A stretch of 64,000 nucleotides of DNA from a virus. This document shows positions 1 through 64,000 of this stretch, in pieces. Within the stretch, counting starts at the first letter, position 1. The number at the start of each line of letters is the position of its first letter. The position numbers were made by a program, and so were the translations under genes. Location: IMG/VR virus record IMGVR_UViG_3300043411_001575, positions 105,659 to 169,658 of that record; one strand, given 5' to 3'. A model generated the notes under the pieces. The model saw only the letters and a program-made list of their open reading frames with translations, was not told where the DNA came from and ran no database searches.

Positions 1-35
1 AGTACAAAAGCCCACATTGCACAAAGCCGATGTTA
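1..35 (+). repeat. Partial attC-like site H0 (right arm only, cut by window edge)
   Basis: TGTTA at 31-35; GTTAGCCGCAGTA is complementary to TATTGCGGCTAAC at the end of cassette 1. Confidence 0.7.
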
Positions 36-766
36 GCCGCAGTACATTCTATCAGGGTGATTGTCTTGTGGAAATGGATAAGATTTCCGATAAAAGTGTG
101 GATATGATTTTATGTGATTTGCCTTATGGAACAACAGCTTGCAAATGGGATAGTGTCATTCCTTTTGAGCCACTTTGGAAGCAATATGAAAGGATTATAA
201 AAGATAACGGGGCAATAGTTTTGACAGCTTCGCAACCATTTACAACAATATTAATAAGCAGCAATATAAAGTTATTCAGGTATGAATTAATTTGGCAAAA
301 GGATAAGGCAAGTGGGTTTTTAAATGCTAATAAAATACCATTGAAAGCACACGAAAACGTTTTAGTATTTTACAAAAAGTTACCTACATATAATCCGCAA
401 AAAACCATTGGTGGGCTGCAAAGGAAAAGGACAAGGAAAAAACCAACGCATGAGGTTTTAGGTAAAACTGGTGTAAATGAAAAACACGTTATTTGGCAAG
501 ATAACACAAGATACCCTATAAGTGTTTTAGAATTTGATGTAGATACTATTAACCACAGTTTGCACCCTACTCAAAAACCAATAGCATTAATGGAATATTT
601 AATAAAAACCTACACCAACGAAGGAGAAACAGTTTTAGATAACTGTATGGGTTCAGGAACAACTGGTGTGGCTTGTAAAAAAACAGGTAGGCACTTTATC
701 GGAATAGAAAAGGATGAAAAGTATTTTGAAATTGCCGTTAGCAGGGTGTCTGCGTATTGCGGCTAA
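17..766 (+). CDS. N6-adenine/N4-cytosine DNA methyltransferase (beta class), cassette 1; true start probably upstream of window
   Basis: DLPY motif IV, HPTQKP, DNCMGSGTTG motif I; frame open to the window edge; stop codon is the TAA of TAAC. Confidence 0.92.
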   Translation: MHKADVSRSTFYQGDCLVEMDKISDKSVDMILCDLPYGTTACKWDSVIPFEPLWKQYERIIKDNGAIVLTASQPFTTILISSNIKLFRYELIWQKDKASGFLNANKIPLKAHENVLVFYKKLPTYNPQKTIGGLQRKRTRKKPTHEVLGKTGVNEKHVIWQDNTRYPISVLEFDVDTINHSLHPTQKPIALMEYLIKTYTNEGETVLDNCMGSGTTGVACKKTGRHFIGIEKDEKYFEIAVSRVSAYCG

Positions 767-878
767 CGTTTTGCAGATAGGCGTTGTTGCCTCACAAATG
801 ATTGATTGAAACACTAAATTTAATAATATGGGAAATGATAATTTAAAAACGGAAAGCAATAACGCCAATGTGCTGTTA
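764..878 (+). repeat. attC-like hairpin H1
   Basis: TAACG-tttt-GCAGATAGGCGTTGTTGC ... GCAATAACGCCAATGTGC-TGTTA. Confidence 0.85.
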
Positions 879-1169
879 GGTGCTGGGTTTGTTTACTTGG
901 TAGAATGTTCATCAGGAAGTTGGGATAGTTACCATTGGTGGGTTGGAGGAATATTTGAAAAGCAAGAAGATGCTGATAAATATGCACAAAGCTTGAATGA
1001 TGAAAACAAACGATTAAAAGAGGTTGAATGCTCAATAAAAACACCATTTGAAGATATGACTGATGAAGAAGAAACGGAGTATTACAGGTGGTGGAATGGT
1101 AACAATGATGCTATGGAATGGAATGGTGCTAAAGTTAAGCAGTACCCCATAAACAAACCTTGCACCTAA
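828..1169 (+). CDS. Hypothetical protein, cassette 2
   Basis: 113 aa ORF; ATG inside the H1 loop, stop in the next TAAC. Confidence 0.8.
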   Translation: MGNDNLKTESNNANVLLGAGFVYLVECSSGSWDSYHWWVGGIFEKQEDADKYAQSLNDENKRLKEVECSIKTPFEDMTDEEETEYYRWWNGNNDAMEWNGAKVKQYPINKPCT

Positions 1170-1254
1170 CGATTGGGTGTATGAGAAGGTTTGCTTAGAT
1201 GAACTTTTAAATTTACACAGAATTTTATAGCAAACTTTCTTATACACCTTGTTA
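1167..1254 (+). repeat. attC-like hairpin H2
   Basis: GGTGTATGAGAAGGTTTGCT / AGCAAACTTTCTTATACACC arms between TAACG and TGTTA. Confidence 0.85.
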
Positions 1255-1317
1255 TGTACAGGCACGGTAAATTACCGATGAACTTAATTAAATGAACGAA
1301 ACTAATAATTTTTAAAA

Positions 1318-2058
1318 ATGTGGGATGGCAAATATGCTTTTGAAAAAAGCAAAATAATACAAGGAGATAGTTTGGATAAAATAAAATATATACCTAATGG
1401 CAGTATTGACTTAATTGTAACTGACCCACCGTATAAAATGACGAAACAAGGTAATTCTTGCAGACCAAATTATATGAAAAGTGGAATGGGTGAAAACTTA
1501 TTTGATGGTGAATTACCAAATACAAAAGAATGGATGAAACTTTGTTTTGATAAACTAAAAGACGATGCCCATTTCTATGTATTTACCAATATAAATAGTT
1601 TGCACGAATACCTTGATGTTGCAAAAGAATGTGGATTTAAACTACATAATATTATAAGTATGATTAAAGATACCAAAATGCCTAATAGATGGTATTTAAA
1701 ATACACTGAATTTGTATTGTTTTTTAGAAAAGGTAAAGCGTTTCCAATAAACGATATGACAAGTAGAGATTATGAATTTGTTGAAACACCAACATTAAAA
1801 AATGGCAAAATACATATATCACAAAAACCATTGAATTTTATTGAAAAACTAATAACAAATTCATCAAATGAAGGTGAAATATGTTTGGATTTATTTAGTG
1901 GAAGCGGAACACTTGCAGAAGCCTGTATAAATACAAATAGAGATTTCATTATTATAGAGAAAAACCCAAATGACTTTGAAAAAGGCAAAGAAAGGGTGGG
2001 AAAAATTTTTAAAAATTATGGAATTAACATACAACCTTTAATCGAAGCACAAATGTAG
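1318..2058 (+). CDS. N6/N4 DNA methyltransferase, cassette 3
   Basis: TDPPY, HISQKP, DLFSGSGT motifs. Confidence 0.92.
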   Translation: MWDGKYAFEKSKIIQGDSLDKIKYIPNGSIDLIVTDPPYKMTKQGNSCRPNYMKSGMGENLFDGELPNTKEWMKLCFDKLKDDAHFYVFTNINSLHEYLDVAKECGFKLHNIISMIKDTKMPNRWYLKYTEFVLFFRKGKAFPINDMTSRDYEFVETPTLKNGKIHISQKPLNFIEKLITNSSNEGEICLDLFSGSGTLAEACINTNRDFIIIEKNPNDFEKGKERVGKIFKNYGINIQPLIEAQM

Positions 2059-2068
2059 TGCTTGTACA

Positions 2069-2155
2069 TAACGTTTTCGGGCTTGGCGAAGGTGGGCTTG
2101 TAGGATGCTCAATTTTAGCACAATGTGTCTGCCCACTTTTGCCAAACCCGTGTTA
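2069..2155 (+). repeat. attC-like hairpin H3
   Basis: CGGGCTTGGCGAAGGTGGGC / GCCCACTTTTGCCAAACCCG arms. Confidence 0.85.
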
Positions 2156-2252
2156 TATGAAGTGCCGACTTATTAAGCAGAATTTTAAATTGAAACTATA
2201 AACAGAAAAACAAAAAAGAAAAAAAGCGTAGGGAATTTTAAAAACAAACAAT

Positions 2253-2519
2253 ATGGAAAAGAATTTTATTGAAAAAGCAGAAAAAGAAATTGGTAGAAAA
2301 TTTGGTTTTTTCATCAGATGTGATGATAAAAACAAACCAACAGAAGTATTAACCGATATGTACTTTGAACTATGGGAAACAGAAAAGATGAACGAGATTT
2401 TATCTTTATGCGAAACACATAATCTTAAATACGATTTTGGTTTAGAAAGTTTTGATACCAAAATAGATGCTATTGAACAAGAAATATGTATTGTTTCAAC
2501 TAATTGCGAAAATTCATAA
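2253..2519 (+). CDS. Hypothetical protein, cassette 4 gene 1
   Basis: 88 aa ORF with A-rich leader; stop abuts the next ATG. Confidence 0.65.
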   Translation: MEKNFIEKAEKEIGRKFGFFIRCDDKNKPTEVLTDMYFELWETEKMNEILSLCETHNLKYDFGLESFDTKIDAIEQEICIVSTNCENS

Positions 2520-2520
2520 A

Positions 2521-3264
2521 ATGGAAGCAAATACGATTTACAAAGGCGATTGCTTTGAACTTATAAAGCAAATAACAAAAGCAGATAACGTCAAACTTAT
2601 TATTACAGACCCACCATATTTACATAATAAAGGAGGTGGGAAAACATCGGGAACAGAGGGTAAAAGTTCAATAGCTAATAGCCCTATGTATAAATTCGAT
2701 TCATTTATGATGGAAGATATGAGTTCTTTTTTAGAGGAAGATGTTTATAATCTATTAGATGAATATAAAAGAATAATGACAAAATTAAACTGCTTTATAT
2801 TTACTAATGACACTTTGATACCGTATTATACAATGTGGGCAGTTAAAAACAATAAAAAGTTTACAATTTTAACTTGGGAAAAACCATTGTCGATTTTAAA
2901 CAGAAATAGATTTAGTCAGAATTTAGAATATGTTGTGAGGATTTACGACAATGGAACTGCACTTAATTTAATAGATTTAGAAGCATATCCCGAAAAGAAA
3001 AACTACTACTCAAAAAACAGAAGGTTAAATTCGCCTACAAATAAGATACACCCAACCCAAAAACCATTAGAATATCTACTTGGATTGATTGAGTTAAATA
3101 CAAATGAAGGCGATTTAGTATTAGATACGTTTTTTGGTAGTGGACAAACAGGTAAGGCTTGTCAGATTTTAAATAGAAATTATATCGGTTTTGAAAGAGA
3201 AGAAAAGTATGTTGAATTATCAAATAAATATTTACAACAAGGATTTGAAAAAACACTATTTTAA
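2521..3264 (+). CDS. N6/N4 DNA methyltransferase, cassette 4 gene 2
   Basis: TDPPY, HPTQKP, DTFFGSGQTG; start MEANTIY chosen at 2521 (ORF track starts at 2467). Confidence 0.9.
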   Translation: MEANTIYKGDCFELIKQITKADNVKLIITDPPYLHNKGGGKTSGTEGKSSIANSPMYKFDSFMMEDMSSFLEEDVYNLLDEYKRIMTKLNCFIFTNDTLIPYYTMWAVKNNKKFTILTWEKPLSILNRNRFSQNLEYVVRIYDNGTALNLIDLEAYPEKKNYYSKNRRLNSPTNKIHPTQKPLEYLLGLIELNTNEGDLVLDTFFGSGQTGKACQILNRNYIGFEREEKYVELSNKYLQQGFEKTLF

Positions 3265-3339
3265 AAGTGTGGTGGCTTTTTTCTTTTTGTTTTTCATTAA
3301 CGGAACTTCAATTGGAAACGGTCAGCAAGGCATTTCATA

Positions 3340-3459
3340 TAACGTTCGAGGGCTTGGCGAAGTGGCTGAACCTGAAGCTAAATAGAATTACTAAACTTAA
3401 AAATTAAGAACGAATGATTGATATAATTACTGAACAGCCATTTTGCCAAACCCGTGTTA
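3340..3459 (+). repeat. attC-like hairpin H4
   Basis: GGGCTTGGCGAAGTGGCTG / CAGCCATTTTGCCAAACCC arms; near-identical to H5, with the same arms as H12. Confidence 0.85.
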
Positions 3460-4223
3460 GTGGCAGTACTTTTGTGAATGCTGATTGCTTTGATGTTTTT
3501 CCTTTTATCGAGGATAAATCAATTGATGCTATTATTTGCGATTTGCCCTATGGAACAACTCAATGTAAATGGGATAGCATTATTAATTTAGATTTGATGT
3601 GGACGCAATACAACAGAATAATAAAAGATAACGGCATTTTTATATTATTTGCAGATGAGCCTTTTACAAGCATATTAATAAATAGTAACATTAAAAATTT
3701 TAAGCAAAGAATAACTTGGGATAAACAAATAGCAGGAGGTCATTTAAACGCTAAAAAAATGCTATTGAAAAGAACTGAGGATATATGCTTATTTTCAAAT
3801 GTTAAAAATGGAAAATATACATACAATCCTATTTTAAAAGATAAGGATTTTAAAAACATAAGAGATAGAAACGGAGAAAACAGAAAAGAGTTTAAAGGCG
3901 GTTATGTAGGGAAACACAATAGTACGTTGAGTAAAGAGCATAACAATAAAAAAAGTTACCCAGATAATTTAATTTCCTTTTCAGCAAGAAAAGGCGATTG
4001 TAACCCTATAAATAGATTACACCCAACACAAAAACCACTTGAATTGATGGAATATCTTATAAAAACCTATACTAATGAGGGCGATTTGGTTTTAGATAAC
4101 ACAATGGGTTCTGGAACAACAATTTTAGCTGCTATAAAAAATAATAGAATTGGTATAGGAATTGAAAAGGAAAAACAATATTATGATGTCGCTGTTCGTA
4201 GGGCTTCGGAGTATTGCCACTAA
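3414..4223 (+). CDS. N6/N4 DNA methyltransferase, cassette 5
   Basis: DLPY, HPTQKP, DNTMGSGTT; ATG in H4 loop. Confidence 0.92.
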   Translation: MIDIITEQPFCQTRVSGSTFVNADCFDVFPFIEDKSIDAIICDLPYGTTQCKWDSIINLDLMWTQYNRIIKDNGIFILFADEPFTSILINSNIKNFKQRITWDKQIAGGHLNAKKMLLKRTEDICLFSNVKNGKYTYNPILKDKDFKNIRDRNGENRKEFKGGYVGKHNSTLSKEHNNKKSYPDNLISFSARKGDCNPINRLHPTQKPLELMEYLIKTYTNEGDLVLDNTMGSGTTILAAIKNNRIGIGIEKEKQYYDVAVRRASEYCH

Positions 4224-4340
4224 CGTTATCGGGCTTGGCGAAGTGGCTGAACCCGAAGCTAAATAGAATTACTAAACTTAAAAATTAAAAACGAATGTCA
4301 AATAGAATTACAGAACAGCCATTTTGCCAAACCAGTGTTA
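4221..4340 (+). repeat. attC-like hairpin H5
   Basis: Same arm family as H4. Confidence 0.85.
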
Positions 4341-5053
4341 GTGGCAGTACTTTTGTAAATGCTGATTGCTTTGATGTTTTTCCTTTTATTGAGGACAAAT
4401 CAATTGATGCTATTATTTGCGATTTGCCTTATGGAACTACTGCTTGTAAGTGGGATACAATTATACCATTTGAGCCGCTATGGGAGCAGTACAAGCGAGT
4501 GATTAAACCTAATGGTGCGATAGTGCTGTTTAGCAAAGAGCCATTTACGTGCATATTGAGAACAAGTGAAATTAAAATTTTTAAGCAACCTCTTATTTGG
4601 GATAAGGTTAATTCAGATAACCCTATGCAGGCAAAAAGAAGACATCTAAACACTACGGAGGATATTTCTATCTTTTACAAATCTCAATGTACTTATAACC
4701 CACAAGGTCTTATAAAGTCAAATATAAAAAAGGGAGGGAAGCAAGGGATAATGATTGATAGTAGTGGTAAGGAAAAAGAACAATATATTCAAGAGAATAC
4801 CAATTATCCGAAAAATATATTAGTGTACCCGATAGAAAGAAAGGCGGTTCATCCAACTCAAAAACCCGAAGCACTCCTGCAATACTTAGTCAAAACCTAC
4901 ACTAACGAAGGCGATATAGTCTTAGATAACTGTATGGGTTCAGGTACAACAAATCTTGCTTGTTTAAAATTAAATCGCAAATCAATTGGAATAGAAAAGG
5001 AAAAACAATATTACGATGTCGCTGTTCGTAGGGCTTCTGAGTATTGCCACTAA
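4295..5053 (+). CDS. N6/N4 DNA methyltransferase, cassette 6 (paralog of cassette 5)
   Basis: DLPY, HPTQKP, DNCMGSGTT; ATG in H5 loop; ends near-identical to cassette 5. Confidence 0.92.
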   Translation: MSNRITEQPFCQTSVSGSTFVNADCFDVFPFIEDKSIDAIICDLPYGTTACKWDTIIPFEPLWEQYKRVIKPNGAIVLFSKEPFTCILRTSEIKIFKQPLIWDKVNSDNPMQAKRRHLNTTEDISIFYKSQCTYNPQGLIKSNIKKGGKQGIMIDSSGKEKEQYIQENTNYPKNILVYPIERKAVHPTQKPEALLQYLVKTYTNEGDIVLDNCMGSGTTNLACLKLNRKSIGIEKEKQYYDVAVRRASEYCH

Positions 5054-5107
5054 CGGTATCCGTATAAGGGAAGTGCGAGGAACGAGCATTTACTTTATAC
5101 GGTGTTA
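5051..5107 (+). repeat. attC-like hairpin H6 (shortest, 57 bp)
   Basis: CCGTATAAGGGAAGTGC / GCATTTACTTTATACGG arms. Confidence 0.85.
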
Positions 5108-5198
5108 GCAAAGTGCGTTGGGATTGTGTGTCGGCTCGTTCCAAAACCATTTATTTTCTTTTTTTTGGGGAGGTTTTGAAAACTTTTTTACTAAAATA

Positions 5199-5229
5199 CT
5201 TGCTAAATGACAATTTATATTTATCTTTG
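5199..5229 (+). promoter_or_regulatory. Bacteroidota sigma70-type promoter inside cassette 7
   Basis: TTG at 5200-5202, 19 nt spacer, TATCTTTG at 5222-5229 (TAnnTTTG -7 consensus). Confidence 0.65.
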
Positions 5230-5260
5230 AACCATATTAATAATCTAAAAACAAAACAAA

Positions 5261-5572
5261 ATGATTTACAAAAAAACACACTATGATAAAAAGGCTTTAA
5301 ACAGCCACGTTTCAAAAATAAAAGATGCAGGAGGAAATGCAATAGTAGATGGATTATCGGTTAGATATTTCTATCCATCCAATACCATTGGTGAAATTAG
5401 ATTAAAGCATAAGAGTTGGAAGAAAACAGAAAGACAAGAAGTTTTGTTTATTGTTTTAGTTTCTGAAAAAGATAAAACGCCATACTATTCAGCAATGTAT
5501 TTCCCGAAATGGGTTGAAATAGGAGGTGTTTATGGAAACAAAAATGACATAACAATAATCGAAAAGTTTTAA
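5261..5572 (+). CDS. Hypothetical protein, cassette 7 gene 1
   Basis: 103 aa ORF downstream of the promoter, A-rich leader. Confidence 0.75.
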   Translation: MIYKKTHYDKKALNSHVSKIKDAGGNAIVDGLSVRYFYPSNTIGEIRLKHKSWKKTERQEVLFIVLVSEKDKTPYYSAMYFPKWVEIGGVYGNKNDITIIEKF

Positions 5573-5574
5573 CT

Positions 5575-5730
5575 ATGAAACTGTCTGTAACAGAATATGC
5601 AAAACAGCTTGGCGTAACTCGTCAAGCCGTTTTGTTACAAATTAAAGAAAAAAGGTTGCCTAAAAATGTGAAGGTTGAAAAAATCGGAAATACTTATTCT
5701 TTAACTGTGGGTGGGCAAAAAAGAAAATAA
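5575..5730 (+). CDS. Small helix-turn-helix DNA-binding protein (excisionase/MerR-like), cassette 7 gene 2
   Basis: Read by hand, absent from the ORF track: MKLSVTEYAKQLGVTRQAVLLQIKEKRLPKNVKVEKIGNTYSLTVGGQKRK (51 aa). Confidence 0.7.
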   Translation: MKLSVTEYAKQLGVTRQAVLLQIKEKRLPKNVKVEKIGNTYSLTVGGQKRK

Positions 5731-5749
5731 ATGGTTTTGGAATGTTTGC

Positions 5750-5839
5750 TAACGTATGGTGCTATGAGCAGGTTTGCCTTGCAGAAATGTTCAAATTTAG
5801 CACTAATGTTATTGGCAAACTTGCTTATAGCACGTGTTA
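5750..5839 (+). repeat. attC-like hairpin H7
   Basis: GTGCTATGAGCAGGTTTGCC / GGCAAACTTGCTTATAGCAC arms. Confidence 0.85.
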
Positions 5840-5875
5840 GCGGTAGTTTATTTTTCAAAAATTAAAATTAAAAAT

Positions 5876-6334
5876 ATGGGAACACAAGTAGTAGGAGAAA
5901 GTAACAGCGTTGAGTATAGCACTCCGTTGAAAATAGTACAGCCATTGATAAACGAATTTGGCTTAACAAGAGATGTTTGTGCAAGTGAATTAAACCACAA
6001 ACTACCCGATTATTGGACAAAAGAAGATAATTCACTTGCTATGAATTGGAAAGGTAATTGTTGGATGAACCCACCATTTAGCAGAGATTTGAATAAGTGG
6101 GTAAAGAAAGCGTGTAATGATGCTGAAAGGTTTGGAGGAACGAAAGTTTGTTTAATACCTGTAAGAAGCAATACAAAATGGTGGGCGGAAGTTTGTGTAA
6201 AAGCAGAAATTCGTTTTATCAATGGCGAAGTAAATTTTAATGATGAAGAACGTGGACTTTGGTTGCCGATGTGTATTATCATTTTCGGTGAGAAGGCAAA
6301 GGTTGGCACGTTCTCTGTCTTAAATTACCGCTAA
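5876..6334 (+). CDS. Phage-type DNA N6-adenine methyltransferase (Dam family), cassette 8
   Basis: STP, DVCAS, WMNPPF, LIPVRSNTKWW, IRFINGEVNF motifs; start at MGTQ. Confidence 0.88.
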   Translation: MGTQVVGESNSVEYSTPLKIVQPLINEFGLTRDVCASELNHKLPDYWTKEDNSLAMNWKGNCWMNPPFSRDLNKWVKKACNDAERFGGTKVCLIPVRSNTKWWAEVCVKAEIRFINGEVNFNDEERGLWLPMCIIIFGEKAKVGTFSVLNYR

Positions 6335-6404
6335 CGTTTTGCAGCTAACAGAAGGCGGCTTTTTAGCAAACTTAGTACTTGCCGCTTTTTGTTAGCTGCT
6401 GTTA
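6332..6404 (+). repeat. attC-like hairpin H8
   Basis: GCAGCTAACAGAAGGCGGC / GCCGCTTTTTGTTAGCTGC arms. Confidence 0.85.
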
Positions 6405-6462
6405 GTGGACTGTTAAATTATTAAAAAAGAAAAAAGGAGGGGTGCGAGGGCATCTAAACATA

Positions 6463-7299
6463 ATGGACAAGAAGAAACTTTTAATTGCTTTTAGTGGTGG
6501 AGAAACATCTGCATTTATGGCTCAATGGTTATGGAAACATAAACAAGGTGAATACGAAATGTTATTTGCTTTTGCTAATACTGGGGTTGAGAATGAAGAA
6601 ACTTTAAACTTTGTGCATAAATGCGAAGTTGAATTTGGTATAAATGTTAATTGGTTGGAAGCAGTAATAGACCAAGAGAAAGGGAAAGGCACAAGGCATA
6701 AGATTGTTGATTACAAAACAGCAAGTAGAAACGGACAACCATTTGAGGAACTGATAAAGAAATACGGTTTACCAAACCAACAGCGATTTCACTGCACAAG
6801 GGAGTTAAAAAATAATACATTGATTTCATTTGCAAAAAGTATTTGGGGAAAGGAAAAGTATTATTTAGCAATAGGAATTAGAGTAGATGAATTTGATAGG
6901 ATGAATGATAAATTTAAAGAGTTGAGAATTGTTTATCCGTTAATTTCAGAAATTCCAATGACAAAGCCAAAGATTAATTTTTGGTGGAAACAACAACCGT
7001 TTAGATTAGAATTAAAAGGTTATCAAGGGAATTGTGTTACTTGCTACAAAAAAAGTGATAAAAAATTGTTTCAGATAGCTAAAGAAAATCCAAGTGCATT
7101 TGATTTCTTTGATAGAATGGAAGAACAATATGGAGAAGGTAAGTATCAATTTTTTAGGCAGAACCGAACAGCTAAACAAATTATGGAACAAGCTAAAGAA
7201 TGGAATGGCAATGTAACCGATGACGCACAAAATGTTACAATACAAACAGATTTATTTAGCGAAAGTTGTGAAGCATTTACAAGCGATTGCGGTGTTTAA
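6463..7299 (+). CDS. PAPS-reductase-like / adenine nucleotide alpha-hydrolase family protein, cassette 9
   Basis: FSGGETS PP-loop, FANTGxE, CTRELK, IGIRxDE, YPL, GNCxxC motifs. Confidence 0.85.
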   Translation: MDKKKLLIAFSGGETSAFMAQWLWKHKQGEYEMLFAFANTGVENEETLNFVHKCEVEFGINVNWLEAVIDQEKGKGTRHKIVDYKTASRNGQPFEELIKKYGLPNQQRFHCTRELKNNTLISFAKSIWGKEKYYLAIGIRVDEFDRMNDKFKELRIVYPLISEIPMTKPKINFWWKQQPFRLELKGYQGNCVTCYKKSDKKLFQIAKENPSAFDFFDRMEEQYGEGKYQFFRQNRTAKQIMEQAKEWNGNVTDDAQNVTIQTDLFSESCEAFTSDCGV

Positions 7300-7368
7300 C
7301 CTTTTCACAGTTTTGAAAAAACTGAAAGAGTGCGTGGGCTTTTTCTTTTTTAATAATTTAATTGCCAC

Positions 7369-7494
7369 TAACGGTTCGCAGGTATATTTAGTTGCGGACT
7401 TAGTAACACAAAACTTTAAATTTAGAAGAAATGAAGAAAGAAGAACAAAACTCGAATGAACCACAAAAACCGCAATTGAATATACCTGCTGTTA
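7369..7494 (+). repeat. attC-like hairpin H9
   Basis: GCAGGTATATTTAGTTGCGG / CCGCAATTGAATATACCTGC arms. Confidence 0.85.
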
Positions 7495-7787
7495 GTTGCA
7501 GTGTTGTTCATTGCAAGAAAGCACCTTATGATGTTTATATTGGAAGACCAAGCAAATGGGGTAATCCATTCACACACATAAAAGACGGTAAAACACTTGC
7601 AAAACATATTGTAGGTAGTAGAGATGAAGCAGTCGAAGCATATCTTGAATGGATTACCAACGGAGAAGGTAAACATTTGATGAGTGATTTACACGAATTG
7701 AAAGATAAGGTGCTTGGTTGTTGGTGTCATCCACAATCTTGTCACGGAGATGTACTTTCGGAGTTGGTTGCTAAACATTGCAACTAA
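7431..7787 (+). CDS. DUF4326-like protein, cassette 10
   Basis: VYIGRPSKWGNPF and LGCWCHPQSCHGDVL motifs; ATG in H9 loop. Confidence 0.85.
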   Translation: MKKEEQNSNEPQKPQLNIPAVSCSVVHCKKAPYDVYIGRPSKWGNPFTHIKDGKTLAKHIVGSRDEAVEAYLEWITNGEGKHLMSDLHELKDKVLGCWCHPQSCHGDVLSELVAKHCN

Positions 7788-7909
7788 CGTTTTGCAGGTA
7801 TATTTAGTGCCGAATTTAAAAACGAAAAATATGAATTTTATACAAAAGTTATTTAAAAGCAGAAAGGTTAATGAACCGATGAACTCGGCATTGAATATAC
7901 CTGTTGTTA
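7785..7909 (+). repeat. attC-like hairpin H10
   Basis: GCAGGTATATTTAGTGCCGA / TCGGCATTGAATATACCTGT arms. Confidence 0.85.
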
Positions 7910-8133
7910 TACCTCGTTTATCTTCTGATTGGATAAAATTTGAGGATGAAAAACCACCACACGAAGTAGTATTAGCTGCTTGCGATACTTATGATTGTGG
8001 ATGGACTATGGATACTGTTTGGTGGTATGAAGATAAGCAATGTTGGATGGTTACTGGTGCAGTTAAAAGTACAGAAGCACATTTACCATACACACATTGG
8101 CGTAAATTACCACCATTTCCAAATGAGGTATAA
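7831..8133 (+). CDS. DUF551-like phage protein, cassette 11
   Basis: WIKFEDEKP...THWRKLPPFP pattern; ATG at 7831 in H10 loop. Confidence 0.7.
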   Translation: MNFIQKLFKSRKVNEPMNSALNIPVVIPRLSSDWIKFEDEKPPHEVVLAACDTYDCGWTMDTVWWYEDKQCWMVTGAVKSTEAHLPYTHWRKLPPFPNEV

Positions 8134-8256
8134 CGTATTGGTGCTATACGAAGGAGGCGATTATTAGCACTAAATTTGATGCGGAGTACAAATGTTTGTT
8201 TAACCACAAATGTTTCTGCGGAGTACCAAACCGCCTCTTTTGTATAGCACGTGTTA
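8131..8256 (+). repeat. attC-like hairpin H11
   Basis: GTGCTATACGAAGGAGGCG / CGCCTCTTTTGTATAGCAC arms; TGCGGAGTAC occurs twice in the loop. Confidence 0.85.
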
Positions 8257-8320
8257 TACGCTGGCACGGTTGATTAAACGAGAAACTTAAATTGAAACAC
8301 AAAACAAAATTTTTATTAAA

Positions 8321-9106
8321 ATGAGCGAGGGCAAAAAAGAAATATTATTAGGAGATTGTTTGGAACTTATGAAGGATATACCAAACGGAAGTATTGATAT
8401 GATACTTTGTGATTTACCATACGGAACAACTGCTTGTAAATGGGATAGTGTAATACCTTTTGAACCACTTTGGAAAGAATATGAAAGGATTATAAAGACC
8501 AATGGTGCTATTTTATTGTTTGGAACACAACCATTCACAACAGAACTAATATTGAGCAATAGAAAATTGTTTAAGTATGATATGGTTTGGTGCAAAGACA
8601 AACCTGCTGACTTCGGAAATGGCAATATAAAACCATTAAGATACCACGAAACAATTTGTGTATTTTATACCAAAACGCCAACATACAATAAGCAATTTGA
8701 AAGCAGAAAAGGAACTGGCTATTCAAGGGCTAAATATCCTGTAAATTACATAAACAATTCAGAGCATAAATTTGGAATGAAAGATGGTTCTTTTGATTAT
8801 GCAAATAAAGACAGAATGATTGGAACTGTAATAGATATTACAACTGGTGCAAGAGGTAGCATAAAACACCCAACAGTAAAGCCCGTTCCTTTATTTGAAC
8901 ATTTAATCAAAACATATACCAACGAAGGTGAATTGGTTTTAGATAATACAGCAGGAAGCGGAACAACTGCAATTGCTTGTTTGAATACTAAAAGGCAATT
9001 TATAGTAATGGAAAAAGAACAAAAGTATTACGATATGATTTTAAAAAGGGTGGGAGATTTTAATAAAAATTTTGAACCGCAAACTCTCTTTGGAAACGAA
9101 ATGTAG
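8321..9106 (+). CDS. N6/N4 DNA methyltransferase, cassette 12
   Basis: DLPY, HPTVKP, DNTAGSGTT. Confidence 0.92.
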   Translation: MSEGKKEILLGDCLELMKDIPNGSIDMILCDLPYGTTACKWDSVIPFEPLWKEYERIIKTNGAILLFGTQPFTTELILSNRKLFKYDMVWCKDKPADFGNGNIKPLRYHETICVFYTKTPTYNKQFESRKGTGYSRAKYPVNYINNSEHKFGMKDGSFDYANKDRMIGTVIDITTGARGSIKHPTVKPVPLFEHLIKTYTNEGELVLDNTAGSGTTAIACLNTKRQFIVMEKEQKYYDMILKRVGDFNKNFEPQTLFGNEM

Positions 9107-9116
9107 TGCTTGCGTA

Positions 9117-9236
9117 TAACGGTATCGGGCTTGGCGAAGTGGCTGAACCGAATGTTTGATAGAAGCACAAAACTTAATAATTAAAAACGAATGATTGATA
9201 GAATTACTGAACAGCCATTTTGCCAAACCCGTGTTA
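9117..9236 (+). repeat. attC-like hairpin H12
   Basis: Same arm family as H4/H5. Confidence 0.85.
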
Positions 9237-9985
9237 TGTGCAGGGCGGTTGATAACCTTGAACTCCTTTTGTCGCAACCTGATGAAAGTGTAGATTTGAT
9301 TTACTGTGATATTCTTTATGGAACGGGTAGGAATTTCGGTGATTACCAAGACTTAAAACCAATTAGAAGCGAAATAGAAAGCCACTACCTACCAAGACTT
9401 ATTGAAATGAAACGAGTTTTAAAAAGTACAGGTAGTATTTATTTGCAAATGGATACACGAATAAACCATTGGATGCGCATTTTGATGGATGATGTTTTTG
9501 GGTATGAAAATTTCCGCAATGAAATAGTATTTGGATATAATGGGGGTGGTGTTTCAAAGAATTGTTATCCTAAAAAACACGACATAATCTTGTTTTATTC
9601 TGTTAGTGATAAATACTATTTTAATAACGAAAAGAAACCATACTCCGCTTTAAGTTCACAAAACTTATTGTGGAAACATAGGAATAAAAAAAGACTTGAT
9701 GAACTTAATGATGGCACACCTGTAACCGATGTATGGACTGATTTGAAGTTTAAAATAAATTACCAAGAGGAAGAATATACAGGATATGCTACCCAAAAAA
9801 CAAAAGAATTATTGAGCCGTATTGTTTTAGCTTCCACAAATGAAGGCGATACAGTTGCAGATTATTATTTAGGTAGTGGCACAACGGCAGTAGTTTGTAA
9901 GGAACTGAACCGAAATTTTATAGGTTGCGATATTAATCCAAAAGCTATTGAAATAACAAATGCTCGTTTAGATGCACTTTCGTAG
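9191..9985 (+). CDS. N6/N4 DNA methyltransferase (Mod-like), cassette 13
   Basis: YCDILY (variant motif IV), FRNEI, YATQK, DYYLGSGTT; ATG in H12 loop. Confidence 0.88.
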   Translation: MIDRITEQPFCQTRVMCRAVDNLELLLSQPDESVDLIYCDILYGTGRNFGDYQDLKPIRSEIESHYLPRLIEMKRVLKSTGSIYLQMDTRINHWMRILMDDVFGYENFRNEIVFGYNGGGVSKNCYPKKHDIILFYSVSDKYYFNNEKKPYSALSSQNLLWKHRNKKRLDELNDGTPVTDVWTDLKFKINYQEEEYTGYATQKTKELLSRIVLASTNEGDTVADYYLGSGTTAVVCKELNRNFIGCDINPKAIEITNARLDALS

Positions 9986-10044
9986 CTTTGCACATAACGT
10001 GTATTTAATGGAATGGAGTGTCAAAATCAATTAGTTACATAATA
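9985..10044 (+). other. Putative attI-equivalent primary recombination site
   Basis: Last TAACG (9995-9999) is not followed by a hairpin and lies directly 5' of the recombinase. Confidence 0.55.
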
Positions 10045-10914
10045 ATGGAAGATAAAATTAACAAATTAAGGAGGGAGTTATCCATAAGGAAATATGCTCC
10101 TAATACAGTTGAAACATATTGTTCATGTCTTAAAGTTATTTTTAGTAAATGTGGAATTAATCCAAGTATTGATTCTTTAAAGTCATATTTATTAACTATT
10201 GAAAATAGAAACTACCATAAACAAATAGTCGCTACATTCAGAAACTACTCTGAATTTGTATTAGGTATTAAATTATCTTTAAACGATGTTCCTTATCCTA
10301 GAAAACAAGAAAGTTTGCCTGAAATATATTCAGTTGAAGAGGTTTCTAAATTAATTAATATTCCTAAAAATTTAAAACATCAATCTATAATTTTTTTATT
10401 GTATGGATGTGGACTTAGAGTTAGTGAATTAATTAATTTAAAATTAACTGATATAGATAGTGATAGAATGGTTGTTAACATCCGAAAAGCAAAAGGAAAT
10501 AAGGACAGGCAAATAATGTTGGATGAATCTTTACTTAAATTACTTCGTGATTATTACACTGAATATAAACCAATAAATTATTTATTCAATGGTCAAAAAA
10601 AAGACCAATATAGTGACAGGTCTGTAAATGAACTTCTTAAATATTGGTCTAAAAAAGCAGGTATAAAAAAACATATTCATGCTCATTTATTAAGGCATTC
10701 ATTCGCTACCCATCTTTTAGATGCAGGAATAGACATGGCTATAATTCAAAAGTTATTAGGTCATTCAAACATAAAAACAACGCAAATTTATGCAAAAATT
10801 TCAACCAAATTAATATCTCAAATTAAATCTCCATTATCAAACATTAAAATCAATTCAAATGAAAAATCTAGTAATATTATTCCTTTGTGGAATTCTGATA
10901 GGTTTCCAAACTAA
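10045..10914 (+). CDS. Tyrosine recombinase (XerD/integron-integrase-like, without the IntI I2 insertion)
   Basis: YGCGLRVSE (R), KGNKDR (K), HLLRHSFATH (HxxR), LGHSNIKTTQIY (H, Y); N-terminal SAM-like domain; ORF track starts at GTG 10018. Confidence 0.93.
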   Translation: MEDKINKLRRELSIRKYAPNTVETYCSCLKVIFSKCGINPSIDSLKSYLLTIENRNYHKQIVATFRNYSEFVLGIKLSLNDVPYPRKQESLPEIYSVEEVSKLINIPKNLKHQSIIFLLYGCGLRVSELINLKLTDIDSDRMVVNIRKAKGNKDRQIMLDESLLKLLRDYYTEYKPINYLFNGQKKDQYSDRSVNELLKYWSKKAGIKKHIHAHLLRHSFATHLLDAGIDMAIIQKLLGHSNIKTTQIYAKISTKLISQIKSPLSNIKINSNEKSSNIIPLWNSDRFPN

Positions 10915-10975
10915 GACCAAAAAGCAATTTAACTTTAAATCTCATTCAAAATTAACTAAAGCTGATTCCTAAAAC

Positions 10976-11737
10976 GTGCTAAAATTAGAAGATAAAGATT
11001 TCAATGACTATGTTACCCATCTTAGTGAATCAGGGTCAAGATTTATTGTAGACGAAAAAAGGAACACTAAAAGTATAATTATTAGTGGAAAATATTTTGC
11101 ATTTACAAAAAACAAAAACCATTTAGCTAAAGGTGAAGAAAAAAAAGAAATGTTATCTCTATTTAGTCAGGTAGGAAAATCTGTTTCAAACTACATAAAA
11201 CTAAATGAGTTTGATGTAGAAAAAATAAAGCAGATTCATCCGCAAACTCAAGTTGACAGAAAAAAATATGAGAAGATGAAAGTAGGAGCTGAGTTCTTCT
11301 ATGTTGATATTTCCCATTGTTTTTGGAGAATTGGTTTTTTAAAAGGATACATTAATCCAAAGCTATACAACAAAGTATTAAAGAACCCAAGTTTAAAGCA
11401 ATTCAGGAACATGTCCCTTGCCATAATTAAAGCAGCTCGCTCTAGGTACTATTTTGATAATGGCAAACTAATAAATAAAGTTACTGAAGAAAGAACCCTG
11501 TGGGAGAATGTATATGATAACATCAGGTTCACCTGCTATAACTTTTTAGGAGAAACAAAGAGTGTTGCAGGAAATAAATTCGTCGCTTACAAAACAGATG
11601 GTATAATGGTCACTAGACCCGCTTTAAAGAAGATTAAAGATGCTTTCACTGCGGCAGGATTCGAATACAAGGTTATCACCTGCTTTAAAGTTGATGATAA
11701 AAACTACTCTTATGGAGGTCTAATTAAGAAGATTTAG
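10976..11737 (+). CDS. Small family-B DNA polymerase palm-like protein
   Basis: YVDISHCF (motif A-like), KQFRNMSL (motif B-like) and YKTDGI (motif C-like) in the correct order; no exonuclease domain. Confidence 0.5.
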   Translation: MLKLEDKDFNDYVTHLSESGSRFIVDEKRNTKSIIISGKYFAFTKNKNHLAKGEEKKEMLSLFSQVGKSVSNYIKLNEFDVEKIKQIHPQTQVDRKKYEKMKVGAEFFYVDISHCFWRIGFLKGYINPKLYNKVLKNPSLKQFRNMSLAIIKAARSRYYFDNGKLINKVTEERTLWENVYDNIRFTCYNFLGETKSVAGNKFVAYKTDGIMVTRPALKKIKDAFTAAGFEYKVITCFKVDDKNYSYGGLIKKI

Positions 11738-11770
11738 AATCAATATCATTGTGCAAAAACTCCAAACAAG

Positions 11771-11908
11771 GGTATTTTTACCCCTGAAAACAAATTATTT
11801 TTACAAGTTATTAACAAATTATGTTAAAATGGTATTTTTACCATATTTATCAATAGTTTCATCACCAAATGAAATACTAAAAACACATTAAAAACAGGTA
11901 ACTTTACC
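11771..11908. promoter_or_regulatory. Three palindromic GGTA-N4-TACC boxes (operator- or origin-like)
   Basis: GGTATTTTTACC at 11771 and 11831, GGTAACTTTACC at 11897, in a gap of about 270 bp. Confidence 0.5.
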
Positions 11909-11938
11909 CCTAATTGTTAATATCTTTTAACTCACAAT

Positions 11939-11969
11939 TTTGGCACTTATCACAAAATACCTACATTTG
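11939..11969 (+). promoter_or_regulatory. Bacteroidota sigma70-type promoter heading the early gene run
   Basis: TTTG 11939-11942, 19 nt spacer, TACATTTG 11962-11969. Confidence 0.75.
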
Positions 11970-12126
11970 TATTGTAATTAACGGTCAAAATAAAACATAA
12001 GCCACCATGAAAATAACTATTCAACTCTCAGATATGGTAACTACCATAGAAAAGATACTAAACTTTGAAGATGTTATGGCAATGGCTCTAATGTACAATC
12101 CTAATTAAACAAATAAAAACAATAAT

Positions 12127-12522
12127 ATGGAAATCAAATTAACACCCCAAGAGAGCGAAAGCTATTTTTATAACGCTTTATGCAACGGAATTGATTATGT
12201 ATCGGGATATGGACTAGAGTTCAATTATAAATCAGAAGACTACCAAAAAGCTAAAAAAGTTTGGGCTAAGGCTAATCCTGATAGTTCACCATGTAGAGAA
12301 GATATATGGCTGCAAATATTAAGAAATGGTGGCGAATTAACGCTTATTGACCATGAGTGTGAAGGTGAGTACACTAAGTCAATAAACATTAAACATGTAC
12401 ACGAAAGAGTTCAATTAACGGAGGTTCAACATTTATTAGATATGCGAAATGAAAATGATGATGCTACTACGGCTGATTGCATACTTCAAACTTGCTTTTA
12501 CGAAGAGATAATTTTCGGATAA
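12127..12522 (+). CDS. Hypothetical phage protein
   Basis: 131 aa; C-terminal DATTADCILQTCFYEEIIFG resembles a recurrent small phage protein family. Confidence 0.8.
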   Translation: MEIKLTPQESESYFYNALCNGIDYVSGYGLEFNYKSEDYQKAKKVWAKANPDSSPCREDIWLQILRNGGELTLIDHECEGEYTKSINIKHVHERVQLTEVQHLLDMRNENDDATTADCILQTCFYEEIIFG

Positions 12523-12541
12523 AATAATCAAATACAAAAAC

Positions 12542-12826
12542 ATGGAAACCATAATAAATAAATTCGGGGAACAACAGACGAGTTGGACAAGTCACAAGCA
12601 CCCAAATAATCCTGATTTCATGCAGGTTGTTAAGTACACTCATATTGTTAAATCAGATGGCAAAACTTCTTTACATTGGAGCTTATTTAACGCTTCATCT
12701 AATGATAATCATGTTATACCAAATATAACATTAGAAGAAGCAAAAAGTAGATTTACAGATGTAAATGAAAAAGAAATTACTGAGGAGAATTTTCAAAAAT
12801 GGTTAAATGAAAAAAAACACCAATAA
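12542..12826 (+). CDS. Hypothetical protein
   Basis: 94 aa ORF in a tight operon. Confidence 0.75.
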   Translation: METIINKFGEQQTSWTSHKHPNNPDFMQVVKYTHIVKSDGKTSLHWSLFNASSNDNHVIPNITLEEAKSRFTDVNEKEITEENFQKWLNEKKHQ

Positions 12827-12837
12827 AACAAGAAATC

Positions 12838-13149
12838 ATGGATACAGAAAACGAAATACAAGAAGACATAAAGCATATTTTAATCTTCGATAGCAAAGGT
12901 GATTATTATTGTGAAACGAATGGAGTAACAAATGCAGGTAAAATAACAGGTGCTAATCCATCAAATATTTTTAGAGTAGCTAATAATGGAGACATAATCA
13001 GCACAAGTGATTATTACTTCATTAGCAGGTCAACTACTAGACAAACAATTGCAGACTTAGAACTCGCTATAAAACTAATCATTATCTGTAAAGATACAAG
13101 GGGGCTTTCAAATAGAATTAGAGAAATTTTAAAAACAATTAAAAAGTAA
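12838..13149 (+). CDS. Hypothetical protein
   Basis: 103 aa ORF in a tight operon. Confidence 0.7.
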   Translation: MDTENEIQEDIKHILIFDSKGDYYCETNGVTNAGKITGANPSNIFRVANNGDIISTSDYYFISRSTTRQTIADLELAIKLIIICKDTRGLSNRIREILKTIKK

Positions 13150-13156
13150 AACAGCC

Positions 13157-13642
13157 ATGAAAAAAGAATTAAGCTTAGGTAAAGTAGCCTACGACGGAAA
13201 AACAAAGTCAAACGAGGTAAGTCTTGAATTGAGAATAGAAACTAAAAAAGAGTGCATCGATTGGGATACATTGAAGCCAATTAAGAATGTAACCGAATTA
13301 GCAATCAGTGGGAATATTTGGAACAGCAAAAAAACTGATGTTTATTGTGGCGGTCAGTGCTTAGATACTATCTCTGAATTCATTAAAACAAAAGAGTTTA
13401 ATCGTATTAAAGCTATTTGGGAAGAATACCACCTAAACGATATGAATGCAGGAACTAAAGCTCAAACTGAGGCTATCAGAAAATGGGAAGCTAAGGGTAA
13501 CAAATATGATTACACTAATGCTTGTAACCACCTTAAAAAAATTGGACTTCTTCACGATAGAGGATACCAATATGGAACAGGATGGTTGTGTCAACAAATA
13601 CCATCTGAAGTAATTAAGGAAATAGAAACTCTTTTTAGTTAA
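13157..13642 (+). CDS. Hypothetical phage protein
   Basis: 161 aa; GGQC, WEEYHLNDMNAGT, YQYGTGWL conserved-looking motifs. Confidence 0.8.
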   Translation: MKKELSLGKVAYDGKTKSNEVSLELRIETKKECIDWDTLKPIKNVTELAISGNIWNSKKTDVYCGGQCLDTISEFIKTKEFNRIKAIWEEYHLNDMNAGTKAQTEAIRKWEAKGNKYDYTNACNHLKKIGLLHDRGYQYGTGWLCQQIPSEVIKEIETLFS

Positions 13643-13667
13643 TTTTAATCATAAAAAAAATAAAGTT

Positions 13668-14120
13668 ATGAAAGAATTAATAACTAACTCGCTAAATGAT
13701 GCTTTTATTCTTTTAGAAAAGCAAGTACCGCAAACAAAAAGGAAAACTGAGAGCATAAGCATTCAAGGTGTAAAGCCATTAGAACTTTCATCATTCATGA
13801 AAGATAATAGTGTACCAAATGATGCTTATTTTAGTGGAAGAGATAACGGATATGATGCTTGGGACGATATTATTTTAGCTTGGGAAGTAGACGTACCTAC
13901 AACAGATAAAGATAAATTATTATTCAAAAGAAAAAGATTCTCAGATATTGCTTTCAGACTCGTATATGATTTGTTAACAAAATGTGGGTACAAAAGAGTT
14001 GGATATAACACAGGTTTATTAAAAGAATTTAAAGATACAACAGTGTACGACATGTATGTTAATAAAGAATTTGATAGACTAGTTAAATACTACTCATTAC
14101 CATTTATTAAAGAATCATAA
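13668..14120 (+). CDS. Hypothetical protein
   Basis: 150 aa ORF. Confidence 0.78.
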   Translation: MKELITNSLNDAFILLEKQVPQTKRKTESISIQGVKPLELSSFMKDNSVPNDAYFSGRDNGYDAWDDIILAWEVDVPTTDKDKLLFKRKRFSDIAFRLVYDLLTKCGYKRVGYNTGLLKEFKDTTVYDMYVNKEFDRLVKYYSLPFIKES

Positions 14121-14169
14121 GTAAACCTATACGTATAATTAAAAGTTAAACAACTAAAAAACAATAACT

Positions 14170-14496
14170 ATGCAACATTTATTTGTAACATACGAAATAG
14201 CTAAGAAGCTAAAAGAATTAGGATTTGATAGACTTTGTTTCACATATTTTTTTGCAGGTACTAATGATTTATATAATGGTACTGTAAGAATGTACAACTT
14301 TAATAAAGGATTAGAAACTTCTGCTCCACTATGGCAACAAGCTATTGATTGGTTTTACGATAACCACGAGATTTTAATAGTTCAGATTCCATCTTACAGT
14401 ATGAAAGTTTGGGAAGTAAGTAAAAAAGGGAATAAAGATGTAATTTCAGGGCTATCAATTAACAAGGCAATCGAGGAAGCAATTAAATTAATTTAA
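14170..14496 (+). CDS. Hypothetical phage protein, homologous to the N-terminal module of 58522-59526
   Basis: FVTYEIAKKLKELGF...APLWQQAIDWF. Confidence 0.8.
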   Translation: MQHLFVTYEIAKKLKELGFDRLCFTYFFAGTNDLYNGTVRMYNFNKGLETSAPLWQQAIDWFYDNHEILIVQIPSYSMKVWEVSKKGNKDVISGLSINKAIEEAIKLI

Positions 14497-14508
14497 AAAA
14501 AACAAATC

Positions 14509-14736
14509 GTGGAAAATTCAAACATAAATTCAGGTTCAGAAGTATTTCGCCCAAAGACAAGAGGTGAGCTATATGATAAAATTAAAGAAGGTGTTAAATG
14601 TGAAGTAGTAGCTTCAAACAAAGCGTTTACATCACTTGCACTACAATCACTAGCAATCATTAAAAAAGAAGGGCTTAAATTCAAAACTAGTCCTTCAAAA
14701 AACATAGGGTGGGTAATTTTCGAAAAGTCAGTTTAA
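14509..14736 (+). CDS. Hypothetical protein
   Basis: 75 aa ORF, GTG start after an A-rich leader. Confidence 0.65.
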   Translation: MENSNINSGSEVFRPKTRGELYDKIKEGVKCEVVASNKAFTSLALQSLAIIKKEGLKFKTSPSKNIGWVIFEKSV

Positions 14737-14757
14737 CTAATTTTAAAAAAAACGATT

Positions 14758-14973
14758 ATGGACGACATAAAAATCGGGGACTTTGTAAAAGGTTCTTATA
14801 AGTTCGGGTGTATCTGTGGAGTTGTTGTTGATGTTAAAAAATCAATTGTAATAATTAAAAAATGTAATCAACATTACAATGAATATACTCTCACAGAAAA
14901 ATTAGTAAATGTAACAAAAAGCAGAATTAGAGAAGTAGGTTTAAATGAAAACGAAACATTAAAATTAAGTTAA
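14758..14973 (+). CDS. Hypothetical SH3/KOW-like small protein
   Basis: IKIGDFV...GVVVDV pattern. Confidence 0.65.
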   Translation: MDDIKIGDFVKGSYKFGCICGVVVDVKKSIVIIKKCNQHYNEYTLTEKLVNVTKSRIREVGLNENETLKLS

Positions 14974-14974
14974 A

Positions 14975-15406
14975 ATGAAAACTAAAGAAGTTGAAACTAA
15001 AAACAGATTAATTCTAAGAATAAACCTGTACGTTGATTATACAAACGATACTCAACCATTAACTGAAAACCATAAGTTGTTTGAAGTAATAAAAGAAACA
15101 GAACACCGATTATACTTCAAGGGTGGCGGCTATACAAACAAAGAAAATATTGGTGATGTAAAAGGAACAATGAGTGTTATTGAAACAGCAGATAACAACT
15201 ACAAAACAATATTCAATTCTTCAATCTATTGTAATCCTGAAGACGAACAAGAGTACCAAGCATTACTAAGAGCTGACTTCATTAATCAAGTTACAAAGAT
15301 GAAAAACCAAGTATCTAAGTTCCACAGCCTTTACGCTCATGATGATATTCTCCCATCAGATTCAGATTATGTTGTCGTAACTAAAAAATCGGAAGTAGTA
15401 ATTTAA
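14975..15406 (+). CDS. Hypothetical protein
   Basis: 143 aa ORF. Confidence 0.75.
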   Translation: MKTKEVETKNRLILRINLYVDYTNDTQPLTENHKLFEVIKETEHRLYFKGGGYTNKENIGDVKGTMSVIETADNNYKTIFNSSIYCNPEDEQEYQALLRADFINQVTKMKNQVSKFHSLYAHDDILPSDSDYVVVTKKSEVVI

Positions 15407-15520
15407 AAAAAACAAAAGCCATGATTTACCTTACAATTTTTAATACAATAGCAATCATCGTAATTTTCTTTTTACTAGGTATACACAAAAAGTTTAGCAT
15501 CGAGGTAAAAACAACTTTTT

Positions 15521-15793
15521 TTGATAAAACAAAAGTTGGCATTCAATTTTAACAATAGAGGGTTCATGTATATTCCTTTAAGAAATAGAAGAAAGATTGA
15601 ACTACACGAAGAAGTTTGTAGATTAATAGCAGGAAGTGAGCAGAATAGAATATATACTCTAAACGCTAAATTTTCTTGGGTAAAAACAGATAGGGAATTA
15701 TATGAATTCGAGAAAGAATATTCTACTGTAGATAGAAAGATTGTTGAAACGCTAGTATCTAATTTCAAAAACAAAAATCATGGAACTCAATAA
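15521..15793 (+). CDS. Hypothetical protein (start uncertain)
   Basis: ORF overlapping the start of the next gene. Confidence 0.55.
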   Translation: MIKQKLAFNFNNRGFMYIPLRNRRKIELHEEVCRLIAGSEQNRIYTLNAKFSWVKTDRELYEFEKEYSTVDRKIVETLVSNFKNKNHGTQ

Positions 15794-16040
15794 AATTTTA
15801 GAAAACCTTTGTTACTATGACAAGCGCAATCCTAACTGCACAATGGATGATAAGGAATTAAAAGAGCATCGTGAAAGCAGAAAACGTAATAATTTAATCG
15901 CTTTGAAAAATCTACGAGCAAAAGGTGTGAAAATAACTGAATACGAATCAGGTTGCTCATGTGACAACTGCTTCTACGGGAGAACAGAATTAGCAGAGGA
16001 AATTTTAAAACTTAAAAATATTCAAAATGAAACAGTATAA
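15780..16040 (+). CDS. Cys-rich hypothetical phage protein
   Basis: LCYYDKRNP...CSCDNCFYGRTELA. Confidence 0.75.
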   Translation: MELNKILENLCYYDKRNPNCTMDDKELKEHRESRKRNNLIALKNLRAKGVKITEYESGCSCDNCFYGRTELAEEILKLKNIQNETV

Positions 16041-16227
16041 ATACAAGGTAATATACCTTAACGGAAACGAAGAAACATTCACCTGTAATGGTTTCAATTC
16101 TGCAATTATTTTAGGCATGGCTCATGCTATCCATAAAGCTTGGGATATGAGAATAAAATACATCACCGATGAAAAAGGTGTACAAATTAAGGATATTGAA
16201 TCACCTACTTACAATTATTCACATTAA
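16027..16227 (+). CDS. Hypothetical protein
   Basis: 66 aa ORF overlapping the previous gene. Confidence 0.65.
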   Translation: MKQYKYKVIYLNGNEETFTCNGFNSAIILGMAHAIHKAWDMRIKYITDEKGVQIKDIESPTYNYSH

Positions 16228-16239
16228 AAGCCAAGCTCA

Positions 16240-16635
16240 ATGAAAAATAAACCTATAAAAATATCAATCCCATTTGGCTTATCTGCAAAAGATGAAGTTA
16301 ATGCAATATCAGAAATGCTTATTCAAAAAAAATTAAGCGGAAAAGGGGTAAATGAAAATAAAAAGCAGATTGGCGATAGAGTTGATGTTCATTACTTAGA
16401 ACAAACAATTATTGTAAAACGTGTTCCAAAAGAAAAAATTATCGAACACGTTAAATGTTCTGCGTGTAATTGTGATTATCAGAGTGACTTATTTTTTCCT
16501 GTATTTGTTAACTATGGTGGCAAAAACAAAAAATTAAAATTTTGTTCTGTTATCTGCCAAGAAAATGTAATTGATTTATGTGGAGAAGGCAGAGCGTCAA
16601 AGAAAAATAATTTAAAACCACTTTTTAAACACTAA
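16240..16635 (+). CDS. Hypothetical protein with TRASH/MYM-like zinc finger
   Basis: CSAC...FCSVIC. Confidence 0.65.
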   Translation: MKNKPIKISIPFGLSAKDEVNAISEMLIQKKLSGKGVNENKKQIGDRVDVHYLEQTIIVKRVPKEKIIEHVKCSACNCDYQSDLFFPVFVNYGGKNKKLKFCSVICQENVIDLCGEGRASKKNNLKPLFKH

Positions 16636-16642
16636 AAACAAA

Positions 16643-16813
16643 ATGAAAACAACAGCAACAGGTTATCGAATTTCTAAAAATGGTAGCATTATACCATCAA
16701 TAGAAAAAGAAGCAATTAAGAAAACTTCATACGAAGGTAATTGCATTAAAGAAGAAGGTATTTATTACTTCTTTGACAGAAAACAAGGAAATATTTTCAT
16801 TTATTTACCCTAA
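16643..16813 (+). CDS. Small hypothetical protein (56 aa)
   Basis: Read by hand: MKTTATGYRISK...; fills the gap, A-rich leader. Confidence 0.55.
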   Translation: MKTTATGYRISKNGSIIPSIEKEAIKKTSYEGNCIKEEGIYYFFDRKQGNIFIYLP

Positions 16814-16823
16814 CAAAAAAATC

Positions 16824-17174
16824 ATGGAACTAAGTAAAGAACAAATCATTGATGATTATAAAAGAAGATTAGAAAATATTTCTGAATTAATCAAAAGTCA
16901 AACACATAATGGAAGTGTTTACGACATACAAAAAAGAGAAAGACTTGTCACTAAGCAATCTGAATATAGAACTTTTATATCAGATTTATCAAAATTAGCT
17001 CCTGCTAAAAATAATACTCAATCTAAAATTGACGAGTATACTGAAATGTTGAATAACATGAAGGAAAATCAATCTAAAGAAATTGACCATCTAAATGATG
17101 AGCAAATTCATTCTTACGAAGAATGTATCAGATTAACAGCAGGTTTCATTAAAACACTAAAAGAATTACTTTAA
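16824..17174 (+). CDS. Hypothetical coiled-coil protein
   Basis: Start MELSKEQ preferred over 16773. Confidence 0.7.
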   Translation: MELSKEQIIDDYKRRLENISELIKSQTHNGSVYDIQKRERLVTKQSEYRTFISDLSKLAPAKNNTQSKIDEYTEMLNNMKENQSKEIDHLNDEQIHSYEECIRLTAGFIKTLKELL

Positions 17175-17235
17175 AAAAATAATCGTTCTTTATAAAAAAT
17201 CAACCCAATTTAAAAACAAAAAAACAAAAACAGTT

Positions 17236-17931
17236 ATGCAAACACAAGCAAACGAAGTTACTTCAAAAAAACAAAACACAGGTAACACAGAAAAAAAAGT
17301 AAACAATGGAGAAGGAGTTAAATTAGCATTTGAAAATGCTATGAATAAACTACCTGAAAAATTAGATGGTCTTTGGGAAAAAGAAGGCGGAAAAAAATTC
17401 CTCAGCCATTTAATGTTCTCCTTCTTGCCAATCAACAGAAAAGAAGTATTTCAAATCGGAAATTTTGATTTACACAAAAAGTACAATGATGTACCTAAGA
17501 TTTGTGCGCTTACAGGATTCGCTGTTGCTGATGTTACTTTTTCAATGGATGAAGTTACAAAAAATCATTTCCAAGAAAAAGGATTGAAAGTTAATAAATT
17601 GGTTTTCAACATCCCTTGTGTTGGTAGTACTGAATCAACAAAAATGGTTTCTACTTTTGCACTAAACATATTTAATGATTGGGTTCTTAAGGCTCTTGGA
17701 GAAGGAGAAACTAAAAAGTCCAATGAGATTAATAAAATCATAACTGCTGCACGAAGAAAAGCAGACGGAACATTCAAGGTTAAAACAGAAGAAGCTCCTA
17801 AGAAGAAAAAAGTAGTATCTGAAAACACTAAGAATTTAGTAGTAGATAATCAAATTGTTGGTGAGCAAAAACCTCAAACCTATACTATGGGTGACAAATT
17901 TGATTTCAGTAAACTAAAATTTAACGATTAA
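17236..17931 (+). CDS. Hypothetical protein
   Basis: 231 aa ORF followed by a terminator. Confidence 0.8.
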   Translation: MQTQANEVTSKKQNTGNTEKKVNNGEGVKLAFENAMNKLPEKLDGLWEKEGGKKFLSHLMFSFLPINRKEVFQIGNFDLHKKYNDVPKICALTGFAVADVTFSMDEVTKNHFQEKGLKVNKLVFNIPCVGSTESTKMVSTFALNIFNDWVLKALGEGETKKSNEINKIITAARRKADGTFKVKTEEAPKKKKVVSENTKNLVVDNQIVGEQKPQTYTMGDKFDFSKLKFND

Positions 17932-17941
17932 AAAAAACAAT

Positions 17942-17972
17942 AATCCCCATTTACAAAAGTAGATGGGGATTT
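17942..17972 (+). terminator. Intrinsic terminator
   Basis: AATCCCCAT...ATGGGGATT hairpin right after the stop codon. Confidence 0.65.
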
Positions 17973-18010
17973 AATTAAAAAAAGTTGGTAAATAATTTAA
18001 TATAAATACC

Positions 18011-18667
18011 ATGAAAGAATTTACATTGTTTTGGTTGAATGGAAAATCCGAATTGATTTCCGCAACTACAATTGAAGAAGCTGTAACATCAATTACTAAA
18101 AAAGGAAGAGTTGTTTATTATCATGAAGGTAATTGCCTAGATGATTATGAGTTTGATAGAAATGATAAATTTTGGTCTCCAAAAGCTAATGTAGAATTTA
18201 ATTTAGAATTTTTTCCATTAGAAATGCAGGAAGGAGCAACCGATAAAAAAGGAAATACAATCCGCTCATTCTTCATTGATGATACAGGAAAGAATAAGCT
18301 TATTGTTAAGCAAAACAATAAACTAATAACACTTACTCTTAAATTAGGAGAAACTAAACCACGCCATATAGGTACTGCTACAAAAAGTACAAGAACTATT
18401 GCTATGGTAAGAACAAGGGATAAACATTTGTTTCGTAAAGGGAATGCTTATGGATTCGGATACTACGTACTAAAAAATCAATCTCTTATTGATTGGGTTA
18501 GATTATCCGACGACTTAGGTAATCATTGGAAAATACCTGTTAGATACATAGTTGAAAAAGGTAAGTTTCTATACTTTAAAAATCAAGGTTTCGAGTTGCA
18601 ACGTTTTGTTTCACTTGAAGCACTTGAACAATTCAGAATTACAGAACGAGAAAATAGAAGATTTTAA
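18011..18667 (+). CDS. Hypothetical protein
   Basis: 218 aa ORF. Confidence 0.78.
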   Translation: MKEFTLFWLNGKSELISATTIEEAVTSITKKGRVVYYHEGNCLDDYEFDRNDKFWSPKANVEFNLEFFPLEMQEGATDKKGNTIRSFFIDDTGKNKLIVKQNNKLITLTLKLGETKPRHIGTATKSTRTIAMVRTRDKHLFRKGNAYGFGYYVLKNQSLIDWVRLSDDLGNHWKIPVRYIVEKGKFLYFKNQGFELQRFVSLEALEQFRITERENRRF

Positions 18668-18679
18668 AATCATAATAAA

Positions 18680-18886
18680 ATGGAAAAGACAAACTACGAA
18701 GTACTTTGGAGAAACGGAATTGAAAATGATATTTTCGAAACTGATGAACCTGTAGATAACGAAACTGTTTTCAAAACGTTTGCTCAAGCTAAGAAAAAAT
18801 TACTCGCTCTACTAAAAAATGAAATCACTGAAGTGAAATTCAGGATTGAAGAGGTAAAGAAAAAAACTAAGGAAAATAACTTTTAA
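18680..18886 (+). CDS. Hypothetical protein
   Basis: 68 aa ORF. Confidence 0.65.
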   Translation: MEKTNYEVLWRNGIENDIFETDEPVDNETVFKTFAQAKKKLLALLKNEITEVKFRIEEVKKKTKENNF

Positions 18887-18898
18887 AAAACGGAAATA

Positions 18899-19126
18899 AT
18901 GGAAGTAGAATTCACAAAAGAAGAAAACAAAATCATGGCTCTCATGTGTAAAGAGCTTTCTGATAGAGAAATTGGAATTAAGTTAAAATTAAAAACAAAG
19001 CTAGTAAACAAAAGAACTGCTGCTTTGATTATTAAGACTAATTCAAAAACACGAGTAGGAGTAGCGTTATATTACTTCAAATCAAAACTTAAAAAAGAAA
19101 ATCCAAAACCAATTATTAATTTATGA
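18899..19126 (+). CDS. LuxR/GerE-type HTH regulator
   Basis: FTKEENKIMALMCKELSDREIGIKL...KTNSKTRVGVALY. Confidence 0.7.
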   Translation: MEVEFTKEENKIMALMCKELSDREIGIKLKLKTKLVNKRTAALIIKTNSKTRVGVALYYFKSKLKKENPKPIINL

Positions 19127-19914
19127 TAATCAAAAATAAAAATCAGGCAGGATTAAACTTCACTGAGTTTCAAAAACAAAGGTTAATAAAAGAAAGATTT
19201 GGTTCTATTGATTCTTTAAATATTGATGAGAATTTAAAAAGAACCTCTAAGGATAGACTAATGAAAACAATAGAAGCAGATGGAAGTAAATTCTACCTGC
19301 TAACTAAAACTGTTTTAGATTTAGCCTCAAGAGTTAAGATTGATTTGAATAATTTTGATTATAAATTTTTGGACACAATCACTGAGAACAAAATAACTTT
19401 CCTTTTGGGAGATAGATTCTATCGTTGGACAAAAACGGAAGGTAAAATAAATGTTCTTTGTGTTGAGCAACAAGAAATACCTGATTACATGAAGGGTGCA
19501 TATCCAATAGGTACGACTCATGATATTTCTTACGTGTTTTTTTCTTTTGATACACATTATGGAGCATTATCTTTTCCTAATAATGCAGTAAAACCATTCA
19601 GTGAAGAAACAGCACTTGAATTCCTTCAGCTTTTAGTTTTCACTGAACTTTCTCCGATTGAAACAAAGTCTATTTTTCCTAATCAAAGTACAGGAACTAG
19701 AAGAGCAGGAAAATACACAAATGATAGCAACTCAAAAGTTATTATTGTTGATTCCACTTGGAATTTAAACATTGTGATAACAGGAGCATTTATTGTAAGT
19801 GGTTTTTTCCGCATGCAGCCATTTGGTGAAAATAATTCAAAAAGAAAATTAATTTGGATTTCTTCATTTAAAAAGAATGGATACACAAGAGGAGCAAAGA
19901 AAATTAATCATTAA
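19123..19914 (+). CDS. Hypothetical phage protein
   Basis: 263 aa; C-terminal VSGFFRMQPFG...RKLIWISSFKK motif. Confidence 0.75.
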   Translation: MIIKNKNQAGLNFTEFQKQRLIKERFGSIDSLNIDENLKRTSKDRLMKTIEADGSKFYLLTKTVLDLASRVKIDLNNFDYKFLDTITENKITFLLGDRFYRWTKTEGKINVLCVEQQEIPDYMKGAYPIGTTHDISYVFFSFDTHYGALSFPNNAVKPFSEETALEFLQLLVFTELSPIETKSIFPNQSTGTRRAGKYTNDSNSKVIIVDSTWNLNIVITGAFIVSGFFRMQPFGENNSKRKLIWISSFKKNGYTRGAKKINH

Positions 19915-19956
19915 AAAAAATGTTCATGGATGTTTTTTTTTATTAAAAAAAAATTG

Positions 19957-19964
19957 TATATTTG
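19957..19964 (+). promoter_or_regulatory. Bacteroidota -7 promoter element upstream of tnpB
   Basis: TATATTTG. Confidence 0.6.
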
Positions 19965-20098
19965 CAATGCGCAATTAATTTTAGTCCATGAAAACCACAA
20001 AAAAATAAATATTTAAAATAAACCTTCAAGCAAGTAGGAATCTTCTCTATCATGGAGTTTTGATTGCGCAAACCTACTTGTAAGAAGGCTCTTTTGCA

Positions 20099-21268
20099 AT
20101 GTTAACCTATAAAAGAAAACTAAAAATAACTAAGGCTCAGGAGGAAAGAATTTCTTCATGGATTGGTGCGTGTCGTTTGGTTTACAATATGGGCTTAGAA
20201 ATTAAAAAAGAAACGTGGAAAAATAAACAGCAAAATGTTTCTGCTTATGATTTATCGAAACAACTTCCCTCAATAAAAGACGTAGAATGGGTAGCTGATG
20301 TTCCTGCTCAATGCCTTCAGAATTCATTGGAACGACTTGATAGGTCATATAAAAACTTCTTCCGTAATTTTAAATCAGGAGGCGGATTTCCAAAATTTAA
20401 ATCAAAAAGAGATTATAAGTCTATGTTGTTTAAACAAGGTGATTTAAATGCAAAGACACCTTTAATAACTCTTAGTAAAAACAAAATAAAACTTCCTAAG
20501 CTTGGTGAGGTATCATTTTTCAAAGATAAATCACCGATTATAGGTAAAATAAAAACAGTAACAATAAAGATAGAACCAACAGGATTTTTCTTGTACATTG
20601 TCTGTGACGGAGTTAGTAAAAGCATCTCAAACCCTGACGAAAGCCAAGTCATAGGGATTGACATGGGAGTAGCTAACTTCTGTTCAGACAGCAACGGAAA
20701 CTTCATCGAAAACCCAAGACACTTCAATAAATATGAAGATAGGCTTCGTATTGAAAATAGGAGTTTAGCTAGAAAAAAAAGAGGAAGTAACCGTTGGAAA
20801 AAACAAGCGAAAAAGCTATCACTTTTGCATCACAAAATATCTAATATTAGGAAGGATTTTTTGCATAAAGAATCCACCAAAATGGCTAAAAATTTCCATA
20901 CTATTTATTTGGAAGATTTGAATATTTCGAATATGTCGAAACGTCCAAAACCAAAGCAGGATGAGAATGGTAAGTTTATTCTAAATGGTTCTTCTGCAAA
21001 ATCAGGATTAAACAAATCAATCCTAGATGCAGGTTGGGGAATGTTTAGGGATATGCTCGAATACAAAACAAATGTAGTTCGAGTAGACCCAAAATACACC
21101 TCTCAAAAGTGCAACGAATGTGGCGAAAAAGATTCAAAGAATAGGTTATCACAAAGCGAATTTGTTTGTTTAAGCTGCGGTCACATCAGTCATGCTGATA
21201 CAAATGCAGCGAAAAATATTTTGAGCAAGGGCATTGCTCTCAATCGTGAACGTAAGGCACTAGTCTAA
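20099..21268 (+). CDS. tnpB: RNA-guided endonuclease TnpB (IS200/IS605 family, no tnpA)
   Basis: N-terminal HTH (YKRKLK...GACRLVYN), GFPKFK, RuvC-I GIDMG, RuvC-II LEDL, zinc finger CNECG/CLSCG, RuvC-III HADTNAAKNI. Confidence 0.93.
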   Translation: MLTYKRKLKITKAQEERISSWIGACRLVYNMGLEIKKETWKNKQQNVSAYDLSKQLPSIKDVEWVADVPAQCLQNSLERLDRSYKNFFRNFKSGGGFPKFKSKRDYKSMLFKQGDLNAKTPLITLSKNKIKLPKLGEVSFFKDKSPIIGKIKTVTIKIEPTGFFLYIVCDGVSKSISNPDESQVIGIDMGVANFCSDSNGNFIENPRHFNKYEDRLRIENRSLARKKRGSNRWKKQAKKLSLLHHKISNIRKDFLHKESTKMAKNFHTIYLEDLNISNMSKRPKPKQDENGKFILNGSSAKSGLNKSILDAGWGMFRDMLEYKTNVVRVDPKYTSQKCNECGEKDSKNRLSQSEFVCLSCGHISHADTNAAKNILSKGIALNRERKALV

Positions 21269-21334
21269 GCGTTGGTTGAATAACCTCGTTTCCTTTAGGT
21301 TCGAGGTAGTTCACAGCCTGTATCCAAGTTGAAA
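21200..21334 (+). ncRNA. Putative omegaRNA/reRNA: tnpB 3' end, right-end hairpin and flanking guide
   Basis: ACCTCG/CGAGGT hairpin at 21283-21307, then TTCAC at 21310-21314; boundaries inferred from IS200/IS605 organisation. Confidence 0.55.
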
Positions 21335-21527
21335 TAGGCTCTGATTTAGTTGTAATGACCAAAGAAGAGCTTGAAAAAAACAGGATGGATTTTCATCTTT
21401 CTATGGAAGGAACAGGTGATTGGAATTCTTGGCAATAGCCAAGCCAATCGCATGAAAAGTTTTAAACAAAATTCTATAATAATAAAATTAGTTGTATTTT
21501 TACAACTCATGGTCAAATACTAAAAAA

Positions 21528-22253
21528 ATGGAAAAAGAAAACGTAATTATCCCTCAGTTGGATATGCAAAAGCTTCAGGACGAGGCTAACAAATTCGCAA
21601 TGCAAGGTGCTGTTAAAAGCATAGAAGAGTTCTATAGCGGATATAATTCACCCTACAGAAAAGCATTGGAAGAAAAATTAATCAAAACAGAAATCGGAGC
21701 TAATTTTGATTTGCCAAATATTATCGCTGCAATAAATGATTCTCTTTCAAAAGAAATTGATGCAATTGCAAACACAGCCATCTCGAAAACTTTTATTCCA
21801 TTAGTACATAAGTTTCTAACTCGTGAGAAAAAAGAAATTAATTTTTCTGATGTTCTTAAGGAGTTTATTGAAGCTACTGACTCTAAAGATATGGATGATT
21901 GTTCAGTTGAAATCGTAAAAAATGATAGACACGATTGGCTAGATTTAACTCTATATGGATGTAAAGAAAAACAGTACCGATTAACATTACACTCTGACTA
22001 TCGTAGCCGACAAGAGCAAGTTAAAAAATATCAATTTCTTTCCCTTCCAAATAACTACAATGACTACAAACAAACTATGAAGTTATCAATAGAAGGTGGA
22101 ACTTTAGAACTTCCTTTCACAAGAGATATTTTGCACGATGATTTTGTTTCTTATATAGCTAGATTAATCATGGCAGGCTCATTGATTACTATGGATTGCA
22201 CTGATTTTAATGAGGATATGTTCCCTAGAGAAGATGAGTGTCATTGTAATTAA
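21528..22253 (+). CDS. Hypothetical protein
   Basis: Start MEKENVII after an A-run (ORF track starts at 21492). Confidence 0.8.
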   Translation: MEKENVIIPQLDMQKLQDEANKFAMQGAVKSIEEFYSGYNSPYRKALEEKLIKTEIGANFDLPNIIAAINDSLSKEIDAIANTAISKTFIPLVHKFLTREKKEINFSDVLKEFIEATDSKDMDDCSVEIVKNDRHDWLDLTLYGCKEKQYRLTLHSDYRSRQEQVKKYQFLSLPNNYNDYKQTMKLSIEGGTLELPFTRDILHDDFVSYIARLIMAGSLITMDCTDFNEDMFPREDECHCN

Positions 22254-22264
22254 AGAAAACAAAC

Positions 22265-22585
22265 ATGTATTCACAAAAAACAGTTAAAACATTAAAGCCT
22301 GAATGGTACTTGAAACTTTCACAAAAAGAAAAAATGGAAAGCCAAAAGTTATTAATAGAAACAAGAAATGTAATGTGGAATAATAAACCTCCTATTATTA
22401 AAAGTGGAACTTTCTTGACATCTAAAAAAGGTGGAAACTCAGTAACTAAAGGAAAAAAATATGCTATTCAAAACCATTTTTGTACATTAGTTACAACCAT
22501 ATATGATTCAAATTGGAATCAGTTCGTAACTATTAAAAATGATGTTGGATTTACTGTAAAAATGAACTTAAATAATTTCGAATAA
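22265..22585 (+). CDS. Hypothetical protein
   Basis: 106 aa ORF. Confidence 0.7.
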   Translation: MYSQKTVKTLKPEWYLKLSQKEKMESQKLLIETRNVMWNNKPPIIKSGTFLTSKKGGNSVTKGKKYAIQNHFCTLVTTIYDSNWNQFVTIKNDVGFTVKMNLNNFE

Positions 22586-22586
22586 A

Positions 22587-22847
22587 ATGAGCATGAAAAG
22601 TAAATTCGGAGCGTTAGGCATGTTAGCGGCTATGGTAGCTATGGGTAGTGATACACCCTACGATTACAGCGAACCAATTAAACATAAAGAAACAGAAGAA
22701 GAGCGCAAAAAGAGATTATCCGAAGCGGAAATTAAAACAAAAAAAGCTAATGGATTGAAGGAATTTTTTTATGGCGAAAATAGCTTGTTTGCACTGAATC
22801 AAAAGTCTGCTGATAAAAAAGCAAGAAAGCTAAATTGGATAAAATAA
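22587..22847 (+). CDS. Hypothetical protein
   Basis: 86 aa ORF; GLKEFFYGENSLFALNQKSADKKA. Confidence 0.72.
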   Translation: MSMKSKFGALGMLAAMVAMGSDTPYDYSEPIKHKETEEERKKRLSEAEIKTKKANGLKEFFYGENSLFALNQKSADKKARKLNWIK

Positions 22848-22850
22848 AAA

Positions 22851-22878
22851 GGGTGTGACCGAAACCACACCCAATTTT
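22851..22878 (+). terminator. Intrinsic terminator
   Basis: GGGTGTG...CACACCC hairpin followed by AATTTT. Confidence 0.55.
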
Positions 22879-23045
22879 AAATACATCTTAAAACAGCAAA
22901 AAGACGCATTCGTAACAGCGAGATAAAGGTAATTAGTTGTATTGGTTTTTCATTGAAAAATAAATAGATAATAATCCTAGATTGCAACACTTTTTTTTGT
23001 TAACTTAGTGCCTTCGTAAAATCGGTCAAATTTTAAATTAAAATT

Positions 23046-23987
23046 ATGGAACAGAAAGTTATTATTACACAGTCAATGATGAAAGAATACCAAGAGTATC
23101 ATCTTGGAAATGCTTGTGGATTAGTATTTGTAGAAAAATACATTAACAAAAGATATGATTTATTTCCACCATCTGATTCAATGCAGGTGGGAAATTGGTT
23201 TGAATATCAGTGCTTGGGAGCAACAACAAAAAGTGATTTAATTCCTCAACCTGAGAAAACAAAATCAGGTGAGTTAACAGCTCCTTACAAGCGTATGCAA
23301 TCCCATATAAACAATTTCAAACTTTTCATGACTCAGTATGGAATTGAAATCGTAAGTGTTCAAGAAAAACTAAAGGTAGGTGAAACCATAATTGAAATAG
23401 AAGATAAAAATACAGGGGAAATAGTTCCATTTAACATTGATGGTCTTGAAGGCACTACAGATGCTATTTGCAGAGCAACAAAAGATATTTATGGGTTTTA
23501 TGACACCAAAGATGAAGGTAACAAAAGAGTAATTAAAACTGATGAATCTGTTATTATAAAAGCAGGAGAAAAGTTCATCATGGACGTAAAAACGAGTGGG
23601 CTACTTTCGGATAAATTTTCGGACTTTGGATGGCATTTAGACTATCTTTCAGGTAAAGAGAAAATAATCAGGCAACCAATCCATTACAAGTATGTGAGTG
23701 AATTAATTTATGGAAAGCAATATCCTTTTTTATTCTTACTATTCAGCCAAACAAACGAGTACGACTTCCGTTCTATTCTATTTAATATTGATGAAGACCA
23801 ACATATTAAAGAACACAAAGAAAGAATTGTATGGACTAATAAATGGATTAAATACCATCTTAAAAAAGGATTCAAAGCTAATCCTGATGTTGTAAGATGT
23901 CATGATTGCCCATTAAAAGTAGGATGTAAACATTTTGCAGCAGTCCCGAAGATTCAGATATTTTATTATCAGCCACAGACCACCTAA
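23046..23987 (+). CDS. Cas4/AddB-like PD-(D/E)XK exonuclease
   Basis: GTTD and MDVKTS nuclease motifs; N-terminal Cys plus C-terminal CxxC-x5-C (Fe-S cluster pattern). Confidence 0.7.
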   Translation: MEQKVIITQSMMKEYQEYHLGNACGLVFVEKYINKRYDLFPPSDSMQVGNWFEYQCLGATTKSDLIPQPEKTKSGELTAPYKRMQSHINNFKLFMTQYGIEIVSVQEKLKVGETIIEIEDKNTGEIVPFNIDGLEGTTDAICRATKDIYGFYDTKDEGNKRVIKTDESVIIKAGEKFIMDVKTSGLLSDKFSDFGWHLDYLSGKEKIIRQPIHYKYVSELIYGKQYPFLFLLFSQTNEYDFRSILFNIDEDQHIKEHKERIVWTNKWIKYHLKKGFKANPDVVRCHDCPLKVGCKHFAAVPKIQIFYYQPQTT

Positions 23988-24007
23988 TTTAACGTGTTAA
24001 TAACTTT

Positions 24008-24041
24008 TTTGCGTGTAATATCAAAAATGTTATTATATTTG
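24008..24041 (+). promoter_or_regulatory. Bacteroidota sigma70-type promoter
   Basis: TTTG 24008-24011, TATATTTG 24034-24041. Confidence 0.65.
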
Positions 24042-24082
24042 CAATGGTCAAATACTAAAATTCAATTTTAAAATTCAAATAG

Positions 24083-24418
24083 ATGAAAAAATTTAACGAG
24101 AAAATACAAGCGCAATTTTCAAAAATGTGCGCAACAGGAAAATTATTTAGAGTTGACTTAAGTGGTCAACAAGTATGGGATTTGTACTTAAAATCATTTG
24201 ATAATGACCCAACATTCCGTGACCCTAATAGCTCTACGCATGCATGTAACACCTGTAATAACTTCATCAGAAGATACGGGAATATCGTATCTATTGATGA
24301 GAATTACAAAACAATGACAATATTTGATGTAGATGCAGAAGATGAATTCATCCCTGTAGCAAAAGCATTGTCAGAAGCACTTAAAAAATCTACTCACCAT
24401 AAGGGTTTAAATAATTAA
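24083..24418 (+). CDS. Hypothetical protein, possibly an N-terminal fragment of a longer phage protein
   Basis: WDLYLKSF...HACNTCNNFIRRYGNIV motif, abrupt end. Confidence 0.6.
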   Translation: MKKFNEKIQAQFSKMCATGKLFRVDLSGQQVWDLYLKSFDNDPTFRDPNSSTHACNTCNNFIRRYGNIVSIDENYKTMTIFDVDAEDEFIPVAKALSEALKKSTHHKGLNN

Positions 24419-24428
24419 AATTAAAAAA

Positions 24429-25892
24429 ATGGCAAAGAATAACAGCAAACAAGAAGCAGACCTTTTTGAAAACACAGCATTTGGTACTTTCGAAACAGAA
24501 GGAGAAAACAAACCGCAGGATAATGAAATATTGAAAGCGGAAGATATTTTCGGTTCAGAAGAACAACCAAATGCATTCATGTCAAATGACACAAGCATAT
24601 TTGATTCAGAGCCTCCTGAAATTGAAGAAACAGAAGAATTCGTTGGAAACGAAGATGAAAAAAAGGAAAATATTACTGAAGAAGTAAAAATAGAGTCTTC
24701 AAATAAATCTACCGCTGCTCCTATCATTCAGTCATCTGAACAAGTTACATCTGCACTAAAAAAAGATTCTATTCAAATTTTCGAGCTACAGAGTAAACCT
24801 CTAATTGAAAAAGCTGCGAAAATAATTTCCATAAGTACTGACGAAGACAATACATCCGCACGTACAATAGGAAAAGAACTTGCTGACCTTAAAACAAAAG
24901 TTAATGCAGAAAAATTAGCTAGAAACAAACCTCTTAAAATAGAGATGGATTCTAATATTGAGAAAGCAAAAAAAATAATAGAACCTATTGAATCACAAAT
25001 TGACAGAGTTAAAATATTAATCACAAATTACGAGCTTGAAAAAGAACGTAAAAGAAAAGATGAAATCGCTAAGATAGAAGCAGAGAAGAAAGAGCGAGAA
25101 GAAAAAGAAAGATTAAACAATGAGCGTATTGCAAAGATACGTTTAGAGATTCAAAAATTAAGAGAATTATCTTCTAAAAGCATTGGAGATACAAAAACAC
25201 TTGCTGACTTATTGAAGATTGAAACTAATATGGCTACTTGGAAGCCAAAACAAGAGTATTTCATGGAGTTTTTTGATGAAGTTGATATTACACTAAGAAA
25301 CGAAATAAAATCTCTTATTGAAGCTAAAAAACCTATTCTTATCGAATTAGATGAGCAAAGAGATAAAGCTGCCAAATTAGAAGAAAAAAACAAAGATGCT
25401 GCCGATAGAGAGAGAAAATTAATTGAAGAAAAACTAGAGGCGGAAAAAAAGAAAAAAGAACAGGAAGACGCTATAAAAAAGGCTCAGGAAGAAACTGAGG
25501 AAATGAATGCTAAAAATGAAATTACAGTTCTTGTAGCATCATTAGGCATTAAGGATTTTGAGCCTTACATCGAAAATATTTTAAAGAAGTATGGAAACTA
25601 CCGAACTGCATCTGAATCTCGTGAAAAAATAATTGAATCATTCCAAGAGGAGCAAGAAGAGAAAAGAAAAAAAGCTATTCTTGATGCTCAAAAAATGAAG
25701 AATCAACGTGTAGATTATGACTTTGAAATAATTGATGCATCTAAAGTCCCACTTCAATATTGGAGCGTAGATGAATCAAAAATTAAAAAAGCAATCCAAG
25801 AAGCTAGGGTTTTACTTGAAAAAGATGTAAATTCGTTCAAAATTGATGGTATTGAAATTACTTCAACAACAAAAACAGTTTTAAAAAAGTAA
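24429..25892 (+). CDS. Coiled-coil protein of the recombination module (Gp157/Gam-like C-terminus)
   Basis: Acidic N-terminus, long E/K heptad region, C-terminal FEIIDASKVPLQYWSVDESKIK...IDGIEI. Confidence 0.65.
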   Translation: MAKNNSKQEADLFENTAFGTFETEGENKPQDNEILKAEDIFGSEEQPNAFMSNDTSIFDSEPPEIEETEEFVGNEDEKKENITEEVKIESSNKSTAAPIIQSSEQVTSALKKDSIQIFELQSKPLIEKAAKIISISTDEDNTSARTIGKELADLKTKVNAEKLARNKPLKIEMDSNIEKAKKIIEPIESQIDRVKILITNYELEKERKRKDEIAKIEAEKKEREEKERLNNERIAKIRLEIQKLRELSSKSIGDTKTLADLLKIETNMATWKPKQEYFMEFFDEVDITLRNEIKSLIEAKKPILIELDEQRDKAAKLEEKNKDAADRERKLIEEKLEAEKKKKEQEDAIKKAQEETEEMNAKNEITVLVASLGIKDFEPYIENILKKYGNYRTASESREKIIESFQEEQEEKRKKAILDAQKMKNQRVDYDFEIIDASKVPLQYWSVDESKIKKAIQEARVLLEKDVNSFKIDGIEITSTTKTVLKK

Positions 25893-26150
25893 ATGCTACC
25901 TGTACTTCTTAAAGATAAGATAAGAGAAAAGTTAGTTAAAGATGCTGTTAAAGATTTACAAAGATGGATGTTTCCTAAAGTAAATAATATAAACATCTTT
26001 ACTGATATAACATATGCTTATTTTTTCGAAAGAATTTTAGAGAAACAAATAGGAAAAAACGACCAAATTGATTTGGTAATAACAGGAATAAGGTATGAGC
26101 TATTTGATTTACATAACTCAAACAAACAAGTAAAAATTAAAAGAAGATGA
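25893..26150 (+). CDS. Hypothetical protein
   Basis: 85 aa ORF coupled to its neighbours. Confidence 0.65.
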   Translation: MLPVLLKDKIREKLVKDAVKDLQRWMFPKVNNINIFTDITYAYFFERILEKQIGKNDQIDLVITGIRYELFDLHNSNKQVKIKRR

Positions 26151-26389
26151 AGGCAGAGGAATTTAATAATAAGTGGAAGGACTACATCGAAGAAGGATTC
26201 GGAGGTTCTGAAACTGATAACGAAGATGTAAACAGTTATTTAGATTCTCAATTCACAAAAGAAATTGCAGTTAATCCTGATTTCAAATTTAATCAGATTA
26301 AATGGAAGTTTGGCTCAATTAGAATCTATGCAAATAGCGACAAAACTTCTGATTGGGAAAATAATATTAATGCTAATTTAAAGATTTAA
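26147..26389 (+). CDS. Hypothetical phage protein
   Basis: QIKWKFGSIRIY motif (QxKxKFGxLRxY family). Confidence 0.7.
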   Translation: MKAEEFNNKWKDYIEEGFGGSETDNEDVNSYLDSQFTKEIAVNPDFKFNQIKWKFGSIRIYANSDKTSDWENNINANLKI

Positions 26390-26394
26390 ATAAA

Positions 26395-27090
26395 ATGACA
26401 AACGAAAACAATAAGTTATCAGTAAGAAAAACTCAAAGTTTAAAACCTGAAATAAAGCAATTAACAACTGAAGAGTTAAAAGAAGAGTCGAAAATTTATT
26501 TTAATTCAGGGTTAGCTCCTTCCCATTTGAAAAATTGGGAAGCTGTTTTTGTCGCTAAAAGTTGGGCGCAAGGATTAGGAATGCATACTACATTAGGTCT
26601 TAGGGATATTTTTGTTATTGATAACATTCCATCATTAAGAACAGAAGCGGCAATGGCTCTTGTTGAAATAAGTGGCTTTTGTGAAAACTTTGAACAAGAA
26701 TTCATAGGCAAACCATATGATGATAATTTTACTGCTGTGTGTAAAGTTAAAAGAAAAGGTAGAAAAGAACATATTTCTACATTTTCAGTTAAGGATGCAA
26801 AAATAGCTCTGCTTTGGGGAAAGAAAACTAACACAGGTAAACCAACAGCATGGGTTACATATCCTCAGAGAATGTTGATGTATCGAGCCGTTGGATTTGC
26901 CATAAGGGACATATTTAGTGATGTTTTACGTGGAAGCCGCTTATACGAAGAAATTGTCGATTATCCACAATATGAAATAATTGATGATAAATCTAATTCA
27001 ACTGAAGTTAATGTTGTAGTTGGAAATAAAAAAACATTTAACGGAGGTAACAAACCAATTAACCTACTTAATGATGAACCGCCTGAATAA
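26395..27090 (+). CDS. RecT/Bet-like single-strand annealing protein
   Basis: FSVKDAKIALLWGK...WVTYPQRMLMYRAVGFAIRDIFSDVLRG. Confidence 0.75.
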   Translation: MTNENNKLSVRKTQSLKPEIKQLTTEELKEESKIYFNSGLAPSHLKNWEAVFVAKSWAQGLGMHTTLGLRDIFVIDNIPSLRTEAAMALVEISGFCENFEQEFIGKPYDDNFTAVCKVKRKGRKEHISTFSVKDAKIALLWGKKTNTGKPTAWVTYPQRMLMYRAVGFAIRDIFSDVLRGSRLYEEIVDYPQYEIIDDKSNSTEVNVVVGNKKTFNGGNKPINLLNDEPPE

Positions 27091-27361
27091 ACCAAAAATT
27101 TTAAATACAAAGGCTGAACTAGCTAAGTTAATTAAAGAAAAAGTTAATCCATTATTATTTAATAAATCACCAATGCATAATTACTATTGGTCAGGTAGTT
27201 ATGAAATAAATGGAATTAAATATCATATTTTCTTTCAATTATATTGCAACTCAATTAAAAGAGGAACAGTTCATTATGTTGATATACGATTTTTACAAAA
27301 TCATAAATCATTAACTGTTACTGAAATTAAAAAATTATTAGAAGAAGTAAAAAAATTGTGA
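27071..27361 (+). CDS. Hypothetical protein
   Basis: ORF between the annealase and RusA genes. Confidence 0.6.
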   Translation: MMNRLNKPKILNTKAELAKLIKEKVNPLLFNKSPMHNYYWSGSYEINGIKYHIFFQLYCNSIKRGTVHYVDIRFLQNHKSLTVTEIKKLLEEVKKL

Positions 27362-27939
27362 TGAGACTTAAGAAAAAAGATTTATCAAAAATAGGATTAA
27401 AAATTGAAGGTGGAGTCGTTATAAAAAAGACTATCAAAATAGACAAGGTTATTCGTGTAAAAGAGTCTCTAGGTAGCTTTAAATTCAACAATGGAACTCC
27501 TACCTCAGTTGATAGTTCAAAATACGTTTTAGATAAATCTAGGAGGTTTTATGCATTTGATGTTGTTCCTATGGGTAAACCAAGAATGACTCAATCAGAT
27601 AAATGGAAAACAGACCCAAATCATCCTGACCCACTTAAAAGAAAAAGAGAAGTTGTTCATCGTTATCATCAATTACAAAATAGAGTTAGAGAGCAAGCGG
27701 AAAAAATGAAATTCGTTTTAGGAAAAACTTTTGAAGCAGTTTTTTTTGTTCCCCTACCAAATTCATGGAGTGATAAAAAGAAAAGTGAATTAGTTGGAAT
27801 GCCATGTGAAGAGAAGCCCGATATTGACAATTACACGAAATTTTTTTTGGATACGATGGCAAAAGAAGATAAATCAGTTTGGAATATAAAAGCCGAAAAA
27901 AGATGGGCTTATTACGGAAGTATAATAATTTTTCAATAA
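27358..27939 (+). CDS. rusA: RusA-like Holliday junction resolvase
   Basis: PMGKPRM, PNSWSDKKK, KPDIDNYTKFFLD, EDKSV. Confidence 0.8.
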   Translation: MMRLKKKDLSKIGLKIEGGVVIKKTIKIDKVIRVKESLGSFKFNNGTPTSVDSSKYVLDKSRRFYAFDVVPMGKPRMTQSDKWKTDPNHPDPLKRKREVVHRYHQLQNRVREQAEKMKFVLGKTFEAVFFVPLPNSWSDKKKSELVGMPCEEKPDIDNYTKFFLDTMAKEDKSVWNIKAEKRWAYYGSIIIFQ

Positions 27940-27946
27940 TAAAAAT

Positions 27947-28687
27947 ATGAAGCGACTTGTCGAGACAGACAGATGGAAAGACTCTTTTTTCGTTGAACTA
28001 CATCCCAATGCAAAGCTATTGCTTTCATATATGTATGATAATTGTAATGAGGCAGGATTCATAGATTTAAATTGGGTTATATGGTCTAGTCAATTAAACA
28101 TGCAACAAGAATTCATTAAAACTAGCTTAATAGCACTATCAAGTTTATTAGTTAGCGATAAGAAAAAGAAATTATTTATTAAGGATTTCCTGAAGCATCA
28201 AAGAAAATTACCTCTTATTAAAGGAAATGAAGAGTCAGATTTAATTATAGAAAAACTTCAATCTAATCTAAAAAAATTCAATGATGCGCCTGAGATACTT
28301 GAATTACTTAATTCAGTTAAGGTTAAAGTTGAATTTGAAGAAGAAAAAGTAAAGAGTGTAAAAAAAAATAGAACTCAAAGCGTAAAATTCACTCCTCCTT
28401 CTTATGAAGATTTTGAAGCTTATTACTTATCAGAAAGTCCTGATACAGGAACAGAGAATATTAAAGAACTTTTCGACCACTACGTAGGTGTTGGATGGGT
28501 AACAAAAGGAGGAACACCTGTAAAGGATTATCAAGCAACTATTAGAAACGCAATAAGAAGAGCTGAGAAAAATGAGATAAGTAAAGCAAAACAAGAATAT
28601 GTTTCTAAATCATTCGGAAAAGAAAAAAAACAATCTAGGACTGATATAACTTTTTCTTTGGCTGATTCTATGAAAAAAGAAAATTAA
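27947..28687 (+). CDS. Phage replication initiator-like protein
   Basis: N-terminal wHTH-like W.DSFF.EL...KLL..YM.DNCN.AG; C-terminal FTPPS...FDHY...GW...KDYQAT. Confidence 0.65.
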   Translation: MKRLVETDRWKDSFFVELHPNAKLLLSYMYDNCNEAGFIDLNWVIWSSQLNMQQEFIKTSLIALSSLLVSDKKKKLFIKDFLKHQRKLPLIKGNEESDLIIEKLQSNLKKFNDAPEILELLNSVKVKVEFEEEKVKSVKKNRTQSVKFTPPSYEDFEAYYLSESPDTGTENIKELFDHYVGVGWVTKGGTPVKDYQATIRNAIRRAEKNEISKAKQEYVSKSFGKEKKQSRTDITFSLADSMKKEN

Positions 28688-28695
28688 TAATAATT

Positions 28696-29571
28696 ATGGA
28701 ACAAGAAAAAAATAACAATTTAATTGTGAGTGAAAAGTTAATGAATCATCCTACACTAACAATTAGTGATATTCAAAAATCAACTATTCCCGAACTAACT
28801 AAGCAAGTGATAATTGCATCTCAAAATTTCCCTAAAATAAGAACATTAGATGAAAAAGTAGTAAAGCATAGTCTTATTGATTTAATACTTGCTATAATTT
28901 GGGAATCAGGTCACAATTTAGATGAAAAAGAGCAGACTGTTTTAGTTACCTATATGATTGAGGAGATTAAAAATGATTTCTCTAACCTAACATTAGAAGA
29001 GGTTAAAATAGCGTTAAAAAAAGGATTAAGAGGTTATTATGGTCAAGTATTTGGGATGAATGTCAAAATGATGTATTCATGGCTAGAAGGATACGTTTCA
29101 GAAACAAAAGCCGAATCATTAAAATACCTTACTATAATTGAGAAAAAAGAACCTGAAGAAAAATCAGATGACCATAAAAGGTATTTACATTTCGAATGGC
29201 TGAAATTATGTATTAATGCTTATGAAGAATACAAAGAAACAGGTAAAACAAGTTTTGTTGATGCTAAAAATAATCTCTATGATTACATCAGGTACAAGCT
29301 AAAATTAGCTGACCTAACAAAAGAAGAAGTTGATAATATTTGGCAATATGCAGTACTTGAATATAAATCAAATCACTCAATTGAAAAATCTAAAAACAAA
29401 TATGAATTAGTAGATTTTAGGATAGCAATAAAAAAATTTCAAGATGGCGATTCTACTGAACAAGAAAAAGTAAAATTTATAGCAAGGAAAATCGCCCTCA
29501 ATAAACTTTTTGAAAAGATTAAAGGGGCGAATATTGATTTTAGAGCGAAAATAATTGAATTCGAAAAATAA
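28696..29571 (+). CDS. Replication-associated protein (helicase loader/inhibitor-like)
   Basis: LTLEEVKIALKKGLRGYYG motif; position after the initiator gene. Confidence 0.45.
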   Translation: MEQEKNNNLIVSEKLMNHPTLTISDIQKSTIPELTKQVIIASQNFPKIRTLDEKVVKHSLIDLILAIIWESGHNLDEKEQTVLVTYMIEEIKNDFSNLTLEEVKIALKKGLRGYYGQVFGMNVKMMYSWLEGYVSETKAESLKYLTIIEKKEPEEKSDDHKRYLHFEWLKLCINAYEEYKETGKTSFVDAKNNLYDYIRYKLKLADLTKEEVDNIWQYAVLEYKSNHSIEKSKNKYELVDFRIAIKKFQDGDSTEQEKVKFIARKIALNKLFEKIKGANIDFRAKIIEFEK

Positions 29572-29847
29572 TTATTCTTTTACAATACTTGGAGATTTAA
29601 CATTTCTCCATTTAGTACATTTACCCTTAGTATCTTCTGCCTCACATACTTTTGTATATCCTGCAACATTTGATTTTTCTTCTGATTTAGAACTAATCAA
29701 ATACCCAACTACTGCACCTACTGCGAGACCTATTCCTGCAAACATTAACATTCCTTTAGTAGGCTTTTTCATTAAGAATGCTACACCTGCTAATCCTGCT
29801 GCACCGATGCCCGCACCGATTGCCATTGGTTTTATTTTTTCTTTCAT
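29572..29847 (-). CDS. Small glycine-zipper membrane protein
   Basis: Two Gly/Ala-rich hydrophobic helices; paralog of 46727-47026. Confidence 0.75.
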   Translation of the reverse strand: MKEKIKPMAIGAGIGAAGLAGVAFLMKKPTKGMLMFAGIGLAVGAVVGYLISSKSEEKSNVAGYTKVCEAEDTKGKCTKWRNVKSPSIVKE

Positions 29848-29872
29848 TTTTTTGGTTTTTGTTATTTTTTAT

Positions 29873-30580
29873 TTAATGATTCAATTTTTTATCTACATAC
29901 TTACTAGTTGAAGCACCTATTACAGCTCCCGCTAATAAATTAACCCAAGTACGCTCATACCATTTCTTTTTAGGCTCATATACGAACCCACTAATATTAG
30001 ATGTCTTGATATATGGATTACTATTATTAACCTCTACAACTAAACTAGATTTCATTTTAAGAAAACCTGTTCTTTTATCTCCAATAATTATTTTAGCTTC
30101 ATTAGGTATTTTTAAACTATCAATCGTTAAACCTGTATTAGCAATAGTAGTATAGAATAAAAAATCTTTTGTTTCCTTCTTGGCTTGAAATGGCTTGAAA
30201 TCACAAGGTATAACTTTATCAAAAGGAACAGGTACTTCTCTAACTATTGTTGTTTCTCTTACTATTACACCACCTTTAACTTCTTTAAATTTAGAAATCC
30301 ATTCTCTCATTGTATCATCTGATGCAAGAAGAGATTTCATTTGGTCTTGTGTTTCTAAAGCTAAAGCTCTATTAGTATTAATTTCTAAACCAAGTTTTGT
30401 TTTATATACAGATGATTCAGTTTTATAATTAGCAATATCACTAACTAATTTATCTGTTTTATTTTGATTAGAACATTCACGAAATAAAAAAATAGCTACA
30501 ATAATAATTATTGCAATTATATAATTCCTGTGAGTTTTTGATTCAGGATTAAATTGAGGTATATTAAATCTACTTACCAT
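29873..30580 (-). CDS. Membrane-anchored lysis accessory (spanin-like) protein
   Basis: N-terminal TM, coiled region, C-terminal KKKWYE plus hydrophobic segment; next to the amidase. Confidence 0.5.
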   Translation of the reverse strand: MVSRFNIPQFNPESKTHRNYIIAIIIIVAIFLFRECSNQNKTDKLVSDIANYKTESSVYKTKLGLEINTNRALALETQDQMKSLLASDDTMREWISKFKEVKGGVIVRETTIVREVPVPFDKVIPCDFKPFQAKKETKDFLFYTTIANTGLTIDSLKIPNEAKIIIGDKRTGFLKMKSSLVVEVNNSNPYIKTSNISGFVYEPKKKWYERTWVNLLAGAVIGASTSKYVDKKLNH

Positions 30581-30584
30581 TTTT

Positions 30585-31046
30585 CTATCCTAAGTCTTCT
30601 ATTTTATTTTTTTCTTCATTTGACTTATCATCTACCTTAGCATCTTTCTTTTCATCTACAGGTGCTTCATTTGATTTATCAGGAGTAGTATTGTTTTCTG
30701 TTTTAGGAGCAGCTTCATTAGCTCCAAAGTATTTGGATGCCATTCTAATTCCATATAATCCACAAACAAAAGTAAGTATAGATATAAAATAATATTCAGG
30801 AAGCAAATGTGATGGAGCATATATTACAGCAACAATGGTTGCAAATGCTAATATCTTAGCAAAGATAAACGCAGTTAGAGATTTACCACTAGCCTTACCA
30901 TTTTCAGAAAATGATGCAAGAAACCAAACTTTCAATTCCTTATCTTTAAATACATATCTACTAACAATCCAAACAGAAATAAGGTATACTAATAATATTA
31001 TTAGTACATAAATTTGTTTTGAATATTGTTGTAGTATCTGTTGCAT
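30585..31046 (-). CDS. Holin-like membrane protein
   Basis: Three TM segments and a charged C-terminus; adjacent to the endolysin. Confidence 0.55.
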   Translation of the reverse strand: MQQILQQYSKQIYVLIILLVYLISVWIVSRYVFKDKELKVWFLASFSENGKASGKSLTAFIFAKILAFATIVAVIYAPSHLLPEYYFISILTFVCGLYGIRMASKYFGANEAAPKTENNTTPDKSNEAPVDEKKDAKVDDKSNEEKNKIEDLG

Positions 31047-31047
31047 T

Positions 31048-31749
31048 TTAAATTCCTTGTTCTATTTCTTGAAGCATTTTAATAACCTTTGGAAGTGGTG
31101 CTAAATCGAACTTATCACTTCTGTAACTCACATGACTGAATATACCATTTTCTCCATCCAATGCTCTTGTACAAATATCCCACATATCAGCATTATATTT
31201 TTTTGATATTTTATACTTATCGCATAAATAAATTACAAGTTCTTTTAATGATGCTATTTGAGAGTCAGTCAAGTCTTGGTAGTATAAATATCCACGATGC
31301 GGTTTATCTAAAGTGACAACTTCATTAGCAGGAACTATTCCATTTACATAATTTTTGAAGTTACCATCTTTATCTTTAATTAAACATCCCCAATTGCATA
31401 TCTCTACTGCTACAGACTCTTTAGCTCTTTGAGTTTCTAAAGTAAAATTATGGTACTTTGAAGGCACTTTGTTTGTATTTTTGCTAAACGCAATATGGTA
31501 AGCCCAATATTTAGAACCAAAAGCTTGGAAAATTTCACCGTCTTTTTCTGTTTTACTACCACGAGAAATGACAAAAGCAGTACCAACTCTTTCAGGATTA
31601 AACTGCCATCCATGAATAGTATTAGCCGCACTTGGCGCACCTGCCGTGAAATGCAATAAGATTTGTTTTTTTACAGCAGAACAATCTTCTTTGAAGTATT
31701 GATTCGGAGTAAGTTCTTCCTGATTAATTTTCGTTACATCTAAAGGCAT
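31048..31749 (-). CDS. N-acetylmuramoyl-L-alanine amidase (endolysin)
   Basis: ILLHFTAG, WAYH, AVEICNWG, SHVSYRSDKFD zinc amidase_2 motifs. Confidence 0.85.
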   Translation of the reverse strand: MPLDVTKINQEELTPNQYFKEDCSAVKKQILLHFTAGAPSAANTIHGWQFNPERVGTAFVISRGSKTEKDGEIFQAFGSKYWAYHIAFSKNTNKVPSKYHNFTLETQRAKESVAVEICNWGCLIKDKDGNFKNYVNGIVPANEVVTLDKPHRGYLYYQDLTDSQIASLKELVIYLCDKYKISKKYNADMWDICTRALDGENGIFSHVSYRSDKFDLAPLPKVIKMLQEIEQGI

Positions 31750-31769
31750 GGCTGTTATTTTTTTTAATA

Positions 31770-32024
31770 TTATTTGCTGTAAAAAAGTTCAACTAAAAAT
31801 TTAGCTAACCAAAGTATTCCACCGCCAAGAAATCCATATATTCCTATCTGAGCCTTCTTTACAGCTTGATTTTTTTCATATTCAACTTTGAATTCAGTAA
31901 GTTCTCGTTTTAAATCATTAACTTTAGCTATAAGACCCTTCTCTCCCGTACCCTCATCATTGTGAAGATAGTTTATCACCTTGTCAATTTTCCTAGTTAA
32001 AATTGCAACTTCTTCGTCAGACAT
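31770..32024 (-). CDS. Small coiled-coil protein with C-terminal TM
   Basis: GEKGLIAKVNDL plus hydrophobic C-terminus. Confidence 0.7.
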   Translation of the reverse strand: MSDEEVAILTRKIDKVINYLHNDEGTGEKGLIAKVNDLKRELTEFKVEYEKNQAVKKAQIGIYGFLGGGILWLAKFLVELFYSK

Positions 32025-32111
32025 AATTATTGTATATTTTTTGTAAAAATAATGAATAATATTATTTCTTAAAGAATAATATTTGTAACAAAAAAATCAT
32101 AAAATGTTGCG

Positions 32112-32678
32112 TTAGTACTTTCCTTCAAAAAGTAGCTCTGTAGTGAACTCATTCCTGAATCTAATGTAGTCCTGTGGGAAGGCAATAGAAAGTAAAGTAA
32201 ATTGAAGAGTACCCATGTTTAAAGCTTCAAAGCTTTTTCTTACAGATTGACTGCAAATATTATATTTGCCTCTTAATTTAATTTTTAATTTAAAACCGAA
32301 AGCTCGGTTCAGTAATTCCTTTATTCCATTTCTGAAATCATATTTTGTTCTAGCCTCATCACTCTCATTTATGAAATCAACAACGTTAGATTGAATAATA
32401 TCTTCGTCTACACTGCTTCTTATAACAATGAAGTCTGAGTTCTTGTAATAACTCTCAATTCTTGTTGATAGCCATTCAGGTTTATTACCTCTTGCATTAC
32501 TATCTACAATTAAAAATCTATTTTTTAATTTTACAACTCTTCCAATATGGGAGGCAAATGAATCACTATCTGCCTCCCTTATTACTGAAGCTACTACTCC
32601 TGTTCCACTAAAAAGAATAAAATCGCCATCTTTTATTTGACCACGAACTCTTTTGTATTTTTCAGAAATAGTTTCCAT
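32112..32678 (-). CDS. Permuted papain-like (NlpC/P60, YiiX/YebB-like) protein
   Basis: GDFILFSG, SHIG (His), YD, ICSQ (Cys), PQD in permuted order. Confidence 0.75.
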   Translation of the reverse strand: METISEKYKRVRGQIKDGDFILFSGTGVVASVIREADSDSFASHIGRVVKLKNRFLIVDSNARGNKPEWLSTRIESYYKNSDFIVIRSSVDEDIIQSNVVDFINESDEARTKYDFRNGIKELLNRAFGFKLKIKLRGKYNICSQSVRKSFEALNMGTLQFTLLSIAFPQDYIRFRNEFTTELLFEGKY

Positions 32679-32685
32679 TTAAATT

Positions 32686-33108
32686 TTAATCTTTCGTTTC
32701 ATCATGCTCAATAAGTTCATACAACTTTGCCATAGTTGTTCCTTTCAATCCTTTTATTTTTTTAAGTTCAGATTCTTTTATCGTAAAAATTTTAGTGTCA
32801 ACAGTAGCATCTTGAATTTTTTCAATCTCAGAAATATAATTATCTTTATCTTCTTTTGATTTGAAAACATAAGAATTATTTTCTACCTTGTAATTACCAT
32901 CTTCACCCAAGCTGATATGTTTTTTCTTGAAAGATTCAATAGTTTTATTAATGGCTTTTTCTACCATACCTAAATTATTTATTGTCTTTGCTATTTGATA
33001 GTTAGTTTTAAAATCTTCAATATCAAGATTACCTAATTCTGTCAATCCAATAATAATACGTGTAACTTCACTGTTTAAAATAACACCTGTTTTTTTTTCT
33101 TTTTCCAT
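32686..33108 (-). CDS. Hypothetical protein
   Basis: 140 aa ORF with an upstream -7 element. Confidence 0.75.
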   Translation of the reverse strand: MEKEKKTGVILNSEVTRIIIGLTELGNLDIEDFKTNYQIAKTINNLGMVEKAINKTIESFKKKHISLGEDGNYKVENNSYVFKSKEDKDNYISEIEKIQDATVDTKIFTIKESELKKIKGLKGTTMAKLYELIEHDETKD

Positions 33109-33126
33109 TTTTATTTATTTTTAATA

Positions 33127-33134
33127 CAAATATA
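33127..33134 (-). promoter_or_regulatory. Bacteroidota -7 promoter element
   Basis: CAAATATA reads TATATTTG on the minus strand. Confidence 0.55.
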
Positions 33135-33145
33135 AATAATATTTT

Positions 33146-34639
33146 TTAAAATTTAGTTATTGGGTCATTAACAAACCCGTCATCTATACCATAACAAGGT
33201 GGATAAGAAACACCAAGACCCTTACTTATTCCATTAGGAATATTATTAATATATCTTATACCTAAATTAGAGCCTGCATTACTCAAATCAGTAATTATTA
33301 ACAGTTGATTTCTATTTGTTATGGTACAATTACTTATTTTTATGAATTTAGATATTTTTTCAAAATTATCAGTAAAAGAAATAATATAATTAGATGTAGA
33401 TGTAGATGTTATTCTAGTTTTTATTTCAGCAGACCCACTAAAAAATTCATTCATTGTTAAAGCTCCACCTCCTGATACAAAAACTCTCTTAAATACAATT
33501 CTATTTATATTTATAAGAGTAGCTGTATTAACAGTAAAATCTACATTTTTACCACTTACAGCTGCAAGCCTTTTTACTTCCATTGTGGCATTACTGAAAA
33601 TAGTATTACTTGTTAATGTTGTATTACAGCCATTTTCAAAAATAACATTACATCTTAGTTGTCCACCACCTGACCAAGTTCCTCTATCATAAAAAACAAT
33701 AGTACCTGTACTTATATTTAATATGTTAGGTGCAACCAAATTTTTAGTATAAAAATAACCTGTTCCAGCATTTATTGCACCATTTGTTGAAAGTTGTATA
33801 GTATCTCTAACAATAACGTCACCATTTGGAATAAGAGTTACACTCCCAGCAACTGCTCTAATACCATGTATTACAAGTCCATTTAATTCAAAAGTTGTTG
33901 TTCCAGTTCCTAAACGGAAAAAACTCCAGTCCATATTAACAAAACCACTTAAATATTTAAATGTTCTACCTGAATAATTGTAGAATTTTTCAGTAGTAAC
34001 AAAAGTTCCATGTAGTAAAGTACAAGTTCCTGTTCCACAATCAATTGTAGTATCTAAACAAATACCTGCATTTTGTCCTGAACTTGCACCAATTGAGGTA
34101 TTATCTCCTGTTATAATTACACCTGAAGTTCCTGTTGTTAATACATTAGTTCCATTATTTATAAATGTTGAATTATCTTCAATGTAAAAATTATTACCAT
34201 TAATAACAGAAAGAGAACTTCTAACAATTCCGTTATTAATATAAAAATCATCTCCTAGTGTACAGGTTGTGCTTGAACCAAATGCAATTGGAAAATTAAT
34301 AACAAGTGCATTACTTGTTATTGTCATATTAGCATTAAAAACAAAAGTATTTGATGTAGTACTAACAACACTCATTGTATTTGAAAAAATACAACTAGTT
34401 CCATTAATCTGTAAATTGAGAGTGGTGAATGTAAAAGTATTTGAATAACCTGTACAATCTAAATTTGCACAAACTTTGTTTGAAGTATCAATTGTACAAT
34501 TACCACTATTAGTTGTAAAGAAAGCATTATCAGCAGTTGTTGGAACAGCACCATCAGCACCTCCACCATCTGTTAAACTCCAATTACTTGCAGTTCCCCA
34601 ATTAACATTTCCTGTATTTCTAAAGTAATAATCAGCCAT
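33146..34639 (-). CDS. Beta-helix-like virion spike/fibre protein
   Basis: N-terminal NWGTASNWS...VPTTADNAFF motif; T/N/S/G-rich beta repeats. Confidence 0.6.
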   Translation of the reverse strand: MADYYFRNTGNVNWGTASNWSLTDGGGADGAVPTTADNAFFTTNSGNCTIDTSNKVCANLDCTGYSNTFTFTTLNLQINGTSCIFSNTMSVVSTTSNTFVFNANMTITSNALVINFPIAFGSSTTCTLGDDFYINNGIVRSSLSVINGNNFYIEDNSTFINNGTNVLTTGTSGVIITGDNTSIGASSGQNAGICLDTTIDCGTGTCTLLHGTFVTTEKFYNYSGRTFKYLSGFVNMDWSFFRLGTGTTTFELNGLVIHGIRAVAGSVTLIPNGDVIVRDTIQLSTNGAINAGTGYFYTKNLVAPNILNISTGTIVFYDRGTWSGGGQLRCNVIFENGCNTTLTSNTIFSNATMEVKRLAAVSGKNVDFTVNTATLININRIVFKRVFVSGGGALTMNEFFSGSAEIKTRITSTSTSNYIISFTDNFEKISKFIKISNCTITNRNQLLIITDLSNAGSNLGIRYINNIPNGISKGLGVSYPPCYGIDDGFVNDPITKF

Positions 34640-35061
34640 TAATAATCATTCGCAAAAGCAATTCCATGATTTAAGTCTTGCGCCCCAGCGTAAACAGATT
34701 GACATATCCCGATTAATTGTCCTGACCTCATAATGATAGGTTGAGCAAAAGTAATAGTAACAGAAGAGCCAAGAACCGTGTTGCTCCTTGTTGCTGATGC
34801 CATTACACCTTGCCCAATTAACCTAAAGTTAGCCCCCGCAACATCAGACAAGAAAATATTTATCCTCATGGCAGAAGAGGCGGCAGGGGATGCTTGTGCA
34901 TTGGTTATAGTTACTCCGTCAACTCTAGTTCCATCTGCGTTTGCCGTTACTAAAGTTACAATAGTTCCTGAGCCATCAGACGCTGTGTTTGCTGTTGTTC
35001 CAAGTGAAACAGGAAGCATGTTTCCTGAATCACAAAATATAGGTATAGTATTAGCTGCCAT
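34639..35061 (-). CDS. Putative virion structural protein
   Basis: MAANTIPIF...TANTASDGSG...DY; small beta-rich protein. Confidence 0.6.
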   Translation of the reverse strand: MAANTIPIFCDSGNMLPVSLGTTANTASDGSGTIVTLVTANADGTRVDGVTITNAQASPAASSAMRINIFLSDVAGANFRLIGQGVMASATRSNTVLGSSVTITFAQPIIMRSGQLIGICQSVYAGAQDLNHGIAFANDY

Positions 35062-35330
35062 TAGTTTTCAGAATTAGATAATTTTTCTATATAATCATTT
35101 AACATCGTAATTTCTTCCTCTATTTTAGGTACTAAAGAATCAATAAAATCAGAAACTACTTTTTCATAAATAGGATTTTCGACCAATGTATTGAAAGTTA
35201 CTGACTCTGTATTAGTTCTTATACTAATCCCTTTTACTTGTTTACCTTTTTGTAAAAGATAAGATTCCTTTGTCATTTTTAACTGAGAAATTTTATCAGT
35301 TAAAACTTCTATTTGTTCTTGTTTTGTCAT
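35061..35330 (-). CDS. Hypothetical protein
   Basis: 89 aa ORF coupled to its neighbour. Confidence 0.7.
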   Translation of the reverse strand: MTKQEQIEVLTDKISQLKMTKESYLLQKGKQVKGISIRTNTESVTFNTLVENPIYEKVVSDFIDSLVPKIEEEITMLNDYIEKLSNSEN

Positions 35331-35332
35331 GG

Positions 35333-35959
35333 TTATATGAATTGATAATAATTAAATAATCTATTTGAAACGGCTGTATTGTTTGATATTGCTTGTGAAA
35401 CAAAAGCTGTTGTTGCTAACTTTGTTGAGTTATCATTTACTGCCTGAGTAGGAGCGGTTGGTGTACCTATAAAAGCAGGTGAATTTAACACCGCATAATT
35501 TGATATTATATAGTTTATTTGCCCTTGTGCCTTTTCCGACACTTCTTGAAAATCATCCCCAACTACAATAGCTGTATTTGATGGGGCAAAAGGAGTTTTT
35601 ATAACCGTACCACTAAATTCAATCCAAGTTAATCCATTATAATAATTAAAAGATAATGTTGTTGTATTATAAATTAAAAGAGCATTTACGGGAGTAATAA
35701 TAGCATCCCTTTGAATAGTTGTCATTCGTGGACTTAAAAAACCTTGTGTAGTAGAGGTTAAGTCTAGTAAAGCAGAAGCATCAGGAGTAATAGTTCCTAA
35801 ACCTGCTGAAATACCATTATCGAAAAACATACTGTTTCCAATATTTAATCCATCAGGAGTGAATTTACACAAATAATTTAGTGTACCACCACCTCCGATA
35901 GTACCTCCGCCACCACCTCCGCCTGCGCCACTAAATCCAAATGGAGAATTTCCGAACAT
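35333..35959 (-). CDS. Short fibre/spike protein
   Basis: ASALLDLTSTTQGFLSPRMTT and SPAFIGTPTAPT...NSTKLATTAFV fibre motifs. Confidence 0.7.
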   Translation of the reverse strand: MFGNSPFGFSGAGGGGGGGTIGGGGTLNYLCKFTPDGLNIGNSMFFDNGISAGLGTITPDASALLDLTSTTQGFLSPRMTTIQRDAIITPVNALLIYNTTTLSFNYYNGLTWIEFSGTVIKTPFAPSNTAIVVGDDFQEVSEKAQGQINYIISNYAVLNSPAFIGTPTAPTQAVNDNSTKLATTAFVSQAISNNTAVSNRLFNYYQFI

Positions 35960-36001
35960 TGATTATTATTTTAAATTACTACTAAAAATATATTCCTAAA
36001 A

Positions 36002-36247
36002 TTAAGCAACAGGTGGATAAGTCGCTAAAATATAAGCATCAACTTGTGTTTGTGTAACAGCCATAATGTTTGCTACATCCGCAACAGGACAAACTAAATT
36101 AAATATTGTTTGAGGTGTAACTAAATCCAAATATGTATTCCCCTCCACATAAAGTTCTGTATTTGCTTGATAAGTTACTGCTGTATTATCTTCGTTAAAT
36201 CTTAATGAAGATTCTAATACTACTGTGTTTCTTGATTTTATTGTCAT
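36002..36247 (-). CDS. Hypothetical protein (possible fibre chaperone)
   Basis: 81 aa ORF between the fibre genes. Confidence 0.65.
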   Translation of the reverse strand: MTIKSRNTVVLESSLRFNEDNTAVTYQANTELYVEGNTYLDLVTPQTIFNLVCPVADVANIMAVTQTQVDAYILATYPPVA

Positions 36248-36262
36248 GACTTTTTTATTATA

Positions 36263-38863
36263 TTAAACTTTTCTGCCTACTACTAAATCTCCATTTGCTA
36301 AAATATTGGCTGCGGTATCTACATATAAATCGCCACTAGATAATCCAGCATTTCCTGTTTGTAAAGACATGTTTATAATTCCACCTGATTTAATAGACAT
36401 TCTTTCAGAACCCGTTGTAACAAAAGCTAAATCATGCGCTGATGTCGTTCCAAATAATGCTCTTTGACCTATTACTGCTTGAACTAAATTGGTTACGTTG
36501 TCAGAAACTAATGTGCCTATTTCACCATTTAGTATTTGAACGTGAAATTTATAAGCAGGTAAAGCAACTCCTACTCCAACAAACCCATCATTCCTTACAT
36601 AAAGCAAAGGAGAGGGTGCAGAGTTATCTACTTTTAATGCGTAGTTTGATGATGTTTCATCAACTCCTTTAACTTGTAATTTAGCTGATGCAGAATCAAC
36701 CCCTATACCAACAGTATTATTTACCATTGATAAAATAGAGGTTGCAGTATCTATTGTTCCATTATAAAACCTCCAATATCCTAAATCAGCGTTTATAAAT
36801 TGAAACCCTGCTACTCCTGTACCTAAATATAGACTTCCTGTATTATTAGCTCCATAAGCAGTAAAGGCATTTACCGCAGAACCTTTAACCCCCATTGTAA
36901 TACCCGTATTTCCTCCCGATAACCATTCGGTATGAACCATAGCATTAGTGGCATTTGATTCAACTCTTGATAATACTTGATAAGCCCCACCCGTTGTGTA
37001 AACGTGTAGTTTATTTTGTGGAGTACTTGTTCCTATACCTACATTTCCACCATTTGCTTGTAATGATAAATTAAGTATAGTAGCATTAGTTGATAATGCT
37101 TGAATGTTAGGCACATTAGTTCCTCCTAATTGAAATGCTAAAGTAGAATTTGTTGCATTTGGCGTTAATGCTTCACTATCAGCAATCCATAATTGTCTGT
37201 TATTACCTGTGTTTACGCCAAGAAGCATAGATATACCACCTGTACTTGAAGCAATACCTAAAAAATCAGCACCACTAAGTTTAAGGTGTTCTTGTGTAAA
37301 AGAGCTTTCCTCAAGTTGTAGTTTAGCTGTTGGAGATGTTGTTCCAATGCCGACATTGCCAAACTCGTTAATAACCATTTTTTCAGTTGGTGTTCCTGCG
37401 GTAGTTGTAAAGAACTTCAAAAAACCATCTTCACTTCCATTAGTGTTATCAACAATTCCACCACTTATAACCGCATACGTTTTTTGAGAGCCAACTGAAT
37501 TATTTAAGTCAAAATTAATTGCATAACCATAAGTTAAATTTGGCTCATTTCTATGTAGAGTAAAAGTATTTGGGCTTAATCTTGCAAGTGTAGAACTACC
37601 ATGATACCAAGTAAAATCATAAGCATTACTATCTGCTCTAAAGAATAATTCTGTTTGACCTGCTCCATTATAAGAAACACCCAATCCACTTCTTCCTATT
37701 CCATTATTATAAATAACTAATTTAGGATTAGCCCCATTTACATTTGAATATTGCCCCCCTAAGTCTAATGATATTGGTGATACAACAGAAACAAAAGTAT
37801 TGTTACCCATATAAGCATTACCATCATTTCTAACATAGAATAAAGGAGAAGAAGCAGAGTTATCTACCTTTAATGCGTAGTTAGAATTTGTTGCATCCTC
37901 TCCTCTAATTTGTAATGTAGAAGAAGCTGCAAAATATGTTGCTCCAATACCAAAGTATTTATTCGGCTGCAAGAACATATTGAAATTATCACCAAAAAAT
38001 GTTCCACTCGTAACAGCTCCATTATTTATTTTAAAAGAAATTGATGGATTTGAACCTCCATTACTTATCATATTTAGAGCAGCATTTCCTGCTCTCATAG
38101 TGAAATTATTGCCATTATATGTAGCAAAACTATTATCGTCAATAGAAAATACTTCTCCAATAGTATTAAAATTAACAGATAGTCCTTTTGCTCCTGTACT
38201 AACAGTATTTTGAAGTATATCTAATTTAGCAGAAGGAGTTTTACCAACACCTAAATTACCTGCTGTACTAAGAGTCATGGTAGTCGAAGTACCATTATAG
38301 AATGTCAAATCATTGGCATAATCAAAAACAGAAGCCATAAAAATAGTTCCTATTCTGTGAGTTGCATCTCCAATATTTGAGCCTGTTGTAACAGGAAGAT
38401 AATCATTAGTTGAGTAATACCAAGTAGCATCTCCAATTACGCTGTTACCACCATCAGTCCAAAGAACAGCACGATTAGTCGTTCCACTTCCTGAAACATC
38501 ACCGCCTGTTGAAGTGTCAATTTGAATCCAAGTTGAACCATTCCAATAATTGAAAAATGATGATGAGGTATTATAAATAAACAATCCATTAACGGGAGCT
38601 ACAATTGCATCACGCTCCACAGTTGTCATTCGTGGACTTAAAAAACCTTGTGTAGTAGAGGTTAAGTCTAGTAAAGCAGAAGCATCAGGAGTAATAGTTC
38701 CTAAACCTGCTGAAATACCATTATCGAAAAACATACTGTTTCCAATATTTAATCCATCAGGAGTGAATTTACACAAATAATTTAGTGTACCACCACCTCC
38801 GATAGTACCTCCGCCTCCACCTCCGCCTGCGCCACTAAATCCAAATGATGTATTTCCAAACAT
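36263..38863 (-). CDS. Long fibre/receptor-binding protein
   Basis: Repeated GNVGIGTxxPxxKL units; NYALKVDNSAxSPLxYVRNDG occurs twice. Confidence 0.75.
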   Translation of the reverse strand: MFGNTSFGFSGAGGGGGGGTIGGGGTLNYLCKFTPDGLNIGNSMFFDNGISAGLGTITPDASALLDLTSTTQGFLSPRMTTVERDAIVAPVNGLFIYNTSSSFFNYWNGSTWIQIDTSTGGDVSGSGTTNRAVLWTDGGNSVIGDATWYYSTNDYLPVTTGSNIGDATHRIGTIFMASVFDYANDLTFYNGTSTTMTLSTAGNLGVGKTPSAKLDILQNTVSTGAKGLSVNFNTIGEVFSIDDNSFATYNGNNFTMRAGNAALNMISNGGSNPSISFKINNGAVTSGTFFGDNFNMFLQPNKYFGIGATYFAASSTLQIRGEDATNSNYALKVDNSASSPLFYVRNDGNAYMGNNTFVSVVSPISLDLGGQYSNVNGANPKLVIYNNGIGRSGLGVSYNGAGQTELFFRADSNAYDFTWYHGSSTLARLSPNTFTLHRNEPNLTYGYAINFDLNNSVGSQKTYAVISGGIVDNTNGSEDGFLKFFTTTAGTPTEKMVINEFGNVGIGTTSPTAKLQLEESSFTQEHLKLSGADFLGIASSTGGISMLLGVNTGNNRQLWIADSEALTPNATNSTLAFQLGGTNVPNIQALSTNATILNLSLQANGGNVGIGTSTPQNKLHVYTTGGAYQVLSRVESNATNAMVHTEWLSGGNTGITMGVKGSAVNAFTAYGANNTGSLYLGTGVAGFQFINADLGYWRFYNGTIDTATSILSMVNNTVGIGVDSASAKLQVKGVDETSSNYALKVDNSAPSPLLYVRNDGFVGVGVALPAYKFHVQILNGEIGTLVSDNVTNLVQAVIGQRALFGTTSAHDLAFVTTGSERMSIKSGGIINMSLQTGNAGLSSGDLYVDTAANILANGDLVVGRKV

Positions 38864-38880
38864 TGATTATTGTTTTATAA

Positions 38881-39144
38881 TTATCTACCAACTATAATTA
38901 AAGCCTCACCTGCTGATGCATCAATAACATATCCATCAATAGGAAATTGAAATGATACATTAAGAGGAGTGCCACTAGATAGAGTTATAGGGTCACTTGT
39001 TCTCGCTCCTAAACTTAAACTACCACTAACAGTTACAGTTCCGCTAACTAGTAAAACAGATACACTAGTAACACCCATACTTGCTACTATTGTCAAAGTA
39101 TCTGCTGATAATACGTATGTACCTACGTTTTCTGTGAATGCCAT
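38881..39144 (-). CDS. Small beta-rich structural protein
   Basis: 87 aa, V/T/S-rich. Confidence 0.6.
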   Translation of the reverse strand: MAFTENVGTYVLSADTLTIVASMGVTSVSVLLVSGTVTVSGSLSLGARTSDPITLSSGTPLNVSFQFPIDGYVIDASAGEALIIVGR

Positions 39145-39155
39145 TTTATTTTATT

Positions 39156-39545
39156 TTAACTAATTAATTCTTCTATTTTAACCTCTCTAATTGGAGTGTC
39201 ATTATTATACAAATATAATCTTGGATTAAAATCATCGCTTGTAGTATAAAACCTTCCATTCACAGTGTTTTCATCAATATTCTCTTTTTTAGCAAAATTA
39301 GCTAACGCATTACCTAAATACGTATTAACTAAAGGTGCTTGAATTGGATTAAGACCAAGTAAATCTTTTAAACTCACTTCACTAACCGAATCCATTTTTT
39401 GCATTACATCACATTTTACTGTGCTTGCAATAAATCCTTTTTTTCGAGATATACGAACACGAACTTCTTTTGTTGGTATTCCATTACTCTCAGCGCAACT
39501 TTTTAAAGCTGACTGAATTTTACTTACAATTTCTGCTGTTTCCAT
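39156..39545 (-). CDS. Hypothetical protein
   Basis: 129 aa ORF. Confidence 0.75.
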   Translation of the reverse strand: METAEIVSKIQSALKSCAESNGIPTKEVRVRISRKKGFIASTVKCDVMQKMDSVSEVSLKDLLGLNPIQAPLVNTYLGNALANFAKKENIDENTVNGRFYTTSDDFNPRLYLYNNDTPIREVKIEELIS

Positions 39546-39621
39546 TGTGTTTTTATTTTTTTGCTGTTAAGGTTCAAAAATAATAAAAATAATGGTTACT
39601 TATAAAAAAAAGACACTCAAC

Positions 39622-40152
39622 TTATGTAACATTTTCAACATCTTTATTTGTGCTACTAGTTACATCAGCTAAAGTAAAAGGAAGTTCAAATGGATATTTT
39701 TTCATATTTACAATTCCTGCCTTTATGTTCAATTTTCCTTTTATAAGGATTTTAACATTTTTCTGATTATTAAGTAAATCTGAAATATTAGCTATACCTG
39801 CTTTTACTACATCTTTTGGGTCTAAATTAACATAGAATGGTATTTTAGAAACTGAGTTAGACTTAATCTTAACATCCTCATCGTTTGTTATTTTAGAAAC
39901 AAATTTTCCATTTACAAATACATCATAATTTTGTCCTGATATAATTACACTTAAATCACCTTTATTATCTACATTATAGAATAAAGTAAAGCTAATTTTA
40001 TCTAAAGCTACCTTTAGATTTTTAACTCCACCCATTGCCCATTTAGCATTATAAATGTAGTCGAATTGTTTTTTTAGATAAAGTCCTACTACTCCTAAAA
40101 CAAGTGTAACTCCACCTGCTATTCCCCATTTTTGTCCTTTTGTTAGTGTCAT
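39622..40152 (-). CDS. LEA_2/WHy-like membrane-anchored protein
   Basis: N-terminal TM; VDNKGDLSVIISGQNYDVFVNGKFVS pattern. Confidence 0.65.
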   Translation of the reverse strand: MTLTKGQKWGIAGGVTLVLGVVGLYLKKQFDYIYNAKWAMGGVKNLKVALDKISFTLFYNVDNKGDLSVIISGQNYDVFVNGKFVSKITNDEDVKIKSNSVSKIPFYVNLDPKDVVKAGIANISDLLNNQKNVKILIKGKLNIKAGIVNMKKYPFELPFTLADVTSSTNKDVENVT

Positions 40153-40181
40153 TTTGTTATTATTTTTAATACTTATTTATT

Positions 40182-40847
40182 TTAAATCAAGATGTCTAGT
40201 ATCGAATTAACTCCAATTAGCTTCTTTATATAGTTTGCTGTTTCAGTTGGAACTAACTTGATTAATTCATTTGTTGAACCTTTGAATGGAATTATTTTCT
40301 TTGATGATTTACTAAATCTACCACCGTTATAAACAGCAATCACCTTATCTAATCTAACCTTACCATTTTCAACAAATTCATCACATAATTGCTTCAGCAA
40401 TATGCTCCCCACCAAAATGCTAAAACTTGGATTTAAAAGGTCTGATTTCGTTATAAATGTCTTACCTAATGATTTCTGTTTAGGCTTAACTTTTTCAATT
40501 ATTGAATACCTATTACCTAAATATTTTTTCAGTAAGTCTTGCTCAGGTTTATCTAATCTACCTGCACCTTTTTCGAAAATAAGAGCATCCGAAGCCGTTG
40601 CGGGTGAAAGTTGCATGATTCCTATTGCGTATGGTGATTGAGCGTCCCACTTACCTGCCGACTCCACGAACATAACACCTTCAATTAATTCTGAAGGTAA
40701 GCCAACTATACTTCCAATATAATTAATTGTTTTCCCATACTTAGGTCTAATGAAATTTACTATTTTTTCTTCATTAGCTTTAGCGGAATCATCATCATAA
40801 AATGATTGTGATATAGCAGGTATTTTTATATTAAGCGTAGAAGCCAT
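40182..40847 (-). CDS. Lytic transglycosylase (SLT domain)
   Basis: VESAG, AIGIMQLSPATA, LLNP, AVYNGG, ETANYI. Confidence 0.85.
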   Translation of the reverse strand: MASTLNIKIPAISQSFYDDDSAKANEEKIVNFIRPKYGKTINYIGSIVGLPSELIEGVMFVESAGKWDAQSPYAIGIMQLSPATASDALIFEKGAGRLDKPEQDLLKKYLGNRYSIIEKVKPKQKSLGKTFITKSDLLNPSFSILVGSILLKQLCDEFVENGKVRLDKVIAVYNGGRFSKSSKKIIPFKGSTNELIKLVPTETANYIKKLIGVNSILDILI

Positions 40848-40861
40848 TTTGTTTTATTTTT

Positions 40862-41098
40862 TTAATCTTCTCTTGTAAAAACTATTTTATTTTTTTTTGA
40901 ATCAGCGTCAACTTTACCTTCTCCAACTAAATCATCTTCTACTGCAAAATACCCTAATGCTGCTCCTGCTATTAAACCAATAACTGAAGAAACAATATTG
41001 TTTGCGGAAGGTCTCCTAAAAATAAATTTAGAAATAGAGTATCCAACAAGAGTTCCTGTTGCTCCAAATCCTAATGCGTATTTAACTTTTTTATTCAT
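40862..41098 (-). CDS. Small two-TM membrane protein
   Basis: Two hydrophobic Gly-rich helices. Confidence 0.7.
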   Translation of the reverse strand: MNKKVKYALGFGATGTLVGYSISKFIFRRPSANNIVSSVIGLIAGAALGYFAVEDDLVGEGKVDADSKKNKIVFTRED

Positions 41099-41100
41099 GA

Positions 41101-41535
41101 TTAGCTTAATTTTTTATTTAATAATAAAATTGAGGCTGAAATTAACACTACTCCTAATGAAGCTATAGCTATGTATTTACCTAGTTTGTTTTCTTTTTTA
41201 ATAACTCTTTTCGAAACAATTGGTACATCAGCTAATATAGTTTGAGCATCTTCTTTTAGAGTTTTTTTAATGGCTCTTATAGGCATACCCATACCTGTTA
41301 AATCAATAGGAACTACAGATTTCGCAGGGAAAATATTTTTATTATATCCAACCATAGTGATGGTTATATAATCAGAATCTTGAACTCCATCAAGAATCCA
41401 TTTTCCTTTTTCATCTGACTGAGTATTTTTAGAACCTGATAATGGCTTTCCATTTGCATCAGATGTGTAGATGGTAGCAAACTCAATTGGCTTGTTACTT
41501 GAATCTACTAATTGACCCATTACTTTATATCCCAT
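41101..41535 (-). CDS. Carboxypeptidase-regulatory-like (prealbumin fold) protein with C-terminal TM
   Basis: GQLVDSSNKPIEFATI...TQSDEKGKWIL...ITMVGY. Confidence 0.7.
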   Translation of the reverse strand: MGYKVMGQLVDSSNKPIEFATIYTSDANGKPLSGSKNTQSDEKGKWILDGVQDSDYITITMVGYNKNIFPAKSVVPIDLTGMGMPIRAIKKTLKEDAQTILADVPIVSKRVIKKENKLGKYIAIASLGVVLISASILLLNKKLS

Positions 41536-41855
41536 TATTTTAATTTATTAAGAAATTCTCTTACTTTTATTTTCTCTGATGCAGTTAGAGACTTTTCTGA
41601 ACTTTCGCCTTTGCTAAGCATCGACATAAATTCATTATGACTTTTTCTGTTGAATTTATCTAAATATTTTTTCTTAACTAAAGCTAGTCTATCAACAGAA
41701 ATATCAAAAATATCCTGTCCTTTATTTTTAGACAAACTTACAAGCGCATCAAAATCTGAATCAGAAAGTTTATTATCTTTTTTATAGATGTATATTCCAA
41801 CACCTATACCTAATGCAGCTAATACAGTAACCCCTAATAATAATCCTTTTTTCAT
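41535..41855 (-). CDS. Membrane-anchored hypothetical protein
   Basis: N-terminal TM followed by YKK. Confidence 0.72.
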   Translation of the reverse strand: MKKGLLLGVTVLAALGIGVGIYIYKKDNKLSDSDFDALVSLSKNKGQDIFDISVDRLALVKKKYLDKFNRKSHNEFMSMLSKGESSEKSLTASEKIKVREFLNKLK

Positions 41856-41885
41856 TTTATTTTTTTTTAATTTCTTATGAAATTT

Positions 41886-42311
41886 TTATTTTGTAAAAAA
41901 ACCATCAAATCCACTATCAAGATTTTCCATATTTGATAAATCACTTCCATCAAATGCAGTTATAGTTTGAACTTTGTTTTTATTATTTGAAACTTCACGA
42001 ACAGGTAAAACATCAAATCCAATACTAAGGGCATCAATATATTTTCTATCTCCACTTAAAGGATTAACTAAAACCCAATATTCACGTTCAATAGTTTGAA
42101 CACCTCCTGTTCTATCAGGACGTATTACATTAATTTTAGATGTATTATCTTTAATAATAAAAGAATTACCTATGTTTACAGGAACATTTATTCCGTTTAA
42201 TTCGTCTAAATAGCCATCTGATTTAACCGAAAAAACATATGTTTGTTGCGGTAAAACTTGTTGACCTGTACGTGGGTCAACTCTCGGTCTATTGAACACT
42301 AATCTTTTCAT
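41886..42311 (-). CDS. Hypothetical protein
   Basis: Start MKRL; ends with two FDG motifs. Confidence 0.65.
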   Translation of the reverse strand: MKRLVFNRPRVDPRTGQQVLPQQTYVFSVKSDGYLDELNGINVPVNIGNSFIIKDNTSKINVIRPDRTGGVQTIEREYWVLVNPLSGDRKYIDALSIGFDVLPVREVSNNKNKVQTITAFDGSDLSNMENLDSGFDGFFTK

Positions 42312-42315
42312 ATGT

Positions 42316-42870
42316 TTATTTTTTAGGTGGAACAATTTTTACAGATGCAGCAGCTACCAATGTACCTATAAATGAGAATAACAATGCGTATCCAATATAA
42401 CCTTTAACACTTGATTTTTTATAGTGAGCAAATCCTAAACCTGCTACAAAACCAATAGGAGATAATACTTTTGCTCTATCTGAAAAAGATTTCAATTTAC
42501 CCATTGCGCTTTCTAATGATTTAGGCAGTTCTATTGTTGCATTTGTATTTACATCAGATTGTTTTATAGCATCAGAAGGAGCGATAAGCATCTGTGGTTT
42601 ACCTCCAATAAATCCTTTTGGAATCCAATTCATGTACATTCCGTTGTCTGCAATTAACTTATTATTTTCTTTACTAACAATATTAATAGAACGATAATCC
42701 TTACCATCATTTCTGTTAGTAACTTTATCACGTAAATTAACTCCATAATTAGGCGCAAAAATAATTGTTGAAGGAACAATGAAGTCCTCTATTTTATCAG
42801 GAAATAAATACCCTTTTATTTCTTTACCTTCAGCTTGTGCCGTACCTTTTATAGTAATTAATTCTGCCAT
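42316..42870 (-). CDS. Membrane protein (two C-terminal TM)
   Basis: Hydrophobic C-terminal hairpin. Confidence 0.7.
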   Translation of the reverse strand: MAELITIKGTAQAEGKEIKGYLFPDKIEDFIVPSTIIFAPNYGVNLRDKVTNRNDGKDYRSINIVSKENNKLIADNGMYMNWIPKGFIGGKPQMLIAPSDAIKQSDVNTNATIELPKSLESAMGKLKSFSDRAKVLSPIGFVAGLGFAHYKKSSVKGYIGYALLFSFIGTLVAAASVKIVPPKK

Positions 42871-42890
42871 TTTTTTTTAAATTATATTAT

Positions 42891-43478
42891 TTATTTTTTT
42901 GATTTACTTAAATTACCTGAAACACTTACTCTATCATAATCTATGATAATCGTAACTGTTGTTTTTGGTTGAATAACGTAATCTAAAAAGCAAGTACCAT
43001 CTAATATTAAATTATTCGGTCTAATCTCGGTCATTTTAGATTGAAACTGCATAGTTGACATCATTGGTATATACTCTTCAGTAGCAGAATTTCCTGATGC
43101 ATCCTTACAAGTCTTTACAAACATTTGATTTGTTTGAGACACTGCGTTTACTCCATTAGCTATTACTTTTATTGTTTTAACTTTCTTAGGTTCTCTAGGA
43201 AGAGTTTGATTAAAGTAAGGTAAGTTTGTATTTGATAAACTAGAATAATTACCTCCACCATAAGTATCAAACAATCTTATTTGAACAGCATTTGATGAAT
43301 TATTTTTAAATGCAAATTGGGTTAAAGAAGCCTTGCCAAAATTATCCAACATGTCTTCAACAAAGTTAGACTTATCTTCTTGCTCTTTATTTTTTCTGTA
43401 TTTTTTTACACCAATAACAACTAATGTAGCTGCTAAAACAACACCACATGCTAATAATATTTTATTGTTTTTTGTCAT
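42891..43478 (-). CDS. Beta-rich putative capsid-associated protein with N-terminal TM; paralog of 60024-60641
   Basis: Shared DASGN/DANGN, QxQS and ILD motifs. Confidence 0.55.
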   Translation of the reverse strand: MTKNNKILLACGVVLAATLVVIGVKKYRKNKEQEDKSNFVEDMLDNFGKASLTQFAFKNNSSNAVQIRLFDTYGGGNYSSLSNTNLPYFNQTLPREPKKVKTIKVIANGVNAVSQTNQMFVKTCKDASGNSATEEYIPMMSTMQFQSKMTEIRPNNLILDGTCFLDYVIQPKTTVTIIIDYDRVSVSGNLSKSKK

Positions 43479-43484
43479 TTCTTA

Positions 43485-44207
43485 TTATGCTAATTTAAAT
43501 TTTGTGTTTTTATTAATAAATCCGAAATAAACTATCCCTGCAATTCCTAAACTAATTAATAGAATCGGAATAACATGGCTATCTTTCACTCCTTGTTCCA
43601 CTTCATTAGCAGTAATTTCAGCAGCGTTTTTTAATTGGTCTATAATTCCTGCGATTTTATTTCCGCCTTGTCTTACTAAACTACTATCACTTTTTATTCT
43701 ACTATCTAAAGCAACTCTAACTAGTTCGTTTTTATTAGCAATACCTTTTGAAACAGCTTCATTAAAATCATTTGCAAATCTTTGAAACCATCCTGAACCA
43801 TTCCATGTAGCATAAATAAAATTAAATAAAAGCCTATCATCAGATTCAATTATTTTTCTTGATTCAGAAGACAGGTATCTATTTGCTAATTTATCATATT
43901 GTTCATACATAACATCAGCAGCACCTAATTTTAATTTATCTTCATATTGCCCACCTTTGTAATTCCACTTCCAATTTTTTCTAGCTCCAACCAAATCTAT
44001 GGCTTTCCAAAATCTAATTCCTGAAGGAGATGTGTTCAAGCTACCACCATTTTTTCTATCAATACCAAACATGGTTTCACCGCTACTTGCATATCGATTA
44101 TCTTTAACTCTTCCATCTTTCAACATATCAGGATGGTAGTATCCACCCTCAATATTATCTATAATGAAATTAGTTATCTTTATATATCTTTCCTTATTTA
44201 TTGACAT
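43485..44207 (-). CDS. Glycoside hydrolase 108-like lysozyme with C-terminal TM
   Basis: IEGGY...SGETMFGIDR motif. Confidence 0.65.
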   Translation of the reverse strand: MSINKERYIKITNFIIDNIEGGYYHPDMLKDGRVKDNRYASSGETMFGIDRKNGGSLNTSPSGIRFWKAIDLVGARKNWKWNYKGGQYEDKLKLGAADVMYEQYDKLANRYLSSESRKIIESDDRLLFNFIYATWNGSGWFQRFANDFNEAVSKGIANKNELVRVALDSRIKSDSSLVRQGGNKIAGIIDQLKNAAEITANEVEQGVKDSHVIPILLISLGIAGIVYFGFINKNTKFKLA

Positions 44208-44596
44208 TATTTATTATCAAAAATATTATGCATCAATTTTAGAAAATTAGTATTTTTCTCTTCGTTATTTTTAGCTAAACCATTTTTAGCTGTTTCGTAA
44301 ACAATCTTTAGTTCATCAAGCGTTATTAATTCAGAAAGATTTTCAATCTGTTTTAAAAGTCTTAAATCATATCCAAAAGGTGTTGGATATTCAACATATT
44401 TAACACCTTCATGAAATTCATCGAAATTATTAATTTCCTTATATTTTTCACGCATTGAGTTTATGAATTTCTGATTCTCACTTAATGCTTCTTCTTCTTT
44501 TTTCTTTAACCTATAGGAAGAGACAGCGGCATTTGTAGCAAGTGAAAGTCCTAATCCAACAATTAAAAAAAATACTATTTTAGTTCCCTTTGTCAT
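44207..44596 (-). CDS. Membrane-anchored hypothetical protein
   Basis: N-terminal TM. Confidence 0.72.
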   Translation of the reverse strand: MTKGTKIVFFLIVGLGLSLATNAAVSSYRLKKKEEEALSENQKFINSMREKYKEINNFDEFHEGVKYVEYPTPFGYDLRLLKQIENLSELITLDELKIVYETAKNGLAKNNEEKNTNFLKLMHNIFDNK

Positions 44597-44967
44597 TAAA
44601 TCTTTTTTAAATCTTCAAATAATTTTTCAATTTCTTTTTCCTTAATCGCTTTCAAACCTTTTTCTGAAATAACAGAAATATTAATTTCATTCTTTTTTTC
44701 ATTTGGAATAGTAGCCATAAAGTAGTCGTAAAATGGATTAAAATCATCAGTTTTCATTGATGATAAAGTTTTTTTCCAATTGCTAATTAACTCTTCGTTT
44801 CCACCTTCTAATTTTGTTTTATCAGATAATATTTTTTTAGTTACTTCATCTAAAATTTTCTTTTCTTTATTTTTTCGTAATAGATAAATAGTACCAAAGT
44901 ACCCAACGGATATTACTGATGGAACTAAAACGGCAATCAATATGTTTTTAACTAAAGTCTTATTCAC
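44596..44967 (-). CDS. Membrane-anchored hypothetical protein
   Basis: N-terminal TM followed by basic residues. Confidence 0.72.
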   Translation of the reverse strand: MNKTLVKNILIAVLVPSVISVGYFGTIYLLRKNKEKKILDEVTKKILSDKTKLEGGNEELISNWKKTLSSMKTDDFNPFYDYFMATIPNEKKNEINISVISEKGLKAIKEKEIEKLFEDLKKI

Positions 44968-44977
44968 TATTTATATA

Positions 44978-45529
44978 TTATTTGAAACGGTATTGAGGCA
45001 TTGTTTTTAAAATATTAGCTAGTCTATCTACTAATAGAATAGAACCTCCTTGACTTGTAGTTAAAATTCCAATAGAGCCTTTTCTAAAAGCAGATTCTTC
45101 AAATATATCCTGCATTAAATTTCTTGTTGTTAATTTAACATAAGCTAAGTTGACCATTTGCCACTCTAAAACACTCCCTATTTTATTAAGAGTATTATAA
45201 AAAGAATCTGTATCTGTTCCTACTCTTTCAATTGCCTTTCTAAAATCACTTGCTAACTGAACGGTTATTTTACCCCAATCTTCTTTTTTATTATTAAAAA
45301 TTTTAACTCCTTTTGGAAGTGGATTTGTTTTAGTATCTAATAAGTTTTTTTTGTATAAATTTTCTATAATATTTACATCTCCACTATTTTCAGTTTTAAA
45401 TTCTTCTATTTTCTCAAGAATAAAATCAACCTCTGCGCTCTTTTTAGCTCTATTATATAGAATAAAAATAGTTGTACCTGTAACAATAATACCACCAATT
45501 ATTAATAATTTATTATCTTTTAAGTTCAT
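44978..45529 (-). CDS. Membrane-anchored protein with an annexin-like repeat
   Basis: LASDFRKAIERVGTDTDSFYNTL...VNLAYVKLTTRNLMQDIFEE. Confidence 0.6.
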   Translation of the reverse strand: MNLKDNKLLIIGGIIVTGTTIFILYNRAKKSAEVDFILEKIEEFKTENSGDVNIIENLYKKNLLDTKTNPLPKGVKIFNNKKEDWGKITVQLASDFRKAIERVGTDTDSFYNTLNKIGSVLEWQMVNLAYVKLTTRNLMQDIFEESAFRKGSIGILTTSQGGSILLVDRLANILKTMPQYRFK

Positions 45530-45930
45530 TTTTTTATCCCTCCCCCGACTAAAGCATTTGGATTTTTCGCTACATTATAAACAAGAAGTCCTAAGCCTAA
45601 AATTAATATTCCTCCAACTGCAAAAGCAGCATATTTTCCAATTTTCATGATATTACCAAAAGAATCTGAAATACCTCCACCTAAGTCAGCTATTTCATTT
45701 AGAACACCTTCTGATATATTAATACCATCTTCAGAAAGAACCTTTCTTAATTGATAAGTATTAGCATCTTTACTTCCACGTTTTCTCCATGCAGCCATGA
45801 ATATACGAGCAGAATCTTGTCTTCCATATCTGCCATTTATTTTGTCGTACCAATTAATCCACTCAAAATCTTTTGATTTGAAATTTGGCATTGACAAAAG
45901 AAGCTTAACATTTTTTTCTTTAATGTTCAT
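45526..45930 (-). CDS. Membrane-anchored hypothetical protein
   Basis: C-terminal TM. Confidence 0.72.
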   Translation of the reverse strand: MNIKEKNVKLLLSMPNFKSKDFEWINWYDKINGRYGRQDSARIFMAAWRKRGSKDANTYQLRKVLSEDGINISEGVLNEIADLGGGISDSFGNIMKIGKYAAFAVGGILILGLGLLVYNVAKNPNALVGGGIKK

Positions 45931-45931
45931 C

Positions 45932-46723
45932 TTAAATAATTTTATAGTAAGGCTTTAAAAAACACTTACGTAATTTTAGAGTTCCGACAACTTCTTCGTA
46001 CTTGGCTTTTCTTTGAAGTATTTGCTCAAAGTGCGATTCATGAATTTCGTTGCCGACTAAATGTTGTCTTAAAATACTTTCCTGATTATTACTATTATCA
46101 TAGTCAGGTAAAATCAAATCTCCTGATGGATTAGGCTCTTCAGTTTTAACTTGTTCAGTTGATTGAACCTGAGTATTAACTAAATTTTCCTGACCAACAG
46201 AAGGTACATCTTGAGTAGAAGGAACAGTTCTAATTGGAGCTGTTGTTTTAAAATACTCTTGACTTAAAAGTTCGCTTCCTTGCAGGCTGCCTCCATCTGA
46301 TTTCTTCTCATAATTTTCAATATTTTGAAGTTCAAAAAGAGGCATACCTTTATTGGAATCGGTAAAGAATAAAGTATAATCTTGAGACCCTTCAATTTTT
46401 ATATTTTCGGGACTAGCTTTATCTGTTAGAATTCCTTGTTGCTTAAGAACATCAATGATTTTATCATTTTTAGTTCCAAAAGGAAATTCAATAAGTTTTT
46501 CAGAAGAAAAAATTTGATTTACATAAAATCCACTATCATTGCTTCCATGAATGTCATAAGTTACTAACCTACAACTTACATTTTCAACAACATTACCTCC
46601 ATCAGCAAGTTTTTTACTACCACTAACTTCTTTTTTTGAATTTTTCATAAATCGATTACCTGCGGGTTTAACAACCTGCTTGTCATTTATTTTTTTCTTC
46701 TTACTATCCTTATTTTCAGACAT
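45932..46723 (-). CDS. Short GG-linker modular protein
   Basis: LADGG and KSDGG linkers; C-terminal RKCFLKPYYK shared with 47071-52041. Confidence 0.75.
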   Translation of the reverse strand: MSENKDSKKKKINDKQVVKPAGNRFMKNSKKEVSGSKKLADGGNVVENVSCRLVTYDIHGSNDSGFYVNQIFSSEKLIEFPFGTKNDKIIDVLKQQGILTDKASPENIKIEGSQDYTLFFTDSNKGMPLFELQNIENYEKKSDGGSLQGSELLSQEYFKTTAPIRTVPSTQDVPSVGQENLVNTQVQSTEQVKTEEPNPSGDLILPDYDNSNNQESILRQHLVGNEIHESHFEQILQRKAKYEEVVGTLKLRKCFLKPYYKII

Positions 46724-46726
46724 AGA

Positions 46727-47026
46727 TTACTTACCTGCCTCTACGTTAGCAACTGTTTTAACTGCTTCTGCTGCTGCTTTAACTGCATCTGCGGTTTTAG
46801 CTGTAGCTTCTGCTGCCTTAACTTCAGGGTTAACTTGTTTAAGTGTAGTGTCAGCTTTTTTACCTCCTAAGAAGTAACCCGCTAAAGCACCTGCAACTAA
46901 TCCTGCACCTGCAAAAATTAACATGTTTTTCATGTCTTTTTTCTTCATAAAATAAGCGATTGCTGCTCCTGAAGCTGTACCGATACCTCCCCCGATAAGC
47001 ATTGTTTTCATGTCCATTTTTTTCAT
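46727..47026 (-). CDS. Small glycine-zipper membrane protein
   Basis: Paralog of 29572-29847. Confidence 0.75.
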   Translation of the reverse strand: MKKMDMKTMLIGGGIGTASGAAIAYFMKKKDMKNMLIFAGAGLVAGALAGYFLGGKKADTTLKQVNPEVKAAEATAKTADAVKAAAEAVKTVANVEAGK

Positions 47027-47070
47027 TTTTCTTTTTTTTTTAAATTATTAATTTGATTTATATACAGGGT

Positions 47071-50000
47071 TTAATCTGCCACTTTAAAGTATGGTCTTAA
47101 AAAGCACTTGCGCACCTTAAATCCAACCACGTTTTCTTCAAACTTAGGTTTACGACCTAAGTAAGAAGTCAATTTATCTACGCTCACTTCTTTTCCTGAA
47201 GAAAGAGATTTAAGTATTGAACCTTCGATTCCTACTAAATCAAATTCTCCAACAGAACCTCCATCTTCAAACTCTTTTACATCTTTAATATCAAGACCTT
47301 TTTCTTTAGCTACACTCTTTAATTTACTTTGTATTTTAGAAGTAGTTGGAGAAAACTTTTTATCTAATATTTTAACAACATCTCCTTTACGAGTTGCTAT
47401 TAATGTATAGTAGTTTCTAAGTAAAATTTCTTTATCATATTCATTGTAATGAGTAGATAAGTTTTTAGTTGATACTTCTTCGGTTGAAGTAAGGAAACTT
47501 TCGATTACATCTTCATTTTTACCAACTCGTCCACCTTTAGCAAATTTATAAGTAGCAGCCTGATTGAACATACTTAAAAATTCACTTGCTGCGGATGTTT
47601 TACCTCCACTATTTCTTTTTCCACCAAAAGAGTTTTTAAATTCATTTTTATATTTTGAATCTAAAACCTTATCCAAATGGTTTATGATGTTTTTCTTTAG
47701 TTCAGGTTTTGGGCATTCACAGTCTTCCAATATACTTTTGAATTTCTCAATGTTTTCTTTTGATGCTTCTTTATCAGAAATAGAAAGTAACTTATCCATT
47801 TTTTCATTTCCTTTCATATCACTTGATAATTCGGATAAACCATCAAACCAAGAGTCGGTATCCTCATTGAATGAAGAAGATATTTTACCACCTTTAGCAT
47901 AAGTACCTGCTCTATCAAAAATAACATAACCCTGTTCAAGCATAGTATCAATAAATGAATCAATCATGTACCTTTCATGGTAATACAATTCAGAATCATC
48001 ATGACCTTCATCAGTTAAATCTCCGTTATCATCATAATAGAATCCATCAGTAATAGCAGGAGCTTCAGTTAATCCAAAACCTTGTGCGCCAATATCATCA
48101 AAATACATAAGTTCAGAATTCCCTCTTACATCATCAAATAATTCTGACATGATATAATCATCATTTCTGTCATCATCACGCATTTCTAAAACTTCTGCTC
48201 TTCCATCTTCATCTAATGTAATTTTCAAATTACCATTAGGTGTAATATCAAGGCTAATGTATCTTCCTGAATGTAAATGTTTAGACAAATCTAATTTACC
48301 ACCTTCTTTAAGAATAGGATTTTTAGTTGTTCTAACTTCAAACCAACCTTCTTGATTCTTTAAAGCTTCAGCATTTTTATTTATAGCCTCATTCATTTCT
48401 TTAGTATCTCTACCATTCATAGTTAATGATGATTTTTTAAATACTCTACTTGATGGACTTTCTTTATATTCAATACCAAAAATAAATCTTTCACTAATAC
48501 CACCGCCATTTTTCATTTCTTTATTTCCTTTAACTATTTCTTGTAATAATTTTAAAATATTATCATAAGTTTTAGGCATCTCGTACCCATTCATTTCATC
48601 CCATATTTTTACTCTTACTTTATAATCAAAATTATTATCTTTTTCAAAATAGTAAATTAAATCTTTTAAATCCCATCGGTGTTTTTTAACTGCTTTAGTC
48701 ATATACTCAGCAATTTTTTCTAAATCTTCAGAACTTGTAATTTTTAAATTAGATTCTTCTCCAACTCCACCGCCTTTAGCAAAGTTTTCATTTACCATAA
48801 CACTAGCACTATCAAACGTACTAGCAAAATCTTCTGCTTCTATTTCATTATCAAAATATTTTTCAATGTTTTGAGTTTTATAATTATAAACATAGTAAGG
48901 CTTTTCTGATTCAACATCACCGCCATTTTTCATTTCGTTATTTAAAAGCTTATCGTAATCAACATACTCTTTGTATTTCAAAGTATCAATATTTTCTTTG
49001 AGTGTCTTTTTATAGTTCTCAGCAAACTTCTCAATCGCTTTTAACACAGCACCTTCTTCTTTAGTAGGGGTTCTAAAAGGAATCTTAACTGATTTCATAG
49101 CTAAGTATTGTTCCTTTGGGTCATTCATATTTGGATTTCTATAAATAGATTGACCACCATTACCTCCAAATATTTGAGGATGTAATTCAAGTGAAGATAA
49201 GTCTAAAGTAAGACTAACAGCTTGTGGGTATTGACCTCTTACATTATTAATAGCGTAATCAGAAGCGGCAATAACGATACCTAAATTTTTACCTTCTGAG
49301 AAGAAGTTTTTATATGTCCAAATGTTATGATAAAAATTAGGAACTACTTTATTTAAAATAGCTTCAATTTTTGATTTTAATTCTTGTTCTTTTTCAGTAA
49401 GTTCTCCGCCTTCTGCAAACTTCTTTGTTCTATTAACATCAGAACGATTTTCTCTGTTTTCATAGTAAACATTACCTTCAGCAGAAACACGTTTTCCACC
49501 ATGTAAAGCTTTCACTGATTTATCTCTTGAAATTGCTAACTTAGAACGTTTTAAACTTCCACCTTTTTTATATTGTCCACTATTAACATGTGCTTCTAAA
49601 ACTCGTTTTGTGTGGTCAGTTAAATCAGAATAATTTTTATCTTTTTGAACAATCCTAGAATAACCTAAATTATTTTCTAATCTATCATCATCTAAAAGTT
49701 CACTATGGTCTAATAAAAAGTGACTTCTTTGAGCCTCACTCCAATTATTCCAAATATCTTCAGAACTATGACCATCATATTTATTTTTTAAACTAATTTT
49801 TCCACCTTTTTTGAAAACACCTAATTGATGAATCATTCCATCATCTCCAACTTCAAGGTCAACACTTTTCATTTCACGAGCAGCGTTTTCTAATTTTTCT
49901 TCAACATCTTTATCGTAACCTCTATCAAAGAATCCTGCACCATGACCATTACGTGTAAGCCATATATCATGACCTAGTTGCTCATCAGATGAACCACTTG

Positions 50001-52041
50001 CTTCAATAGCATCGTAGTTATCTTCAATGAACATTTTAACGTCCTTGTACATTCTTTCTCTTGTAGCAGGAGCAATATCAGAAACAGAGTAATTAGCATC
50101 TAATGGCTCATCAGTATCCATATCAGTAGAAGACCATAAAGCGGCAATCATGTAGTTATCTAAAACTTCATTTATTCTATCTTCAGAAATCTCTCCACCT
50201 TTAGCGTATTCTTTTTTACTTTCAAAGTCAATAAAATCAAAATCAACATACATAGTTCTGCCATTAGAAGAAGTTACTTCATATCCATATGATAATACTT
50301 CTTCAATTTTAGCACTCATTCCTGATGGCTTTATCTTTATAGTATCTCCAACTTTTTTATCACCAACCCCACCGCCATTAGCGTATATCAACCTATCAAC
50401 CCTATCTTTTAGGGGTAAATCTATACCGTATTTTTCCACCTTTGACTTTATAGTTGGATTTTCACCTAACGGCTCGTAATAAGCTGACCATTCAGTATCC
50501 AATCCCATTTCAAGTATATGAAGTGCTAATCTCTTAACCTCATCCGACTTTCTTGTAGATATAATTTTGAATAACCTATACTTACCTGAACTTCTATCTA
50601 AAAGAGATTCTTCTTTTGCTTGAAAATCAAATCCGTTTTTATTTAAAAAATTCACTATTGCTGAATCTGTATATTCACCTTTTGAAGAAATATTAATACC
50701 TCTAAAATTATGAACACCTCCATTAAAACGAATTGCTTTTACAAGTTCATTCCAATTTGATATAGTTCTAATTTTACCAACTCCACCACCTTTAGCGTAT
50801 GTTTTTTTGCCATCTTCAGTATTTATATTATGTCCTCTTCTTTGTTTTGCTCTTAAATAAAATCCTCTATCATCTTGAAGATAACCCTTAAATCCGTTCC
50901 AAATATTTTGACCTACACCAACAGGTTCAAAAACTCCAAATAAACCATCTTGAGGAGTTGAATCATAACCATTATAACCATCTACAATAGATGCCTCCCC
51001 AACATATTTATTTCCCTTAAGAAAAACATTTTCAGGTAATGTTATTTTATTATAATTATCAATAACATCTTTATATTTAATGTTTTTAATTTTACCAACT
51101 CCACCACCTTTAGCGTAATCCTCATCTTCTTCATCTATAACGTATCCATTTTCTAAAGCATCTGAATAAAAATGAGGGTATTCTAAATATTCTTTGTAAT
51201 AGAAATCCATTACTTCTCCAATATTTTTTAATTTAAGAATTTCTTTTTTTATTTTTTTAGCATCTTTTTCCCATAAATCATCATAAGTTTTATCAAAAGA
51301 ATGTTTGTAGTCAGCTTGATTAAATCTCCAAGCTTTATTACCTCCACTTAGCCAATAAACAATTGTTTTTTCATCAGATTTTTTTAATTGTTTTGGAGTA
51401 ATAGCTATCTCACGAATTTTAGGATTTTTTTTGTATTTACTATTTATCATTATAGCTACTGCTTCACCAATATCATCAGTACTATATCTCCAACCTGTCG
51501 AATTATTAGAGTCAAAATCAACATCTAAAGTACCATCACTACGTCTTTCAATTAATAATGGATGTTCAAGAAACTCTTGCTTAATAGAACCACCTTTAGC
51601 GAACTCTTCTTCTTCATTTAATTCACGTTCTTGCCAAAAATTATCGTATTGTTTTTCAGAAACATTTGGAACATTATAACTTGAATCAGAACTAATAATT
51701 GTCATATCACCATTAGTAGACCAAGTAGCTGAAATCAAATCTTTACCTACTGATTTAGATTCAGTATTTAAGTATTTTTGAATTCTTTTTGTTGGTGCTT
51801 CGTAATTCCAATATTTATAAGGGATAGAAACGCAATATGAATCTTCAAACTTTTCTTTAGCTTCTTCAAGAGTTAATTCATCTGTAGAACCACCTTTAGC
51901 GAATCTCTTTGTTCTGTTGACATCAGAACGATTTTCACGATATTCATAATAAGTATTACCATCAGCAGATGTACGTTTACCTGCGTGTTGAGCCTTAATA
52001 TTTTTGTCTCTTGCTAAAGCTAATTTTGTTCTTCTGTTCAT
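47071..52041 (-). CDS. Giant modular protein/polyprotein A (1656 aa)
   Basis: About 16 [FYML]xxGG linkers separating unrelated modules. Confidence 0.85.
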   Translation of the reverse strand: MNRRTKLALARDKNIKAQHAGKRTSADGNTYYEYRENRSDVNRTKRFAKGGSTDELTLEEAKEKFEDSYCVSIPYKYWNYEAPTKRIQKYLNTESKSVGKDLISATWSTNGDMTIISSDSSYNVPNVSEKQYDNFWQERELNEEEEFAKGGSIKQEFLEHPLLIERRSDGTLDVDFDSNNSTGWRYSTDDIGEAVAIMINSKYKKNPKIREIAITPKQLKKSDEKTIVYWLSGGNKAWRFNQADYKHSFDKTYDDLWEKDAKKIKKEILKLKNIGEVMDFYYKEYLEYPHFYSDALENGYVIDEEDEDYAKGGGVGKIKNIKYKDVIDNYNKITLPENVFLKGNKYVGEASIVDGYNGYDSTPQDGLFGVFEPVGVGQNIWNGFKGYLQDDRGFYLRAKQRRGHNINTEDGKKTYAKGGGVGKIRTISNWNELVKAIRFNGGVHNFRGINISSKGEYTDSAIVNFLNKNGFDFQAKEESLLDRSSGKYRLFKIISTRKSDEVKRLALHILEMGLDTEWSAYYEPLGENPTIKSKVEKYGIDLPLKDRVDRLIYANGGGVGDKKVGDTIKIKPSGMSAKIEEVLSYGYEVTSSNGRTMYVDFDFIDFESKKEYAKGGEISEDRINEVLDNYMIAALWSSTDMDTDEPLDANYSVSDIAPATRERMYKDVKMFIEDNYDAIEASGSSDEQLGHDIWLTRNGHGAGFFDRGYDKDVEEKLENAAREMKSVDLEVGDDGMIHQLGVFKKGGKISLKNKYDGHSSEDIWNNWSEAQRSHFLLDHSELLDDDRLENNLGYSRIVQKDKNYSDLTDHTKRVLEAHVNSGQYKKGGSLKRSKLAISRDKSVKALHGGKRVSAEGNVYYENRENRSDVNRTKKFAEGGELTEKEQELKSKIEAILNKVVPNFYHNIWTYKNFFSEGKNLGIVIAASDYAINNVRGQYPQAVSLTLDLSSLELHPQIFGGNGGQSIYRNPNMNDPKEQYLAMKSVKIPFRTPTKEEGAVLKAIEKFAENYKKTLKENIDTLKYKEYVDYDKLLNNEMKNGGDVESEKPYYVYNYKTQNIEKYFDNEIEAEDFASTFDSASVMVNENFAKGGGVGEESNLKITSSEDLEKIAEYMTKAVKKHRWDLKDLIYYFEKDNNFDYKVRVKIWDEMNGYEMPKTYDNILKLLQEIVKGNKEMKNGGGISERFIFGIEYKESPSSRVFKKSSLTMNGRDTKEMNEAINKNAEALKNQEGWFEVRTTKNPILKEGGKLDLSKHLHSGRYISLDITPNGNLKITLDEDGRAEVLEMRDDDRNDDYIMSELFDDVRGNSELMYFDDIGAQGFGLTEAPAITDGFYYDDNGDLTDEGHDDSELYYHERYMIDSFIDTMLEQGYVIFDRAGTYAKGGKISSSFNEDTDSWFDGLSELSSDMKGNEKMDKLLSISDKEASKENIEKFKSILEDCECPKPELKKNIINHLDKVLDSKYKNEFKNSFGGKRNSGGKTSAASEFLSMFNQAATYKFAKGGRVGKNEDVIESFLTSTEEVSTKNLSTHYNEYDKEILLRNYYTLIATRKGDVVKILDKKFSPTTSKIQSKLKSVAKEKGLDIKDVKEFEDGGSVGEFDLVGIEGSILKSLSSGKEVSVDKLTSYLGRKPKFEENVVGFKVRKCFLRPYFKVAD

Positions 52042-52064
52042 CTTGAGTGTCTTTTTTTATTTAA

Positions 52065-52568
52065 TTAAATAGCTACGTTTAAACCTACTGATGGCATTTT
52101 ATAATCTACACCATTAGCTCCGCCTTTGAAGTAAATCATAATAGTACCTTTGCTATCTTTAGTTGCTTTTGTTATTCTACCTAAGAATTTATCTTTTGTA
52201 GTTTTGAATGCTTCTTTACCTGCTAAATCATACACTTTTAAACCATCTATTTTAGCGGAAATACTTTTTCCATTTGCGCCATCAGTATTCTCTGATAAAT
52301 AATCAATCAAAGTAACTAATTTAGTTGGCTTGTAAGCAACTCCTAAATTACCTGAACCTGTAGATGTTCGAGATGGTTTTACGTTAGAACTTGGACTAAT
52401 ATCACTAGGAATATCAGAGCCACTTTCAGGATTACTTTCCTTACTTGAATCACCTCCTGTATCAGTATTATCAGGCTTGTTCTTTCTGTAAGAATAAATT
52501 GCTATACCTGCTGCAATAGCTAATAAGCTTCCGCCTATCAATAATACTTTTTTTAATTGAGGTGTCAT
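52065..52568 (-). CDS. Membrane-anchored hypothetical protein
   Basis: N-terminal TM, Ser-rich linker. Confidence 0.75.
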   Translation of the reverse strand: MTPQLKKVLLIGGSLLAIAAGIAIYSYRKNKPDNTDTGGDSSKESNPESGSDIPSDISPSSNVKPSRTSTGSGNLGVAYKPTKLVTLIDYLSENTDGANGKSISAKIDGLKVYDLAGKEAFKTTKDKFLGRITKATKDSKGTIMIYFKGGANGVDYKMPSVGLNVAI

Positions 52569-52630
52569 TTGAAAATTTGCTTTAAAAAATATTTGTAAAA
52601 TTAATGAATATTAATCTTTTATTTTAAACA

Positions 52631-52671
52631 ATATCTGTAACACCTTTTGAGAATGTTACAGATATTTTTTT
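52631..52671. terminator. Intrinsic terminator hairpin
   Basis: ATATCTGTAACA...TGTTACAGATAT perfect 12 bp stem right after the stop codon of 52672-58491. Confidence 0.7.
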
Positions 52672-55600
52672 TTAGTATGCTCTTTTATTTTTAGGGTTTT
52701 TATCTGAATGGTCACGACGATTCTCCTGATAAATCATTTTTCTCGCTTTCACATCTCCTTCTTCATATGCTTTAATATCTTTTTGGGTCACAGGTTTGTA
52801 ATATTCTTTATCTGTTTTTTTAATTTTACGCATCATTCCTGTAGACTTATCTAAAATCTTACGATAACGGTATCCAACAAGTCGGGATTGTACTGACGTG
52901 TCTCTTGAACCATAAGGAACATCTCTTTCATATTGTGCGCCTCTTTGTTTGATAGCTCCACCTTTTTTGTAGTCATCCTCACCTGCCCAATCTGAATAAC
53001 CAACGTTAAAGGCAATAGGGTCATTCTTTCTTAACCAAAGTCCATAAGTATTTAAATGCTTATAAGGAACTCTTCCTCCGTATTCAGGATGGTCATGTTC
53101 AGGAACTCCTATTTCGTTTAGAAGCTCAACGTATTTTGCTTTTGTTTTTTTTAAGCTTCCACCTTTAGCAAATTCTTCATCATCGAATTCAGGAACTCCT
53201 GCTGCTTCTAATAATTCAACATCACCTTTATCAATATATTTTGATAATGATTGAAGTTCAATCAATTCACCTTGACTAATTCGTTCTTCACGAAGTTCTC
53301 CTCTCAAATATTCTAATCGTTCTTTAATTTCTTCCGTATTATCAAGTCCACCACCATCAGCGTATTCATTAAAATATTTTATCAATTCGTTTTCTTCTTC
53401 ATCCGTTAAAGAAAGTTGTCCACTTGAATAAAGATTATTTAATTCTTGTTTTGATGGCTTATAGCCATACTTTTTTTCATATTTTCCAATAATATTTTTA
53501 ATTAAAATACTTTCACCAACTCCACCACCATCAGCGTATTCATCATTTATTTTTAATTTTTCTCCTATAAAATACTCTTTACCATTATACACTACAACAA
53601 AATTACCTTTTTTTAATTCTTTTCGTATAAATGGCTTTGTTCTTTTTATAAATTCTTCTACTTCTTCTCCCGTTTCAAATGTCATTCCACCCTGCGAACT
53701 ATAAATATCTTTATATCTAAATTTTTCTTCTTCCACTTCATCATCATCTTCAAATTCAGGAACTCCTGCTGCTTCTAATAATTCCACATCACCTTTATCA
53801 ATATATTTTGATAATGATTGAAGTTCAATCAATTCACCTTGACTAATTCGCTCTGCACGAAGTTCTTTTCTAAGATACTCTAATCTTTTTTTAATTTTTT
53901 TCGTATCACTAACTCCTCCACCTTTAGCAAATTCTTCATCATTTTCGTATTCCCAAAAACCAAAGTCAGAACCATTTCCTTCGTGTGAACCAAAAGAAGT
54001 TCCTTCAGGAGCAATGTTATTTAATAAATCGAAAATATCTTCATTTAAAATGTATGTAGCGGTTTCTTCAGACTCACCAACGAAATCACCATCTTCATCT
54101 TTTTCTAAAGCATTAACTTCTTCCTGAAGATTATTTACTTTTTCTTCAATACCAAGTTCTACTTTTACAGATTGTAAAAAATCCATGAAAGACTCTATAA
54201 GATGTTCTGACTTCAATGTACCACTTGATAGAGATTTGCCTATCATACTTGATGACAATTCACCGCCATTAGCCATTTTACCTTTACTACTTCTTGCTTC
54301 ATATTCTTCTTGGTATCTAGGCAAGTTATGTGGTTCATTAGGAAATAACTCTTTCAAACGTGCTTTGTTTTTTTCACTTAACGGAACACCTTTTGGGTTA
54401 TAAAAATCAAGGTCTGTTTCAGGGATATATTTTAATCCTGAATTATCTAACATCCTTACAACAACTAATCCTTTTGCTATTGGATTTCCTGTTTGGTCTG
54501 TGTATCCAAAAATTTGACCTTTATCACCATAATATTTATTTTTAGCAATACCTATTACGAAGTCATCTTCTTGGAACTTTCTTAACCCACCACCTTTAGC
54601 GTAATTATTAAACCAATTATCAATACTTTTTTTACCATTTTCAAATGATGATGCTGTACCCATACTTACACCATCCATTACAATATCCCAAGCTAATTTA
54701 CCCTCTCCCTTATCACCTTTTGGTATAGTATTTCTTACAAGATGAAATGTGCTACCTTTAATTTCTTTTTCATAGTAAATAGGAACAGCCCTTTTACCCC
54801 AATGTCCGTAATGAGTATATGCAATTGGTTCACCAACCCCACCACCATTAGCGTATTTAGGATTTAATAATCCTATAATCTGCTTGACCTTTTCTAAATA
54901 TGTATTTCTTCTTTCTTTACTGTTTGAAATTATTACCCTTTTATTATTATGAGTATCGGTGAATAACTCCTCAACTAACCATTTTGAAGTCCTAATTTTT
55001 TTATTTTCATCTATTTTTGATTTTACTCCGTTTAATGTCGTTCTCATATCGAAAGGAAGAATAATAATATCTCCAACTTTAATATCACCAACCCCACCGC
55101 CATTAGCAAAACTTTCTACAAACTCATATTGGTTTCCTTCGTAATGTAAAGTATAACCAACAAATCCATTGTTTTTATACCATAGTTCTTTTGTTTTTCC
55201 ACCATCATCTGAAACTATTATTTCTTTACCTTTTTTTGAAATTAGTTTATATCCACTCGGTTTTGATGTGTTAGGTTGACCACCCATAAGTTCTTCACCA
55301 ACCCCACCACCATTAGACATTTTCTTTTTATTCTTGTCCTTGCTTCTTTCGAATTCATCAACAATACTCATTTTTGATGGAGGAAATATTCTTTTAATTT
55401 TATCTTTACCTATGAATGTTAATCTTCCATCTCCATTATTATCTCTTCCAATAAATGTATATAATTGACCATCACTTGAATTTTTATACAATTTGTTTAT
55501 TTCAAAATCATCATAATCTAAACTACCACCTTTTTCTTTTTTATTTGTATTATTTCTTTCGAATTCATCAACAATCTCTTCAACGAAGTCATCACCTTTA

Positions 55601-58491
55601 TGACCTCCAAATGTTTTGAATGTAGTAGTTAATATTTCAACAGGTGAACCTAACTTAATTTTTTTCTTTTTAGAACCATCATCATAAAGTTCATAGTAAT
55701 TAACGTCAGAATCCTGTTGCGCATCAAATGTAACTGAAGTACCATCTTTAAATTCAAGATTAACTGAGTGTTTACCATCAACAACTTCTTCATAAAACTT
55801 CATTAAAACATCTTCTTTAGATTCTCCTTCTAAGAATATTGGGTCTCCGTAGTTACCACGAACATCACCACCCATGTGAGGATGAGCTATCAAAACAAAA
55901 CGTACATCGTATACGCTGTAAATTCTAAAGTTCCAATTAAATAATCCAAGATAACTTGAGTTATAAGTATTGTCAGAAGCTACTTGTTCAAAATCTTCTC
56001 CTTCAGGACTTTGTAATCCCCATCCACTATCATCTACTTTCAATGAAGTTGCTTTTTCAAAAGCTTCGGTAGAACCATACATAGCTGATTTTCTTACTTT
56101 ATCAAGAAACTCTTTGTTTGATTTTTCATCATTAGCATCAAAGCTTCCATGATTATAAGAATTCCAATAATTAACAGCAGATTTTAAATGAGGAACAATG
56201 TTTTCATTAATCCATTCTCTTCTTTCTGCATATCCCATTTCTTTCACAGGAGTATTTGGGTCACTCTTTTGTTTTTCGTTTTCTACATCATATCTCTTTA
56301 CAAGAGTTATTTTTTTATCTTTAACTAATTGTTGACCTTCCTGATGAGAGATTTTCTTTACAAGTTTTTTTGATTTATCATAAAGTAAATAATAATCAAT
56401 ATCCTTTTGAGAAGGAGTTAAAACAGAAACAATGTATCCATCTTTTTGTTTTTCACCATCTAATGAATACTTAACTTTAAATGTAGCCTTATATTCACCA
56501 ATAGTAACAGAACCGCCTTTTGCGAACTTACGAGAAAAACGAACAGGTTCTTTATCACTATGGTCTGCACGATTTTCGAAACCAAGCATTTTACGAGCTG
56601 TTACATCACCATCTTTATAAGCTTTAATTTCTTTTTGAGTTGGAGTAGCATAATATTTTTTATCCTTTTTTGTAACTACAAGTAATCTTCCTGTCTTAGG
56701 GTCACGTATTCTTTCATAACGGAATCCAACAGGTTTAGCTTTACGCTTTCTATCTCCTGAGCCATATCCATCAATCTTATATTGTGCGCCTTTTTGTTTC
56801 ACAGCACCACCTTTAGCTAATTTTATTGGAGCAACACTACCATTAACTTTTTTAGAAAAATCATCTGCTAATTCTTTTTCATCTTCTCCAAAAAGTCTTT
56901 CTCTCATTTGACCTTCTTCACTTACATAAAAAACTATGTATTTTGTTTTCTTCAAATTACCTCCTTTTTTAAAGTGTGAGCGCATTACTAAGTTTAAAGG
57001 TATATTATAACCTTCAGGGTCAATAACAGGCTCAGATGGTAAATTTCCTTCTTCATCAGGCTCACCTTCTTCATCTGTTACATATTCAATATCTAACCAA
57101 TCAGAAGTTTCAGGATTGTCGCTTCCGAAAGAATCACGAACTCGTGCAGCATCACCACTATCACTCAACATAATTTCATATCCACCTGAATTTGAAACTG
57201 TGTAATGACCATGAACAACAAATTCTTCATCTTCATCACCTTCAGTATACTCTTCTCTTATTTTATCATCAAATTCTTCTTCAGAATAAATTTGGCTGTT
57301 ATTTGGTATTATACCTAAATCCATTAAATACTTTGTAAGTCTATTCAAATCTTCATCTGCTTTATACTTTAAGAATCCATCTTGAATCAAGCTATTCATT
57401 TGTTCGGAATCTTCTATACTATAAACAACTTCATCTTTTGGGTTTCTAACATCAGCAGAATACTCTCCTCTTTCATCTAAATTAACGACTAAATAAAAGT
57501 CAGTATTTTTTTCAACCCCACCGCCTTTAGCCATGTATTTACTTTCAAGATATTTTTGTGCTTCTTTATATTTAGCCTTTTTAGAAGCATCTACTTTATG
57601 CCCATAAAACATATTGTATATACCTAATTCACCTGCGTATAATTCTAAAGCACCTTGAACATTTTTATTAGACTTATTGTACAAATCATCTAAATGAGAA
57701 TCATTTAATCCACCACCTTTAGCATATTTTTCTTTGTATAAAAATCTTTGGTTTAAAGTTGAAGCACTGCCATCCGACCATTCTACAGAAACATCTTTCC
57801 CATCAAAATCAATTACTTTACCCTCTTTCTTTATTGGTGCAGCATAAGGATTTTTATTGTAATTTTCTAATATGTAAACATCATCACCTTTTCTATATTC
57901 AAAATTATATATACCCCAATAATCACCAATGTCTAATTTATGAACTAAAATAGTATCTAAATTATCAAGTTGAACCTTATATTTAGAGCCTATTATATCT
58001 ATAACAGTCCCAATTGTTCCAACTTTTGCATAATATGGACTTTTATCATTAAAATCCTTGCTCTCAGTTTCTTGAAGAGCCTCTAATTTAGTATTAATAC
58101 GAACATTTTCAATCCCACCTCCATTAGCATACTCTCTTACATTTTCATTTATGTAATCAACTACTTCATCAAACATACCTTCTTGCATATTTGCATAACG
58201 GAAGAATTGTCTTTTTTGAGACTCATCCATATCGTTGTAAAGTTCTTTTACTTGAGTTCTATTTCCATTAATAAGACTATCATTGATGTAATCAAAATAT
58301 TCTTCAATAGAAGTAAAATCTAGTGGAGTCCAAAGGTCTCCGCCTTTACCAAATCTCTTTGTTCTGTTGACATCAGAGCGATTTTCACGATATTCATAAT
58401 AAGTATTACCATCAGCAGATGTACGTTTACCTGCGTGTTGAGCCTTAATATTTTTGTCTCTTGCTAAAGCTAATTTTGTTCTTCTGTTCAT
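52672..58491 (-). CDS. Giant modular protein/polyprotein B (1939 aa)
   Basis: About 18 xxxGG linkers; internally duplicated modules; first 47 aa identical to polyprotein A. Confidence 0.85.
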   Translation of the reverse strand: MNRRTKLALARDKNIKAQHAGKRTSADGNTYYEYRENRSDVNRTKRFGKGGDLWTPLDFTSIEEYFDYINDSLINGNRTQVKELYNDMDESQKRQFFRYANMQEGMFDEVVDYINENVREYANGGGIENVRINTKLEALQETESKDFNDKSPYYAKVGTIGTVIDIIGSKYKVQLDNLDTILVHKLDIGDYWGIYNFEYRKGDDVYILENYNKNPYAAPIKKEGKVIDFDGKDVSVEWSDGSASTLNQRFLYKEKYAKGGGLNDSHLDDLYNKSNKNVQGALELYAGELGIYNMFYGHKVDASKKAKYKEAQKYLESKYMAKGGGVEKNTDFYLVVNLDERGEYSADVRNPKDEVVYSIEDSEQMNSLIQDGFLKYKADEDLNRLTKYLMDLGIIPNNSQIYSEEEFDDKIREEYTEGDEDEEFVVHGHYTVSNSGGYEIMLSDSGDAARVRDSFGSDNPETSDWLDIEYVTDEEGEPDEEGNLPSEPVIDPEGYNIPLNLVMRSHFKKGGNLKKTKYIVFYVSEEGQMRERLFGEDEKELADDFSKKVNGSVAPIKLAKGGAVKQKGAQYKIDGYGSGDRKRKAKPVGFRYERIRDPKTGRLLVVTKKDKKYYATPTQKEIKAYKDGDVTARKMLGFENRADHSDKEPVRFSRKFAKGGSVTIGEYKATFKVKYSLDGEKQKDGYIVSVLTPSQKDIDYYLLYDKSKKLVKKISHQEGQQLVKDKKITLVKRYDVENEKQKSDPNTPVKEMGYAERREWINENIVPHLKSAVNYWNSYNHGSFDANDEKSNKEFLDKVRKSAMYGSTEAFEKATSLKVDDSGWGLQSPEGEDFEQVASDNTYNSSYLGLFNWNFRIYSVYDVRFVLIAHPHMGGDVRGNYGDPIFLEGESKEDVLMKFYEEVVDGKHSVNLEFKDGTSVTFDAQQDSDVNYYELYDDGSKKKKIKLGSPVEILTTTFKTFGGHKGDDFVEEIVDEFERNNTNKKEKGGSLDYDDFEINKLYKNSSDGQLYTFIGRDNNGDGRLTFIGKDKIKRIFPPSKMSIVDEFERSKDKNKKKMSNGGGVGEELMGGQPNTSKPSGYKLISKKGKEIIVSDDGGKTKELWYKNNGFVGYTLHYEGNQYEFVESFANGGGVGDIKVGDIIILPFDMRTTLNGVKSKIDENKKIRTSKWLVEELFTDTHNNKRVIISNSKERRNTYLEKVKQIIGLLNPKYANGGGVGEPIAYTHYGHWGKRAVPIYYEKEIKGSTFHLVRNTIPKGDKGEGKLAWDIVMDGVSMGTASSFENGKKSIDNWFNNYAKGGGLRKFQEDDFVIGIAKNKYYGDKGQIFGYTDQTGNPIAKGLVVVRMLDNSGLKYIPETDLDFYNPKGVPLSEKNKARLKELFPNEPHNLPRYQEEYEARSSKGKMANGGELSSSMIGKSLSSGTLKSEHLIESFMDFLQSVKVELGIEEKVNNLQEEVNALEKDEDGDFVGESEETATYILNEDIFDLLNNIAPEGTSFGSHEGNGSDFGFWEYENDEEFAKGGGVSDTKKIKKRLEYLRKELRAERISQGELIELQSLSKYIDKGDVELLEAAGVPEFEDDDEVEEEKFRYKDIYSSQGGMTFETGEEVEEFIKRTKPFIRKELKKGNFVVVYNGKEYFIGEKLKINDEYADGGGVGESILIKNIIGKYEKKYGYKPSKQELNNLYSSGQLSLTDEEENELIKYFNEYADGGGLDNTEEIKERLEYLRGELREERISQGELIELQSLSKYIDKGDVELLEAAGVPEFDDEEFAKGGSLKKTKAKYVELLNEIGVPEHDHPEYGGRVPYKHLNTYGLWLRKNDPIAFNVGYSDWAGEDDYKKGGAIKQRGAQYERDVPYGSRDTSVQSRLVGYRYRKILDKSTGMMRKIKKTDKEYYKPVTQKDIKAYEEGDVKARKMIYQENRRDHSDKNPKNKRAY

Positions 58492-58521
58492 ATTGAAGTG
58501 TTTTAAATATTTTGATTTTTT

Positions 58522-59526
58522 TTAATTCCAAGATTTTGATTTATCAAGACTATGCTCTAAATATGCCCATCTGCTATCGCCTGCACGATTTATAGCTCCG
58601 TCCATATACCACCCAACCATCATTTGTTGAGAATTTAATTGGTCTTTCAATTCCTTAGACTTAAGGAACTCTTCAGCATCATTCATTTCCGCATAACCTT
58701 CTTCAAGGTTTTTTAAATTCAATGGAATACCTAATCCGTATGATACCAAGTCAGTATAACCAACTTCATCTGCATTTATTCCCGCTGAATCAGCACATGA
58801 CTCAATATGTGCCTTATCAATAAATTCAATAGAAGGATAAATACTCAATGAAATGATAAATGGTTTTTCTTCAAACCTATCATCTCCTGTTGCTTCATAA
58901 AAGTTTTCTATTGTAGCTACAAGTACAAGTGGAATTTCTTTTTCATCATCTCCAACTATTACTTGACCAAAATCTCTTTTGAAATACATTTGGTCTCCAT
59001 AGTCTGCGATTTCAACGAACTCGTTTTCTCCTGACATATTTTTATTTTTTGAATTATCTTTTAAATCTCCGCCTTTTTTGAATTCTTTTTCATCAATCAT
59101 TTTTAAAGCTCTTATGAGTGACTTTTCTCTTGCTTCATAAAGAGTATCAAATCCATCCTTTAAAATCTCAAAGAAATCATCTGAAATATTTTCATTATAT
59201 TTTGATACCATTACTTTATAAAATCCTATTTTTTCACCTCTATAAACAGGATATGGGTGTAAACCTATTGCATATTTTGACTCAATAAAATCAAAAGCTT
59301 GTTGCCATAGTGGAGCTGTACAAATAGCTTGTTTACCCGCTGATGGATGCCTCTCTAATCTAAAATTATTATTATCATATCTCTCTCTAAAATAATTAAG
59401 TTCTGTAGATGTAAAAGGCTCTTTTTCCTCTTCAAAAGATAACTGATAATAAGCTAAACAAGGCTCATTAAAACCTAAATCCTTTAGACTTTTAGCTATT
59501 TCAAACGAAACGAACTGCTCTTTCAT
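58522..59526 (-). CDS. Two-module GG-linker protein
   Basis: N-terminal module homologous to 14170-14496, EFKKGG linker, acidic second module. Confidence 0.78.
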   Translation of the reverse strand: MKEQFVSFEIAKSLKDLGFNEPCLAYYQLSFEEEKEPFTSTELNYFRERYDNNNFRLERHPSAGKQAICTAPLWQQAFDFIESKYAIGLHPYPVYRGEKIGFYKVMVSKYNENISDDFFEILKDGFDTLYEAREKSLIRALKMIDEKEFKKGGDLKDNSKNKNMSGENEFVEIADYGDQMYFKRDFGQVIVGDDEKEIPLVLVATIENFYEATGDDRFEEKPFIISLSIYPSIEFIDKAHIESCADSAGINADEVGYTDLVSYGLGIPLNLKNLEEGYAEMNDAEEFLKSKELKDQLNSQQMMVGWYMDGAINRAGDSRWAYLEHSLDKSKSWN

Positions 59527-59528
59527 AA

Positions 59529-59924
59529 TTAAGGATTTTTTTGTTTTAATTTTAATACACTAACCAATACCCCTAAAGACTGAGTATCCATAAGTCCCAT
59601 TGTCTTTTCAATTGGTTCTTCAAAACGATTTAACCAATTTTTAGCATATGAATCACTTGAATCTCTTTGAAAACGATTCTGAATAAACAATTCACTTATG
59701 CTTAATTTAGGATTTGTAACAGTTAATGGAACTTCCCTGTAGTAATCAGTTTGTTTTGCCTTTTCTTCAATTGATTGAATTAAAGCTGCACGAGTAGTGC
59801 TATCACCTTCGTTCCAAACCTTTTGAATCCCTTTTTCCCAACGATTCATCCAAGTTTTAAGGTAACTATCATTTGGGTCTAAACCTCCAAATCTGTTTTC
59901 TATAAATATTTCGAATAATGACAT
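59529..59924 (-). CDS. Hypothetical protein with internal duplication
   Basis: ExFIxNRF...DSYxKxWxNRxE occurs twice. Confidence 0.72.
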   Translation of the reverse strand: MSLFEIFIENRFGGLDPNDSYLKTWMNRWEKGIQKVWNEGDSTTRAALIQSIEEKAKQTDYYREVPLTVTNPKLSISELFIQNRFQRDSSDSYAKNWLNRFEEPIEKTMGLMDTQSLGVLVSVLKLKQKNP

Positions 59925-60023
59925 TTTTTTAAACTTTTTAAATACGTACAATATTAATGATTTCCAAATTAATAACAATGATTTTTACCTACTTTATTGG
60001 TAACACTTTTTGTTACTTTTTTT

Positions 60024-60641
60024 TTATTTTTTTCTTCCGTTAAAAATCATTGGTTCGTTGCTCATTTTTCTCAAAAATGATTCTGAAACCTTAACATCAA
60101 TCAATCCCATTGTTCTTTCTAATTCTTTAAAAACAACTTGACCTGATAACATTTCTATTCTTTTTATTTGCTTATAAAAAACAAGCATTCTTGTCGCACT
60201 ATTAGCAGGGAAAGTATATTGACTAAAAAGGCTATTGTCATCCAATATAAATTCATTCTTTTTAAAGTCTAAAGATGCTATGTTTGATTGAATCTGATTA
60301 ACTGAAAGCTCTGTATTTGGTAATCTTGGAAACTGACATTGATTTCCATTAGCGTCTCTTTTTAGTATCGTTAATGGCTGTGAGAATTGAGATATATTTT
60401 CTACTATTAACTCAATTCTTCTAACTAACATTGGACTATTTTGAATATCCTGAAGTAATGAATTATAGTTGTATGGGCTAGTTATATAAAATCCACTTCC
60501 TGAAGAAGCAAAATTAGTAAGTGTAATTGAGTTAAAAATATCAATAGTAACAGGAGAACCTGTTGGATTAACAAAATCCACCTGAGTATAATCCCACATT
60601 GCGTTTAGTGGGAAATCGTTATTTGGATTCTGTAAACTCAC
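60024..60641 (-). CDS. Beta-rich putative capsid-associated protein; paralog of 42891-43478
   Basis: YNSLLQDIQNSPMLV...RDANGN...QIQS...FILDD...YTFPANS. Confidence 0.55.
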   Translation of the reverse strand: MSLQNPNNDFPLNAMWDYTQVDFVNPTGSPVTIDIFNSITLTNFASSGSGFYITSPYNYNSLLQDIQNSPMLVRRIELIVENISQFSQPLTILKRDANGNQCQFPRLPNTELSVNQIQSNIASLDFKKNEFILDDNSLFSQYTFPANSATRMLVFYKQIKRIEMLSGQVVFKELERTMGLIDVKVSESFLRKMSNEPMIFNGRKK

Positions 60642-60644
60642 TGA

Positions 60645-61514
60645 TTATGCCGCCTTAGCGTACTCTTTTAAATCTCCATCATTAAACTTCTTAATGAAGT
60701 CTTTTATGATTAAGTATCTTTTATGATTACCTTCTGTTGCAGCACCTTTGAATACGTATAAGAACGCTTGGTGAGCTTCAATTTCAGAGTAACCCAAAGA
60801 TAAATAAATATTCAAGGCATTAATATCCGCTCCTGTTTCATAACCGATAGCATTTCCATCTTCAGGGTTTTTCCACTTATGAGAATACTCATGAAGTAGA
60901 ATAACCATTCTCATCGGAATAGTATATTTTAAGAAGTCTTCTTTGCTTATTTCAACTGTACCTGTAGCGTGACCGATACGAGCAGGAGTATTTAATTTTC
61001 TACCTGTTTTTCTATCCTTTATTTTATCCCAATAATCGAAAGTAAATTCACCACAATCAGAACGATAAACAGAAGGAACTTCCTTACCATTAACAAATTG
61101 AGAAGCCGATAAATGAGATGCATTTTCGCAGAAAAACTGAACGAACTTAATGAAGTTTCTATCCCTTTCAGAAAGCCAAACAGGTTTAGTTTTCAGAGGA
61201 GCTGCTTCAAATTTTTCTATTGTAAAAGTTGGGTCTTCAGTACCTTTAAATTTACCATTTTTTTGATTAAAAATATCAATATGTAATTTAGATGGAACTT
61301 GCGGAAACTTTAATTCAAAAGTTCTCTCTCCATTCACTATTCCCTTACGCTTAACGTATCCTGTTTTAATAGGAACTTGCTTTTGAACGCCATCAATCTT
61401 CATCATACCATCAACAATATCGTAAGCTTGAAGAACAATACATTCAGGTTTTTTAGTTTTAACCTTTACAACTAGTGTAAAAGGAACATTATATGTTGGG
61501 AATGTGAAATACAT
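60645..61514 (-). CDS. Zincin-type metallopeptidase
   Basis: ILLHEYSH (HExxH) with downstream ETGAD (third zinc ligand E). Confidence 0.75.
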   Translation of the reverse strand: MYFTFPTYNVPFTLVVKVKTKKPECIVLQAYDIVDGMMKIDGVQKQVPIKTGYVKRKGIVNGERTFELKFPQVPSKLHIDIFNQKNGKFKGTEDPTFTIEKFEAAPLKTKPVWLSERDRNFIKFVQFFCENASHLSASQFVNGKEVPSVYRSDCGEFTFDYWDKIKDRKTGRKLNTPARIGHATGTVEISKEDFLKYTIPMRMVILLHEYSHKWKNPEDGNAIGYETGADINALNIYLSLGYSEIEAHQAFLYVFKGAATEGNHKRYLIIKDFIKKFNDGDLKEYAKAA

Positions 61515-61529
61515 TGAATGTCTTTTTAA

Positions 61530-61715
61530 TTATTTAGATTTTCCTAATTTAAGTTTTGGAATCATAGTAACACCAAGTCCTACAATACCAATACCTAAAG
61601 CCCAATATCTTCTGTTAACAGCTTTATTATTATCTCTAACAAAAAAACTGCTTGAAAACAATAGTACAGAACTTGCTTGAAGTACTAAACCTACTAATTT
61701 AACTTTATCTTTCAT
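61530..61715 (-). CDS. Small two-TM membrane protein
   Basis: Two hydrophobic segments. Confidence 0.6.
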   Translation of the reverse strand: MKDKVKLVGLVLQASSVLLFSSSFFVRDNNKAVNRRYWALGIGIVGLGVTMIPKLKLGKSK

Positions 61716-61723
61716 TTTATTTT

Positions 61724-62389
61724 TTAAATTATTTTTTTCCATTTAAGTAATCCGAAAATAGCTCCTAAAACAGCAACAGCAGAAACTCCAACTATTACTT
61801 TTTTCTTGGTAGACCATCCTTCTGATTCAGATGGTGCTTTTTCTTTACTAGCATCAGGAGTTGTAGTTTCAACTTCAGTAGTTTTAACTTCTTCTGTTTT
61901 TGTAGCAGGTTGAGTGGTAGTGTTTTCTTTATATGGTTCAATTACAGAACCAGCACGACCTCCAAAACCAATTTCAAGCATAGCATCTCCAATATCAACA
62001 ACCAAAAAATTAGGTGGTTCACTAGTTCTTTTGTTTATTATCACTACACCTTCAACTATATCTCCTACCTTATAGGTTACTTTTTTATTGTTTCTAAAAT
62101 GTGTATTTAAAGCATTAACATTCTGTTTTTTTAACTTTGCACTTCCCATAAATGGATTCGTGAAAATAAACTTTGATTTTACAGATTTTTTCTCGTTTCT
62201 CTTTGCTTGTATTGTTCTTATTCCAACGTTTTTAGGGGATGAATTTGATTCTACTGCATGTGAGGATAAAACTCCAATTTCAGAAGCCATATTTCCTCCT
62301 GTTGTTTCAGTTGCTATTCCTAAAACTTGAGAAAAACCATTATCCATATTAGAACTATTTGGTTCGAAAAATACATTTCTATCTTGCAT
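61724..62389 (-). CDS. Membrane-anchored protein (C-terminal TM)
   Basis: T/E-rich linker, then KKKVIVGVSAVAVLGAIFGLLKWKK. Confidence 0.75.
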   Translation of the reverse strand: MQDRNVFFEPNSSNMDNGFSQVLGIATETTGGNMASEIGVLSSHAVESNSSPKNVGIRTIQAKRNEKKSVKSKFIFTNPFMGSAKLKKQNVNALNTHFRNNKKVTYKVGDIVEGVVIINKRTSEPPNFLVVDIGDAMLEIGFGGRAGSVIEPYKENTTTQPATKTEEVKTTEVETTTPDASKEKAPSESEGWSTKKKVIVGVSAVAVLGAIFGLLKWKKII

Positions 62390-62394
62390 AATAA

Positions 62395-63351
62395 TTATTT
62401 TTTAAGTTTAACATACAATTTATATCCTCCGAAAGCAAGTGCTAATCCACCAACTATAGCAACAGAAATTCCAATTTTTTTAGGCATCCATAAAAACTTT
62501 TTTTCATCAGCAGACTCATCAGATTTACTTTCAGAAGACTCTTTATTAGAGTCACCTTGAGTGTCTTTTGAAGTATCTTTTTTAACGCCTCTATTACCTT
62601 TAACAAAGGTATCGGATTGTAACGAAGTTCCACTATTTTTTTTAGTTGGTTTTATCACAAGCGTTTTGTTGATAACAAATTTTGGTGGTACTGTAGGAGC
62701 TGTAGTAGATGTTGATGGAACAACAATAGGAGGGGGAGTTAGTCCTTTAGATTGCATTTTTAATTGAGCGAGTCCACCCGCTCTTTTAAAGTCTCTCCAT
62801 CTTTTTCTCCATCCCCATTGTTTTTTTGGTATTCTAATGCAAACATTTTTTTCTACTAATCTAATCTTAGGTATATTTGCACAAACTTCTTCTCTTCTTT
62901 TACAATCACCAGCTCTGTGACCATCTCTATTAAGAGTATACCATGCTACACAAAAACTTTTACACTCTCTTTCTGTATACGCTTTTGGTAATTTTATTTT
63001 CCTACACTTTTTCTTCATTACAATACGAGTTTTTCCGTACTGTGCCTTTAGTTCAAGCTTCTTATTTCTAACAAGACTTCTGAATTTAGGAAGGTCTTGT
63101 TCAGAAACCCCTTCTTCATCAGAGAACTCTGAATCAGTACTATCCTCATCTTCATATTCTTGCTCATCTTCACTTCCGTAATCAGATGAATTAATATCTC
63201 CATCTGTTTCATCATCATCAGAAGCCTCATATTCTCCACTTTCTAAACCATCAGCAGAGGAAAAGTTACCTCCCATTTGAAATACACTATCATCTAAATC
63301 ATAACTATTAAAATTAGATGATGGTTCAAATAAAACTTTATTATTTTTCAT
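62395..63351 (-). CDS. Membrane-anchored protein with acidic and Cys/Lys-rich segments
   Basis: Acidic N-terminus, basic Cys-containing middle, C-terminal TM. Confidence 0.75.
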   Translation of the reverse strand: MKNNKVLFEPSSNFNSYDLDDSVFQMGGNFSSADGLESGEYEASDDDETDGDINSSDYGSEDEQEYEDEDSTDSEFSDEEGVSEQDLPKFRSLVRNKKLELKAQYGKTRIVMKKKCRKIKLPKAYTERECKSFCVAWYTLNRDGHRAGDCKRREEVCANIPKIRLVEKNVCIRIPKKQWGWRKRWRDFKRAGGLAQLKMQSKGLTPPPIVVPSTSTTAPTVPPKFVINKTLVIKPTKKNSGTSLQSDTFVKGNRGVKKDTSKDTQGDSNKESSESKSDESADEKKFLWMPKKIGISVAIVGGLALAFGGYKLYVKLKK

Positions 63352-63356
63352 GTTAA

Positions 63357-63974
63357 TTATTTTTTTCTAAATTTAAAATAGGCTAAAGTTCCTATTGCTA
63401 TTGCCGTAACAACTATGGTTGTTCCAATCCAAAACTTTTTCTTTTCAATTCCAAATATTTCATTCTTACCCTCTGAGTCATCAACTATTTTAGCTAATTC
63501 TTTTTCGTCAGTTGGTAATGGAGCATTAGGAATGTCAGCGGTTTCAGGTATGTTAGCTAATTCTTCCGCTTTAGCACCTTGTTTTTTTGCATAGTCTTTA
63601 AATATTCCACCCATAGAAGCAAATGCAGTTGCACCTAAACCCATTCCTGCTGCGGCTGCTTTTGTTGTACCTGTAGGCTCAGGCGTAAGTAATAATGCAG
63701 TTGACGCTACCCCCAATAAAGATGAGGCTGCTAAAATAGAGTTAGCTGCCGTATTAGCATTTTTCCCATCAGCATTTGAATAACTACCATCAAAACCTTT
63801 TTTATTTTTTTGGAACTTCTCAACTAAATCTTTGAATAAAGCTTTTCTCTTACTCCCTCTAATCATAGCTTGGTCAAACTTAGCTTTTTCTCCTCCCCAC
63901 TTCCACCATTTCTGCATTACTTTTTCCCAATCTTCTTGGCTCTTAGCTTTTAAATCAGCTAATGCAGATGCCAT
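63357..63974 (-). CDS. Membrane protein, possibly 5'-truncated by the window edge
   Basis: Hydrophobic hairpin and C-terminal TM; frame stays open to the edge. Confidence 0.7.
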   Translation of the reverse strand: MASALADLKAKSQEDWEKVMQKWWKWGGEKAKFDQAMIRGSKRKALFKDLVEKFQKNKKGFDGSYSNADGKNANTAANSILAASSLLGVASTALLLTPEPTGTTKAAAAGMGLGATAFASMGGIFKDYAKKQGAKAEELANIPETADIPNAPLPTDEKELAKIVDDSEGKNEIFGIEKKKFWIGTTIVVTAIAIGTLAYFKFRKK

Positions 63975-64000
63975 ACCAACAACATTGTTAGATAGTATAG

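Follow-up and report, generated by a model that had tools for sequence, protein, structure and literature searches.

A probable integron-like gene-cassette platform beside a predicted Xer-type recombinase in a large Flavobacteriia phage

The window analysed here is a stretch of 64,000 nucleotides from a virus (IMG/VR record IMGVR_UViG_3300043411_001575, positions 105,659–169,658). Its first 10,914 nt carry, all on the + strand, attC-like hairpins alternating with open reading frames (ORFs), followed by an attI-like site and a tyrosine recombinase gene. The window edge cuts the first cassette: the 3′ arm at 1–35 belongs to a hairpin at genome 105569–105693 that starts 89 nt before the window, and the N6/N4 DNA methyltransferase ORF at 2–766 (PF01555, 9e-34) starts before the window edge, within the preceding hairpin, and has as its stop codon the TAA of TAAC. 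The 115-nt hairpin at 764–878 contains the ATG (828) of a 113-aa ORF without family match (828–1169), whose stop codon lies within TAAC. Hairpins of 88 nt (1167–1254) and 87 nt (2069–2155) precede, respectively, an N6/N4 DNA methyltransferase (1318–2058) and a two-ORF cassette (2253–3264) encoding an 88-aa unknown (2253–2519) and another N6/N4 DNA methyltransferase (2521–3264). Two 120-nt hairpins follow: that at 3340–3459 contains ATG 3414 and the first 15 codons of an N6/N4 DNA methyltransferase (3414–4223), and that at 4221–4340 contains ATG 4295 of the next such enzyme (4295–5053); both ORFs stop within TAAC.

The 57-nt hairpin at 5051–5107 precedes two small ORFs without family match (103 aa and 51 aa; 5261–5730), the 90-nt hairpin at 5750–5839 a Dam-type N6-adenine methyltransferase (5876–6334), and the 73-nt hairpin at 6332–6404 a PAPS-reductase-like protein (6463–7299). 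Start codons at 7431 and 7831 lie inside the hairpins at 7369–7494 (126 nt) and 7785–7909 (125 nt); the corresponding ORFs, a DUF4326 gene (7431–7787) and a 100-aa ORF without family match (7831–8133), again stop within TAAC. The remaining hairpins, at 8131–8256 (126 nt) and 9117–9236 (120 nt, containing ATG 9191), are each followed by an N6/N4 DNA methyltransferase (8321–9106 and the last cassette ORF, 9191–9985). The attI-like site (9995–10044) consists of a terminal TAAC at 9995, 50 nt 5′ of the recombinase ATG, plus ~46 nt; it is kept in relatives whose recombinases are 76–80% identical, and the cassette end before TAAC differs. The recombinase gene (10045–10914; 289 aa) retains the catalytic R-K-H-R-H-Y residues. 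The window also encodes a transposase (20099–21268).

The sequence-only reading had placed 12 hairpins with an invariant TAACG...TGTTA core in this segment. A TAAC...GTTA stem finder, which detects only hairpins with that core, recovered all of them at the same positions, and 12/12 begin with TAACG and end with TGTTA. The window truncates the array, which continues for 28 kb upstream in the same 170-kb phage record and in total comprises at least 45 co-oriented hairpins over 38 kb (genome 77,777–114,894). At score ≥10 the + strand of the record contains 42 hairpins, nearly all within that interval, compared with 1–4 in each of five mononucleotide shuffles of the genome; their number far exceeds chance expectation. 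Several hairpin sequence families repeat across the array.

The hairpins follow a common plan: the TAAC/GTTA core, an internal loop of 5 nt versus 1–2 nt, a stem of ~20 bp with an invariant T-A pair, and a variable loop. Among 15 hairpins of 87–97 nt, compensatory changes at 14/17 stem pairs demonstrate covariation, and one pair is G·T in 14/15. In 183 unique hairpins from this phage and related phages, G follows TAAC in 96%, T precedes GTTA in 93%, and the 5′/3′ loop offset is mainly 5/1 or 5/2. G(5′ arm)·T(3′ arm) wobbles outnumber A·C mismatches by 325 to 11, and in 158/183 the top strand gives the more stable fold. The mRNA has the sense of this strand, so selection on RNA structure would account for the G·T bias equally well. 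Neither set of hairpins contains conserved single extrahelical bases. The sites, described earlier as lacking canonical L boxes with extrahelical bases, are not featureless: they have the internal loop, the T-A pair and conserved G·T wobbles.

The two ends of each cassette are mutually complementary over 10–28 nt. Bases following GTTA, compared with the reverse complement of those preceding the next TAAC, give an anchored mean score of 6.0 (≥6 in 26/44 pairs), whereas the two flanks of a single hairpin score 1.2 (1/44 at ≥6) and mismatched pairs 1.0, which confirms that the complementarity is with the flank of the next TAAC, not that of the same hairpin, as first proposed. Cassette-end complementarity is reportedly the logic by which Hall, Stokes and colleagues originally mapped the integron crossover.

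Natural variants locate the crossover. The 99.9%-identical Flavobacterium phages mumin6-1 and mumin6-3 differ by a 499-bp unit (a hairpin plus gp008) with TAACGTT at both borders, and filifjonk9-1 has three additional units with the same borders and one unit inserted precisely at the terminal TAAC of the array. In shuffled arrays the bases before TAAC follow the upstream unit and those just after it the downstream unit, and duplicated segments inside the record's own array begin at TAAC, span the hairpin and continue into the next ORF. All resolved breakpoints fall within the 4-nt TAAC, including attI-like junctions, which have only TAAC in common with the hairpins, and junctions of sequence-unrelated hairpins. 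Read from these junctions, the crossover is within the 5′ TAAC and not after GTTA, so that each cassette joins a hairpin to its downstream ORF, not to the upstream one. The downstream ORF often begins within the hairpin and often takes its stop codon from the next TAAC. The original description of a cassette array is upheld, with the unit boundary corrected so that the hairpin travels with the downstream ORF.

Comparison of related phages shows that cassettes are gained, lost, reordered and shared horizontally. Eight contigs with recombinase genes at least 99.9% identical have one constant attI-like sequence adjoined by four different cassettes, and cassettes A–D are reordered among them (...D J K L A C B E F versus ...H I B C D G A). 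Fixed order and content would have refuted the cassette interpretation; these contigs show the reverse. The Dam unit (window 5750–6335) matches a unit of another phage, L072, at 94% identity, with homology stopping at the cores (TAAC to TAAC); the L072 recombinase is only 47% identical to that of the record.

The recombinase gene is the only PF00589 tyrosine recombinase gene in the record. It encodes 23 residues between KGNKDR and YLF, the count the sequence-only reading had estimated in inferring absence of the I2 insertion, and, in alignment with VchIntIA, 25 residues opposite 68 of the integron integrase. The protein is collinear with Pyrococcus abyssi XerA; it matches TIGR02249 only partially (155 against a cut-off of 265) and scores 108 against a cut-off of 435 for PRK15417. 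The XerA model is the best match for 25/25 members of its clade. By alignment and profile score, the enzyme is Xer-type (XerA-like) and not an integron integrase. The insertion that it lacks has been described as essential to integron function (PMC8138268).

Hairpins co-occur specifically with this recombinase clade across the loci surveyed. At 81 viral loci with recombinase relatives of 40–79% identity, the upstream region on the same strand contains 159 hairpins (3.9 per 10 kb), against 0.09–0.17 per 10 kb downstream or on the opposite strand, a ~40-fold enrichment upstream and co-oriented with the recombinase. Of the 61 viral loci whose upstream sequence reaches 1 kb or more, 48 have at least one hairpin; at the other 13/61, the finder, limited to the TAAC/GTTA core, detected none. 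At 80 loci from bacteria or archaea, where recombinase identity is at most 46%, the density is 0.04 per 10 kb per strand. In several clades the array ends 50–80 nt 5′ of the recombinase start codon, with the junction of variable and constant sequence exactly at TAAC, adjoining a clade-specific conserved site. Such arrays have so far been seen almost exclusively in phage contigs. Muminvirus and Polaribacter phage P12002L have arrays, and no recombinase homologue was found in them; either the enzyme reaches these arrays in trans or a different one moves their cassettes.

We think it likely that the locus forms the recombinase-proximal part of an integron-like gene-cassette platform in a large Flavobacteriia phage, with the adjacent Xer-type recombinase moving the cassettes. 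The variable order and content, the sub-cut-off integrase scores and the specific co-occurrence support the initial proposal of an integron-like array beside a non-IntI tyrosine recombinase in a Bacteroidota phage. A cassette runs from TAAC to the next TAAC, comprising an imperfect hairpin and then one or a few ORFs; in the proposed mechanism, its sense (top) strand would fold while single-stranded. The recombinase would cleave within TAA|C on the 5′ arm and exchange one strand, in the manner of integron integrases acting on the bottom strand of attC. Recombination between two hairpins would release a circular cassette, in which the two ends could pair and lengthen the TAAC/GTTA helix to 10–28 bp; recombination between a hairpin and the attI-like site would insert a cassette beside the recombinase gene. 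The role of the recombinase is inferred from association and junction anatomy, catalysis not having been shown, and the folded top strand as substrate and the existence of circles are likewise inferences without direct evidence.

Another enzyme (from the host, a co-infecting phage or an HUH-type single-strand transposase) could instead move cassettes at TAAC, the adjacent protein being a lysogeny integrase or dimer resolvase that lies at the array end by chance. The cassette polymorphism of Muminvirus and P12002L without a recombinase homologue would fit, as would the window transposase and a 48%-identical homologue on a Flavobacterium chromosome (L021), which is flanked by a Na+/H+ antiporter gene on one side and phage-like genes on the other, a setting that would suit a prophage integrase. 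We nevertheless regard this as unlikely, given the recurrent array end just before the recombinase gene with its junction exactly at TAAC, the enrichment around relatives and its absence around more distant Xer-like genes, and the lack of a second tyrosine recombinase gene in the record. Nor need a site-specific system be involved at all if the hairpins are regulatory stem-loops (terminators or RNA-processing sites) and modules are shuffled by homologous or microhomology-mediated recombination. The promoter-early stem-loops (PeSLs) of T4-type phages bound small accessory modules that are gained, lost, replaced and reshuffled between close relatives and form minicircles; they are promoter-plus-terminator motifs thought to use homologous recombination, with no dedicated recombinase (PMC2839356, PMC4122927). 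The sense-strand location of our hairpins, their tolerance of G·U-type pairs and the recurrence of hairpin families within the array agree with such an origin. Homologous recombination, however, would scatter breakpoints along shared repeats, and every resolved one lies inside TAAC; regulatory stem-loops do not predict complementary cassette ends, the link between the hairpins and one recombinase clade is tight, and the hairpin loops are not enriched in the Bacteroidota −7 promoter motif. We consider this explanation quite improbable.

We give very little credence to an ordinary integron, that is, a diverged IntI with attC sites recognisable to standard tools, despite extensive likeness. Both systems have co-oriented small cassettes, imperfect hairpins of varying sequence and length (about 48–130 nt; 57–130 nt among those weighed here) with AAC...GTT cores, a crossover within the conserved core, complementary core-flanking bases at the cassette ends, one better-folding strand, an attI-like site beside the recombinase gene abutted by various cassettes, and order and content that differ among close relatives. 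Read on the reverse strand, recombinase, attI and G|TTA...TAAC-hairpin-G| stand in classical integron order, and the partial TIGR02249 match (155 bits) points the same way. The phage system differs in its Xer/XerA-like recombinase without the IntI insertion, in hairpins made asymmetric by the internal loop and G·T wobbles, in end complementarity of 10–28 nt versus 7, in its near confinement to phage contigs, and in polarity: cassette ORFs are antisense to the classical direction, the hairpin is 5′ of the ORF and in many cases supplies its start codon, and the reading direction of the array leads to the recombinase gene. P12002L_attC1, which has TAAC-G-NNNN-stem...GTTA anatomy (Table S3 primer sequence), was flagged as attC by HattCI, and a HattCI plus Infernal prediction is listed only for the phage's other site, P12002L_attC2; P12002L_attC1, the only tested site of the phage type, was the one assayed site without verified IntI1 recombinants (Qi et al. 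2023, PMC9892861). The suggestion that standard attC/IntI models may miss the system therefore holds only in part. That study placed the locus among classical integron elements, as a CALIN with two sites; the hairpin family, recombinase clade, attI-like site, TAAC crossover and large arrays are not described in it (PMC9892861). We find further hairpins of this type in P12002L around methyltransferase and Mom-like genes.

Xer recombination offers other parallels. In CTXphi, an IMEX, the substrate of a Xer-family tyrosine recombinase is a folded single-stranded hairpin, and host XerCD integrates the entire phage genome at a single chromosomal dif site. The XerC/D-dependent pdif modules found on Acinetobacter plasmids are exchangeable groups of genes bordered by Xer sites, which are 28 bp long, double-stranded and alternating in orientation. 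To our knowledge, neither has long direct arrays of hairpin sites in which an attI-like site adjoins the gene of a dedicated recombinase encoded by the phage.

Cassette expression, which the proposal leaves unexplained, counts against it: the cassette ORFs are directed at the recombinase gene, so a new insert would be promoter-distal, and no canonical Bacteroidota −7 motif was found in the hairpin loops. Pfam identifies 15 N6_N4 methyltransferases together with Dam, D12 and MT-A70 enzymes, and the cargo as a whole comprises ~20 orphan DNA methyltransferases along with further DNA-modification genes and small ORFs that are unknown. How efficiently Muminvirus isolates plate on Flavobacterium LMO6 goes with their methyltransferase content (PMC7077304). 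We read the cargo as an exchangeable anti-restriction and anti-defence arsenal.

The array is composed of co-oriented hairpins, each opening with TAAC and closing with GTTA, that alternate with open reading frames (ORFs) and lead up to the gene for a Xer-type tyrosine recombinase (window 10045–10914, + strand). A stem finder returned the 12 window hairpins proposed by the sequence-only reading at identical positions, with lengths of 57–126 nt, and the TAACG start and TGTTA end that it had called invariant hold for all 12. The source IMG/VR record is 169,658 bp long with an estimated completeness of 82%, and the window corresponds to its bases 105,659–169,658. A hairpin search over the whole record indicates that the window edge cuts the array: 44 TAAC...GTTA hairpins and one TAAC...GTTG hairpin, all on the + strand, lie at genome positions 77,777–114,894, as compared with 1–4 matches in each shuffled genome using the same finder. 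As the finder demanded TAAC...GTTA, the core was imposed by the search and is no outcome of it; the total of 45 hairpins is a lower bound for the record. A degenerate site, TAAG...GTTA, near genome 77,250–77,364 is probably the left end of the array. On the other side, the last TAAC is located at window 9995, and the recombinase gene starts 50 nt after it. The cassette ORFs are all encoded on the + strand, as is the recombinase gene, which comes after the array.

Two further features of the window lie outside the array. A 389-aa ORF (window 20099–21268, + strand) has a strong match to PHROG transposase families (phrog_506, E 6e-108) and looks like an IS-type transposase carried by the phage 9 kb away from the array. 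Near window 30,000 (~28000–32000), GC skew and AT skew both switch sign where the genes turn from the + to the − orientation, which may reflect a replication origin, a terminus or merely a transcription switch.

The hairpins share a common plan, consisting of the TAAC core, five unpaired 5′ bases (a G, then four that are mostly T-rich), a stem of ~20 bp, a loop of 5 to ~85 nt, 1–2 unpaired bases and GTTA. In an alignment of 15 hairpins of 87–97 nt, 14 of the 17 stem pairs display compensatory double changes; one pair is invariantly T-A and another is G·T in 14 of the 15. Among 183 unique hairpins pooled from the window's phage and its relatives, the base after TAAC is G in 96% and the base before GTTA is T in 93%. 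Internal-loop offsets (5′/3′) in this set are mostly 5/1 or 5/2, and lengths cluster at ~48–60, 87–91, 120 and 124–128 nt. Canonical L boxes with extrahelical bases had been reported missing from sequence inspection, and we likewise find no conserved single-base bulges. In place of extrahelical bases, the hairpins contain an internal loop of 5 nt (G+NNNN) opposite 1–2 nt, the invariant T-A pair and conserved G·T wobbles. One-sided mismatches in the 183 hairpins comprise 325 cases of G (5′ arm)·T (3′ arm) versus 11 of A·C, and the + strand is more stably folded than the − strand in 158 of the 183. Selection on mRNA structure could equally produce the G·T bias, since the sense strand is likewise the + strand. 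A search of window 1–11000 against Rfam returned no relevant family, the sole match at E ≤ 1 being a chance hit to mir-5014 (22.5 bits versus a gathering score of 101). Hairpin loops show no enrichment of the Bacteroidota −7 motif TAnnTTTG (2 of 123, versus 0–4 in shuffles), and we make no claim for cassette-borne promoters.

Natural recombinants and duplications break at TAAC, which locates the exchange point inside this core. The Muminvirus phages mumin6-1 and mumin6-3, which infect Flavobacterium, are 99.9% identical and differ by 499 bp with TAACGTT at both edges; the piece absent from one of them consists of a hairpin and the ORF 3′ of it. A related phage, filifjonk9-1, has three additional units that are likewise bounded by TAACGTT, and another positioned precisely at the last TAAC of the array, beside non-hairpin sequence. 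Duplicated segments within the array start at TAAC and pass through the hairpin into the downstream ORF. Of 102 array self-matches, 18 start at TAAC and 18 cross GTTA, whereas only 5 cross TAAC. In arrays whose units have been shuffled, the bases through TAAC always follow the upstream unit and those from the next position always follow the downstream unit. The sequence-only reading had placed the crossover after GTTA; this position is not compatible with the indels and shuffles, which leave each hairpin joined to the ORF 3′ of it and have their breakpoints at TAAC. The cassette is a C-G-hairpin followed by one or more ORFs and TAA, and the gene structure fits this unit: in 17 of 44 units an ORF has its start within the unit's own hairpin, and in 10 of 44 the TAA of the following TAAC serves as stop codon.

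The ends of the cassette are complementary. As had been noticed earlier, the bases following GTTA pair with those preceding the next TAAC (anchored score 6.0, versus 1.2 within hairpins and 1.0 for mismatched pairs), and the pairing often includes a conserved T(−7)·G(+7) wobble. Given this complementarity, a circularised unit would extend the TAAC/GTTA helix by 10–28 bp. The cassette that ends at window 3342 has an untranslated tail, AAAAGTGYGGTGGCTTTTTTCTTTTTG...CATTTCATATAAC (window 3265–3340), which is nearly unchanged in L043 (~230–347), a locus where it forms the attI-proximal cassette end and where the phage recombinase is 42% identical. A comparable G-rich/T-run tail follows the ORF at window 7300–7368.

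The recombinase contains a Phage_integrase domain with all catalytic residues present and is encoded by the only tyrosine recombinase gene in the record. Among curated models, XerA_Arch scores best (206 bits versus a cut-off of 220). The matches to the integron-integrase models TIGR02249 (155 versus 265) and PRK15417 (108 versus 435) each fall in two separated stretches, the XerD and XerC scores are far below their respective cut-offs, and the ranking of models is identical in all 25 members of the clade. Our alignments agree with the earlier claim that the IntI insertion is missing: residues 170–194 (25 aa) of the recombinase lie opposite residues 180–247 (68 aa) of VchIntIA. The match to IntI4 is broken into two stretches, and the recombinase is collinear, end to end, with Pyrococcus abyssi XerA (4a8e). 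Xer chromosome-dimer resolvases (XerA, XerC and XerD) act at a single dif-type site; the gene here is located at the end of a phage cassette array and not at a replication terminus. The IntI insertion has been described as essential for integron function (PMC8138268).

The hairpins are associated with this recombinase clade. A scan of IMG/VR with the 25-member clade alignment yielded 80 loci, which together with one from an earlier scan (L011) gave 81 for analysis. These contain 159 hairpins upstream of the recombinase on the same strand (3.9 per 10 kb), versus 6, 7 and 7 in the other three positions (0.09–0.17 per 10 kb). Upstream sequence extends for 1 kb or more in 61 of the loci; 48 of these have at least one hairpin and 33 at least two. 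In a control set of 80 bacterial and archaeal loci with recombinases ≤46% identical, there are 9 hairpins in 1.16 Mb; the scan of bacterial and archaeal genomes returned only recombinases in this range, at essentially hairpin-free loci, with the exception of L103, which has two hairpins upstream. L103 is a Candidatus Saccharimonadales MAG contig (JAYRNA010000016.1; hairpins at 136–223 and 2754–2840) with a 43%-identical recombinase. It is the sole non-Bacteroidota genome locus with two co-oriented hairpins upstream, and may be a binned phage contig. A Flavobacterium sp. genome (GCA_046293665.1, contig JBKBOL010000002.1, 1400–5300 and 9900–10830; L021) encodes a 48%-identical recombinase on the bacterial chromosome. 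A similar site, CAAC followed by TACTATATGTAC...AAAATCAATAC, precedes this gene immediately after a Na+/H+ antiporter gene, and four such hairpins lie 5–9 kb upstream. This locus may be a prophage integrated via the attI-like site, or a chromosomal array.

No homologue of the recombinase was found in Muminvirus or in Polaribacter phage P12002L, though both carry arrays. Polaribacter phages Freya_1 to Freya_10 (MT732463–MT732472; one species, ten isolates, genomes of 44.0–48.9 kb) have co-oriented small ORFs before a 31%-identical integrase. The TAAC/GTTA finder gives no hairpins upstream of the integrase in Freya_10, and these phages may use a different core or a different mechanism.

The array terminates in an attI-like site, the last TAAC and the ~46 nt that follow it (window 9995–10044). 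Eight IMG/VR contigs with recombinase genes ≥99.9% identical share a common sequence at this position, TAAC followed by TATTATATGTAAAC..., and four different cassettes abut it. Splitting these arrays at TAAC and clustering the units at ≥95% identity gave the cassette orders ...D J K L A C B E F, ...H I B C D G A, O P Q and S, with cassettes A–D recurring in differing orders. A comparison of cassette order among relatives had been proposed as a check on the integron-like interpretation, and both content and order do vary, in Muminvirus as well as among these contigs. In the window's own clade (recombinases 76–80% identical), the ~46 nt after the terminal TAAC are conserved and the cassette ends before it differ. 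The attI-like arrangement, with conserved non-hairpin sequence after the last TAAC and variable cassettes before it, is found in two clades and, in the form of an insertion at the terminal TAAC, in filifjonk9-1. Individual cassettes are also shared more widely. The Dam unit at window 5750–6335 is 94% identical to a unit of L072, a locus whose recombinase is 47% identical, and the homology ends at the cores on both sides. Several methyltransferase units are 80–89% identical to Muminvirus units, with homology again beginning at TAAC.

In 15 of the 81 viral loci (L009, L010, L018, L025 and 11 others), the contig stops within 500 bp of the recombinase gene on its upstream side, versus one contig on the downstream side, and L018 begins exactly at TAAC. 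Assemblies seem to break at the array, and array differences within populations would give such upstream ends. A motif, AAAATCAAT(T/A)A, is found 15–35 nt before the recombinase start codon in the window (10020–10040), in the recombinase locus L047 (~9960–9985) and in L021 (~9965–9985); the clades sharing it are only 42–48% identical in recombinase protein. Its opposite strand, TGATTTTG, is close to the Bacteroidota −7 box, and the motif could be a binding site or a promoter directed into the array.

Pfam matches identify the cargo as 15 N6_N4 methyltransferases together with Dam, D12 and MT-A70 enzymes, a PAPS-reductase-like protein, DUF4326, DUF551 and many small unknown ORFs; no restriction enzyme is found among the cassettes. 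The phage is assigned to hosts in the Flavobacteriia on the basis of sequence shared at the nucleotide level with Flavobacterium phages, integrase homologues in phages of Polaribacter and Cellulophaga, and a G+C content of ~30%. According to Nilsson et al. (PMC7077304), whether a Muminvirus isolate has one particular methyltransferase tracks its efficiency of plating on strain LMO6; hairpins and recombinases go unmentioned in their paper.

In integrons it is the bottom strand that folds, and cleavage takes place in AA/C of its 5′ box. The array resembles integrons in its imperfect, variable hairpins with AAC/GTT cores (R boxes), in a crossover within the conserved core triplet with complementary cassette ends, in a counterpart of the attI site beside the integrase gene, and in cassette content and order that vary among close relatives. 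In contrast, the window's recombinase does not reach the curated scores of integron-integrase models and lacks the IntI insertion (the additional domain with the I2 helix in the catalytic domain), and the hairpins lack L boxes and the conserved extrahelical bases that set strand choice. Integron cassette ORFs are sense to Pc at the attI/intI end, with intI divergent, which is not so here: read on the reverse strand, the array has the classical integron order of recombinase gene, attI-like site and G/TTA...TAAC-hairpin-G/ units, but the ORFs are antisense. The PeSL elements of T4-type phages combine an early-promoter motif with a terminator stem-loop and exchange by homology along the repeat, whereas the array shows no −7 enrichment and breakpoints only at TAAC.

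The integron-like interpretation is supported once the crossover is moved to TAAC. Junctions share only 4–5 nt, which is too short for two-strand exchange across a 6–8-bp overlap region; single-strand exchange resolved by replication fits. TAA/C at the hairpin 5′ end is on the + strand, which is also the better-folding strand. From these features we infer that folded + strands would recombine in the manner of integrons, with excision by hairpin × hairpin recombination, insertion by hairpin × attI-like recombination, and the adjacent recombinase as the putative catalyst. Catalysis by the recombinase, the folded + strand substrate, excision and insertion are all inferences, and no step has been directly observed.

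Qi et al. (2023) described a two-site CALIN with methyltransferases in P12002L, listing P12002L_attC1 as HattCI-predicted and only attC2 as predicted by HattCI plus Infernal; attC1 is the one site without verified IntI1 recombinants (PMC9892861). We find that P12002L_attC1 shows the hairpin anatomy of the array, and that further hairpins of this type are present in P12002L. Beyond this two-site CALIN, our full-text literature searches, which do not cover subscription journals, turned up no account of the system, be it the recombinase clade with its attI-like site, the hairpin family or the large arrays.

The system works like an integron yet fails three defining features, namely the IntI insertion, extrahelical bases and ORF polarity relative to Pc, and we therefore class it as a variant of the integron kind. 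We lean, with some reserve, towards a second integron lineage that is either separate from IntI integrons or a deep sister to them: phage-borne, with a Xer-type recombinase lacking the IntI insertion, folded sense-strand sites that contain their own cassette's translation start, and a common pool of anti-defence genes that Flavobacteriia phages trade horizontally. If homologous to integrons, the system may show what the Xer-to-IntI transition resembled.

Integrons are the textbook dedicated gene-capture machine, defined by IntI, whose insertion is thought essential for recognition of folded attC. The array follows the logic of this machine (folded sites, crossover in an AAC core, an attI-like site and shuffled cassettes), but its recombinase is of the plain Xer type, its hairpins are marked differently, and it resides in phage genomes with a stock of anti-restriction methyltransferases. 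Integron-style cassette capture would then be independent of the IntI insertion, and arrays of this class would escape IntI-centred searches. Cassette polymorphism already exists in cultured phage–host pairs (Muminvirus on Flavobacterium LMO6/LMO9, and Polaribacter phages), making the mechanism directly testable. Phages would gain a modular means of retooling against host defences, which is relevant to host range among the Flavobacteriia of marine and fresh waters, the recyclers of algal blooms.

Follow-up and report, generated by a model that had tools for sequence, protein, structure and literature searches.

Organization of the cassette array

Positions 1–9998 of the window (the whole 64,000-nucleotide stretch analysed, positions 105,659–169,658 of the IMG/VR record IMGVR_UViG_3300043411_001575) are occupied by 13 co-oriented, hairpin-bounded cassettes, as had been predicted from the sequence alone. 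Seven of them encode beta-class methyltransferases (MTases; PF01555) and one encodes a Dam-family MTase; this composition, also given in the original prediction, was confirmed by Pfam matches of the plus-strand ORFs of the window. One further cassette carries a PP-loop enzyme resembling SspD/DndC, another a DUF4326 protein, and the remainder contain small ORFs without assigned function. The 13 cassettes form the integrase-proximal end of an array of approximately 38 kb and 45–50 cassettes situated within a 170-kb phage contig. All of the approximately 21 MTases detected on the contig are carried by the array. The region 1–9998 is about the recombinase-proximal third of this phage-borne, integron-like cassette array, and its carrier is a large phage from fresh water whose hosts are bacteria of the Flavobacterium type. 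All features described below lie on the plus strand unless stated otherwise.

Hairpins and cassette boundaries

Each cassette consists of a 5’ imperfect hairpin followed by the gene and a 3’ RYYYAAC box (R’’). One fold is common to all 13 hairpins (z from −1.75 to −5.5). It includes a TAAC/GTTA clamp, a one-sided bulge of 4–5 nt and a stem of 19–20 bp, and the start codon of the gene is often located within the loop. In each of the 13 window cassettes, the R’ 7-mer and the R’’ box that follows it are perfect complements.

The first hairpin, S0 (TGCTAAC...GTTAGCC; z −5.2), spans positions −92 to 38, so that its 3’ part (1–38) lies in the window. It is followed by S1 (761–881; GGCTAAC...GTTAGGT), S2 (1164–1257; ACCTAAC...GTTATGT; z −5.5), S3 (2066–2158; ACATAAC...GTTATAT), S4 (3337–3462; ATATAAC...GTTAGTG), S5 (4218–4343; CACTAAC...GTTAGTG), S6 (5048–5110; CACTAAC...GTTAGCA; short loop, z −4.4), S7 (5747–5842; TGCTAAC...GTTAGCG; z −5.5), S8 (6329–6407; CGCTAAC...GTTAGTG), S9 (7366–7497; CACTAAC...GTTAGTT), S10 (7782–7912; AACTAAC...GTTATAC), S11 (8128–8259; GTATAAC...GTTATAC) and S12 (9114–9239; GTATAAC...GTTATGT). 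The loops of S0, S1, S4, S5, S9, S10 and S12 carry the ATG codons of, respectively, MTase M1, the cassette 2 ORF, MTases M5 and M6, the DUF4326 gene, the cassette 11 ORF and MTase M13. The array terminates in a lone R’’ box (9992–9998; ACATAAC), whose sequence complements the R’ box of S12.

Methyltransferases

The beta-class MTases, numbered by cassette, are encoded at 1–766 (M1), 1318–2058 (M3), 2467–3264 with the likely start at 2521 (M4, the second gene of its cassette), 3414–4223 (M5), 4295–5053 (M6), 8321–9106 (M12) and 9191–9985 (M13). The region described in the original prediction began at position 17; the ATG of M1, however, precedes the window by 37 nt and sits in the loop of hairpin S0, and its stop codon TAA lies within the R’’ box. 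E-values of the Pfam N6_N4_Mtase matches (PF01555) range from 1e-25 to 1e-43 across the seven plus-strand ORFs. Each of the seven window enzymes has recognizable motifs IV and I, and for the array as a whole both were detected in 14 of 16 beta-class enzymes; in the window, motif IV always precedes motif I, which is the beta-class order. Motif IV reads DLPY in M1, M5, M6 and M12, DPPY in M3 and M4, and DILY in M13. Since all seven have D-x-x-Y at this motif, they look like N6-adenine enzymes. Enzymes with SPPY, the N4-cytosine type, are located upstream of the window. The predicted N6/N4 label needs correction to this extent. The DILY variant of M13 deviates from the usual DPPY, a point against the counter-restriction role considered below; the same variant occurs in a paralogue at genome position 84314 and in mumin gp007.

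The Dam-family MTase of cassette 8 (5876–6334, ORF from 5834) matches PF05869 (2e-22) and has the NPPF motif. According to our own HMM, the 170-kb contig encodes 16 beta-class MTases, all within the array; its upstream part adds D12-class, MT-A70, weak Dam-like and PADLOC MTase_II enzymes.

Pairwise identity among the 16 beta-class MTases of the array has a maximum of 64% and a median of 26%. The N- and C-terminal 60–90 amino acids of paralogues are 80–100% identical, whereas identity in the central target-recognition region is 17–40%; for M5 and M6, the values are 63% overall and 20–40% centrally. The dN/dS ratio of the MTases relative to homologues from cultured phages is 0.15–0.37. The MTases thus have intact motifs, do not duplicate one another and evolve under purifying selection, and the redundancy that had been named as an argument against the original prediction was not observed, given the maximal identity and the diverged central regions.

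Other cargo and the search for nucleases

Cassette 2 contains an ORF of 113 amino acids (828–1169), with the stop codon in the R’’ box, that belongs to no family in Pfam, PHROGs or PADLOC. The first gene of cassette 4 (88 amino acids, 2253–2519) ends 1 nt before the likely ATG of M4, and cassette 7 contains two small ORFs of 103 and 51 amino acids (5261–5730); none of these has an assigned function. The ORFs of cassette 7 are bracketed by a perfect 26-nt inverted repeat (5139–5164 and 5717–5742), and the gene of cassette 9, by a perfect 22-nt one (6413–6434 and 7340–7361). The latter gene (6442–7299, likely start at 6463) encodes a PP-loop ATPase of the PAPS-reductase/SspD/DndC kind with the PP-loop SGGETS. 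Its matches are PAPS_reduct PF01507 (weak, 27 bits), phrog_424 (9e-43) and PADLOC SspD (1.5e-12). Thus the predicted PAPS-reductase-like enzyme is present, but its link to DndC is weak, because there is no partner ATPase. Cassette 10 encodes the DUF4326 protein (7431–7787), for which processing of ADP-ribose derivatives has been predicted in published work, and cassette 11, a protein of 100 amino acids (7831–8133) matching phrog_7704 without assigned function. The largest array protein without assigned function (278 amino acids) shows motifs of protein kinases, and kinases are the only matches to its profile.

No nuclease was found among the plus-strand ORFs of the window by Pfam, PHROGs or PADLOC, nor among nine minus-strand ORFs by Pfam, and none was recognizable across the whole 38-kb array, in agreement with the original prediction; restriction enzymes are hard to spot by sequence, and several array proteins of 80–170 amino acids have no assignment. 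The window ORFs without assignment span 51–113 amino acids, which is below the size of almost every known type II restriction enzyme.

Recombinase and the adjacent junction

The contig has a single tyrosine recombinase gene, at 10018–10914 (start codon GTG at 10018 or ATG at 10045), and the array stops at TAAC 19–46 nt ahead of it. The protein lacks the IntI-specific insertion, is closest to Xer proteins and falls short of the curated cut-off in the XerA as well as the IntI model. Alternatively, it may be an ordinary integrase or a dimer-resolution enzyme. The attI-like region that follows the array (9999–10044) is conserved beside a 79%-identical recombinase on another phage contig. The junction is TAAC in both contigs, and the sequence to the left of it differs, as the relative has a different cassette there. 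The original prediction called the locus an integron. Its cassettes are indeed bounded by hairpins and adjoin a recombinase; since this recombinase is Xer-like rather than IntI and the polarity is mirrored, the array is an integron analogue outside the integron family.

Cassette exchange in cultured relatives

Cassettes were predicted to be swappable, and exchanges at the hairpin boxes, MTases included, are indeed seen between near-identical cultured Flavobacterium phages. In the pair mumin6-1 and mumin6-3, with 99.9% identity, the difference is a single cassette of 506 nt that has TAACGTT at its borders. Between mumin6-1 and hemulen6-1, flanks that are 99.7–99.8% identical enclose differing cassettes, with the break falling between TAACG and T. 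The last cassette in each of these two phages is a different MTase, and the backbone junction falls exactly after TAAC.

These Baltic phages (Muminvirus, Lillamyvirus) have the same hairpin types as the array studied here, and their cassettes share 85–88% nucleotide identity with it. They too carry several MTases per genome, and their MTase content is variable and tracks plating efficiency (Nilsson 2020, PMC7077304). In the same study, 15 MTase types were reported among 35 genomes, and phages without one specific MTase plated poorly on one host. The cassette and hairpin structure is not noted there: hairpins are absent from the text, and “repeat” is used procedurally only. Unlike the present phage, these are 38-kb siphoviruses with four MTases and no recombinase (PF00589, searched in mumin6-1 only).

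Interpretation and alternatives

Restriction-site avoidance is known in phage genomes. Here the observed and expected genome counts are 0 and 413 for GATC, 0 and 94 for GGCC, 0 and 81 for CCGG, and 0 and 57 for CGCG; several 5–6-mers are also missing. Judging by such counts, the loss of many restriction sites genome-wide shows strong restriction pressure. The Dam-family enzyme cannot serve as a GATC protector here, because the genome has no GATC, which weighs against the counter-restriction reading given below.

The array is probably an integron-like store, mainly of orphan MTases that would shield phage DNA from the restriction enzymes of different hosts. The counter-defence role suggested in the original prediction is thus supported by the intact and diverse MTases, the lack of a nuclease, the cassette swaps, the site purge and the plating link in relatives (PMC7077304). 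The adjacent Xer-like recombinase would exchange cassettes at the TAAC box, possibly aided by host Xer enzymes, with the folded coding strand as the probable substrate and incoming cassettes joining next to the recombinase. The MTases, as the main cargo, combine a common catalytic chassis with different target-recognition regions; we infer that they are catalytically active and that methylation of numerous distinct motifs in the phage DNA blocks host restriction enzymes. Gain and loss of cassettes would then change the range of hosts permitting growth.

One could suppose that no site-specific system exists, the repeats being terminator or REP-like hairpins and the MTases a product of tandem duplication and homologous recombination. 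In favour of this, the paralogues M5 and M6 are neighbours preceded by nearly identical hairpins, some hairpin types occur repeatedly, and homologous exchange could be promoted by the conserved ends of the genes. However, covariation of the boundary 7-mers holds for every one of the 13 cassettes, indels and replacements between unrelated cassettes stop exactly at TAAC, hairpins of this type stand in front of unrelated genes in more than 116 viral contigs, the lone box beside the recombinase closes the array, and no T-runs follow the hairpins when the window sequence is read. This explanation is largely refuted already, and we consider it highly improbable. More plausible, though still unlikely, is that cassettes are moved by a host XerC/XerD-type enzyme or that of a co-infecting phage, with the adjacent recombinase serving lysogeny, dimer resolution or the like; the reading of the cargo would be unchanged. 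Cassettes may be moved by something other than the neighbouring enzyme, because mumin6-1, with the same kind of array and clean swaps, has no tyrosine recombinase; the affinity of the window enzyme to Xer proteins points the same way. Against this stand the short distance between the array end and the recombinase start, the junction region retained in the relative next to a different cassette, and the lack of a second tyrosine recombinase on the contig.

The MTases might also serve mainly something other than anti-restriction, either marking phage DNA as self against a phage nuclease that degrades host DNA, or regulating replication, packaging or transcription; or else the cassettes could be mostly silent stock or selfish passengers. 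Several array proteins are without assignment, and the kinase-like protein, DUF4326 and the PP-loop enzyme point to wider roles in host takeover. Distal cassettes of chromosomal integrons are mostly silent. In the phage array, cassettes distant from a promoter may be silent; the hairpins might terminate transcription, and the Bacteroidota promoter pattern occurred only at chance level. Yet regulation hardly explains approximately 21 MTases that differ in their recognition regions, the search of the array yielded no nuclease, and both the genome-wide loss of restriction sites and the published correlation of MTase content with plating efficiency (Nilsson 2020, PMC7077304) favour counter-restriction. 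We regard such other functions as improbable.

Comparison with known systems

Like classical integrons (IntI, attI and attC; class 1 and Vibrio chromosomal), the phage system has one-way arrays of short promoter-poor cassettes, imperfect palindromes with RYYYAAC and GTTRRRY boxes complementary within each cassette, and a tyrosine recombinase at one end with a distinct junction site beside it. In contrast to them, the recombinase is Xer-like, without the IntI insertion; the crossover is at the box 5’ of the hairpin (coding strand), so that the hairpin moves ahead of the gene; genes are read toward the recombinase and have start codons in hairpin loops; and the replicon is a phage genome.

A small-scale version of the idea is already published for tiny phage attC clusters (Qi 2023, PMC9892861). 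In these CALINs of virulent phages, e.g. Polaribacter phage P12002L, attC-like sites likewise flank orphan MTases and the carriers are phages of Flavobacteriia; the cassettes were suggested to help phages overcome host defences, and one phage attC site recombined with IntI1. The clusters comprise 2–3 sites each and, taking all the phages together, five MTases; the virulent phages lack a recombinase. The present array, in contrast, has approximately 45–50 cassettes, approximately 21 MTases and an adjoining recombinase. Chromosomal integrons with anti-phage defence cassettes (bioRxiv 10.1101/2024.07.02.601686) are also cassette stores in the phage–bacterium conflict; there, the bacterium stores defence systems, and here, the phage stores putative counter-restriction enzymes. 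Orphan phage MTases are stand-alone enzymes without a nuclease (Murphy 2013, PMC3837797, as cited in PMC9892861). Compared with other phages carrying them, the MTases here are far more numerous and organized as mobile cassettes.

The action of a Xer-type enzyme on a hairpin of one DNA strand, as proposed here, is known from CTX phage and XerCD. CTX integrates its whole genome at dif via folded single-stranded DNA, and the likeness would end there, as no gene cassettes are shuffled.

Structure and extent of the cassette array

Thirteen intergenic imperfect palindromes were found in the window, all having one fold: a TAAC/GTTA clamp is followed by a bulge of 4–5 nt on the 5' side only, a stem of 19–20 bp and a loop of 9–70 nt. 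The set of features typical of attC sites, namely the RYYYAAC (R'') and GTTRRRY (R') boxes, the asymmetric bulge and the variable loop, is present at all 13 sites. The hairpin z-scores lie between −1.75 and −5.5; for ten of the hairpins, no more than one of 200 shuffled sequences does as well. Moreover, the closing GTTRRRY 7-mer is in each case perfectly complementary to the RYYYAAC box opening the next hairpin, a classical sign of what would be one circularisable unit between two sites. The start codon of the gene lies inside the hairpin loop in seven of the 13 cassettes, and the TAA of the box doubles as a stop codon in seven cassettes. A lone box, ACATAAC, at 9992–9998 forms the terminus of the array. 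In genome coordinates the hairpins extend from about 77,800 to 115,656, with 39 detections in this region; the rest of the contig has 1–2 per 10 kb. Rfam contains no match to a family resembling attC, and its one microRNA match is due to chance. The Bacteroidota promoter pattern TTTG-N17-23-TAnnTTTG has eight matches, with 7.8 expected, and is uninformative on cassette expression.

Long-range inverted repeats of 19–26 nt, two of them perfect, bracket the genes of cassettes 4 (arms 2205–2223 and 3277–3295), 7 (5139–5164 and 5717–5742) and 9 (6413–6434 and 7340–7361) immediately internal to the R' and R'' boxes. With such a cassette single-stranded, the gene would occupy the loop of a second, larger hairpin. 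Joints in metagenome contigs occur near the arms (2224 to 3262 and 6437 to 7295).

Methyltransferases

The original prediction listed seven beta-class DNA methyltransferases (MTases) and one of the Dam family. Pfam confirms both counts: N6_N4_Mtase (PF01555) matches seven proteins, and the Dam-family enzyme is recognized as such and has the NPPF motif. Motif IV precedes motif I in all seven beta-class enzymes, as characteristic of the PF01555 class, and both motifs are intact. Motif IV reads DLPY in four of them, DPPY in two and DILY in one. The variants DLPY and DILY recur among homologues, DILY being shared by mumin gp007 and by a paralogue with 64% identity. The first MTase gene starts 37 nt ahead of the window.

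With an HMM derived from the seven beta-class enzymes of the window, 16 beta-class MTases were identified on the contig, all within the array. Together with D12-class, MT-A70, weak Dam-like and PADLOC MTase_II enzymes encoded in the array upstream of the window, the total is about 21. Pairwise identity among the 16 beta-class MTases is at most 64%, with the median of 26%. Paralogues are 80–100% identical over the first ~60 and the last 60–90 residues, which form the catalytic and AdoMet-binding parts, and their identity drops to 17–40% in the central ~120 residues, where the target-recognition region of beta-class MTases is situated. The dN/dS ratios relative to homologues from cultured phages are 0.15–0.37. 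Given the low pairwise identity, the variable central region, these ratios and the recurrence of DILY, the MTase genes look functional and non-redundant.

The MTase of cassette 3 (1318–2058) has 1,398 homologues in the metagenome protein set (E ≤ 1e-10) and only two loci among the 185,579 representative prokaryote genomes scanned, a number insufficient for assessing association with restriction-modification systems. Nearly the whole family apparently resides in viral or mobile DNA. Cassette 4 (2253–3264) contains two genes, an 88-aa ORF and the MTase. The former stops 1 nt before the likely ATG of the latter (2521), which suggests translational coupling.

Other cargo and absence of nucleases

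The PAPS-reductase-like enzyme of cassette 9 has the PP-loop SGGETS and the fold of the phosphorothioation enzymes DndC, SspD and BrxP. It is matched weakly by PF01507 (27 bits), and better by phrog_424 (9e-43) and PADLOC SspD (1.5e-12). Known phosphorothioation systems all require a partner ATPase beside the PAPS-reductase-like enzyme (PMC12914056), and no DndD, SspC or BrxC was found among the scanned array ORFs, so phosphorothioation by this candidate enzyme is only a lead. The Dam-family and PAPS-reductase-like genes (5834–7299) form adjoining cassettes. A single protein, phrog_33262 from PHROGs, matches both, so other phages also have the pair as a fusion.

Cassette 10 encodes a DUF4326 protein (Pfam). 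This domain is predicted to process ADP-ribose-derived molecules and occurs in fusions with Macro, SLOG, NADAR and restriction-modification parts (PMC9503650, PMC7824862); therefore the function of the cargo may extend beyond restriction. The remaining window ORFs of 51–113 aa have no family in Pfam, PHROGs or PADLOC, and nine minus-strand ORFs have none in Pfam. For the 103-aa ORF of cassette 7, ESM Atlas gave scores of 0.80 and no lead. The second ORF of this cassette (51 aa, 5575–5730) starts with MKLSVTEYAK and has no Pfam match. Near-identical palindromic coding stretches (..TEYAKQLGVTRQA..) occur twice upstream in the array, at genome positions 84036–84221 and about 93900. The products of this ORF type resemble small helix-turn-helix proteins and could be regulators or directionality factors.

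Searches with Pfam, PHROGs and PADLOC detected no nuclease family, either in the window or elsewhere in the array, where they covered the larger ORFs of unknown function and ten smaller ones; the sensitivity of such searches is bounded by the poor detectability of restriction enzymes from sequence. Having no cognate nuclease beside them, the MTases are classified as putative orphan enzymes. The observation behind the original prediction, that is, seven beta-class and one Dam-family MTase accompanied by a PP-loop enzyme and no recognisable nuclease, was correct.

The largest array protein of unknown function, 278 aa long, is encoded at 15060–15896 of the upstream array locus L003 (genome 91060–91896). 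It was considered as a candidate restriction enzyme and ruled out: it has a Gly-rich loop, the lysine of a VLKI motif and the catalytic loop DFNGSN, and protein kinases are the only matches to its profile. Over its first ~60 residues it shares 70–80% identity with the N-terminal ends of otherwise unrelated proteins, some of which have ART-PolyVal (PF18760) or DUF3990 domains. This fits leaders encoded by common hairpins.

Avoidance of restriction sites

The 170-kb genome contains not a single GATC (413 expected), GGCC (94), CCGG (81), CGCG (57), GGACC (50), GATATC (40), CTGCAG (20), CCAGG (16), CCATGG (15) or TCTAGA (14). Several GGNNCC words are missing from it as well, and CCAG/CTGG is depleted tenfold over the whole contig (59 observed, 575 expected). 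The mumin region likewise has no GATC, GGCC or CGCG. The purge is extreme, and it exists alongside about 21 MTases. It constitutes independent evidence pointing to restriction enzymes as a major selective force on the lineage, and predicts that the MTases cover motifs that have not been purged. As the genome has no GATC, the Dam-family enzyme cannot protect this site here.

Recombinase

The contig encodes one tyrosine recombinase, whose gene starts 19–46 nt after the lone box. Its best structure match is archaeal XerA (4a8e, 1.4e-44), aligned in one stretch, and the NCBIfam XerA model gives 206 bits with the cut-off of 220. The integron integrase model TIGR02249 gives 155 bits (cut-off 265) in two stretches. 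Matches to VchIntIA (PDB 2a3v) and PRK15417 are also split in two, the latter skipping model positions ~193–238. The extra domain that distinguishes IntI between patch III and box II was not found. Since the integron-integrase models skip the IntI-specific insertion, the recombinase is judged not to be an IntI. The search of IMG/VR with this single protein retrieved one close relative, encoded on a contig that stops 95 nt upstream of it, too short a stretch to show an array.

Cassettes may be mobilised by an enzyme other than that encoded next to the array. Mumin6-1, the sole cultured phage searched, has an array of the same kind and no tyrosine recombinase; therefore Xer enzymes of the host, or recombinases supplied by a co-infecting phage, are possible agents of mobilisation.

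Cassette gain, loss and crossover site

Cassette movement was read from natural variants only. Two cultured Flavobacterium phages of 99.9% identity, mumin6-1 and mumin6-3, are distinguished by a single 506-nt unit. This unit comprises hairpin, gene and box, and its two ends have TAACGTT in common. Between mumin6-1 and hemulen6-1, the flanks are 99.7–99.8% identical and the extra hemulen cassette is bounded by TAACG/T. The last cassettes of these two phages are different MTases, each joined to the common backbone exactly after TAAC. Beside the recombinase, a relative contig with a 79%-identical enzyme retains ~45 nt after TAAC, preceded by unrelated sequence. The lone box at 9992–9998 with the ~45 nt after it is an attI candidate, and an 11-kb metagenome contig ceases matching at 9988. 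Taken together, the variants of both phage pairs and the junction beside the recombinase place the putative crossover, read on the coding strand, in the box that precedes the hairpin; classical integrons have the mirror-image arrangement. Crossover at the R' (3') box, hinted at by one mumin/hemulen boundary, was rejected, as the spacer directly after TAACG already differs.

In four metagenomes from other studies, Logan contigs break at hairpins and have alternative neighbours on short overlaps only. The joints at boxes (2068 to 5750, 4226 to 8139, 772 to 3350) have a short side of just 23–31 nt, and contig depths vary between cassettes; the joints and depth differences are hints only. One of the hairpin types occurs in more than 116 viral contigs. 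In a census of 116 contigs sharing it, 36 of 63 MTases adjoin a hairpin versus 101 of 608 other ORFs (odds ratio 6.7), an enrichment that we do not count because the searched hairpin type itself encodes an MTase N-terminus. The best 80 MTase relatives in IMG/VR are mostly without such hairpins and say little on arrays.

The block of all four mumin6-1 MTases is flanked by a 14-nt direct repeat, AGCTTGCTTATAAC, at about 2310–2330 and 6985–7000 of the mumin6-1 locus (L005), which coincides with the box of the first hairpin and with the terminal box. The same repeat being present at both ends, the block may have moved as a multi-cassette unit.

Comparison with integrons

A counter-defence integron had been proposed for this array. 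Cassette anatomy, complementarity of the boundary boxes and the site purge agree with this proposal, whereas two defining features, the IntI domain and polarity, do not. Integrons and the phage array have in common attC-type palindromes and complementary boundary core sites. However, in a classical integron the gene is followed by its own attC, crossover takes place at the R' box of the bottom strand, and the integrase is an IntI with the extra domain; in the array described here, the hairpin is 5' of the gene, crossover would occur at the R'' box, and the recombinase is Xer-like and has no IntI insertion. Hence the system appears to work like an integron and is not one by integrase domain and polarity.

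Part of this picture has been published. Virulent phages were shown by Qi et al. 2023 (PMC9892861) to have attC clusters of 2–3 sites; one such phage, Polaribacter phage P12002L, has two MTases. The authors suggested that these cassettes aid the phage against defences of the host. In 35 Flavobacterium phage genomes, Nilsson et al. 2020 (PMC7077304) reported 15 MTase types, and poor plating on one host for phages devoid of one MTase; cassettes were not described. Hence neither the general concept nor the variability of MTases in related phages is new. What is new is the scale, the type of recombinase, a common chassis bearing a variable recognition region, and the fact that these occur together with a total site purge.

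A store of counter-restriction cassettes is the explanation that we favour, and we regard it as fairly probable. The evidence that methylation of phage DNA by the putative MTases may block a host restriction enzyme is indirect and consists of the site purge and the published plating correlation in relatives. A broader proposal, to which we give an even chance, is that phages of Flavobacteriia own an independent integron analogue. Under this proposal, a plain Xer-type recombinase would act on coding-strand hairpins that also provide start codons, the array would be a gene bank for counter-defence, shared and swappable among phages, and the MTases would combine one catalytic chassis with exchangeable recognition regions, making the methylome and the host range re-programmable.

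Bacterial integrons were recently shown to hold anti-phage defence cassettes, and the array, if the proposal is true, would be their phage-side counterpart. This would explain how ~20 anti-restriction enzymes can be accommodated in one phage and traded with others, and would give aquatic Bacteroidota phages a way to change host range rapidly. Furthermore, an integron-like system could then run on a simple Xer-type recombinase, which bears on the origin of integrons. As the relatives Muminvirus and Lillamyvirus are in culture on Flavobacterium LMO6 and LMO9, these ideas lend themselves to direct testing.

Source of the contig and probable host

The IMG/VR record is 169,658 bp long, with the window covering bases 105,659–169,658, completeness of 82% (CheckV) and GC content of 31%. 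Cultured Baltic Flavobacterium phages are 85–88% identical in DNA sequence to parts of the array region, which is also matched by four Polaribacter phage records. Metagenome runs holding most of the stretch originate from fresh water and ground water. Based on these phage matches and metagenome sources, the host is probably a member of Flavobacteriia. The window also contains matches to tail-fibre, endolysin/amidase and lytic-tail proteins. A 389-aa transposase (phrog_506, 6e-108) is encoded at 20099–21268, 9 kb downstream of the array.

Follow-up and report, generated by a model that had tools for sequence, protein, structure and literature searches.

The window analysed here, that is, the whole 64,000-nt stretch taken from a 170-kb phage record (IMG/VR record IMGVR_UViG_3300043411_001575), carries 12 complete hairpins, all on the plus strand, followed by a dif-like site and a gene for a tyrosine recombinase (Table 1). 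The covariance model R1, run over this 64-kb window, returned exactly these 12 hairpins and one weak minus-strand echo of the site at 1167. The array that hosts the hairpins is a phage-borne gene-cassette array of 38 kb. Its left end has just a weak TAAT...GTTA hairpin, and cannot be compared across genomes, since the 389-aa protein flanking it has no relatives in the viral collection; the structural gene region gave no Megablast match to isolated phages. A gapped score-based site detector yielded 27 matches outside the array at the score giving 41 inside, and was dropped because of too many false matches in AT-rich DNA. The replacement detector, ungapped and with Watson-Crick pairs only, yielded 37 matches inside the array and 3 outside.

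Table 1. Features of the window (positions counted from its first letter)
Feature	Position	Strand	Remarks
3' end of a hairpin site starting 89 nt before the window	1-35	+	genome site 105569-105693; GTTA at 32-35, then start of first window cassette
Hairpin site 1	764-878	+	T860 in G·T pair; ATG (828) of downstream ORF in loop
Hairpin site 2	1167-1254	+	T1236 in G·T pair
Hairpin site 3	2069-2155	+	T2137; further G·T at position 12, C·A at position 6
Hairpin site 4	3340-3459	+	T3441; ATG (3414) of downstream methyltransferase in loop
Hairpin site 5	4221-4340	+	T4322; ATG (4295) in loop
Hairpin site 6, short form	5051-5107	+	T5089; heads multi-gene cassette with non-coding leader
Hairpin site 7	5750-5839	+	T5821
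Hairpin site 8	6332-6404	+	T6386
Hairpin site 9	7369-7494	+	T7476; ATG (7431) in loop
Hairpin site 10	7785-7909	+	T7891; in-frame ATG (7831) in loop
Hairpin site 11	8131-8256	+	T8238
Hairpin site 12	9117-9236	+	T9218; ATG (9191) of last methyltransferase cassette in loop
attI-like, dif-like double-stranded site, array end	9987-10014	+	post-TAAC part conserved in 4 related genomes, pre-TAAC part differs
R arm of attI-like site, TTTGCACATAA	9987-9997	+	end of last cassette
Centre of attI-like site, CGTGTA	9998-10003	+	6 bp
L arm of attI-like site, TTTAATGGAAT	10004-10014	+	reverse complement ATTCCATTAAA
Xer-like tyrosine recombinase, 289 aa	10045-10914	+	sole one in the 170-kb record

Anatomy and conservation of the hairpin sites

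A common layout, composed of TAAC-G, a left-arm bulge of 3-4 nt, a stem of about 20 bp and T-GTTA, is found in the 12 hairpins of the window and in all 40 of the 170-kb phage record. A first-pass annotation had described, by pairing the arms by hand, a G-T pair exactly 15 nt before GTTA in all 12 hairpins, a core flanked by G (TAACG) opposite T (TGTTA) and a bulge of 3-4 nt on the left arm, and all three are borne out here. In a strand-symmetric arm alignment, a left-arm G lies opposite T 15 nt before GTTA in 12/12 window sites and in 38/40 sites genome-wide, while a 1-nt insertion moves the G·T pair of the other two to position 16. TAACG is opposite TGTTA in 12/12 window sites, and a left-arm surplus of 3 or 4 bases is present in 34 of the 37 in-array sites, none of which has a surplus on the right arm. 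The bulge adjoins the core, and no single-base bulges are found in the hairpin stems. At the cassette ends, for which the same annotation had noted G opposite T at position 11 of the terminal repeats, the inverted repeats carry T (before TAAC) opposite G (after GTTA) at that position in 11 of the 12 window cassettes with pairing ends, and in 28/34 cases genome-wide. The excess of G-T over A-C pairs that it had seen on the plus strand also holds, with 108 G·T or T·G pairs versus 15 A·C or C·A pairs, whereas the purine skew of the coding strand predicts a G·T:A·C ratio of only about 1.1. Since the skew predicts so small a ratio and the pattern recurs in other viral contigs, it is not due to chance or base composition.

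Other viral contigs show the hairpin pattern as well, at 249 unique sites. A covariation analysis, which had been proposed along with the annotation, was performed on the distinct sites, and compensatory changes were identified in 18 of the 20 stem pairs; 96.3% of the cells are paired, versus 71.8% in shuffles and 36-47% with the partners slid. The G·T pairs at positions 1 and 15 are fixed in 136 of 137 distinct sites from more than 100 other viral contigs, a set in which one hairpin family is over-represented, as its pattern served to fetch the loci. No G-C or A-T replacement occurs at position 15 in these 137 sites, and the T·G polarity is never seen there, that is, G is always on the 5' arm. 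In a strand-symmetric scan of 35 sequence-distinct arm clusters, G·T occupies position 1 in 35/35 and position 15 in 29, with three more shifted by one base. Comparison thus shows the site architecture and its conservation, at the level of sequence.

The cassette unit and the array end

Among the site pairs with the upstream flank alone in common, the hairpin is in common in 0/49, versus 83/149 for those with the downstream flank alone in common. Hairpin and gene do not always travel together, since 58 of the 149 downstream-sharing pairs have unrelated hairpins, and GTTA breakpoints also occur. Sequence identity between sites stops exactly at TAACG. At one TAAC, three near-identical contigs differ in having no, one or two hairpin-first cassettes, and a second phage lineage again has hairpin-first insertions bounded by TAAC on both sides; no GTTA-bounded indels were found in the related contigs compared. 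As shown by such comparison, the cassette unit is a hairpin followed by its gene, with the junctions at TAAC.

No hairpin follows the last TAAC of the array. Four genomes have variable sequence as far as TAAC, followed by a conserved stretch of about 45 nt and the start codon of the recombinase. This stretch contains the L arm, with the reverse complement ATTC(C/T)(A/G)TTAAA, at 6-bp spacing, and the complete site of R arm, centre and L arm has equivalents in L001-L003. That is, a conserved stretch adjoins the 5' end of the integrase where the array is variable, as in attI, in all four genomes, and, on a reading of the sequence, two inverted arms of about 11 bp are spaced as in a Xer/dif core (6-8 bp apart). 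The folded plus-strand hairpins would present the same 11+6+11 layout on their 3' strand.

The recombinase scored 155 bits against TIGR02249 (cut-off 265), with profile positions 78-192 and 239-314 matching and the stretch between absent, and the IntI-specific insertion, or additional domain, is missing from the 289-aa protein in this comparison. Its best models are NF040815 XerA_Arch (206 bits, cut-off 220), XerD (171 bits) and XerC (164 bits), and among solved structures 4a8e, a XerC-like/XerA protein, is the nearest (E = 3e-44). The enzyme therefore belongs to the Xer clade, as in Xer/dif-type recombination. It should be noted that no tyrosine recombinase gene is present in mumin6-1 or in a 35.6-kb terminally repeated record, both complete array-bearing phages, so the hairpins persist there for another reason or are moved in trans; in integrase-less lineages, an L arm cannot be recognised at the terminal TAAC sites. 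Upstream of distant integrase relatives in the Polaribacter phages Freya and Leef (31-37% identity), no such hairpin arrays were found. A TnpB-like gene without TnpA is located 10 kb away. Single-strand transposition of the IS200/IS605 type was rejected, because the 170-kb record has no match to PF01797, the Y1 HUH transposase.

The folded strand and a possible mechanism

Folding of both strands, a check also put forward with the annotation, gave the plus strand as the more stable in 237 of 289 sites, by a small margin (mean gain 1.7-2.2 kcal/mol), and in 38 of the 40 sites of this genome. The bulge arm is on the coding strand in 222 sites versus 12. The annotation had concluded from the conserved wobbles that the sense strand is the folded one. 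The conclusion is supported by the gene linkage, the TAAC-bounded insertions and the attI-like junction; the wobbles alone do not suffice for it, since the strands differ by about 2 kcal/mol. Moreover, each plus-strand G·T is an A·C mismatch on the minus strand, and that mismatch could itself act as an extrahelical base. The fixed G·T pairs appear to favour coding-strand folding, and the comparisons of related phages suggest that the coding strand is also the one recombined, which would be the reverse of bacterial integrons. It is plausible that the wobbles and the bulge stand in for extrahelical bases as strand selectors, an idea sharpened by the symmetry of the half-sites, in which the plus strand has T, and the minus strand C, at the wobble positions. 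The hairpins could form in mRNA too, which follows trivially from the identity of the strand, and RNA-level selection may make an added contribution. The GC skew follows transcription and is consequently uninformative on the direction of replication.

We consider it probable that the phage carries an integron-like cassette system served by a Xer-type tyrosine recombinase, with the hairpins as its recombination sites and the coding (plus) strand as the one folded and exchanged. A cassette would open at 5'-TAA↓C-3' (the arrow indicates the cleavage point) on the 5' arm of the hairpin, and the plus strand of the free cassette would fold into a dif-like core. Its outer 11-bp half-site, 5'-ATTnnnnnTAA↓C, would be built from the two complementary ends of the cassette, and its inner 11-bp half-site, 5'-ATTnnnnnWAA, would be the right arm read at positions 16 to 6; the 6-nt centre would be on the 3' strand, with 3-4 additional bulged bases on the opposite 5' strand. 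The second base of each half-site, T at outer position 11 and inner position 15, would face G. Because the DNA is palindromic, its strands can differ only through a non-Watson-Crick pair: the plus strand would show ATT in both half-sites, whereas the folded minus strand would have ACT there, A·C mismatches included, and its bulge would move to the opposite strand. The crossover-adjacent G·T (TAAC-G over T-GTTA) would sit inside the exchanged centre. Over 235 sites, the outer half-site has A12 in 66%, T11 in 92% and T10 in 63%, followed by TAA, the inner one has A16 in 65%, T15 in 98%, T14 in 89%, A7 in 100% and A6 in 52%, and on the facing strand G11 accounts for 82% and G15 for 94%. We infer the identity of the binding protein, the single-stranded substrate and the choice of strand by wobbles. 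Whether all this amounts to a widespread phage-borne "mirror-image integron", with a plain Xer-type recombinase, hairpin-first capture by coding-strand exchange, and a strand chosen via two symmetric T·G wobbles and a bulged centre so that only one strand of the palindrome rebuilds the dif-like core, seems to us evenly balanced.

The hairpins could instead be mainly RNA elements (mRNA leader, processing or stability) supplying promoters and start codons, with the G·U bias due to RNA-level selection and the cassettes reshuffled via homologous recombination or template switching at the conserved hairpins, as proposed for PeSL in T4-type phages, rather than through a site-specific, strand-specific process. 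The location of the sites on the coding strand (222 versus 12), the start codon of the next ORF in the loop of 6/12 window hairpins, the conserved motifs common to the loops, the higher plus-strand stability with RNA parameters (218/289 sites) and the complete array-bearing phages without recombinase are all in line with it. However, we regard it as unlikely, for the stem halves with the outer position-11 T·G are about 1 kb apart in the transcript and meet only in the excised cassette, and the fixed polarity at position 15 without G-C or A-T replacements fits protein recognition better than wobble tolerance. Furthermore, the breakpoints are exactly at TAAC(G), not anywhere inside a shared hairpin, and a dif-like site joins the array to the recombinase gene in four genomes.

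In another reading, the antisense (minus) strand recombines as in classical integrons, and the A·C mismatches together with the 3'-arm bulge take the part of the attC extrahelical bases. Cassettes should then be gene-first with G↓TTA at their borders, the last of them should have a full hairpin behind it, and attI should lie at the opposite, left end of the array. Hairpin-first units are observed, no hairpin follows the last TAAC, the conserved site and the recombinase are at the right end, the empty sites are TAAC without GTTA, and upstream gene and hairpin are linked in 0/49. Consequently, this reading is improbable, although the minus strand has the classical attC bottom-strand geometry (extra bases on the 3' arm, cleavage on the 5' arm) and also folds (mean -13.8 kcal/mol), and GTTA breakpoints exist. 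Very little credence can be given to a recombinase that reads double-stranded DNA, with the arms as ordinary inverted binding repeats and the G/T asymmetry merely marking left versus right. An L-arm-like motif, (C)TTnnnnnAGT, is indeed present on the left arm, and the attI-like site would evidently be used as duplex DNA. But the arm sequences vary freely yet stay complementary, and the compensatory changes in 18/20 pairs point to intrastrand pairing, not to sequence-specific duplex binding; besides, the motif is 9-10 bp from the cleavage point versus 6 bp in the attI-like site, and the 6-bp spacing is regained only by bulging out the 3-4 extra bases.

Relation to known systems

The proposed system with coding-strand exchange resembles integrons in its array of promoter-poor single-gene cassettes of uniform orientation, its imperfectly palindromic sites, in which the cores are AAC/GTT, the stems covary and the loops vary, its outer stem completed by the cassette ends, its tyrosine recombinase beside a double-stranded insertion site at one array end, and its asymmetric unpaired features potentially choosing the strand. 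Unlike in integrons, the recombinase is without the IntI insertion, the hairpin is located before its gene with the putative crossover TAA↓C on the coding strand, the cassette genes point towards the recombinase, the sites have a 3-4 nt bulge and fixed G·T pairs and no single extrahelical bases, and the carriers are phages of Flavobacteriia-type hosts, with arrays stocked mainly with DNA methyltransferases. The hairpin linkage and the TAAC-bounded insertions given above do not agree with a gene-then-attC cassette with G↓TT crossover. Set against the attC consensus RYYYAAC/GTTRRRY, the sites have TAAC/GTTA cores and covarying stems, but GTTRRRY is only partly kept, since T follows GTTA in 57% of sites. 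An integron proper in the sense of IntegronFinder was rejected on the integrase, without IntI domain, and on the cassette layout. The bottom strand of a classical attC is cleaved on its 5' arm and has its extra bases on the other, 3' arm (PMC2727003); here they would be on the cleaved arm, so the analogy to attC is not a simple mirror image.

Integrase-less attC clusters (CALINs) have been reported from virulent phages (PMC9892861), and in the literature searched the system is described in that report only, as fragments of this kind. P12002L_attC1, the only site of this type ever assayed, gave no verified recombinants with the non-cognate IntI1 (PMC9892861). In Polaribacter phage P12002L, the short published site falls below the scan threshold, and was recognised via primer sequences in the supplement of that paper (PMC9892861).

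A Xer-family enzyme is shared with Xer/dif and the attP of CTX phage. With Xer/dif, the phage sites have in common two inverted arms of about 11 bp around a 6-bp centre. In 2005, Val et al. reportedly described the integration of folded single-stranded CTX phage attP by XerCD; as in that attP, the hairpin of one specific DNA strand would rebuild a duplex core with an imperfect centre, suited to exchanging one strand pair. Unlike in Xer/dif, there is one phage-encoded recombinase versus the pair of XerC and XerD, the sites are many, different and of freely varying sequence, and they would serve gene-cassette traffic versus chromosome dimer resolution or whole-genome integration. The PeSL promoter/stem-loop motifs of T4-type phages, conserved in sequence, are thought to act through homology (PMC2839356, PMC4122927). 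They are similar in that, in the hypervariable regions of large phages, small accessory genes are bordered by repeated stem-loops that contain expression signals and coincide with the points of gene exchange. In contrast, the arms in the phage array covary, the cores and cassette-specific end repeats set exact junctions, and there is a recombinase with a putative cognate double-stranded site at the array end.

Strand choice keeps integron cassettes correctly oriented, and to our knowledge it has so far been known in one form only, i.e., extrahelical bases read by an IntI-specific domain. The phage system seems to solve it otherwise, with a simpler Xer-type enzyme, the opposite strand and wobble versus mismatch, and offers a natural comparison for the evolution of folded single-stranded sites from dif-like duplex sites. 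The rules of site design can be stated as a TAA↓C junction, ATTnnnnnWAA half-sites, T·G at outer 11 and inner 15, and a bulge of 3-4 nt. The system is frequent among phages with Flavobacteriia-type hosts, where its cassettes supply DNA methyltransferases along with other small genes; with such a stock of methyltransferases, it probably shapes the escape of these phages from restriction.

Hairpin sites and their wobble pairs

All the sites share one layout: TAAC-G and 3-4 unpaired bases lead into a stem of about 20 bp, which closes a loop of about 10-80 nt, and the second arm of the stem runs into T-GTTA. Those under study are the last 12 complete sites of an array of about 40. In the arm alignment, G·T and A·C were weighted equally, so that no strand was favoured. 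The first-pass annotation had described a G-T pair 15 nt before GTTA in the window hairpins, and it is present in all 12 of them; in the whole genome, T is opposite G at this position in 38 of 40 sites, and the remaining two carry the pair at position 16. Additional G·T pairs occur at position 10 or 12 in 29 sites. The excess of G-T over A-C pairs on the plus strand claimed at the same time also holds, with 108 G·T or T·G pairs in total against 15 A·C or C·A pairs in the sites of this genome. Since the purine skew of the coding strand predicts a ratio of only about 1.1, base composition does not explain this excess. The cassette-end repeats (GTTA and its flank, pairing with the opposite flank and TAAC) pair over about 15 bp, and their position 11 is T·G in 28 of 34 cassettes genome-wide; in the window, where such a wobble had been noted, this is the case in 11 of 12 cassettes.

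With the left arm of one hairpin family as search pattern, more than 116 IMG/VR contigs were matched, and mumin6-1 and other isolated Flavobacterium phages also contain cassettes with these sites. A site detector counting only Watson-Crick pairs, and hence strand-symmetric, yielded 327 sites in 1 Mb of fetched loci, in 291 of which one arm is longer than the other by exactly 3 or 4 bases. When 249 unique sites were oriented by the longer arm alone, position 1 was G·T in 237 of them and position 15 in 181, and the stem stops abruptly past position 21. After collapse to 35 arm-sequence clusters, G·T is at position 1 in 35/35 and at position 15 in 29/35, with three more shifted by one base. In addition, a covariance model trained on 14 of this genome's sites gave 288 matches. 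In the alignment of 137 distinct sequences, which is fitted to this model and stands beside these model-free counts, 96.3% of the cells are paired, compared with 71.8% in shuffles and 36-47% when slid. The covariation analysis that had been proposed as a check revealed compensatory changes at 18 of 20 stem pairs, and position 15 is G·U in 136 of the 137 sequences, U-A in one and G-C in none. The wobble-hairpin observation is confirmed, exact and highly conserved.

The cassette unit and its genomic setting

In an all-against-all comparison of flanks from 313 oriented sites, pairs with only the upstream flank in common share the hairpin in 0 of 49 cases, even at 95-100% upstream identity, and those with only the downstream flank in common share it in 83 of 149; sequence identity ends exactly past TAACG. 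Three near-identical contigs (L060, L064 and L088) differ at one point, as described in the table. The same type of insertion, with a unit of 1,062 nt, occurs in a second lineage (L074/L090), and no indels with GTTA boundaries were found in comparisons of related contigs. The downstream-only linkage and the TAAC-bounded units point to a cassette that consists of a hairpin and then its gene, opened within TAAC, which is the reverse of the layout in integrons. A hairpin-first cassette also fits the start codons of the next ORF that lie within the loop of 6 of the 12 window hairpins. GTTA breakpoints do exist, with unrelated hairpins in 58 of the 149 downstream-sharing pairs; these call for an additional process, either less frequent exchange at the other core or homologous recombination. 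Small-gene insertions without hairpins were observed between close relatives (L040/L072, L002/L003 and L039/L097), with junctions at or beside start codons that show microhomology, for example ATGGAA; this suggests another, distinct route of gene gain.

The window is the final 64 kb of one viral record of 169,658 bp (G+C 30.7%), and contains long runs of small ORFs. A tail fibre protein is among the PHROG matches. The array makes up about 22% of the record, with every site on the plus strand. The window cassettes encode N6/N4 and Dam-type DNA methyltransferases, a PAPS-reductase-like protein, a DUF4326 protein and unknowns. The G+C content of the array (genome 80,000-115,000) is 0.31-0.35, versus mostly 0.28-0.31 elsewhere in the record, which fits cassettes from a shared foreign pool. 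The weak hairpin at the left array end may be a decayed first site. The multi-gene cassettes have a non-coding leader of about 150 nt after the short hairpin, GTTA(G/T)CAA(A/G)TG...GGCTCGTT..., and terminate in a small helix-turn-helix-like ORF, of which there are seven copies across the array. No TnpA was found beside the TnpB-like gene, and no Y1 transposase in the whole record. In some hairpin loops there is a TAnnTTTG sequence, similar to the -7 promoter element of Bacteroidota.

CALINs have been reported in a survey of phage genomes, one of them with two methyltransferases in Polaribacter phage P12002L, whose attC1 gave no verified recombinants with IntI1 (PMC9892861). Judged by the primer sequence, this attC1 is a site of the present hairpin type. 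The nearest phage analogue by function is the T4-type PeSL motifs, and a literature search found no paper on the recombinase link, the hairpin-first unit, the strand or the wobble positions.

Features of the array, of its ends and of the loci compared
Feature	Location	Strand	Details
Hairpin array	genome 77,358-115,653 (end = window 9998)	+	about 40 sites
Weak hairpin, left array end	genome 77,300-77,361 (28.3 kb before window)		TAAT replacing TAAC; GGCAC-TAAT...TGCAAAACCGAT-GTTA-TAAGCC; -6.3 kcal/mol
Multi-gene cassettes	window 5051-5750; genome 80092-81095, 83626-84240, 88687-89372, 94117-94915		short (57-65 nt) hairpin at head
Helix-turn-helix-like ORF	window 5575-5730		end of multi-gene cassette
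Common loop motif, e.g.	window 5785-5815, 8170-8185		...ACTTAAAATTTAGCACAAATGTT... in loops of otherwise unlike hairpins; alignment A1 columns 31-69
Last TAAC	window 9995-9998	+	array end
TnpB-like protein	window 20099-21268	+	389 aa; OrfB_IS605, Cas12f-like TNB and HTH domains; PHROG 506, E = 6e-108
L064, variable point			no unit; ...GCCAC-TAAC-TACTCG...
L060, variable point			one unit: G, hairpin, GTTA, small ORF, TAAC
L088, variable point			two units: G, hairpin, GTTA, small ORF, TAAC
Freya_10 site	L127, ~4060-4095		ATTnnnnnTAA/C
Leef_1 site	L128, ~6060-6090		ATTnnnnnTAA/C

The array end and the recombinase

No hairpin follows the last TAAC. The record has a single tyrosine recombinase gene, at window 10045-10914, whose start codon is 46 nt downstream of this TAAC. 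In three related contigs, whose recombinases are 76-79% identical, the sequence before this TAAC differs and about 45 nt after it are conserved. As duplex DNA, the attI-like junction at window 9987-10014 reads TTTGCACATAA-CGTGTA-TTTAATGGAAT, and in all four genomes two inverted 11-bp ATTnnnnnWAA arms flank a 6-bp centre. The best-scoring models for the recombinase are XerA, XerD and XerC, and the closest solved structure is a XerC-like/XerA protein; the integron-integrase model matches in two pieces only, and the IntI insertion is absent. When a tyrosine recombinase occupies an arm, it cleaves whichever strand has this arm 5' of the centre. Given this rule, and with the conserved part 3' of the TAA/C junction (the slash marks the cut), the plus strand is probably the one exchanged.

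The hairpins are predicted to be binding and recombination sites of this enzyme. No tyrosine recombinase was found in the complete array-bearing phages (mumin6-1 and a 35.6-kb record with terminal repeats), where the sites would be either moved in trans or kept for some other reason. An ATTnnnnnTAA/C motif also lies upstream of the recombinase start codon in the Polaribacter phages Freya_10 and Leef_1, whose recombinases are distant relatives (31-37% identity). The Freya site is a near-perfect inverted repeat, ATTGTTGCTAA-CACCCCT-ATAACAACAAT; among Freya isolates, the record length differs by up to 4.9 kb and the integrase start moves from 50 to 4147.

The probable folded strand and the proposed role of the wobbles

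The fixed wobbles had been taken to mark the sense strand as the folded one. Each conserved G·T pair becomes a conserved A·C mismatch when the opposite strand folds, so wobbles alone leave the strand undecided, and a fixed A·C mismatch could have a role like that of an extrahelical base. Folding both strands, as had been proposed, gave a more stable plus strand in 38 of 40 sites of this genome and in 237 of 289 overall, but the difference averages only 1.7-2.2 kcal/mol, and the minus strand folds as well. The recombined bottom strand of a classical attC site carries its extra bases on the 3' arm (PMC2727003); in these phage hairpins this geometry belongs to the minus strand. The strand call needed other evidence. 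For comparative reasons beyond the wobbles, which are not a sufficient ground for it, the sense strand is probably the functional folded one.

A role of the hairpins in RNA likely coexists with the predicted one in recombination, since 222 sites versus 12 are on the coding strand, hairpins contain start codons and the plus strand folds better as RNA too; such a role could add to the G·U bias. A pure RNA explanation, however, does not sit well with the outer T·G, since about 1 kb of transcript separates the two halves of its stem, and protein recognition is a better match for pairs of fixed polarity.

Two equivalent half-sites of a dif-like core are evident in the folded plus strand from the base frequencies of 235 unique sites. 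The outer one, on the 5' strand towards the cut, has A12 (66%), T11 (92%), T10 (63%), five variable positions and T4 A3 A2 / C; the inner one, on the right arm, has A16 (65%), T15 (98%), T14 (89%), five variable positions, W8, A7 (100%) and A6 (52%). In the commonest family, the right arm contributes A to a C·A mismatch at position 6, and this A completes the AA that precedes the virtual cut. Between the half-sites are exactly six bases on the 3' strand, and on the 5' strand those and the 3-4 bulged ones. In the unfolded duplex the inner motif would be 9-10 bp from the cut, and the 6-nt spacing of the attI-like site is restored only by folding with the bulge.

The conserved T of the half-site is opposite G in 82% (outer) and 94% (inner) of sites, and the equivalent T in the L arm of the attI-like site is in a normal pair with A. 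A Watson-Crick pair within a palindrome would present the same half-site on both strands; with a wobble, the plus strand would read ATT and the minus strand ACT with A·C mismatches. This reading is a sharper version of the "wobble code" first proposed. Wobbles as strand selectors form a well-defined hypothesis, in which the distinction between ATT and ACT would be the reason why the wobble pair never turns into G-C or A-T.
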